31,676 nucleotides of DNA from Crocinitomicaceae bacterium (GCA_020848015.1 JADLBA010000062.1:1-31676); one strand, 5' to 3'. Positions 1-31,676 are shown, counted from the first letter of the stretch. Notes: generated by a model from the sequence alone, not told the origin. Numbers and translations are program-made.

Positions 1-1776
1 AACAATATCGGTGCATATTGCGACGGGATGGAGCCAGTGTCATTCACCGGTGGATATTCTAACCCTGCTGATGGAAATGCTACTATTTACCTGTTATCCA
101 GCAGCAATTTTGGTTGGCAGGGGTCTTACCTTCTAGTCACGGTGACGCACCCTGATAATAGCACCGATCAATACACTTTTACTTCCGGCAATACATTTAC
201 TATCGCTAATGCCCCTATTTCAGTCAATGATCAGATATGCATCAATTATGTTTCTTCTGGGGTAGGAGATGCCAATAATACCGTCTGGATATTTAACTGT
301 AGTAACCAGGGTCAAACCATCATTGGGCCAGGGCTTACGCAGGGGCAGATTTGGTGTGGAACATCTGGTTGTACGGCACAGCCGCTGAACGGAACATGGA
401 CTGTATCAGGACCAAATGGCTGGAGTTTATCGAATACAACCCAATACAACACTGTGTTCACTCCCGCCCAGTACGGGATGTACAATGTGTGCTTCAACGA
501 CCCTGCTTGTAGCATCAATCATTGCTACCAGTTAGAATATACACAGCCCCCTACACTGAGTATGAGTCCTGGAAATGATGTGTTGCTCTGCAACAATGAA
601 ACTACATCAATCAATTTAAATACTTCGGATATTGGAGGAACAGGGACAGTTTCCTGGTCGGGAACAGGTGTGACTGCTTCACCCAACGGATTATCGGCGG
701 TGGCGGGACCTTATTCCAATTATACCTCTACTACTGTGATGGCAACCCTTTCCAATGGCTGCGGATCAGCGACCGACTCATTCCTTCTCGAATATCAGCC
801 CAATGTTCCGGAGCCGGTATTGACGGATCAGTTAATTTGCAGTGGATCGTCTATCGTACTCGATCCGGTTCCTTCTAACGAGGATAACCCCAACATTCAA
901 TACGACTGGTCTCCCAATGCAACTGGTTCTACCTATAATGTCACCCAATCCGGAACCTACAGTGTAATGGTTTCCAATGATTGTGATCAATCAGGTACCG
1001 CGACTTCTTTTGTTACACTTGTGCCGCCGGCGACACTCGGAGAAGTACCAGAAGTGACTATTCTCGAATGTGACCAACAGTCGGTAGTACTTACTGTGGG
1101 TGTTCCTTCTGGTTATTCTATTCAGTGGGACAATGGAAGCAGTGAGTCTTCTATCACGGCTACTGAAACCGGCAATTACTGCTTTGAAGTAACCGATACG
1201 CAAGGATGCAACACTCTTGTGGAAGGTTGCAGTAATGTGATCATTAGTTCTGCTCCGCAGGCATTCCCCGGCGATTCAAATACCAAGCTGCTTTGTCCGG
1301 GTGAATGTGAGGAACTCGATCTCGGATCAATATCCGGCACATCGTATAGTTGGATTACCAACTGCGAGGATTATATCGTTGCGTCTGAAGAGTCTTCGGT
1401 TAGTATCTGTAGTGATCAGATTCCGGCACTTTGTCTTGGTGATGCTATCAGCATTGTGGGAACTATTTCTAATGCTTGCGGTTCTTCTTCTTCGGAATGG
1501 ATCGTACAGGCTAATCTGTGTGAGTTGACCGTTCCGAACGTGTTTACGCCTAATGCTGATAGCCTCAATGCGCATTTCTTTATCCAAGGGCTTGAAAACT
1601 ATCCTGGAACGCAGGTGAAGATTTTTAACCGCTGGGGCGGAGAGATATTCAGCAGTAGTAATTATAAAAATGACTGGGGACCTGCGGATCTTTCAGAAGG
1701 AACTTATTTTTATACGATACTTCTTCCTTATGGAAATAGAAAAACGCGGGAAGGGACATTTACCGTTCTCAGATAG
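1..1776 (+). CDS. T9SS type-B sorting (gliding-motility-associated CHU_C C-terminal domain) surface protein, 5'-truncated by the window edge
   Basis: Frame is open from base 1 (NNIGAYCDG-M). Cys/Ser/Thr-rich Ig/PKD-like repeats. C-terminus VPNVFTPNADSLN...IFNRWG...GTYFY...GTFTVLR is the typical type-B CTD. Confidence 0.88.
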   Translation, partial: NNIGAYCDGMEPVSFTGGYSNPADGNATIYLLSSSNFGWQGSYLLVTVTHPDNSTDQYTFTSGNTFTIANAPISVNDQICINYVSSGVGDANNTVWIFNCSNQGQTIIGPGLTQGQIWCGTSGCTAQPLNGTWTVSGPNGWSLSNTTQYNTVFTPAQYGMYNVCFNDPACSINHCYQLEYTQPPTLSMSPGNDVLLCNNETTSINLNTSDIGGTGTVSWSGTGVTASPNGLSAVAGPYSNYTSTTVMATLSNGCGSATDSFLLEYQPNVPEPVLTDQLICSGSSIVLDPVPSNEDNPNIQYDWSPNATGSTYNVTQSGTYSVMVSNDCDQSGTATSFVTLVPPATLGEVPEVTILECDQQSVVLTVGVPSGYSIQWDNGSSESSITATETGNYCFEVTDTQGCNTLVEGCSNVIISSAPQAFPGDSNTKLLCPGECEELDLGSISGTSYSWITNCEDYIVASEESSVSICSDQIPALCLGDAISIVGTISNACGSSSSEWIVQANLCELTVPNVFTPNADSLNAHFFIQGLENYPGTQVKIFNRWGGEIFSSSNYKNDWGPADLSEGTYFYTILLPYGNRKTREGTFTVLR

Positions 1777-1998
1777 AGCATTGTGGAGAGTACCGTGAAT
1801 GTGCAGGAAATTCAGAGAATAATGATTTGATGTGATCCGGATGGTTATATTTCACTTTTCACCGTCGTTTGCCCGTTGGTTGTGGTTATTCTAAGGGAAA
1901 TAAAATTCTTTTTCAAGATTGTTTGTGTGTGAATATAAGCGGAGCTTTGCACTCTCCTGTTTTTTGAAATTCACCTGCTTTGAACGTATTGATATTTT

Positions 1999-2188
1999 CC
2001 TGTTTTGTGCGAAGGGACACCCCAGAAAAAAAAGCGGCTAAATTTTAGACTGAAAAGAGGTTTACAATATCTCTTTGCTCGTGATTTTTCACAAGCAATC
2101 TGCTATAAACATTATTTGAAAACGGGGACTGAATACTGACTTTGTAAATGGTTTTAGCAATATCTATAACCTTTTCTGCACTGTATTT
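1999..2188 (-). mobile_element. IS1634-family (IS4 superfamily) transposase C-terminal remnant with putative right end
   Basis: Minus-strand 2188-2045 reads KYSAEKVIDIAKTIYKVSIQSPFSNNVYSRLLVKNHEQRDIVNLFSV*, resembling the EKAIxIAKTIY...LLxxxEQ...LF terminus I recall for Bacteroidota IS1634 transposases. It is followed by GGGTGTCCC...CAGG (CCTG at 1999 on +), a plausible terminal end. Confidence 0.62.
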
Positions 2189-2415
2189 CCCTCCCACTGA
2201 ATTAGCCTTCGCCCAACCCAGGTTTTGCTAATGAACGACCAAACTCACACACTACGAAACACCCATCTGTTGTTTACAACCAAACTATAAGGGCATCAGT
2301 CAAGCATGAATTTTTTGAATCTCCGTAAGGAGCCTTGAATTGGCCAATGTTTATTATAAAAATTTCCGAAATTCCTTATCAATGGGAATGTTAGTGCCAT
2401 CTCGCTCTTCTTCCG

Positions 2416-2423
2416 TAAAATTG
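2416..2423 (+). promoter_or_regulatory. Bacteroidota -7 promoter-like box (TAAAATTG) for radA
   Basis: One mismatch to TAnnTTTG, 3 nt before the ATG at 2427. Confidence 0.45.
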
Positions 2424-2426
2424 CGT

Positions 2427-3788
2427 ATGTCAAAAACGAAAACGGCTTTTTTCTGCCAGAACTGTGGTACTCAGAGTGCCAAATGGATCGGAAAATGCCC
2501 CTCCTGCGGTGAGTGGAATTCCTTTGTAGAGGAGGTAGTCTCACGCGACGATAAAAAGCCTTCAGGTTTTTCTACAAAGAAAAAAAAATCGAAACCACGC
2601 CTGATCTCGGATCTGCAAACCGACACAAAACAGCGCATACCCATACTTGATCAGGAACTTCATCGTGTGCTTGGTGGTGGGCTTGTGCCTGGCAGCCTCA
2701 TTCTCTTTGGCGGGGAGCCCGGTATCGGAAAATCCACACTTATGCTTCAGGTGGCATTGCGACAACTTAATCTCAGCGTTCTGTATGTTTCTGGAGAGGA
2801 AAGCGAAGAACAGATACGGATGCGCGTTGAGCGGCTGGGTATGGACAATCCGCGGTGCTATGTTCTGATGGAAACGGAGTTGGATACTATTCTTGTTCAT
2901 CTTGAAGATGTGCAACCTAATTTGGTGATTATTGATTCTATTCAGACACTTCAGTCAAGCGATATTGACAGTGCGCCTGGAAGCATTTCACAGGTACGGG
3001 ATTGCACCACGCGCCTGATGAAATTTGCGAAGGAAACTCATACGCCTGTTTTCCTCATCGGCCATATTACGAAAGAGGGAACGCTGGCGGGACCTAAAGT
3101 ACTTGAGCACATGGTGGATACTGTTTTGCAGTTTGAAGGCGACCGCCATCATATTTACCGCTTGCTTCGCAGTACTAAAAACCGGTTTGGCTCTACCAAT
3201 GAATTGGGCATTTATGAAATGCAGGGAACCGGATTGCGCGAAGTCGCAAATCCGTCAGAAATACTGATTCACACGCAGAGCGAGCAACTCAGCGGCTCTG
3301 CCATTGCGGCCACGATGGAAGGGTTACGACCCTTGCTGATTGAGATACAGGCTTTGGTGAGCACAGCAGTTTATGGAACACCCCAACGCAACACAACGGG
3401 ATTCGATATTCGCCGGCTGAATATGCTGCTGGCGGTTCTAGAAAAGAGATCGGGATTCCGGCTGGGAATGAAGGATGTGTTTCTCAACATTGCCGGAGGG
3501 ATGAGATTGGAAGATCCGGCAATGGATCTTGCAGTAATCAGCGCTGTCCTTTCTTCCAATGAAGACATCCCCGTTCCCGCGAACTACTGCTTTGCAGGAG
3601 AAGTTGGTCTTAGCGGTGAAATTCGCCCGGTGCCCCGGATTGATCAGCGTATTAATGAAGCGATGAAGCTCGGTATGGAAAAGATATTTGTGTCGAAGCA
3701 CAGTAAAGGTCTGCAGGAAGTGGGAAAGGGTATTCAGATAGTGGCTGTAGGCAAGGTAGAGGAGTTGTTTTCCGAGTTATTCGGATAG
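2427..3788 (+). CDS. radA: DNA repair protein RadA/Sms
   Basis: N-terminal CQNC...CPSC zinc finger, Walker A GEPGIGKS, KNRFG motif, Lon-like C-terminal domain. Start set at MSKTKTAFFC (2427) rather than 2340. Confidence 0.97.
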   Translation: MSKTKTAFFCQNCGTQSAKWIGKCPSCGEWNSFVEEVVSRDDKKPSGFSTKKKKSKPRLISDLQTDTKQRIPILDQELHRVLGGGLVPGSLILFGGEPGIGKSTLMLQVALRQLNLSVLYVSGEESEEQIRMRVERLGMDNPRCYVLMETELDTILVHLEDVQPNLVIIDSIQTLQSSDIDSAPGSISQVRDCTTRLMKFAKETHTPVFLIGHITKEGTLAGPKVLEHMVDTVLQFEGDRHHIYRLLRSTKNRFGSTNELGIYEMQGTGLREVANPSEILIHTQSEQLSGSAIAATMEGLRPLLIEIQALVSTAVYGTPQRNTTGFDIRRLNMLLAVLEKRSGFRLGMKDVFLNIAGGMRLEDPAMDLAVISAVLSSNEDIPVPANYCFAGEVGLSGEIRPVPRIDQRINEAMKLGMEKIFVSKHSKGLQEVGKGIQIVAVGKVEELFSELFG

Positions 3789-3991
3789 GCAGCCCCATAG
3801 TAGGAAATGGGAGTTCCTGTGCTTCATTTTTTGTGCGCGTAGGTTATCAGATAATAGTTGATGGAGCTATAAAAATTCCTTTTCTTTTGAAAATGGGTAT
3901 AGGAAGACTTTATATCCCAAGTGAAGGGCAATCCAGGTTATTTCCCCCAATTGAGAGCACGAGGTCACAATTACTTACAATTTTTCAAGTA

Positions 3992-4017
3992 AATAAAAGC
4001 ATTTGTTTACTTTTATT
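3992..4017. promoter_or_regulatory. Palindromic operator AATAAAAG-N10-CTTTTATT, candidate Rrf2 binding site
   Basis: Perfect 8-bp inverted repeat (3992-3999 / 4010-4017) spanning the TTTG -33-like box (4002-4005) upstream of the ric operon. Confidence 0.6.
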
Positions 4018-4027
4018 AAAAAATTAC

Positions 4028-4035
4028 TACCTTTG
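4028..4035 (+). promoter_or_regulatory. Bacteroidota -7 promoter box (TACCTTTG) of the ric operon
   Basis: Exact TAnnTTTG match 42 nt upstream of ATG 4078, with TTTG 22 nt further upstream. Confidence 0.7.
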
Positions 4036-4077
4036 TCCCTGAAAAAATTAGTTCAATAATAAAATACAATAAACAAA

Positions 4078-5049
4078 ATGAGCACAATTGAAGCGACAGA
4101 CAAGAGTGTACTGAATGTAACCTTGATAGAGCCAAGGTTAAAACACCCGACCATTTTTGAATGGTTTGACAACTTAAAAGAAGGCGAAGGTTTCACTATT
4201 CATAACGACCATGATCCCAAGCCGGTGTATTATCAGTTGCTCGGTGAACGCGGCAATATTTTTAGCTGGGAATATTTGGAACAAGGCCCTGAATGGTGGA
4301 AAGTAAAAATCAGCAAGCGTGTAACAGGAGAAAGTGATGAGACAATCGGACAAATGGCCGCCAAAGACTTGCGCAAAGCGCAGGTATTTAAAAAATATGG
4401 ATTGGATTTTTGCTGTGGTGGAAAGAAAACGGTAAAAGAAGCATGTAATGAAAAGGGGTTGGACGTTACCTTGATTGAGCAGGAATTACAACAAACTGAC
4501 AAAGTACAGGACTCTCGCCCGCTTCCATATAATGAATGGAGTCTCGATTTTCTGGCTGACTATATTGTTAACACACACCATGCGTACATACGCAAAAATC
4601 TTCCTGATATTCTGACCTATGCCAACAAAGTTTTCCGTGTTCATGGCCAACGGCATCCTGAATTGGAAAGAGTGTATCAGTTGGTTGAATCGGTTAATGC
4701 TGAGCTTACTTCGCATATGCAAAAGGAAGAGCAGATTTTGTTCTCTTATGTCAAGCAGTTGGTTGCAGCAAAAAATAATCTGAAAAAATTTGAGCAGGGC
4801 GCATTCGGATCAGTTGAGAATCCGATCAATATGATGGAGATAGAGCATGAATCGGTTGGAAACGATCTGAAAGAATTGCGCAAATGCACCAACAACTACT
4901 TACTGCCTGAAGATGCCTGTGCCAGTTATAGCCTGTTGTACCGTATGCTGGATGAATTTGAGAGTGATCTGCATTTGCACATTCACTTAGAGAATAATAT
5001 TCTTTTTCCAAAGGCGATTGAAATGGAAAAATCACTCCGCAACAACTGA
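4078..5049 (+). CDS. ric: Iron-sulfur cluster repair di-iron protein (Ric/YtfE/ScdA) with N-terminal DUF2249 domain
   Basis: ScdA_N motif DFCCGG. Hemerythrin-like di-iron motifs HHAYIR, HMQKEEQILF, EHESVG, HIHLENNILFP. N-terminal ~80 aa (LNVTLIEPRLKHPTIF...NDHDPKPVYYQL) is DUF2249-like. Confidence 0.92.
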   Translation: MSTIEATDKSVLNVTLIEPRLKHPTIFEWFDNLKEGEGFTIHNDHDPKPVYYQLLGERGNIFSWEYLEQGPEWWKVKISKRVTGESDETIGQMAAKDLRKAQVFKKYGLDFCCGGKKTVKEACNEKGLDVTLIEQELQQTDKVQDSRPLPYNEWSLDFLADYIVNTHHAYIRKNLPDILTYANKVFRVHGQRHPELERVYQLVESVNAELTSHMQKEEQILFSYVKQLVAAKNNLKKFEQGAFGSVENPINMMEIEHESVGNDLKELRKCTNNYLLPEDACASYSLLYRMLDEFESDLHLHIHLENNILFPKAIEMEKSLRNN

Positions 5050-5057
5050 TTCTTGCC

Positions 5058-5876
5058 ATGCAAACAAAATCAGCTCCTATCAAACGCAGCGAAGTGCTTG
5101 TGAGGTTCTCGCAGGAACATCATTTCGGATTGTTGTTGTGTTGGAAAATCAGACAAGGCATTAATAACAATATTGCGCCTCAAAGAATTGCCGCGTTCAT
5201 TTCATTTGTTTTCGAAAACGAATTAAAGCGACATTTCAGGGAAGAGGAGTCATTATTGTTTATAAAATTGGATGAAACCAACCCATTGCGTGATAGGGCT
5301 TTGCAGGAGCATCAAATCATCAGTAATTTGATGGCGACTATTAGTTCGGGGGATCAGAGTTATGATGTGTTGAATGAATTTGCCAACACCTTGGAAAAGC
5401 ACATTCGTTTTGAAGAAAGAACCTTGTTCAATGAATTGCAGAGCCAATGGGGCGATGCAGAGTTGACTGAACCGATTGTAAAGCATAAGACGAAGCCTGC
5501 TGATATAGGTGAAACATGGCACGATAAATTTTGGTTATCTAATAATCATCTTTCAGAAAATAAAATAACTCCCGTTGCTATGGAATGGGAAGAAGGAGCG
5601 GTAAAAGGATTTTCAGCAAAGAAATTGCTGATGCGTGAAAATGGCGCAATGAAGTTGGTTAAGGTCGCTCCTTCTTCCTCCTATCCCGAACACATTCATC
5701 CTGATAAAACTGAGTTTGCTTATGTAGTGAAAGGCACTCCTCGCTTTGTGGTTGGTAAGGATGAATTTTTAGCGATCCCGGATGAATTTTACATTTTTCC
5801 CACAAATACAAAACACGCGATTATTAATACAACGGATAGCGATTGCGTATTGCTGATTGGCAGTATTAAAGATTAA
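5058..5876 (+). CDS. Hemerythrin/HHE-domain protein fused to a C-terminal cupin domain
   Basis: SQEHHFGLLLCWKIRQG, HFREEE, EHQII, HIRFEER (hemerythrin-like). YPEHIHPDKTEFAYVVKG and PTNTKHAIIN (cupin motifs 1 and 2). Confidence 0.82.
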   Translation: MQTKSAPIKRSEVLVRFSQEHHFGLLLCWKIRQGINNNIAPQRIAAFISFVFENELKRHFREEESLLFIKLDETNPLRDRALQEHQIISNLMATISSGDQSYDVLNEFANTLEKHIRFEERTLFNELQSQWGDAELTEPIVKHKTKPADIGETWHDKFWLSNNHLSENKITPVAMEWEEGAVKGFSAKKLLMRENGAMKLVKVAPSSSYPEHIHPDKTEFAYVVKGTPRFVVGKDEFLAIPDEFYIFPTNTKHAIINTTDSDCVLLIGSIKD

Positions 5877-5886
5877 ATGCTTCAAT

Positions 5887-6696
5887 ATGGATGTAATAAA
5901 TGCCAATACAAAAATTGCTTCTATTCTGAAACAGCATCCCGGTGCCTTAGAGGCCATCATAAGTATTTCGCCCAAATTCAACAAACTTCGGAATCCGCTG
6001 ATGCGCAAGTTGATCGCTTCGAGAGCCTCCATATTCATGGCGAGTAAAATGGGCGGATGTACGGTAGATGATTTTTTTAAAAAACTTCAACCGCTCGGAT
6101 TCTCTATTGATAATACAGCCGCTGTTGAAGAAAATGCTGAGATGAAAGAATTGCCGGGCTTTATGAGAAATATTTCTGAAGGTGCTATTGTTGAACTGGA
6201 TGTACGCAGTGTGTTGGATGGCGGAGAGGACCCTTTGAAACTAATTCTTGAAAAAACCAAGCAGCTAAAGACTCAACAAATTCTTAAGCTCGTAAATAGT
6301 TTTGAACCCATTCCGCTTATTCAGTTATTGGAGAAGCAAGGTTATGAAACTTTTTCAGAAACCATTAACGATAATCTGGTTTATACTTATTTTTTCAAAA
6401 GTGAAAATTCTGCATCTCCGGAGCCACAATTGAATAACACTGCCGGCGATTGGGAGAACGTGCTTGCACAATTTGAGGGAAAAACAAAAGATGTAGATGT
6501 ACGTGCTCTTGAGATGCCTTTGCCAATGCTTACTATTTTAGATGAGATGGATAAGTTACCGGCGGGGCATTGCCTTTTCGTATATCACAAACGTATTCCT
6601 GTTTTTCTCCTGCCCGAATTGAAGGAAAGAAAATTTGAATATCGCATTAACGAAATCACAGACGGCGAAGTTCATCTTTTAATTTTCCGCCACTGA
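5887..6696 (+). CDS. DUF1858 + tandem DUF2249 (TusA/SirA-like) domain protein
   Basis: N-terminal TKIASILKQHPGALEAII...LRNP (DUF1858-like). Two LDVR/VDVR...P repeats with NSFEPIPL and HKRIPVFL motifs. Start set at MDVINAN (5887). Confidence 0.75.
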   Translation: MDVINANTKIASILKQHPGALEAIISISPKFNKLRNPLMRKLIASRASIFMASKMGGCTVDDFFKKLQPLGFSIDNTAAVEENAEMKELPGFMRNISEGAIVELDVRSVLDGGEDPLKLILEKTKQLKTQQILKLVNSFEPIPLIQLLEKQGYETFSETINDNLVYTYFFKSENSASPEPQLNNTAGDWENVLAQFEGKTKDVDVRALEMPLPMLTILDEMDKLPAGHCLFVYHKRIPVFLLPELKERKFEYRINEITDGEVHLLIFRH

Positions 6697-6697
6697 T

Positions 6698-7993
6698 ATG
6701 TTTGGAGTACCTGCCGGCAACCCCGAAACGAAAACAACTTCCTACAAAGTTGTGGTTCCCTTTTATATTTATGCTTCTCTTTCTTTCCTCGTGGCGTGTG
6801 TCTTATTATTTACTTCGAAGGATGTATTTCTTGGACACTATTTCCAACCCCGTATTTTGGCCATCACGCATACTATGGCATTGGGATGGGCTACGATGAT
6901 GATATTGGGAGCAAGCCATCAAATGGTACCCGTTTTAATTGAAGGAAAACTGTATAGCGAGAAACTTGCTTATGTTTCTTTCATTCTTGCCGCCATAGGA
7001 ATTCCCCTGCTTGTTTATAGTTTTTATGTATTCGATATGCAGGCTCCCGCGAAATGGGGAGGGCGATTAGTAGTACTTTCTTTTCTCGCCTATCTAATAA
7101 ATATGGCGAAGAGTATAATGAAAGGTAAAAGCAAAAATATTCATGCCGTATTTGTTTTTACTTCGGTATTCTGGCTATTAATTACTACGTTGTTCGGATT
7201 GTTATTGGTGTATAATTTTACTACTCCATTAGTAAATAAAGATTCGATACATTATCTTACTCTTCATGCGCATGCAGGAATTGTTGGATGGTTTTTGCTT
7301 TTAGTAATTGGAATTGCCTCGCGGCTTATTCCTATGTTCTTGATTTCAAAATATACTAATGCTAAGTTGCTGTGGATTATTTTTTATTTGATAAATACTG
7401 CTGTACTTCTTTACATACTTATTTTTTATAACGATTTCGGCATAAAGGGAATCGCATTTATTCCGGGTGTCCTTGTGTTATTCGCTGTTGCACTGTTTAT
7501 TTACTATTGCCGGCAGGCATACATACAGCGGCTCAGAAAGCAAATAGATGAGCCGATGAAAATATCACTGTTATCCGTTGCCATGCTCCTGCTACCTGTC
7601 TTGTTGTTATTTATTATTATCGGGTTACTGTATTTTACTGCGGGCGATAAAATCAATCTGATACTGGGCTATGGCTTTTTAACTTTCTTCGGATGGCTTA
7701 CTGCAATTATTCTCGGCATGACATTTAAGACCCTGCCATTCATTGTTTGGAATAAAGTTTACCATCACCGGGCAGCATTAGGAAAAACTCCCAGTCCAAG
7801 AGATATGTTTAATCACCCTGTTATTAAAGTAATGGGAATTTCTTATTTAGCAGGATTCATCTTTTTTGTTGTGGGGATTTTAGCATCTTGTATTGTGTTA
7901 TTGAACGCCGGATCCATTCTTTTAATTCTTACTGCTATTCTCTACAATTGGAATGTTTTTAAAGTAATCAATCATAAAGCTGTTATACAATGA
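6698..7993 (+). CDS. Polytopic (~12 TM) membrane protein with heme-copper oxidase subunit I-like repeats (NnrS/HCO-homology type), not a functional oxidase
   Basis: Three repeats of x-x-x-x-x-G-W-x5-G-x6-P (HTMALGW, HAGIVGW, FLTFFGW). No HPEVY or HH CuB motifs. Confidence 0.68.
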   Translation: MFGVPAGNPETKTTSYKVVVPFYIYASLSFLVACVLLFTSKDVFLGHYFQPRILAITHTMALGWATMMILGASHQMVPVLIEGKLYSEKLAYVSFILAAIGIPLLVYSFYVFDMQAPAKWGGRLVVLSFLAYLINMAKSIMKGKSKNIHAVFVFTSVFWLLITTLFGLLLVYNFTTPLVNKDSIHYLTLHAHAGIVGWFLLLVIGIASRLIPMFLISKYTNAKLLWIIFYLINTAVLLYILIFYNDFGIKGIAFIPGVLVLFAVALFIYYCRQAYIQRLRKQIDEPMKISLLSVAMLLLPVLLLFIIIGLLYFTAGDKINLILGYGFLTFFGWLTAIILGMTFKTLPFIVWNKVYHHRAALGKTPSPRDMFNHPVIKVMGISYLAGFIFFVVGILASCIVLLNAGSILLILTAILYNWNVFKVINHKAVIQ

Positions 7994-8313
7994 ATGTAGT
8001 GAGTAACATTAGTGTGAAATGCGATATAGCGCTGGTGGGTTTAAAAGATGTTTATGACCCTGAAATTGGCCTCAATGTGGTTGATCTCGGATTGATCTAC
8101 GAAATTGAATTTGAAGAGGAGGAAAAAAAGACGATTTGTAACATGACGCTGACCAGTCAATTTTGTCCAATGGGCGAATCAATCGTAGAAAATGTCCGCC
8201 AATCGTTGCAAACTTCTTTTCCTGACTACTCTATAGAAGTAAATCTGACTTTTGAGCCGCCATGGGATTATGAACGAATTTCAGAAAGTGGCCGTGAGTT
8301 TTTGAATGGATAA
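7990..8313 (+). CDS. DUF59 / SufT-like metal-sulfur cluster assembly factor
   Basis: VYDPEIGLNVVDLGLIY...MTLTSQFCPMG...LTFEPPW: conserved DPE...T-x-x-x-C-P motif. ATGA overlap with the upstream gene. Confidence 0.9.
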   Translation: MNVVSNISVKCDIALVGLKDVYDPEIGLNVVDLGLIYEIEFEEEEKKTICNMTLTSQFCPMGESIVENVRQSLQTSFPDYSIEVNLTFEPPWDYERISESGREFLNG

Positions 8314-8317
8314 GGGT

Positions 8318-8749
8318 ATGTTGAGTCTAACCTGTAAGGCATCTATCAAAGCGGTTGTATATCTTGGTTCAAAAACCGACCCGGATAACAGAGCGAGTAT
8401 TATTGAAGTTTCCGAACACATCAATGAAAACGTGCATACGGTCGGGAAACTTTTACAAAAATTAGTGAAAGAAGGAATAATCAACAGTGTGAAGGGACCA
8501 AACGGTGGGTTCTACATTACACTAAAACAAAAGGAACAGCCGGTAATCAATATCATTCATGCGATAGACGGCAAGGATGTTTTCAAACAATGCGGACTTG
8601 GCCTGAGCAAATGCAGCGAAGCGAGACCATGCCCTTTTCACAATGATTTTAAACCTATCCGGGAACTTTTTAGAAAAATGTGTGCCGAAAAAAAAATCCG
8701 GGAGCTGTATGAAAATGTAAATAGCGGACTGGCATATTTGATAGGATAG
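8318..8749 (+). CDS. Rrf2-family transcriptional regulator (Fe-S binding)
   Basis: Winged-helix SVKGPNGGF motif and C-x6-C-x5-C-x2-H cluster motif. Start probably MLSLTC (8318); 8306 is the alternative. Confidence 0.92.
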   Translation: MLSLTCKASIKAVVYLGSKTDPDNRASIIEVSEHINENVHTVGKLLQKLVKEGIINSVKGPNGGFYITLKQKEQPVINIIHAIDGKDVFKQCGLGLSKCSEARPCPFHNDFKPIRELFRKMCAEKKIRELYENVNSGLAYLIG

Positions 8750-8932
8750 GCGCCTGAACAAATATTTATTCTGCCGGAGCACTCTGATAACCGGAATACT
8801 GTTTTCACTTCGTTACTCTAAAGTTACGTCCATTTTTTCTGCACTTGGGAAAGAATTTATTTCAGATCAAAATACAGGAAAATAACTTCCGTTACTTTGA
8901 CTATCTTTCCGCTATCTAAATCCATTTAACGT

Positions 8933-11900
8933 ATGTACTACCTCCGCGTGAGTAAAGTTGCTTCTGCAATTGCTGTCGCATTTCTATTGCTATCTGGTCT
9001 GACTTCCTGTAAGGAGAAAAATGGATCAATCAATCCTGCTTTTGCGCGCTATATTTCTGCCTTTACCAGTGGTACCATTTCCGCCGCCGGAAATATTCGC
9101 ATCAGGCTTACAGATGTATTTGCAGAAAACATTGTGCTGAACGAGCCGATCAAAGAAAAATGGATTGATTTCTCTCCCAATATTGAAGGAGACCTTATCT
9201 GGATTGATACGCAGACTCTTGAATTCCGGCCAAAAGAATGGCTGAAAAGAGGTGAAACCTACCATGCAGAATTTGAGCTTGGCAAGTTGATAAAACTGCC
9301 TTCAAACCTCCATGACTTTGAGTTCAATTTTACCGTGCTCAGCCAGAATATGGATTGTGAAATTCGTCAGATCAAGCCATATAGAACTGATGATCTGCGT
9401 TGGATGAGCATGAGTGGTATTGTACGTCTGATAGACGTTGCGGATATATCAGAACTCGAAAAAACTCTTTCAGCGGCGGGGAGCGGAAAAACCCTTCCTA
9501 TTACATGGACTCATTCAGAAGATAAGCACTTGCATTACTTTACGGTTGACAGTGTGGAAAGAAAAATTTCTCCCTGCATTGTGGACTTCAATTGGAACGG
9601 TAAAGCCATCGGAGCAGAGCAATCTGGCAGTAGAACCATTGAAATACCGGCTCTGGATGATTTTAAAGTATTTTTCCACGCCGTCAATCAGCACCCGGAA
9701 CAATACATTATTCTGCAATTTTCCGATCCTTTAGATCCATCTCAAAATTTGTCGGGCTTGGTGGATCTTGTGAACGACGGTGCCGAAAGGCTTACGATCG
9801 AAAGTAATGAGGTAAAACTCTACCCGTCTTATCGCTTTGCCGGAAATACTGAAATACACATCCATCAAGGAGTAAAAAATATCTCGGGAGTTGCCTCCAA
9901 ACAGGAGCAGGTTTTTTCAGTGTCTTTCGAAGATCTTAAACCCGACGTGGAAATTCCAGATAAGGATAGAGTCATTTTACCTTCTACCAATGGACTGGTG
10001 TTTCCTTTTCGCGCAGTTAATCTGTCAGCAGTGGACGTAGAAATTATCCGCATCTTTGAGAACAATATTCCACAATTTCTCCAGGTAAATGCCCTGGACG
10101 GCAATCGTGAAATGAGCCGTGTAGGGAGAAAAATTCTCAAAAAAACAGTTCAGTTAAATTCCGATGGAAAAACCAACCTTGCTACCTGGAATACCTTTTA
10201 CCTGAATCTTGATGAGATAATAAAAACCGAACCCGGCGCAGTATATCGTGTGGCAATTTCATTTATTAAACGCTACAGTCTTTACCATTGTGAAGGAGAC
10301 GACGATGACAAATACGACGGAAATATGCAACCTCTTAGCGGCAATTGGAACGAAAGCGAAGAGGAGGAATACAGCGACTGGAATTACTATGAAGATTATT
10401 ACTACGAGGATTATTATTATGATGAATATGGCGACCGTGGAAACCCTTGCAGTGAAGAGTACTATTCAGGAAGAGCAAAATCAAAGAATATCCTCGCTTC
10501 CGACATAGGAATTATTGCAAAAAATGGGGTGGATAATACCTGCCATTTTTTTGTGACTGATATCAGAACTTCGAAGCCTATCAGTGGTGCGGAGCTGGAT
10601 GTACTCAACTTCCAAAACCAGAGTATAGGTAAAATAAAAACAGACAGTGAAGGAAAAGCTGTTATTCCCATTTCTGGCGGAAAGCCGTATTTGCTTGTTG
10701 CTAAAAAGGATAAGCAGCGAGGATACCTTAAACTGGATGACTCCCATTCATTGTCCACAAGCACCTTTGATGTAGGAGGATCGGCAACTGAAAGTGGAAT
10801 GAAAGGGTTCATATATGGTGAGCGCGGTGTATGGCGCCCTGGAGATACGCTGTTCCTCTCCTTCATTCTCGAAGACGAGCGTCAACTTTTACCTGAAGGC
10901 CATCCGGTCAATTTCGAGTTGGTAAATCCCCGCGGGCAAGTGATCCGGAAAATGGTGAAGAGTAAAGGGGAAAATGGATTTTACCGGTTCACCACTCCAA
11001 CAGATAGTGATGCTGAAACGGGGAATTATGCCGCTAATATCAGAGTGGGTGGAGCAACATTCTCAAAATCGCTAAAGATCGAAACCATTAAACCCAACCG
11101 CCTCAAACTCTCTCTCAATTTCGGAACTGAAAAAATTACTTCGCTAAACAAAGATGTGAGGGGCACACTTACTGCTAAGTGGCTGCATGGTGCCTCTGCC
11201 CGCAACCTGAAAGCAATGGTCAGCAGCTCTTATTCTCAATCCTCCACCTCTTTCAACCAGTATTCTGACTATGTATTTGACGACCCTGTCAGAAGTTTTT
11301 CAGGTGAAGAAAAGATCATTTTTGAAGGATATACTAACAACGAAGGAGTAGCAAATATCTCATTTGACACCGATCTGTCGAATCGTGCACCTGGTATGGT
11401 GAACGCAAACTTTAGTGTAAAGGTATTTGAAGAGGGGGGTGATTTTTCTGTGGATCGTTTTACAATTCCTTATGCCCCTTACAGTCACTTTGCGGGGATC
11501 AGGCTTCCTAAAGGCGATAAAATGCGGAATATGCTTCTGACTGATACCGATCAGAAGGTGGATGTAATCACTGTGGATGCCAATGGCAAAGCCGTCGCAA
11601 GAAAAAATATTCAATGGAAGTTGTACAAAGTAGCATGGAGATGGTGGTGGGAAAAAAGCAGCAACGATCTTGCTAATTATACGGGAAGCGAAAGCACTAC
11701 ACCGGTTGCTGAGGGATCTATCACTACTAATTCAGACGGGCGCGGTAGTTTTTCATTTCAAGTTCATTACCCTGACTGGGGGCGGTACCTCGTGCGCGTA
11801 GAAGATCCCGGGAGTGGTCATGCTACCGGGCAAACCGTCTATTTTGATTGGCCGGGCTGGGCAGGAAGAGCACAACGCGAAAACCCAGGTGGTGCCAGTA

Positions 11901-14539
11901 TGCTGGTGTTTTCTACTAACAAGGAAAAATATACTGTAGGAGAAGAGTGCGAAATTTCCTTTCCGAGCAGTGGGATAGGACGTGCGTTAGTATCCATTGA
12001 AAATGGAACCCGTATCCTTGAAGCACATTGGGTGGAAGCAAAGAAAGAACAGACAGTATTTAAGTTCAAAACAACTGCTGAAATGGCACCGAATGCCTTT
12101 ATCAACGTGACACTCATTCAGCCGCACGACCAGACTGCGAACGACCTGCCGATAAGGCTGTATGGTATCATGCCGCTTTTAGTAGAAAATCCCGGCTCAC
12201 ACATAGACCCTATAATCAGTGTGAAGGAGGAACTTGAACCGGGAAAAGAATTTGAAGTGAAGGTGAGCGAAAAATCCGGGAAGGCAATGACATACACTCT
12301 GGCGATTGTTGAGGAAGGTCTCCTCGATCTTACCCGCTATAAAACCCCCGACCCATGGAATTATTTTTATGCGAGAGAAGCGTTAGGGATCAACACATTC
12401 GATCTGTATGACCAGGTAATTGGTGCGTTCGGAAGCAAGCTCGAAAGGCTGCTCAGCATTGGTGGTTCAGATGAAGCAGTTGGAAAAGGTAAAAGCAAAA
12501 TCAATCGCTTCAAACCGGTAGTGATGTATGCAGGGCCATTTACAATGGATGCAAAGCAAAGTAAAACGCACAAGTTTGTGATGCCCGATTATGTGGGATC
12601 TGTCCGTGTTATGGTTGTTGCGGGAAAAGATCCTGCGTATGGAAATGCAGAAAAAACAGTACTCGTGAAAAAACCATTGATGGTGCTTGCCTCTCTGCCT
12701 CGTGTGCTGGGGCCTGGAGAGGAAGTGAAATTGCCGGTCACCGTTTTTGCAATGGAGAAAAGTATAAAGAATGTAACTGGAAAAGTGGAGGTCAACGATT
12801 TTTTTACCCTGAATGGAAACGCAACACAGGAAATTAAATTCAATGAACCAGGAGAAGATGTCATCAATTTCGCAATGAAGGTGAAAGAGAAGACGGGAAA
12901 GGGTAAGGTGAAAGTAACAGTGAGCAGTGGTAATTTTAAAAGTACTTACGAGGTAGAAATGGAGGTGCGAAGTCCAAATCCCTCCCTTACTACCGTAAAA
13001 TCAGCAGTAATTGAACCCGGTCAGCAATGGTCTGCCGGTTATGATGCAGTAGGAATGGCGGGCACTAACAGTACTGTACTCGAAGTGAGTTCTATTCCTC
13101 CGGTTGATTTTGGAAGAAGATTGCAGTACTTGTTGGAGTACCCTCACGGATGCATCGAACAAATCACTTCGGGCGCTTTTCCCCAGCTCTATTTGTCTGA
13201 CGTGATGGAGATAGATGAAAAACTCAGCCGGCGGGCAGACGACAACGTAAAAGCAGCGATCAGCCAATTCACTAAATTCCAGACTTCCGGTGGCGGACTT
13301 AGTTACTGGCCGGGCGAAGCTCAAGTGAGCGACTGGGGTACTACTTATGCAGGACATTTTATGATAGAAGCAGAACAACATGGCTTCACACTTCCTGCCG
13401 GCTGGAAGAATGCATGGCTGGCGTATCAGAAGAGAACTGCACAAAACTGGAGGCAAGCTGACTCAAAAAGCGGAAACTATTATTGGAGAGAAAGCGACCT
13501 CGACCAAGCATATCGCCTTTATTCACTAGCGCTGGCGGCGCAGCCTGAAACGGGCGCAATGAACAGGTTGCGCGAATTGCCCGGACTTAGCATTGCAGCA
13601 AAGTGGCGCCTCGCCGCTGCTTATGCTTTGGCCGGTAATAAAGAAACTGCTGAGAAGATCGTTCAGGGACTTTCCTCTTCTGTTGCCCCATACCGATCGC
13701 TTGGTTATACATACGGATCTGGCGAAAGAGATGAGGCGATGATTGTAGAAACGATGGTGTTGCTCGGAAAGAAAACAGAAGCTGCTGACCTTGTAAAAAT
13801 TCTTTCAAATAAATTGTCATCAGAACGCTGGTACAGCACACAAACAACAGCGTATTCATTGATTGCCATTTCCAAGTTTGCCGGCAACAATGCCGGAAAA
13901 GATATCCGCTATGTCTGTACACTAAACGGAAAATCATCACCTGAATTTGTCTCTCAAAAAGCCATGACTAATGAAAGTCTGAATGATAAACTGAAAGGAA
14001 ATATCATTGAAGTAAAAAATACCTCAAAGTCTCTGCTCTACGCAAGGATTATTACTAAAGGAGTTCCATTGAATGGAAATGAAACGACTGCTGGAAACGG
14101 ATTGAGAATGTCGGTCAGTTATTTCGATATGAAAAACCGCCCGATAGATATTGGCCATATTGATCAAGGTACCGACTTCATTGCAGAAGTGAGCGTTACC
14201 CACCCGGGGATTGACGAACCATACAGTGAGTTGGCTCTCACGCAGATATTCCCCAGCGGCTGGGAAATTATTAATTCGAGGATGGATGCAAGCGCAATTG
14301 TGAGTAATGCTGATCAGCCTGAGTTCCTTGATATTCGCGATGACCGGGTGTACACTTATTTTGACTTGTACCGGAATCAGACAAAAAAATTCCGTGTGAA
14401 ACTCAATGCAACATATATAGGAAGGTTTTATTTGCCTGCTGTAAACTGCGAGGCAATGTATGATGCAGGTATCAATGCGCGTACAAAAGGTCAATGGGTA
14501 GAAGTTGTCCGTTCAGGAAGTGTTGCTATGAAGCAATGA
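8933..14539 (+). CDS. Bacterial alpha-2-macroglobulin (YfhM-like) lipoprotein
   Basis: Lipobox LTS-C26. MG-domain motifs (RGVWRPGDT, IETIKPNRLK). Intact thioester motif YPHGCIEQ (13151-13162). C-terminal DIRDDRV...AVNCEAMYD. Lies next to pbpC. Confidence 0.95.
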   Translation: MYYLRVSKVASAIAVAFLLLSGLTSCKEKNGSINPAFARYISAFTSGTISAAGNIRIRLTDVFAENIVLNEPIKEKWIDFSPNIEGDLIWIDTQTLEFRPKEWLKRGETYHAEFELGKLIKLPSNLHDFEFNFTVLSQNMDCEIRQIKPYRTDDLRWMSMSGIVRLIDVADISELEKTLSAAGSGKTLPITWTHSEDKHLHYFTVDSVERKISPCIVDFNWNGKAIGAEQSGSRTIEIPALDDFKVFFHAVNQHPEQYIILQFSDPLDPSQNLSGLVDLVNDGAERLTIESNEVKLYPSYRFAGNTEIHIHQGVKNISGVASKQEQVFSVSFEDLKPDVEIPDKDRVILPSTNGLVFPFRAVNLSAVDVEIIRIFENNIPQFLQVNALDGNREMSRVGRKILKKTVQLNSDGKTNLATWNTFYLNLDEIIKTEPGAVYRVAISFIKRYSLYHCEGDDDDKYDGNMQPLSGNWNESEEEEYSDWNYYEDYYYEDYYYDEYGDRGNPCSEEYYSGRAKSKNILASDIGIIAKNGVDNTCHFFVTDIRTSKPISGAELDVLNFQNQSIGKIKTDSEGKAVIPISGGKPYLLVAKKDKQRGYLKLDDSHSLSTSTFDVGGSATESGMKGFIYGERGVWRPGDTLFLSFILEDERQLLPEGHPVNFELVNPRGQVIRKMVKSKGENGFYRFTTPTDSDAETGNYAANIRVGGATFSKSLKIETIKPNRLKLSLNFGTEKITSLNKDVRGTLTAKWLHGASARNLKAMVSSSYSQSSTSFNQYSDYVFDDPVRSFSGEEKIIFEGYTNNEGVANISFDTDLSNRAPGMVNANFSVKVFEEGGDFSVDRFTIPYAPYSHFAGIRLPKGDKMRNMLLTDTDQKVDVITVDANGKAVARKNIQWKLYKVAWRWWWEKSSNDLANYTGSESTTPVAEGSITTNSDGRGSFSFQVHYPDWGRYLVRVEDPGSGHATGQTVYFDWPGWAGRAQRENPGGASMLVFSTNKEKYTVGEECEISFPSSGIGRALVSIENGTRILEAHWVEAKKEQTVFKFKTTAEMAPNAFINVTLIQPHDQTANDLPIRLYGIMPLLVENPGSHIDPIISVKEELEPGKEFEVKVSEKSGKAMTYTLAIVEEGLLDLTRYKTPDPWNYFYAREALGINTFDLYDQVIGAFGSKLERLLSIGGSDEAVGKGKSKINRFKPVVMYAGPFTMDAKQSKTHKFVMPDYVGSVRVMVVAGKDPAYGNAEKTVLVKKPLMVLASLPRVLGPGEEVKLPVTVFAMEKSIKNVTGKVEVNDFFTLNGNATQEIKFNEPGEDVINFAMKVKEKTGKGKVKVTVSSGNFKSTYEVEMEVRSPNPSLTTVKSAVIEPGQQWSAGYDAVGMAGTNSTVLEVSSIPPVDFGRRLQYLLEYPHGCIEQITSGAFPQLYLSDVMEIDEKLSRRADDNVKAAISQFTKFQTSGGGLSYWPGEAQVSDWGTTYAGHFMIEAEQHGFTLPAGWKNAWLAYQKRTAQNWRQADSKSGNYYWRESDLDQAYRLYSLALAAQPETGAMNRLRELPGLSIAAKWRLAAAYALAGNKETAEKIVQGLSSSVAPYRSLGYTYGSGERDEAMIVETMVLLGKKTEAADLVKILSNKLSSERWYSTQTTAYSLIAISKFAGNNAGKDIRYVCTLNGKSSPEFVSQKAMTNESLNDKLKGNIIEVKNTSKSLLYARIITKGVPLNGNETTAGNGLRMSVSYFDMKNRPIDIGHIDQGTDFIAEVSVTHPGIDEPYSELALTQIFPSGWEIINSRMDASAIVSNADQPEFLDIRDDRVYTYFDLYRNQTKKFRVKLNATYIGRFYLPAVNCEAMYDAGINARTKGQWVEVVRSGSVAMKQ

Positions 14540-14699
14540 GTATCCGGATGATGAAGAATGAAACCCTGATACCTGTTTCTGATAAGCCGGAGCTCCATGT
14601 AGTATCCTTTTTTTTGAGGATTATTATTTTCTGTTTAAGTAAGCGGGCAGAACGGGATCATTCGCAATCAAGAGAATAATTCTTCAATAAAAAGGTGGA

Positions 14700-17033
14700 A
14701 TGAAAAAGAAGTGGAACCTTGTAATTTGCGCTTGTTCGCTTGGGACATTCCTGTTTTTTTTCTTTTGTCTTCCATACGATTTTTTTAATCCAACGACAAG
14801 TTCGGTATTGTACTCAGGTAATGGAGAGTTGATGAGCGCCATCGTTGCTGACGACGGACAATGGCGTTTCCCCGGCAGAAATGAAGTGCCTGAAAAATTT
14901 AAAACTTCATTACTTGCTTATGAAGACGAACACTTCTTCGATCATAATGGTGTTTATCTCCCTCGTATTATCGGTGCAGCATACCAGAACATTGTTGCGC
15001 AAAAGATCGTCAGTGGCGCTAGTACCATCTCCATGCAGGTCATTCGACTCAGTAGAAATAATCCTCAGCGTTCATTCGGAGAAAAGATAATGGAAATGAT
15101 CCGCGCAATGCGGTTAGAGTGGCGCTATTCAAAAAAGGAGATACTCTCCTTGTATGCATCAAATGCACCCTACGGAGGAAATGTTGTCGGAATTGATGCC
15201 GCCGCATGGCGTTACTTCGGCAGGATTCCCGAAGAGCTGTCTTGGGCTGAATCAGCAATGCTCGCCGTACTCCCCAATGCCCCTTCGCTGATTTTCCCCG
15301 GAAAGAATCAAGAAAAACTGCTGGTGAAAAGAAACCGGTTACTTGAAAAACTTTATCGCAAAGGGATTATTGACGAACATATTCTTGAGTTGTCCTGTCT
15401 CGAACCTCTCCCACAAAAACCTTTCCCGTTACCGCAAGAGGCGAATCACCTGCTGATGACCGCCTGCAAAAAATACGGAAAGGGAAGTCGCTTTTCAACT
15501 TCAATAGATGGAGCTATACAGCGACAGGCAAAGAATATTCTGCAACAGCATATCAGCCGCCTGGAGACGAACGGAGTGCACAATGCAGCAATTCTCATAC
15601 TCGATGTAAAAACGGGAAACGTACTTGCATATATTGGAAACAGCGATGATCCTGGAAGCCGGTACAGCAATAAGGTGGATATTATTCAGGCCCCGCGAAG
15701 CACTGGAAGTATTCTAAAACCTTTTTTGTATGCTGCCATGCTGAAAGAAGGACTGATTCTCCCTAACGCCCTTGTGCCGGATATACCTGTACAGTACGAA
15801 GGATTTTCACCGCAGAACTATTCTGAAACTTTTGACGGGGCGGTTCCTGCAAGCAATGCGTTATCACGGTCGTTGAATGTGCCATCGGTCATCATGCTCA
15901 AAGAATATGGTTATCCCCGGTTTTATCACCTGCTGAAAAAAATGCACTTTTCTCATCTGAAGCGCCCCGCTGATTATTATGGGTTGTCTATTATTTTAGG
16001 AGGTGCCGAAGCTAATCTCTGGGATATAACACAGGCATACGCTTCTATGAGCAGGCTGCTGACTAACTACAATGCGACCGGACACTATTTCGAGGTTGCC
16101 TTTGAGCAAGGTCGGCTCGTACCTTCCGAAGAGAAGCGCGACAGCAGTAAAACTGCTTATCCTCTCTTAGATGCCGGCTCGGTTTGGTGTACCTATAAAG
16201 CACTGCTCGAAGTGAACAGACCGGACTCTGAACTAGGATGGGAAGCCTATAATTCGAGCAAACCCATTGCCTGGAAAACAGGAACCAGTTTTGGAAATCG
16301 CGATGCATGGGCTGTAGGCACAACGCCTGAATATGTTGTGGGAGTATGGGTGGGAAATGCGAATGGACAGGGAAGACCTAACCTTACAGGAGTGCAGGCT
16401 GCCGCGCCTTTGTTGTTTGATGTGTTCAATCTCCTTACTTTCCGCTCATGGTTTCGTATTCCATTTGATGAGTTGGAAAAAATTCCTGTGTGCCACGAAT
16501 CGGGAATGCGAGTGGGGCCTCATTGTTCTGCCCCCGACTCTATCTATGTGCCCCGACAGGGGCTGAATTCGGCGGTTTGCTCTTTTCACCGGATCATTCA
16601 TACCAATGCAGCAGGCTACCGCGTAACAAAAGATTGCTCTCCGGATGATATGAAAGAATCGGCCTGGTTTGCTCTTCCTCCTGTGCAAGAATACTATTAT
16701 TCAAAGGTTCACCCAGCCTATAAACCATTGCCATTATATGCCGCAGGATGCAACCCGAATGATCGTTCGCCCATTGGGTTGATCTATCCAAGGTCATCGT
16801 CAAAAATTTTTATCCCCCGCAGCCTCGGTGGTGAGTATGAAATGACTGTTCTGAAGGCGACACACAGTAACCCGAAAGCTATTCTTTACTGGCATCTCGG
16901 CAGCGAATACTTAGGCGAAACTTCCGTTATTCACGATATGCCGGTGCGACCTTTGCCGGGTATATACAAGCTGACCATCGTTGACCAGGACGGACATTTG
17001 TTAGAAAGGAAAATCGAGTTCATTGAAAAGTAG
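14700..17033 (+). CDS. pbpC: Penicillin-binding protein 1C (transglycosylase/transpeptidase)
   Basis: Transglycosylase EDEHFFDHNG and GASTISMQ. Transpeptidase SILK, SLN, KTG motifs. C-terminal BiPBP_C-like domain. Canonical partner of A2M. Confidence 0.95.
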   Translation: MKKKWNLVICACSLGTFLFFFFCLPYDFFNPTTSSVLYSGNGELMSAIVADDGQWRFPGRNEVPEKFKTSLLAYEDEHFFDHNGVYLPRIIGAAYQNIVAQKIVSGASTISMQVIRLSRNNPQRSFGEKIMEMIRAMRLEWRYSKKEILSLYASNAPYGGNVVGIDAAAWRYFGRIPEELSWAESAMLAVLPNAPSLIFPGKNQEKLLVKRNRLLEKLYRKGIIDEHILELSCLEPLPQKPFPLPQEANHLLMTACKKYGKGSRFSTSIDGAIQRQAKNILQQHISRLETNGVHNAAILILDVKTGNVLAYIGNSDDPGSRYSNKVDIIQAPRSTGSILKPFLYAAMLKEGLILPNALVPDIPVQYEGFSPQNYSETFDGAVPASNALSRSLNVPSVIMLKEYGYPRFYHLLKKMHFSHLKRPADYYGLSIILGGAEANLWDITQAYASMSRLLTNYNATGHYFEVAFEQGRLVPSEEKRDSSKTAYPLLDAGSVWCTYKALLEVNRPDSELGWEAYNSSKPIAWKTGTSFGNRDAWAVGTTPEYVVGVWVGNANGQGRPNLTGVQAAAPLLFDVFNLLTFRSWFRIPFDELEKIPVCHESGMRVGPHCSAPDSIYVPRQGLNSAVCSFHRIIHTNAAGYRVTKDCSPDDMKESAWFALPPVQEYYYSKVHPAYKPLPLYAAGCNPNDRSPIGLIYPRSSSKIFIPRSLGGEYEMTVLKATHSNPKAILYWHLGSEYLGETSVIHDMPVRPLPGIYKLTIVDQDGHLLERKIEFIEK

Positions 17034-17265
17034 AAGCCTTTTCATTTTTTGTAGTGTCATGAAAACTGTGACAGTGGATATTACACTATAATGAATCCGA
17101 AAGACTCTAATTTTTATAACAAAACGAAGGCAAGAAATGCTGTGTCTCTGAAGGGATTGAATGGAATGTCAGAAGTTGAACCCTACTTGACTATCTATTT
17201 TTATTTTTTTGGATGATTCATGGAAATGGCCTTACTTAGTAGTCTAACTATTAATATCTGATACC

Positions 17266-18015
17266 ATGTACCAAAAAACAACACTTTTCCATTTCATTTT
17301 TCTTTTATCTATTTACTCTTTCGCACAATCTGGCGTAGCGATCAATTTATCCGGCACTGATCCGGCAGCCTCTGCAATGCTCGATGTTAGCAGCACCGAT
17401 CAGGGGATGCTCATTCCGAGAATGACCGCTACCCAGAAGGCGGCCATTGCAGCACCGGTACAGGGGTTGATGATCTTCCAAACAGACGGGGACTCGGGGT
17501 TCTGGTATTACGACGGCCTATCCTGGACAAAAGCCGGTGATAATCTCGGATCACATACTGCTGCCTCCGACCTCGATATGTCGGGAAACAAAGTGACCAA
17601 TCTTGCCGCCTGCACCTCCAATGCCGATGCTGCCAATAAGGAATACGTGGACAATGCAGTGAGCGCTGGTGGCGGTGGGCCGGTGGTTCCTGATACTACC
17701 TATACTCTTTCAGGATCAAAATTGCTGACCGTTGCTTATGGAGGCACTACTTATACTGGTCCCTCAGACAAAATGTGGGCGATTGAAAGCGCGGTTTATT
17801 CTTCTTATCAATATCCTGTGCGAATTAGCTCGATCAATGGACAGGCATACAGTTATGGCTACATAGGCAATTTCTCATACTCAGGTAATGCCATCTATTG
17901 CATTGCCACACCTTTTGTCCTGCCTCCAGGCACTACTGTTATTTTCGATGTGGGAAGCGGCGCCTCACACAAAGGTCTTGTCAGCATAAGAGAGTATAAG
18001 ATTGCGGTGCAGTAA
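17266..18015 (+). CDS. Secreted hypothetical protein: Bacteroidota LDV...G-L-IPRM N-module, fibre-neck-like motif and C-terminal head domain
   Basis: Signal peptide ending FA-Q. AMLDVSSTDQGMLIPRMT...GLMIFQTD...FWYYDG..W module. KVTNLA...DAANKEYVD. No T9SS CTD. Confidence 0.75.
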   Translation: MYQKTTLFHFIFLLSIYSFAQSGVAINLSGTDPAASAMLDVSSTDQGMLIPRMTATQKAAIAAPVQGLMIFQTDGDSGFWYYDGLSWTKAGDNLGSHTAASDLDMSGNKVTNLAACTSNADAANKEYVDNAVSAGGGGPVVPDTTYTLSGSKLLTVAYGGTTYTGPSDKMWAIESAVYSSYQYPVRISSINGQAYSYGYIGNFSYSGNAIYCIATPFVLPPGTTVIFDVGSGASHKGLVSIREYKIAVQ

Positions 18016-18040
18016 AAATCAACGCAGGATATAGCAAGAT

Positions 18041-18067
18041 GACCCGGATTGCCTCCGGGTCTTTTTT
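18041..18067 (+). terminator. Intrinsic terminator between convergent 17266 gene and dnaG
   Basis: GACCCGGA-TTGCC-TCCGGGTC 8-bp stem followed by T6. Confidence 0.85.
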
Positions 18068-18068
18068 A

Positions 18069-20015
18069 TCAATAAAGTACCGCTGAACCAAAGTATTTTG
18101 ACAGCTCCATTTTTGCCTTGTTCAGAATTATTTTTTCATGCAGCAATGCTTCTATTTTTTCTTCCTCCGCTTCGTTTTTCATAGCATTATCTATCTCACT
18201 AAGAAGCTGTAAAACCTTCCGCAATTTTAACCGGAATACGCAGTCTTTGGAGGCCTTCCTTAACAACATCTCTTCAATCTCCGGATATACTCCGTGCTTT
18301 ACCGTCCAGTTATCGCTCAAATGATACCGGTTTGCCAAAATGTTGCTCGTTTCTGTGGCAATTCCTTCATCGCTGTGGAGCGTAAATTTTTTTGTCTCAG
18401 GTATCTCTTCGCGTCCTACAAATTCAACATACTCTTTCAGGATGCGCGAGTAGATAGGATCCTGCAATTCGAGGTCATCTTGTTCAAGGCTGCCAATCAG
18501 GTACTCTGCAACAGAGATAGCGTGAAGTTCAGTCTTTCCTTCTTCTATTTGTACAGGTATATCAATGTTTTTTTCACCGTATGACAGCAGAATCCGAATA
18601 AAATCTTTTTCCTGATGATAAAATGAACCCCCCGATTCTGGCTCAGCAACAGGGATTCCGTCAGCGGGAATTTCATCGAGCAACGGAAGTTCTTCTCTTG
18701 TCATTTTTTTCAACCCCGCCGCCAGAGATTTGTTCAGCTCTGCTATCAGCACATTTTCCTGCATATTCAGCAGATGGCTGCACTCCTGTACATACACTGA
18801 GCGCTGAATACCATCAGGTATCAGTGCAATGCTATCAACAATACCGCGGATGAGCGCTGCACGCTTTACAGGATCATTGCCCGCCTCTTCGATCAGCAGC
18901 GATGTTTTGAAACGGATAAAATCCTTTGCATACTGATCAATAAATTCCTGTATCTCAGCGCTGCTGTGTTTTTTTGCAAAACTGTCAGGATCGTCTCCAT
19001 CGGGAAAAAGCACTACGCGCACATTCAATCCTTCTTTCAGGATCATATCAATACCGCGAAAACTGGCTTTGATACCCGCAGAATCACCGTCGTACAGAAT
19101 GGTAACATTCAGTGTATAGCGACGTATCTGCCGTATCTGTCCTTCAGTAAGACTGGTACCGCTCGAAGCCACCACGTTTTCTATTCCAGCCTGATGGAGT
19201 GAAATAACATCGGTGTAGCCCTCGACCAAAAAACAATTGTTGTTTTTAACAATGCTGTTTTTTGCAAGGTGCAACCCGAACAGCACATTGCTTTTATTGT
19301 ATAGCTCGCTTTCAGGGCTGTTGAAGTATTTGGCAATATCTTTTTCTGCTTTTAGCGTGCGTCCTGCAAAGGCGATAATTTTCCCCGAAACATTGTGTAT
19401 CGGAAACATGACACGTCCGCGAAAAAAATCGTAAGGCACACCATCGCGCAAGCGGGTGAGACCTGTCTTTTCAAGGTATTTCAGGTTATATCCGGCTTCA
19501 AGAGCTGCCTGCGTCATCGCATCCCAGTTATCAGGGCAATAGCCAAGCTGGAATTTTGTGATGATGTCGTCGCGAAACCCACGCTCGATAAAATAACTCA
19601 GCCCAATAGCACGTCCGTCTTCTGTCTCATGTAATTGTTGCTGAAAATAGCGATGGGCAAAATCAGAAACCAGCGACAAATTTTCACGCTCACTCCTTTC
19701 CTGCATCTGCTCTTCGGTGGGCTTGTCTTCGTCTATTTCTATATTGTATTTTGCAGCAAGCCATCGCAGCGCTTCAGGATACGACATCTTTTCGTGCTCC
19801 ATAAGGAAACTCACGACATTGCCACCTTTCCCACTGCTAAAATCTTTGTAGATACCCTTTGATGGAATCACAAAAAAACTTGGAGTCTTTTCATTACTCC
19901 ATGGGGAAAGCCCTTTATAGGAAGATCCGCTTTTTTTCAGGTGCACAAATTCACCGATTATATCCTCAATAATGGCGGCATCAAATATGCTCGAAATGGT
20001 GTCTTGTGATATCAC
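18069..20015 (-). CDS. dnaG: DNA primase
   Basis: GTG start. EKTPSF, FRGRVMFPI, KYFNSPES, TOPRIM VEGYTDV and YDGDSAG, DPDS motifs. Confidence 0.96.
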   Translation of the reverse strand: MISQDTISSIFDAAIIEDIIGEFVHLKKSGSSYKGLSPWSNEKTPSFFVIPSKGIYKDFSSGKGGNVVSFLMEHEKMSYPEALRWLAAKYNIEIDEDKPTEEQMQERSERENLSLVSDFAHRYFQQQLHETEDGRAIGLSYFIERGFRDDIITKFQLGYCPDNWDAMTQAALEAGYNLKYLEKTGLTRLRDGVPYDFFRGRVMFPIHNVSGKIIAFAGRTLKAEKDIAKYFNSPESELYNKSNVLFGLHLAKNSIVKNNNCFLVEGYTDVISLHQAGIENVVASSGTSLTEGQIRQIRRYTLNVTILYDGDSAGIKASFRGIDMILKEGLNVRVVLFPDGDDPDSFAKKHSSAEIQEFIDQYAKDFIRFKTSLLIEEAGNDPVKRAALIRGIVDSIALIPDGIQRSVYVQECSHLLNMQENVLIAELNKSLAAGLKKMTREELPLLDEIPADGIPVAEPESGGSFYHQEKDFIRILLSYGEKNIDIPVQIEEGKTELHAISVAEYLIGSLEQDDLELQDPIYSRILKEYVEFVGREEIPETKKFTLHSDEGIATETSNILANRYHLSDNWTVKHGVYPEIEEMLLRKASKDCVFRLKLRKVLQLLSEIDNAMKNEAEEEKIEALLHEKIILNKAKMELSKYFGSAVLY

Positions 20016-20034
20016 GGAAAAAAGATGGGAACGA

Positions 20035-20042
20035 CAAATATA
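20035..20042 (-). promoter_or_regulatory. -7 promoter box (TATATTTG) for dnaG
   Basis: Exact TAnnTTTG on the minus strand, 19 nt upstream of the GTG. Confidence 0.65.
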
Positions 20043-20121
20043 ACACCCTGTAATAGATGAAATTCATGGCTTTTCATGGTTTCAATCATTATTCCAAATT
20101 CGTTGAACCGCTCGCTGCCTT

Positions 20122-20916
20122 TCAGGCCGAAGCACTGTTGCCCGCCGCCTCTTCATAGCGCTTTGTAAGAGCCACAAAATCGAGGGAGCTCAATTGTTCG
20201 GGACGCTTTTCAAACAGGGGTTCCGAAAGATCCACCCGCCCTGTATGAAATCCCTTCAGCGAGTTTCGCATGGTTTTTCTCCGTTGGTTGAAGGCAGTCT
20301 TAACCAACTGACGAAATAATTTTTCATCACAGCCCAGTGACGTGTCTGTTTTGCGCACCAACCGGATAACACCACTCTTTATCTTGGGAGGAGGAATAAA
20401 TTCTTTTTCATCCACTGTAAAAAGATATTCCACATGATAATAGGCCTGTATGAAGATAGAAAGGATCCCGTAGTCGCGATTACCCGGACCACTCGCAATG
20501 CGCACCGCTACTTCTTTCTGAAACATACCTACTACTTCGGGCACACGGTCTTTATAATCGAGTATGCGGAAAAGTATTTGCGAAGAAATATTATATGGGA
20601 AATTGCCAATGATAGCCACCTGACCGCTGAACAGTTTATCTAACGGAAGTTGTAAAAAATCTGTCTCTATAATTCTCCCTTTAAGTTCCGGAAAATGAAA
20701 ATTCAGATAGGCGATTGATTCATGGTCTATTTCCGACACAAATAATTTTTTTCCCGCGAGATGAAGCAGATGGCGGGTGAGGGCACCGGTTCCTGCACCA
20801 ATCTCCAGAACCGTTTCGTATTGATCATCGCAGATCAGGCTTTGCGCAATTTCAGTACAGATACCGTCATTGCTCAGAAAATGCTGGCCAAGATGTTTCT
20901 TAGGTTTTACATACAC
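20122..20916 (-). CDS. rsmA: 16S rRNA m6,2A1518/1519 dimethyltransferase
   Basis: KPKKHLGQHFL, EIGAGTGALT, GNFPYNISS, MFQKEVA, FNQRRKT. Likely GTG start at 20916 (VYVKPKK). Confidence 0.96.
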   Translation of the reverse strand: MYVKPKKHLGQHFLSNDGICTEIAQSLICDDQYETVLEIGAGTGALTRHLLHLAGKKLFVSEIDHESIAYLNFHFPELKGRIIETDFLQLPLDKLFSGQVAIIGNFPYNISSQILFRILDYKDRVPEVVGMFQKEVAVRIASGPGNRDYGILSIFIQAYYHVEYLFTVDEKEFIPPPKIKSGVIRLVRKTDTSLGCDEKLFRQLVKTAFNQRRKTMRNSLKGFHTGRVDLSEPLFEKRPEQLSSLDFVALTKRYEEAAGNSASA

Positions 20917-21089
20917 AGAGCAAATCAACGGTAAATTTTTATTATGTAGCAGAAATGACCGATGAAACTTTGCCATACGGGTTCATTGATTGGGGCTGCC
21001 TGTTTTAAAGAAAAATTGTTCGTGTGAAAAGGATGCAGTAAATTAGACACCTTGTTGTCACACTTTATGGCCGACAAAATAATTAACCA

Positions 21090-21578
21090 ATGAAAATAAA
21101 TCTTTTTCTCTCAATTCTTTTAACCAGTGCAACAGTTGTTGGCTATGCTCAATCCGGCGGAACGCTTAAATTCAAGCAGGCCAAGTTGATTACCAATTCG
21201 ATAGAAACAGTTCCTGCCAACCATGTATGGAAAATCACCGCCGTATATGGCACGGTAGAGGGATGTCATCTAATTGGTGCCTGTTACACGGCTCTTTCAC
21301 CACTATCTTACGCTTTTGCGAAATACACAGGTTTTCAGGTCGAGGGGACAGAAATCCTTTCGAGTAGAATTTATGTCAAAGGAAATTTTTTCTCTAACAA
21401 TACCTGCACTAACGATCCCCGCTCATGGACTACTGGGAACCCGCCACTGTGCTCCACTATGGCCACTGATCTCTCCGCTAATCCAAATATTCTACCCTTC
21501 TGGCTCGGTGAGGGAAAAACACTCAAAGCAAGTGCCGCTGGTATTTTTCTCTCAGTTATCGAGTTTGAAATTGAATAA
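21090..21578 (+). CDS. Secreted hypothetical protein (stand-alone head-type domain, 4 Cys)
   Basis: Signal peptide ending YA-Q. TVPANHVWKI and PFWLGEGKTL...SVIEF motifs shared with the C-terminus of the 17266 protein. Confidence 0.72.
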   Translation: MKINLFLSILLTSATVVGYAQSGGTLKFKQAKLITNSIETVPANHVWKITAVYGTVEGCHLIGACYTALSPLSYAFAKYTGFQVEGTEILSSRIYVKGNFFSNNTCTNDPRSWTTGNPPLCSTMATDLSANPNILPFWLGEGKTLKASAAGIFLSVIEFEIE

Positions 21579-21635
21579 TCGAAATAATTATCATAAATGA
21601 AATCCATAACATTATATACCTGCTAATTCTATTAT

Positions 21636-23471
21636 ATGAAAAATATCTTACTTTTTATTACCATACTCACAGCTTCGTTGTTAAGTTATTCGCAGGTAGG
21701 GATAAATGCCAACGGGTCTTCTCCCAACTCATCTGCGGGTCTTGATGTTGACTTTACCAACAGGGGCATACTCATGCCGAGAATGACTACCGTGCAGCGC
21801 GATGCAATTCAGAATCCCGCTCTTTCCCTGTTGATATACAACACCACATCCAATTGTTATGAATCATACAACGGCATTTTGTGGCAATCTGTTTTTTGTC
21901 TTTGTACCGCTGCTCCCGATACTCCCGGTATAATAATCGGCAGCGCTACTTCCTGCGAAGCGGCTACGAATATTTCCTATTCGATCGTTGGTGTAAGCGG
22001 GGCTACTTCCTATACGTGGTATGTTCCTGCAGGTGCCAGTATTTCTGCAGGGCAGGGAGGAACATCGATCCTTGTCAACTTTGGTAATACATCAGGCAAT
22101 ATACAAGTCGTTGCAAACAATAGTTGTGGTATCAGCAGCCCCAGTAGTTTATCGGTGACTTTGAGCGGTGCCCCCAATACACCAGGTTCTATAACAGGAA
22201 ACACTACTCCCTGTACAGGTGCGTTGGGTGTTCCTTATTCAGTAACCCCTGTTCCAGGAGCTACCTCATATTCTTGGTCTGTGCCTTCTGGTGCAACCAT
22301 TACCTCAGGTCAGGGAACCTCCTCTATTGCGGTTGATTTCGGAAGCATCTCGGGCAGTGTTTCTGTCACTGCCGAAAACAGTTGCGGAACCAGCCTATCC
22401 AGCAATGCATCTGTTACATTGGGCACTATTCCGTCCATACCAGGAGCCATTTCAGGTAATGCTACTCCATGCGCCAATTCGTCGGGAAATGTTTACACGA
22501 TCAGCCCTGTGGCGGGCGCAACTTTCTATACTTGGACAGTGCCAGCAGGTGCTACAGTGACTTCTCCTCAGGGTAATACAAGTGCTACGGTAACTTTTGG
22601 TTCCGTCTCAGGATTGGTGCAGGTAACGGCAGACAATACCTGCGGATCGAGTAATGCAAGCGGTTTGTCTGTGACACTTGGTGGCGGTGTTACGGGAACA
22701 CAAACGTTCAGCTACACGGGAAGCATCACATCGTTCACAGTTCCGTCGTGTGTATCTTCTGTTACTATAGAAGCCTGGGGTGCTGAAGGGGGAAGAGGAA
22801 AGGAATCTGGTACCAGCTCATATTCCAGTGGTACCCCAGGAAAAGGTGCGCGAATGAAGGGAACAGTTACTGTTACCCCGGGTGAAACGCTGAAAGTATT
22901 GGTAGGTCAGAAAGGAGGAGAAAAGTTAGATCAGCTACAGCTTGGTGGGGGCGGTGGCGGCGGGTCTTTCGTGACCCGCAATGATAATACTCCGTTAGTA
23001 ATTGCCGGCGGAGGAGGGGGTTCAGGGCGTTATGACGGGAATAATGGTACTGACGGAACTACGAACACTTCCGGAACAAATGGAAATGGCCTTGGTGGAT
23101 CCGGTGGATCCGGCGGAAGTGGTGGCACAATGCACAGTTGTAGTTATTCAGGCGGTGGTGGTGCAGGTCTCACGGGTGCCGGACAAAATCACGGTGGAAC
23201 CAATGCACAGCCATTCATCAGTGGCGGCGCTGGAGCATCAGCGAGTACTGAATGGATCAACGGTAATGTCGGCGGATTTGGTGGTGGTGCCGGTACAGGG
23301 CCTCATGGTGGCGGTGGCGGCGGTGGATATTCGGGCGGAGGCGGCGGCGGCGACACCAACTGTGGCGGCAATGGCGGTGGCGGCGGCGGTGGTTCCTATA
23401 ATGGCGGAACCAACCAGTCCAACTCTTCCGGCGTTCAATCTGGAAATGGGCAAGTAATCATTAATTGGTGA
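21636..23471 (+). CDS. Secreted protein: N-module, 3 PKD-like repeats and C-terminal ALK/LTK-like glycine-rich domain
   Basis: Signal peptide ending YS-Q. GLDVDFTNRGILMPRMT module. Three 86-aa repeats. FTVP...IEAWGAEGG...VGQKGG...GGGGGGS..IAGGGGG...GGGGYSGGGGG...GNGQVIINW. Confidence 0.82.
   Translation: MKNILLFITILTASLLSYSQVGINANGSSPNSSAGLDVDFTNRGILMPRMTTVQRDAIQNPALSLLIYNTTSNCYESYNGILWQSVFCLCTAAPDTPGIIIGSATSCEAATNISYSIVGVSGATSYTWYVPAGASISAGQGGTSILVNFGNTSGNIQVVANNSCGISSPSSLSVTLSGAPNTPGSITGNTTPCTGALGVPYSVTPVPGATSYSWSVPSGATITSGQGTSSIAVDFGSISGSVSVTAENSCGTSLSSNASVTLGTIPSIPGAISGNATPCANSSGNVYTISPVAGATFYTWTVPAGATVTSPQGNTSATVTFGSVSGLVQVTADNTCGSSNASGLSVTLGGGVTGTQTFSYTGSITSFTVPSCVSSVTIEAWGAEGGRGKESGTSSYSSGTPGKGARMKGTVTVTPGETLKVLVGQKGGEKLDQLQLGGGGGGGSFVTRNDNTPLVIAGGGGGSGRYDGNNGTDGTTNTSGTNGNGLGGSGGSGGSGGTMHSCSYSGGGGAGLTGAGQNHGGTNAQPFISGGAGASASTEWINGNVGGFGGGAGTGPHGGGGGGGYSGGGGGGDTNCGGNGGGGGGGSYNGGTNQSNSSGVQSGNGQVIINW
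21912..22685 (+). repeat. Three tandem 258-bp (86-aa) PKD-like domain repeats
   Basis: Repeats start at 21912, 22170 and 22428. Each has P-G-x-I-x-G...C...GAT-x-Y-x-W-x-VP-x-GA...QG...V-x-FG...N-x-CG. Confidence 0.88.
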
Positions 23472-23491
23472 AATTTTTTTCAGCGGCCTAA

Positions 23492-23530
23492 AGGAACCTT
23501 ACTCAATCAGTGTAAGGTTCCTGTTTTTTT
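23492..23530 (+). terminator. Intrinsic terminator downstream of the glycine-rich protein gene (convergent with queG)
   Basis: AGGAACCTTAC-N9-GTAAGGTTCCT 11-bp stem followed by G and T7. Confidence 0.85.
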
Positions 23531-23602
23531 CGATAATATTATATCAGTGAAGATTATAGATTCATGTGAATGACCAGTGCGGTCAATAATATTTTGATTT
23601 AA

Positions 23603-24529
23603 TCAACTGCGCAGAAACGAAATATTTCGTTTCAACCCATCGTACCCCGTTCGTTTTACCGGACTTTTTTTAAATACTCTTTTAAAAATATCTTCAGTGA
23701 TCTCTTCATAATCGGAAGCCGTCATTTTCAGTAGTTCTTCCGAAGGGTCGAAACGTGCCTCATGGTGTGGTTTTGAAAAACGGTTCCAGGGGCAAACATC
23801 CTGGCATATATCGCACCCGAAAGCCCATCCCTCTAATCTCCCTTTCATTTCTGAGGGAATTGCTTTCTTCAACTCAATCGTAAAATAGGAAATGCATTTG
23901 CTCCCATCAACGACGTACGGCGCTATTATCGCATCTGTCGGACAGGCATCAATGCAGGCTGTACAAGTACCGCAGTAATCGCCGACCGGACTATCCGCAT
24001 CAAGTTCTAGATCAATGATCAGTTCTGCAAGGAAAAAAAAAGAACCACTGCCTTTGTTGATCAGGTTACTGTTTTTCCCTATCCAGCCAAGACCTGATTT
24101 TGAAGCCCAAGCCCTGTCCAGGACGGGGGCGCTGTCTGTAAAAGCTCTTCCATTCACTTCTCCGATGTTGTCTGAAATAAAATTCATCAATTCACGCAAG
24201 CGGTCTTTGAGCACGAAGTGATAATCTTCTCCCATTGCATACTTCGATATTTTTGGTGCAGAATTGTCTATTTGTTTTTTGGGAGTGTAGTAATTGTAAA
24301 GCAGTGAAACTACACTTTTTGCACCAGGGACAAGCAGCGTGGGATCGAGACGTTTGTCAAAGTGATTAGCCATATAGGCCATTTCACCGTGCATATTTTT
24401 TTTCAGCCATTGTTCTAACCGGGGAGCCTCTTCTTCGAGAAAACCTGCTTTAGATATCCCACAAAACGAAAATCCAAGTCTGCGGGCTTCTTCTTTTATT
24501 AAAAGAGCATGACTACTGCTGTAATTCAT
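23603..24529 (-). CDS. queG: tRNA epoxyqueuosine(34) reductase
   Basis: [63 protein letters not shown]. Confidence 0.95.
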
Positions 24530-24559
24530 TTTTGGTAATACAACTTCTGTATCCTTAGG

Positions 24560-25591
24560 TTAGAACAAACTTCCCGGAGAGGCTTTTCTTATTTTACCAA
24601 GATGATGATAGGTGAGTTCTGTGAGTTGCCTTCCGCGGGGTGTACGCATCAGGAATCCTTCCTGAATCAGAAAAGGCTCATAGACCTCTTCAATAGTTCC
24701 TGCATCTTCGCTCACCGCAGTAGCAATAGTGGTAAGCCCTACAGGCCCGCCATTAAATTTGTCTAGTATGGTCAGCAGTATTTTATTGTCCATCTCATCG
24801 AGGCCTAATTTATCAACGTTCAGCGCATTCAGTGCAGTCTCAGTAATGGTGATATCAATGATGCCATCGCCTTTGATCTGCGCAAAGTCTCGTACTCTCC
24901 TCAAAAGTGCATTGGCTATACGCGGTGTGCCCCGGCTGCGGCGTGCTATTTCATAGGCGGCATCGGGTCGTATTTCAATGTTCAGAATTCCCGAACTGCG
25001 TTCCACAATATCTGTCAAGGTACGTGCATCGTAATAAGAAAGCCGGGCATTGATGCCAAACCGCGCACGAAGCGGTGAGGTTAGTAATCCTGATCGGGTG
25101 GTGGCACCTACGAGCGTAAAAGGATTGATCTTAATCTGTACCGAACGAGCATTCGGGCCGGTATCAATCATCAGGTCTATACAGTAATCTTCCATTGCAG
25201 AGTACAGATACTCTTCTACCACAGGGCTTAACCGGTGTATCTCATCAATGAAAAGTACATCGTGATTTTCAAGATTGGTCAACAACCCGGCTAGATCGGC
25301 GGGCTTGTCAAGCACAGGCCCCGAAGTGGTTTTGATGTTCACCCCCATTTCGTTGGAAATAATATAAGCCAGAGTTGTTTTACCTAATCCAGGGGGGCCA
25401 TGCAGCAGCACGTGATCGAGGGCTTCCTCTCTCTTTTTTGCCGCCTTTACAAATACTCCTAGGTTTTCAAGTACCTGTCTCTGACCGGTAAAGTCATCGA
25501 AACTGGCTGGTCGCAGCACACGGTCAATGTCTCTTTCGGAAGGCTGTTGTGATTTTTGCTCTGCTTCTTCTCTTATATTGAAGGATTCCAT
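24560..25591 (-). CDS. ruvB: Holliday junction branch migration helicase RuvB
   Basis: [46 protein letters not shown]...TPRGR. Confidence 0.98.
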
Positions 25592-25596
25592 CAGAC

Positions 25597-25604
25597 CAAA
25601 GATA
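25597..25604 (-). promoter_or_regulatory. -7 promoter box (TATCTTTG) for ruvB-queG
   Basis: Exact TAnnTTTG on the minus strand, 5 nt upstream of the ruvB ATG. Confidence 0.7.
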
Positions 25605-25639
25605 ACTTTTTCGCGTGAAGCTCCGGTGACTTGTATTAC

Positions 25640-26290
25640 TTACTTTTCTCCATTTCTGCTGTTGTATTTTTTCTTGCTGATTTTGTATATCTCATCAAAA
25701 ATTAACCTGATACGAAGCACATAGGTGGGAGAGGTAAAGCGCTGTTCTATTTCATGGTTATTTTTCAACATCAGCCGGTATCCCACTCCAGCGCCAAGCC
25801 CAAGTACGTTCAGTACTTTGTATTCGAGGGCCATCGAAGGCTCATAAAGTACCACGCTGTTGCGGGCAAGTTTCATGGAATTACTTCCTTCACCCACTTG
25901 TAAAAAGCTTTTCCCGATGCCGATCTGAACCGGTACAGTAGCTTCCCACGTGCCGTTTCTGTAAAATGTATATTCTGCAAAAGGTGCTATGTAGCGGAGC
26001 CGCACAACGGCAAGCTCCTCTTTACCCGCTAACGATACCGGCTGCACAATATCTGTTTTAAGCCAGTTATAACTTACACCAAGACTTAACGATTTTCGGA
26101 AGTTGACTCCTGCCTTGATACTGCGCATCTGTGCTGCTCTGCCGGTGATGAAAGAATTTCGGGTATCAAATTTTGCAGTGGGAACCGGTTTGTGGTGCAG
26201 AATGTGACGAAGCGAATCAGACAGGTTTACTGTTTGTGCTTTTCCCTCAATGAGAAAAAATAGTAGGGGTGTAAAAAAAAGTGTCCGCAA
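25640..26290 (-). CDS. Hypothetical exported protein, probable small outer-membrane beta-barrel
   Basis: TTG start. Signal-peptide-like MRTLFFTPLLFFLIEGKA-Q. Alternating amphipathic strands (LSLGVSYNW, FAEYTFY, LEYKV, LGAGVGYRL). Confidence 0.6.
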   Translation of the reverse strand: MRTLFFTPLLFFLIEGKAQTVNLSDSLRHILHHKPVPTAKFDTRNSFITGRAAQMRSIKAGVNFRKSLSLGVSYNWLKTDIVQPVSLAGKEELAVVRLRYIAPFAEYTFYRNGTWEATVPVQIGIGKSFLQVGEGSNSMKLARNSVVLYEPSMALEYKVLNVLGLGAGVGYRLMLKNNHEIEQRFTSPTYVLRIRLIFDEIYKISKKKYNSRNGEK

Positions 26291-26313
26291 TTCTGTGACG
26301 AAGTTACGGACAC
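26273..26313 (-). terminator. Intrinsic terminator of the act-cox operon
   Basis: Minus-strand RNA GUGUCCGUAA-N13-UUGCGGACAC (10-bp stem with one G-U) followed by U8, 23 nt after the coxA stop. Confidence 0.78.
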
Positions 26314-26336
26314 AATATACTTTCAGAAAAGAAGTG

Positions 26337-28130
26337 CTAATGCCCTACTTCTCCAGGCTTCAACGGAATTGTCTGTGGAACAAAATCTTCTTCGTGAGCG
26401 GGATTCGAGTAATCATACGCCCAGCGGTGAACCTCGGGAAGAGCCCCCGGCCAGTTGCCGTGAAGATGCTTCACTGGTGTGGTCCACTCCAATGTGTTGG
26501 CACCCCATGGATTCTGAGGAGCGACTTGTCCGTGCCGGATGCTATAGAAGAAGTTGAAAATAAAAAGCACTTGTGCGGCACCGCCAATGATTGCAAATAT
26601 GGAAATCACCGGATTCAGATCCATTACCCAATCGAGAAATGGAAATTCGGAATAGTCGTAGTAACGACGTGGTGCCCCAGCCATACCAATGAAGTGCATC
26701 GGAAAGAACACTCCGTAGCCACACACGAGCGTGAGCCAGAAATGTGCATATCCTAACTTGGTGTTCATCATCCGTCCAAACATCTTAGGGTACCAGTGGT
26801 AAACGCCGCCGAGCATTCCGAATATCGCTGACAATCCCATTACAATATGGAAGTGCCCGACCACAAAGTAAGTATCGTGTACGTTAATATCGAGAGCGGA
26901 GTCAGCGAGAATGATTCCTGTAAGACCTCCGGTTACAAATGTCGAAACAAGGGCAATGGAGAATAGCATTGCCGGAGTGAAGCGAATATTTCCCTGCCAA
27001 AGAGTAGTGATATAGTTAAAAGCTTTCACTGCTGAAGGAATAGCAATCAGTAACGTTGTGAAAACAAATACAGATCCGAGAAATGGATTCATCCCCGTCA
27101 CATACATGTGGTGTCCCCAAACAATGAACGAAAGAAAACCGATGGCGAGAATAGAACCTATCATCGCTCTATAGCCAAAGATAGGCTTTCTCGAGTTCGT
27201 AGAAATGATCTCTGAACTGATACCCAGTGCCGGCAGAATCACTATGTAAACCTCAGGGTGTCCTAAAAACCAAAACAAGTGTTGGAAAAGTAGCGGTGAA
27301 CCACCGGTAACGTCTAACGCTTCCCCCTGTATAAAAATATCGGAGAGATAGAAAGCCGTTCCGAAACTGCGATCCATTATCAGCAATATCACGCATGAAA
27401 CAAGTACCGGAAATGAAAGTACACCGAGAATTGCAGTAACTAACAGTGCCCAAACGGTTAATGGGAGACGGGTCATCTTCATTCCTTTGGTGCGGAGGTT
27501 AATAATAGTGACGATGTAATTAAGACCACCCAGCAACGAGGATACAACGAAGAGCACCATCGAGATCAGCCATAGAGTCATACCCAATCCTGATCCGGGC
27601 ATCGCCTGTGGTAGGGCAGACAGAGGAGGATAAATTGTCCATCCACCGGATGCAGCACCGCCTTCAACAAAAAGAGAGGCAATCATGATGCAACTTGAAA
27701 TGGCAAAGAACCAATAGGAAAGCATATTCAGGAAGCCCGATGCCATATCCCTTGCTCCTATTTGCAGAGGAATAAGCAGGTTGGCAAAGGTTCCGGAAAG
27801 CCCGCCGGTAAGTACGAAAAATACCATAATAGTTCCGTGAATCGTCACCAAAGAGAGATAGGCATTGCGATCCAATATGCCATCAGGAGCCCATTTGTCG
27901 CCAAGAAAAAAATTCAGTATTTGGAAATTTTCACCAGGCCAGCCGAGTTGGAGTCGGAAAAAAATCGAAAGCATTACTGCCACCACTGCCATAAAGATCG
28001 CAGTGACTAAAAATTGCTTTGAGATCATTTTATGATCCTGAGAAAAAATATATTTCGATATCCACGACTCTTCATGTGAGTGATGGCCATGACTTCCATG
28101 ACCGTGAACTGTATATTCTGTGGCTGCCAT
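26337..28130 (-). CDS. coxA: Cytochrome c oxidase subunit I (A-family, aa3-type)
   Basis: TIHGTIMVFF, WFLGHPEVYI (A1-type), VWGHHM, HDTYFVVGHFH, PRRYYDY. Confidence 0.97.
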   Translation of the reverse strand: MAATEYTVHGHGSHGHHSHEESWISKYIFSQDHKMISKQFLVTAIFMAVVAVMLSIFFRLQLGWPGENFQILNFFLGDKWAPDGILDRNAYLSLVTIHGTIMVFFVLTGGLSGTFANLLIPLQIGARDMASGFLNMLSYWFFAISSCIMIASLFVEGGAASGGWTIYPPLSALPQAMPGSGLGMTLWLISMVLFVVSSLLGGLNYIVTIINLRTKGMKMTRLPLTVWALLVTAILGVLSFPVLVSCVILLIMDRSFGTAFYLSDIFIQGEALDVTGGSPLLFQHLFWFLGHPEVYIVILPALGISSEIISTNSRKPIFGYRAMIGSILAIGFLSFIVWGHHMYVTGMNPFLGSVFVFTTLLIAIPSAVKAFNYITTLWQGNIRFTPAMLFSIALVSTFVTGGLTGIILADSALDINVHDTYFVVGHFHIVMGLSAIFGMLGGVYHWYPKMFGRMMNTKLGYAHFWLTLVCGYGVFFPMHFIGMAGAPRRYYDYSEFPFLDWVMDLNPVISIFAIIGGAAQVLFIFNFFYSIRHGQVAPQNPWGANTLEWTTPVKHLHGNWPGALPEVHRWAYDYSNPAHEEDFVPQTIPLKPGEVGH

Positions 28131-28160
28131 TTTAGTACCTCATTAAAATTATAAAACAAA

Positions 28161-29396
28161 CTACATTGAACGTCCGTCAGCAAGCGCAATAACTGTTGAA
28201 TTGCCGGACGGAACTACTGCACCTTTGGGTTCGTCCTCTTCTATCTGAGCGACAAAAGTTTTCTGTTTTTTCAACCAGGCATTGTAATTCGCCTCGTCAT
28301 CCACTACAATCTTAATCTGCATATTGAAGTGCGCAACCCCACATACTTTGTTACAAAGCATCAGGTAGTCAAACGAATCATCGCCCAACTTTTCACGCAT
28401 TTCTTTTGTCGTAATCGTCGGAGTCATTTTGAATCTTGTAGGTACGCCTGGTACCGTGTTCATCTGTGTCCGGAAGTGAGGCATATAGGCAGAGTGTATC
28501 ACATCCTGTGAACGGAATACAAACTCTATTTCGCGGTTTACCGGAATATGAAATTCACCTTTTACGATGCGGTCATCAGCACCGGCTTCCCAAGTACTTA
28601 GATTATCTCCAGCCTTGAATTCCTTCAGATCGAGAATGCGCTGTTTATGGCGTTGCAAACGGTAGATTTTATCTTCCATTGACTCTACCCAACTTTCAGG
28701 AAGCAACTCTGTCCCTTCCGAAAGTTTTTGTTTGATCGCCGCAATTTCACCATCAATGGTATCAATCTGAAGCGTTATACGTTCGGGGGTGACAAGTCCA
28801 AGTGTCTTGTCTGAACTAATCATATTGAAGTCGGCTGTGCCAAATACATTGTTATCGCCCGGATAGCGGACTGTCCAGTCAAACTGTTTGGAGTAAACCT
28901 CGATCCGCAGAGCATCAGCGGCAGCGGGAGAGGTCATTTTATTCCAAGTGATCAGACCGTAAACGATAATAAAAGACATTGAAATTCCGGGGATCAGGGT
29001 CCATACCATCTCAAGCCGGTTATCGTGGTAAAAGAAACGCGCCTTGCGCTCTTTGCGATAGTAGTATTTGAAAGAAAAATAGAACAGCAAAAAATTCACT
29101 ACAAAAAACACAATGGTGATCATAATGATGTTGATGTCCATAAGACGGTCAACGGCCGCCCCATGTTCAGAGGCAGAGTCAGGCAGGTAATCACCATAGA
29201 CAACGTAGAGATATATCGTCGAACCAAAGAACACGACCATCCATACCAACATCAGAAATGCATTCATTTTGTTGTCAGCAAGGCTGATATCCTCTTCACG
29301 AACTTGACGTAGCGAGCGGGTCAGTTCGCTCACTTTGGCCAACTGGGCAATGGCGATGATTCCCAAAACGATAACCAACAGTATCAAAAGTTTCAT
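28161..29396 (-). CDS. coxB: Cytochrome c oxidase subunit II (CuA)
   Basis: LEMVWTLIP, KQFDWTVRYPG, RSQDVIHS, CuA motif CNKVCGVAHFNM. Confidence 0.95.
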   Translation of the reverse strand: MKLLILLVIVLGIIAIAQLAKVSELTRSLRQVREEDISLADNKMNAFLMLVWMVVFFGSTIYLYVVYGDYLPDSASEHGAAVDRLMDINIIMITIVFFVVNFLLFYFSFKYYYRKERKARFFYHDNRLEMVWTLIPGISMSFIIVYGLITWNKMTSPAAADALRIEVYSKQFDWTVRYPGDNNVFGTADFNMISSDKTLGLVTPERITLQIDTIDGEIAAIKQKLSEGTELLPESWVESMEDKIYRLQRHKQRILDLKEFKAGDNLSTWEAGADDRIVKGEFHIPVNREIEFVFRSQDVIHSAYMPHFRTQMNTVPGVPTRFKMTPTITTKEMREKLGDDSFDYLMLCNKVCGVAHFNMQIKIVVDDEANYNAWLKKQKTFVAQIEEDEPKGAVVPSGNSTVIALADGRSM

Positions 29397-29443
29397 TGCG
29401 ATCAGGTTTTTATTTCGGTTCTATTTCTTGTATTCCGTGCCGG

Positions 29444-30688
29444 TTAAATACTGTGATGCTCACTTTCACTGAGGAATGGGTGTTTCGCTGGGATCAGGCG
29501 TGACTTTGTCAGCGCGTTGAGTACAATATAAACAAACAGCCCCGCAAAACCGAGGAACATTCCTATTTCAAACCACCAAGCGAAAGTGATATGATGAGCT
29601 TCGCCGAATCCCCACATCACATGGCCGTGCGTTGTTCCAGGAACCACTGCCATATAAAGATCAAAGAAGTGTGCTATCAGGATAACCACGCATGCGCGTG
29701 CGAGCAGCTTCGAATTGCGTTTTGCATCGCGTGAAATGAGTACATAAAAAGGCACGGCAAAATTGACGGCAAAAATTGTCCACATACCGGTCATATAATG
29801 CTCATAGCGCTCCATGAAATAGGTAACTTCTTCGGGAATATTCGAATACCAGATCAGCATATACTGGCAGAACCAAAGATAACTCCATAACATTGATATG
29901 GCAAACACCCATTTGCCCAGATCATGAATATGGGAATCGTTTACTGTAGTGAGGTAGCCCAACTTTTTCAACCAGATCACCAGCAGGGTCGCAGCAATCA
30001 TGCTGGTGGTCCACATTCCTGAAAAAATGTACCAGCCATACAGCGTTGAATACCAGTGCGTATCTATGCTCATCAACCAGTCCCAAGCCATAGTGGAAGA
30101 AAAGACAGCAAAAAGTACAAGGAAGACGGCACTTCTGCGGTACATACGGTAGTGAATCTCGGTACCTCCTACCTCATCTTCTTTCAGCGACCACTTTTTG
30201 AAATAGCGTACAAATCCGATAAATACAGCGCCATATACTATCACGCGACCCCAAAAGAAAGCAGGTGAAAAGAAAGCTCTTTTTCCCGCGATGATTGCAT
30301 CGTAATGATCGCTGGCGGTATCGTAAATCTTTGGATCCATCCAATGATACAGATGGTGCCCGTGAAATTGCCCAATCAATATAATTGCAGCAACAATTCC
30401 AAAACCGAGTGGCAAATAGGAAAAAATTCCTTCAAAGATGCGCTTTAGTTGCGCCGACCAGGCAACTTCTGCTGCGTACTGTAGCGCATAGAAAAACAGC
30501 GCTCCCAGAGCAATTGCAAAGAAGAAAAAACCATTGATCAGCAAATTGGCCCACCAGTATTGGTGATGCTCTGTTTTATCGCTGAACCATCCCAGCGCTG
30601 CAGCCGCCACACCTACAACCATCAGGGCCATAGACCATTTTTTGGTGCTTGATGGAAACTGGAAATGCAATTTATTATCGTGTGCCAT
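29444..30688 (-). CDS. actF: Alternative complex III membrane subunit ActF
   Basis: About 10 TM helices with DWLMSIDTHWYSTLYGW, HIHDLGKW, LWSYLWFCQYMLIWYSNIPEE. Lies between actE and coxB as in the Flavobacterium ACIII-aa3 operon. Confidence 0.92.
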   Translation of the reverse strand: MAHDNKLHFQFPSSTKKWSMALMVVGVAAAALGWFSDKTEHHQYWWANLLINGFFFFAIALGALFFYALQYAAEVAWSAQLKRIFEGIFSYLPLGFGIVAAIILIGQFHGHHLYHWMDPKIYDTASDHYDAIIAGKRAFFSPAFFWGRVIVYGAVFIGFVRYFKKWSLKEDEVGGTEIHYRMYRRSAVFLVLFAVFSSTMAWDWLMSIDTHWYSTLYGWYIFSGMWTTSMIAATLLVIWLKKLGYLTTVNDSHIHDLGKWVFAISMLWSYLWFCQYMLIWYSNIPEEVTYFMERYEHYMTGMWTIFAVNFAVPFYVLISRDAKRNSKLLARACVVILIAHFFDLYMAVVPGTTHGHVMWGFGEAHHITFAWWFEIGMFLGFAGLFVYIVLNALTKSRLIPAKHPFLSESEHHSI

Positions 30689-30705
30689 AGTAGTCGTTCT
30701 TCCTT

Positions 30706-31395
30706 TTATTGGGCTTTTGGTTGGGCTGTGCTATCAGCTTTTGCTATCAGCATTCCGCTAGCGTCAAATGCCGGAGTAGTATTTCCTGTTTGGAGACATT
30801 TTACCCACTCGATCACCTGCCAGCGCTGAAGCTGATTTAGTTGGGAAGCATGTTGCCCCATCAGCCCCTTGCCATAAGTGATGGAGTGAAACATTTTACC
30901 TTCCGGCAGAGCCTTGAGCTTGGTAGCATAGTCGGGGATACCCTGTATAAATTCATTGACTGAAATAGCTCCGTCTCCGTGTCCCGATTTTCCGTGACAA
31001 TGAACGCACATTTTGGTATATATCTCCCGCCCGCGTTTCACATTGGCTTCGGTGGGTTTCAGGGGACTTTTAATTGCGGCAGAACTCTCATAACCCTCGT
31101 TCGTGTTGGCAAGTGAATAGGGCATTACGAAAGGAGCCATCTCTTGTGAAGTATAGGGAACGGTACCTGGAGGCGGAGTGCGTGATAGCACCGGAGTAAC
31201 TCCCGCTGCGTCTTTCTGCTGTTGTGTCCAGTCAAGTGTCTTGCTGTCGCCATAATCTATATAGGCTTCAAGTGCCGGTGAACGGTACATATCTGGCATA
31301 TACTCGACACCGGGAGCGTTTGGATCTACCGTACAGGAAGCAAACATTACGGCAAGACCAGCAAGGCTTCCGATGATATGAAGAGGTTTGTTCAT
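30706..31395 (-). CDS. actE: Alternative complex III monoheme cytochrome c lipoprotein ActE
   Basis: Lipobox FAS-C, EYMPDMYRS, CVHCH heme motif, ITYGKGLMG. Start set at MNKPLH (31395). Confidence 0.9.
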   Translation of the reverse strand: MNKPLHIIGSLAGLAVMFASCTVDPNAPGVEYMPDMYRSPALEAYIDYGDSKTLDWTQQQKDAAGVTPVLSRTPPPGTVPYTSQEMAPFVMPYSLANTNEGYESSAAIKSPLKPTEANVKRGREIYTKMCVHCHGKSGHGDGAISVNEFIQGIPDYATKLKALPEGKMFHSITYGKGLMGQHASQLNQLQRWQVIEWVKCLQTGNTTPAFDASGMLIAKADSTAQPKAQ

Positions 31396-31396
31396 C

Positions 31397-31676
31397 TTAA
31401 TAATCCTTAATGCTGAGTTCGTAAACATCGGTGGTTCTGATCTTTGCTTCGATATCCGAAGCCGTCAGTTCGTGATTTTGCTCACTGACGATTTCCATTA
31501 CAAATTTATCGTCCGTAGTCCGAGGATCCGGGTTGGATGGCGGCATTCCGGGAAGTGTGCCGTTGCGCAACAGGTAGGTGATGACCATTCCATGCGCACC
31601 GCACAATACTGCAAATTCAAATATAATCGGTACAAAAGCGGGAGCGTTTTCAATCCAAGTGAGATTCGGCTTACCA
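31397..31676 (-). CDS. actD: Alternative complex III subunit ActD (DUF3341), 5'-truncated by the window edge
   Basis: Frame is open to the window end: GKPNLTWIENAPAFVPIIFEFAVLCGAHGMV...PDPRTTDDKFVM. Confidence 0.88.
   Translation of the reverse strand, partial: GKPNLTWIENAPAFVPIIFEFAVLCGAHGMVITYLLRNGTLPGMPPSNPDPRTTDDKFVMEIVSEQNHELTASDIEAKIRTTDVYELSIKDY

Follow-up and report, generated by a model that had tools for sequence, protein, structure and literature searches.

Probable members of lineage-expanded, Sec-exported protein families with phage-tail-fibre-like parts and jelly-roll heads in a Crocinitomicaceae bacterium

Phage tail fibres can have tips that are exchangeable or encoded separately; examples are Mtd, from the Bordetella phage BPP-1, and fibres of the T2/S16 type, made of a gp37 fibre and a separate gp38 adhesin that bears a polyglycine domain. 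The C1q/BclA-type proteins combine a collagen-like stalk with a trimerisation region and a globular jelly-roll head. In Bacillus, the L-ENA operon l-bclA-ena3A encodes a collagen-like C1q-type protein that docks by a terminal peptide into a jelly-roll assembly (PMC11362473), and Lcl of Legionella is a trimeric collagen-like adhesin exported by the T2SS (PMC11162425). In the literature on bacterial C1q/collagen systems and on bacterial GRDs, we found no description of the stalk/head array system reported here.

We analysed a stretch of 31,676 nucleotides (the window; GCA_020848015.1, JADLBA010000062.1:1–31676) from a Crocinitomicaceae bacterium, an activated-sludge organism whose 2.8-Mb assembly is fragmented and 87 % complete. 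The three genes under study lie on the plus strand in a neighbourhood of housekeeping genes (pbpC, dnaG, rsmA, queG), and no phage structural genes adjoin them. Protein A (249 residues) is encoded at 17266–18015, protein B, a stand-alone secreted protein of 162 residues, at 21090–21578, and protein C (611 residues) at 21636–23471, all three where the original prediction had placed them. The gene for A is followed by a terminator-like hairpin (18041–18061, plus strand; an 8-bp stem with six GC pairs, then a T run) that faces the convergent dnaG. Short parts of all three genes are covered at ≥99 % identity by RNA-library contigs from two studies, which hints that they may be expressed; the gaps in this coverage, and the uncovered dnaG and rsmA, are uninformative. 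In our reading, to which we give a probability of about 0.55, A, B and C are unremarkable representatives of three Sec-exported protein families that have expanded in this lineage and recombine; with their phage-tail-fibre-like parts, they would form trimeric fibres and jelly-roll heads.

The original prediction took the three proteins for a module set in which A fuses what B and C carry separately, and this proved correct. A genome-wide count of N-module paralogues gave about 60 and revealed the same mix-and-match pattern throughout; besides these, the B family has 48 genes and the glycine-rich (ALK/LTK GRD-like) family 42. The family genes number about 121 among some 2,450 crude genes, roughly 5 %. 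Of 50 further genomes from the order, each has one to nine N-module copies, against at least 48 here, and B occurs in five of 121 genomes of the order.

The N-module of A (residues 20–92; 17323–17541, plus strand) is PF26696 by precomputed Pfam assignment, and that of C (residues 19–84; 21690–21887, plus strand) is recognized by its homology to A. A common module had been predicted for the two proteins; it spans 70 residues, and BLASTP aligns them at E 1e-15 with 41 % identity over 81 residues. At the DNA level, the predicted identity at 16 of 17 positions between the site at 17410 and that at 21771 is exact; zero such matches are expected by chance. Pfam names PF26696 PTL_trimer, "C1q/phage tail like trimerisation region", and assigns it to A, its orthologues and more than 110 homologues, with C belonging by homology to A (E 1e-15; jackhmmer) and not by a direct model score. 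We found no mention of PF26696 in the literature. Residues 48–90 in the model of A resemble the N-terminus of Mtd (PDB ID: 1yu0; Z 5.5, rmsd 1.9 over 41 residues) and the trimerisation domain of collagen XV (Z 4.9), and tailspike necks are also among the fold likenesses. The partner domains of the module across the family are C1q, collagen, Collar, Peptidase_S74, BclA_C, Lcl_C and FISUMP, and it is present in viral clusters. In relatives, the module adjoins the triple helix as the C-terminal end of collagen proteins. It is N-terminal here and C-terminal there, and the idea of a fixed base module had to be given up. The name, the fold likenesses and the position at the end of collagen make oligomeric fibres plausible. 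The module probably forms trimers; if it nucleates homotrimers, A and C would be trimeric fibre-like proteins.

Protein A would thus be a trimeriser followed by a tail-fibre neck and a jelly-roll head. Its signal peptide (residues 1–20; 17266–17325, plus strand) ends before Gln21, and the Ala-Gln pair is kept in the alignment of A orthologues. The phage-tail-fibre-like neck motif with its Gly linker comprises residues 93–138 (17542–17679, plus strand). An N-x-DAANKEYVDN block within it is invariant among orthologues, and residues 99–133 match the PHROGs tail-fibre families phrog_2710 and phrog_11338 (E 4e-5 to 9e-5). The C-terminal head, residues 139–249 plus the stop codon (17680–18015, plus strand), is a divergent jelly-roll of the B family. 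Most of the head is modeled by AlphaFold2 (AF2) with a pLDDT of 82–94, and its jelly-roll matches reach Z 6–6.8. The claim that B is a stand-alone version of this head failed in pairwise BLAST (E 0.37), although at the profile level the homology is significant. With hhalign, seven A-head orthologues aligned to 33 B-family members over 98 columns (probability 98.2 %, E 3.5e-14). A jackhmmer search of the genome from residues 136–249 of A converged on exactly the 48 B-family ORFs, with B itself at 2e-25, and the AF2 models of A and B retrieve an identical list of jelly-roll matches.

Protein C, as had been predicted, carries an N-module, PKD repeats and a glycine-rich tip. Its signal peptide (residues 1–19; 21636–21692, plus strand) is cleaved before Gln20. 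Three PKD_6 (PF19408) repeats follow the N-module at 21921–22670 (plus strand; three stretches, E 3.5e-74, 245.6 bits against a gathering cut-off of 25); the same PKD profile also matches the Ig-like repeats of GhpA (PDB ID: 9flp). The tip comprises residues 347–611 (22674–23471, plus strand) and is ALK/LTK GRD-like by its membership in a jackhmmer family of 42 ORFs in the genome. C alone has no match to PF12810 (ALK_LTK_GRD) at E ≤0.1, that is, it stays below Pfam reporting. Eight of 42 N-module proteins match this model, at best with 1.3e-36; paralogues of the tip also match PF21722, and the profile of the tip family matches LTK (7nx0_C) with E 3.9e-9. C would accordingly combine the trimeriser with a stalk of three PKD domains and a polyglycine (GRD) tip.

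Protein B, which would be a free-standing copy of the head, has a signal peptide of 20 residues (1–20), and the mature protein opens with its first β-strand. The AF2 model (pLDDT 82) is a β-sandwich of eight strands. The conserved strands LKFKQAKLI and VPANHVWKI at the N-terminal end and LPFWLGEGKTL and LSVIEFEIE at the C-terminal end enclose a Cys-rich variable insert. Throughout the family, the end strands of the jelly-roll are strongly conserved and adjacent to each other, and the middle is hypervariable, often rich in Cys, and accepts whole inserted domains. This is clearly a scaffold-plus-variable-insert design, and B may therefore serve as a display scaffold for binding specificities; a ligand-binding role of the heads, adhesin or lectin-like, seems probable. 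The codons behind the conserved end motifs vary synonymously, which suggests constraint at the protein level and makes recent gene conversion unlikely.

The B family is a new, widespread domain family without a Pfam model. B itself has no sequence match in Pfam, NCBIfam, PHROG or the PDB, and there are zero Pfam matches across 33 members. A word-based homologue search with B returned only two relatives, and an exhaustive profile search was needed to find the 1,728 cluster representatives in public data. Fold searches (PDB Foldseek, VIA-align wide, AFDB clusters and BFVD) gave only generic jelly-roll or uncharacterised matches for B. Nucleoplasmin cores, cupins and the PM2 spike are among the matches of B and the A head (best Z 6–6.8); the TNF-family protein EDA-A1 reaches a Z of only 4.3 against B, and neither B nor the A head matches C1q (PF00386) in Pfam. 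Because the matches are generic, the comparison with C1q/TNF-like proteins is an analogy and not an established kinship. We also considered B as a novel T9SS CTD and rejected this, as a stand-alone B would be a sorting signal with nothing to sort, and the GRD fusions have B at their N-terminal end.

In relatives, the genes for heads and trimerisers are linked. An N-module lies 77–310 nt from a co-oriented B domain at 30 of 74 loci, found in 29 of 50 other genomes, and the linkage holds in all three of the other genomes of the same order that bear both. The neighbour of B is usually a collagen-like protein that ends with the N-module and, behind a Gly linker, an invariant tail, TL(I/V)YTxDGF; 28 of the 30 tail-bearing ORFs directly precede a B gene. 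Behind a single fibre gene, B arrays of at least 19 translationally coupled genes are seen, each gene with its own start and signal peptide and with start/stop overlaps with its neighbours. The host assembly, fragmented and incomplete as it is, holds no gene of the collagen–PTL_trimer–tail type; its sole tail-bearing partner gene, on contig 29, is tail-fibre-like and paired with a B gene. Head and trimeriser genes would then make up a single genetic system that is fused in A, adjacent in the window, and laid out as a stalk gene plus head array in relatives.

How the free heads relate to the stalks can be read in several ways. In the original prediction B caps C or chaperones its assembly, so that the two genes would equal A. 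B lies 57 nt upstream of C in the same orientation, and the AT-rich spacer (21579–21635, plus strand) has no terminator-like hairpin. B genes also stand directly upstream of N-module genes on contigs C72, C75 and C161, 12 paralogues are circularly permuted fusions with the B core N-terminal to the GRD tip, and the linkage in other genomes holds at the level of the families. Conservation does not extend to the pairing of B with C specifically: at 69 % identity, the nearest homologue of B is a solitary gene flanked by a Crp regulator and dinB. A 1:1 chaperone is hard to square with a fibre gene that precedes as many as 19 different B genes, and B carries a signal peptide of its own and is predicted to fold alone. 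A dedicated partnership of B with C is hence improbable. The B proteins may instead be independent: secreted in soluble form as lectin- or bacteriocin-like binders or toxins, they would never attach to the fibres, and only co-regulation or a common duplication hot spot would place their genes near those of the fibres. No B gene lacks a start and signal peptide of its own, many are singletons (27 of the 36 stand-alone B genes here have no N-module or GRD neighbour, which also counts against the capping of C), and 48 B genes face one tail-bearing partner gene in the host. Nine of the 36 do have an N-module or GRD gene as their immediate neighbour, where shuffling gives 2.1 ± 1.5 and none of 2000 shuffles reaches nine. 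Free binders would leave unexplained the cross-genus conservation of the B end strands at the protein level, the tail genes that directly precede B, and the covalent fusions of B to fibres in A, P0011, P0188 and P0266. We regard this explanation as a doubtful one, and are just as tentative about its counterpart, that the free heads attach to stalks non-covalently.

The signal peptides predicted for A, B and C are present, whereas the claim that they end in Gln is off by one residue: the ends are FA|QS, YA|QS and YS|QV, so that Gln is the first residue after cleavage, in line with the Bacteroidetes Q-rule, by which Gln directly follows the signal-peptide cleavage site (PMC5837995, PMC10653852). 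As predicted, all three lack both a T9SS CTD and a lipobox. No Cys follows the signal peptides, hence there is no lipobox. The CTD models (TIGR04183, type A; TIGR04131, type B) match none of 42 N-module proteins, A and C included, the some 74 TIGR04183 matches in the genome have zero overlap with the family ORFs, and B ends with ...VIEFEIE. Neither the secretin nor a GspE-type ATPase of a T2SS was found in the assembly. With only SPI-type signal peptides and none of these routes, the default location is the periplasm, and all three proteins might stay there without forming surface fibres, in a genome with about 74 CTD cargo proteins. Against this, the partner domains (PKD, Ig-like, collagen, Lcl_C, FISUMP, endosialidase chaperone and C1q) are typically extracellular, and at 87 % completeness an export system may be unassembled. 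We infer that A, B and C are exposed outside the cell and consider a purely periplasmic set quite unlikely. Far less probable is that the genes are remnants of a prophage or tailocin, that is, true tail-fibre genes, or silent cassettes that would vary the antigens of one expressed fibre by recombination. Matches to PHROG families of tail fibres and tails come from the neck of A and the contig-29 protein, viral clusters contain the N-module, and conserved ends around a variable middle recall pilin cassettes. A virion protein has no need of a Sec signal peptide, yet all members carry one, and the more than 100 copies are dispersed between housekeeping genes without adjoining phage structural genes; we rejected a prophage origin on these grounds. 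Silent cassettes were rejected because every one comes complete with start codon and signal peptide, and because the varied synonymous codons make recent gene conversion unlikely.

Within our preferred reading of trimeric fibres and jelly-roll heads, a more specific arrangement is conceivable but unlikely. In such a "split C1q", the trimeric stalk, collagen-like or tail-fibre-like and with the TL(I/V)YTxDGF tail, would be a hub for dozens of separately secreted B heads, any of which could dock non-covalently through the conserved strands at its two ends, perhaps by adding a strand. A complex prediction for locus L134 (three copies of the PTL_trimer plus tail with the first B of the array) scored 0.00, which is evidence neither way. 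If the arrangement is true, a single stalk could show a combinatorial, array-encoded binding repertoire, A would be the version in which the parts are fused covalently, and the permuted B+GRD proteins would be another such fusion. In environmental Bacteroidota, here a sludge organism, about 5 % of the genes are spent on a module set without any studied member. The gene order is conserved as an operon grammar, in which a stalk gene ending with the invariant tail precedes the head-gene array, and it predicts a way for bacteria to make binders, on the surface or secreted, whose specificities can be interchanged. A large exported class without T9SS signal or lipidation in a T9SS-bearing organism also bears on alternative export routes in the phylum.

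Several known systems share parts of this design. PF07603, the C-terminal domain of Lcl, is found in five N-module paralogues of the host, and NF046116 matches three; A, B and C themselves lack Lcl_C, and Lcl is a T2SS substrate whereas no T2SS was found here. L-ENA likewise has a collagen-like protein and a small jelly-roll subunit in one operon (PMC11362473), but belongs to another phylum and a spore context and has no multi-gene arrays. Its Ena subunits (DUF3992) have Cys-bearing N-terminal connectors, unlike B, and show neither a sequence match nor a top-ranked fold match to B. The tip family of C matches ALK/LTK GRD (PF12810; PDB ID: 7nx0), yet the bacterial tip lies at the end of a stalk of PKD domains, and fusion to a permuted B core is frequent. 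In contrast to C1q/BclA-type proteins, the B heads are mostly separate genes in arrays and not part of the stalk chain, and they lie outside the C1q/TNF families by sequence, with a generic likeness by fold. The similarities are that other Bacteroidota have PF26696 ahead of C1q and BclA_C heads, that the stalk genes of relatives encode collagen triple helices, and that the B head is a jelly-roll with adjacent termini. Compared with phage tail fibres, the genes here are chromosomal, encode Sec signal peptides and lie outside any virion context; compared with Mtd of BPP-1, the variable part of B is a jelly-roll insert and not a C-type lectin fold, with no DGR in view. What is shared with the tail fibres is the likeness of the N-module to the N-terminus of Mtd, the match of the neck to tail-fibre PHROGs, and a modular design of presumed trimers with variable distal binders and a polyglycine tip domain.

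The three secreted proteins are encoded on the forward strand: A (17266–18015, 249 aa), B (21090–21578, 162 aa), and C (21636–23471, 611 aa). A strong terminator-like hairpin lies 3′ of A (18041–18061), and two convergent housekeeping genes on the reverse strand, dnaG (18069–20015) and rsmA (20122–20976), sit between A and B. The B–C spacer is 57 nt long and AT-rich, and no hairpin was found in it. queG lies downstream of the three genes. Directly upstream of A (8933–17033) are the genes for an alpha-2-macroglobulin of 1868 aa with MG, bait, and TED domains and for penicillin-binding protein 1C, the classic A2M–PbpC pair. The organism is present in metagenomes of sludge, wastewater, and bioreactors, where many studies have yielded DNA near-identical to 17000–23600. 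RNA-library contigs with ≥99% identity cover 17273–17477 of A and 21102–21344 of B in one activated-sludge study, and 22678–23022 of C in another study. These are compatible with expression of A, B, and C, although as evidence they are weak, since they are assembled contigs and may stem from carried-over DNA.

B was originally described as a stand-alone version of the head of A, the C-terminal domain at residues 139–249. Pairwise, the likeness was not detectable (E 0.37). A jackhmmer search of the genome ORFs from A residues 136–249 recovered the same 48 ORFs as a search from B, and scored B at 2e-25. When seven A-head orthologues were aligned with 33 B-family sequences in hhalign, the match was significant (probability 98.2%, E 3.5e-14, 98 columns) and paired the motifs on which the description was based. 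AlphaFold2 predicts both as 8-strand β-sandwiches (pLDDT 82 for B, mostly 82–94 for the A head), and the models of B and A have the same generic jelly-roll neighbours, namely nucleoplasmin cores, cupins, and the PM2 spike P1 receptor-binding domain (best Z 6.0–6.8). Judged from profiles and predicted models, the homology is genuine despite failing pairwise.

The B family had no sequence match in Pfam, NCBIfam, PHROG, or PDB. When 1.84 billion representatives were searched with the family profile, 1,728 scored E ≤ 1e-3, and 735 of these reached ≤ 1e-10; the median length of the 150 best matches is 144 aa. The signal peptide is followed at once by conserved strands (consensus TLQFNQVxL ... TVPxGKVWK), then by a hypervariable middle that is Cys-rich in many members, and the very C-terminus again consists of conserved strands (LPxWLPAGTTL ... 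SVIEFNxxP). In arrays of B genes, the codons of the conserved motifs vary synonymously, which indicates constraint on the protein and not a by-product of recent gene conversion. Whole extra domains can sit within the middle. Proteins P0221, P0263, P0269, P0266, and P0188 from the profile search include variants with a domain inserted into the variable region of the B scaffold, a LamG-like and Ig protein with a B head at its end, and a long fibre protein that terminates in a tandem pair of B domains.

The N-module, about 70 residues common to A and C, is Pfam PF26696 (PTL_trimer, "C1q/Phage tail like trimerisation region"). BLASTP bears out the likeness first noted between the two copies (E 1e-15, 41% identity over 81 residues), and the 17-mer DNA pair at 17410 and 21771 is as originally given. 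Elsewhere, PF26696 is partnered with C1q, collagen, phage Collar, endosialidase chaperone, BclA_C, Lcl_C, FISUMP, and GEVED domains. Residues 48–90 of the A model superpose on the N-terminus of Bordetella phage Mtd (Z 5.5, rmsd 1.9 Å, 41 residues), and also on tailspike necks and the collagen XV trimerisation domain (the latter with Z 4.9). The neck of A (residues 93–138) contains an invariant DAANKEYVDN block and is matched by PHROG tail-fibre families. C has three PKD_6 repeats and a Gly-rich tip; members of the tip family match PF12810 ALK_LTK_GRD and PF21722, and the family profile matches the LTK ectodomain 7nx0 at 3.9e-9. We refer to this tip as GRD. The PKD_6/Ig-like repeats of N-module proteins in the same genome also gave a very strong profile match (30 stretches) to GhpA (9flp), the grappling-hook protein of predatory Aureispira, a likeness at domain level only.

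The genome assembly (2.83 Mb, 87% complete) contains about 60 N-module, 48 B-family, and 42 GRD ORFs, and the family genes number about 121 among roughly 2,450 crude genes. Diverse domains follow the N-module: PKD_6, Ig-like, Lcl_C, FISUMP, DUF1554, endosialidase chaperone, and endostatin-like. The N-module–PKD–GRD architecture occurs in 17 copies and stand-alone B in about 36, and GRD is also found with other N-termini. In twelve proteins, each about 315 aa long, a B core is followed by GRD. In all twelve, the first segment matches B profile positions ~104–161 and the second ~19–77. At the level of sequence, the B core in these fusions is circularly permuted, with the C-terminal strands first and the variable middle removed; the termini of B would thus be neighbours in the fold. 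Such fusions lie at loci L071–L080 (for example, contig 16, 583–1545 and 1689–2633), and one on contig 279 (14503–15834) also has a neck motif and a tail-fibre-like domain. Among 121 genomes of the order, this one included, 50 of the 120 others carry the N-module in 1–9 copies versus at least 48 here. The B family is present in only 5 of the 121, and in no member of the same taxonomic family (14 genomes) other than this one. The genome is an outlier expansion.

Conservation does not extend to the specific B–C adjacency: the B homologue nearest in sequence (69% identity) is a singleton on a 194-kb contig, flanked by a Crp-type regulator gene and dinB, and the neighbourhoods of A orthologues are unrelated. 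Linkage at the family level, however, is strong. In the window's genome, an N-module or GRD gene directly adjoins 9 of 36 stand-alone B genes (2.1 ± 1.5 expected, maximum 8, in 2,000 label shuffles), and on four contigs a B gene immediately precedes an N-module gene. An N-module gene followed by B also occurs in all three other genomes of the order that bear both. A B-pattern scan with one genome per species gave 74 loci in 50 genomes, mostly freshwater and sludge MAGs of the Flavobacteriales/Crocinitomicaceae type. Tandem arrays at these loci reach 19 or more separate B genes. Every gene has a start codon and a signal peptide to itself, and many overlap their neighbours start on stop in the ATGA manner. 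At 30 loci (29 genomes), an N-module lies 77–310 nt from a co-oriented B domain, which is downstream in 26. The gene upstream of B typically encodes a collagen triple-helix protein (PF01391, sometimes DUF7151) with the N-module at its C-terminal end. Within L123–L196, translationally coupled B arrays (for example, L156:1743–9280 and L134:2366–10433) stand behind a collagen-like or minimal PTL_trimer gene; at L123–L127, an N-module–GRD gene is embedded within the array. At L155, the stretch 1165–3204, just upstream of the collagen–PTL_trimer–tail gene, encodes another collagen protein, this one with an endosialidase-chaperone (Peptidase_S74) domain at its C-terminus, and a large PKD protein gene follows the array. 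Genes for T9SS CTD cargo often adjoin B or N-module genes on several contigs of the window's genome (for example, C300:10218–10424, C118:8572–8778, C134:8381–8605, and C310:4945–5148).

The N-module proteins upstream of B all end in a Gly/Ser linker and a nearly invariant tail, (N/P)TL(I/V)YT(T/A/V)DGF-COOH. Of 30 tail-bearing ORFs in the fetched loci, 26 contain the N-module and 28 have a B gene directly next. The only tail-bearing gene found in the window's genome assembly lies on contig 29 (5406–5912), 28 nt ahead of a B paralogue (5940–6401). Its product, secreted and 168 aa long, combines a neck-like motif with a domain resembling phage tail proteins (phrog_4900, E 4e-12) and has ...GGGGGDPTLIYTTNGF as its C-terminus. 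The first strand of the head in A and in the B-family protein P0011 (DTTYTLSG) resembles the tail. A and P0011 are covalent counterparts of tail plus B, with a fibre part, a Gly linker, and a head. By inference, the tail would dock onto proteins of the B family.

The data establish that the modules are homologous and have been shuffled, in one case with a permutation, that the proteins carry signal peptides, that the genes are linked, and that the B termini are constrained as protein. What follows goes beyond this. Both collagen triple helices and tail fibres depend on a nucleus for trimerisation, and in the trimers formed by jelly-roll heads such as C1q, TNF, and BclA, the adjacent termini lie at the stalk and the variable loops are distal. 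By analogy, A and C would be homotrimeric fibre-like proteins and B-type domains would be binding heads, a general model to which we give a probability of roughly 0.55. The conserved end strands of B would form a common face for oligomerisation or docking, the variable insert would carry specificity, and the arrays would encode a repertoire of specificities. The B heads might be released unattached, as small binders, or they might be carried on the stalks; non-covalent mounting is a tentative and rather doubtful part of the model. The narrower original prediction, that B caps or chaperones C, draws on a gene pair that is not conserved, and we consider it improbable.

A, B, and C each carry an N-terminal signal peptide of the SPI type, and Gln comes next after it (cleavage sites FA↓QS, YA↓QS, and YS↓QV). 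This Gln, first described as the end of the signal peptide, is the first mature residue and becomes cyclised according to the Q-rule of Bacteroidetes (PMC5837995, PMC10653852). The reported lack of a lipobox and of a T9SS CTD stands: none of the three proteins has a Cys for lipidation, and no family ORF carries the CTD, though the genome encodes about 74 TIGR04183 proteins. No secretin and no T2SS ATPase was found in the 87%-complete assembly. A, B, and C may be purely periplasmic.

Among the closest kinds to this set of putatively trimeric fibre modules and heads are C1q/BclA-type proteins with a collagen stalk and a head, including Bacteroidota PF26696 plus C1q proteins, and phage tail fibres with exchangeable tips (Mtd; gp37/gp38). 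The Bacillus l-bclA-ena3A operon, in which a collagen-like protein docks via a terminal peptide into a jelly-roll assembly (PMC11362473), and the Legionella Lcl adhesin (PMC11162425) also belong here. The set described here differs from these in its new head family, in heads that are mostly separate genes in arrays, in the invariant tail of the stalk, and in the permuted B core of the fusions to GRD tips.
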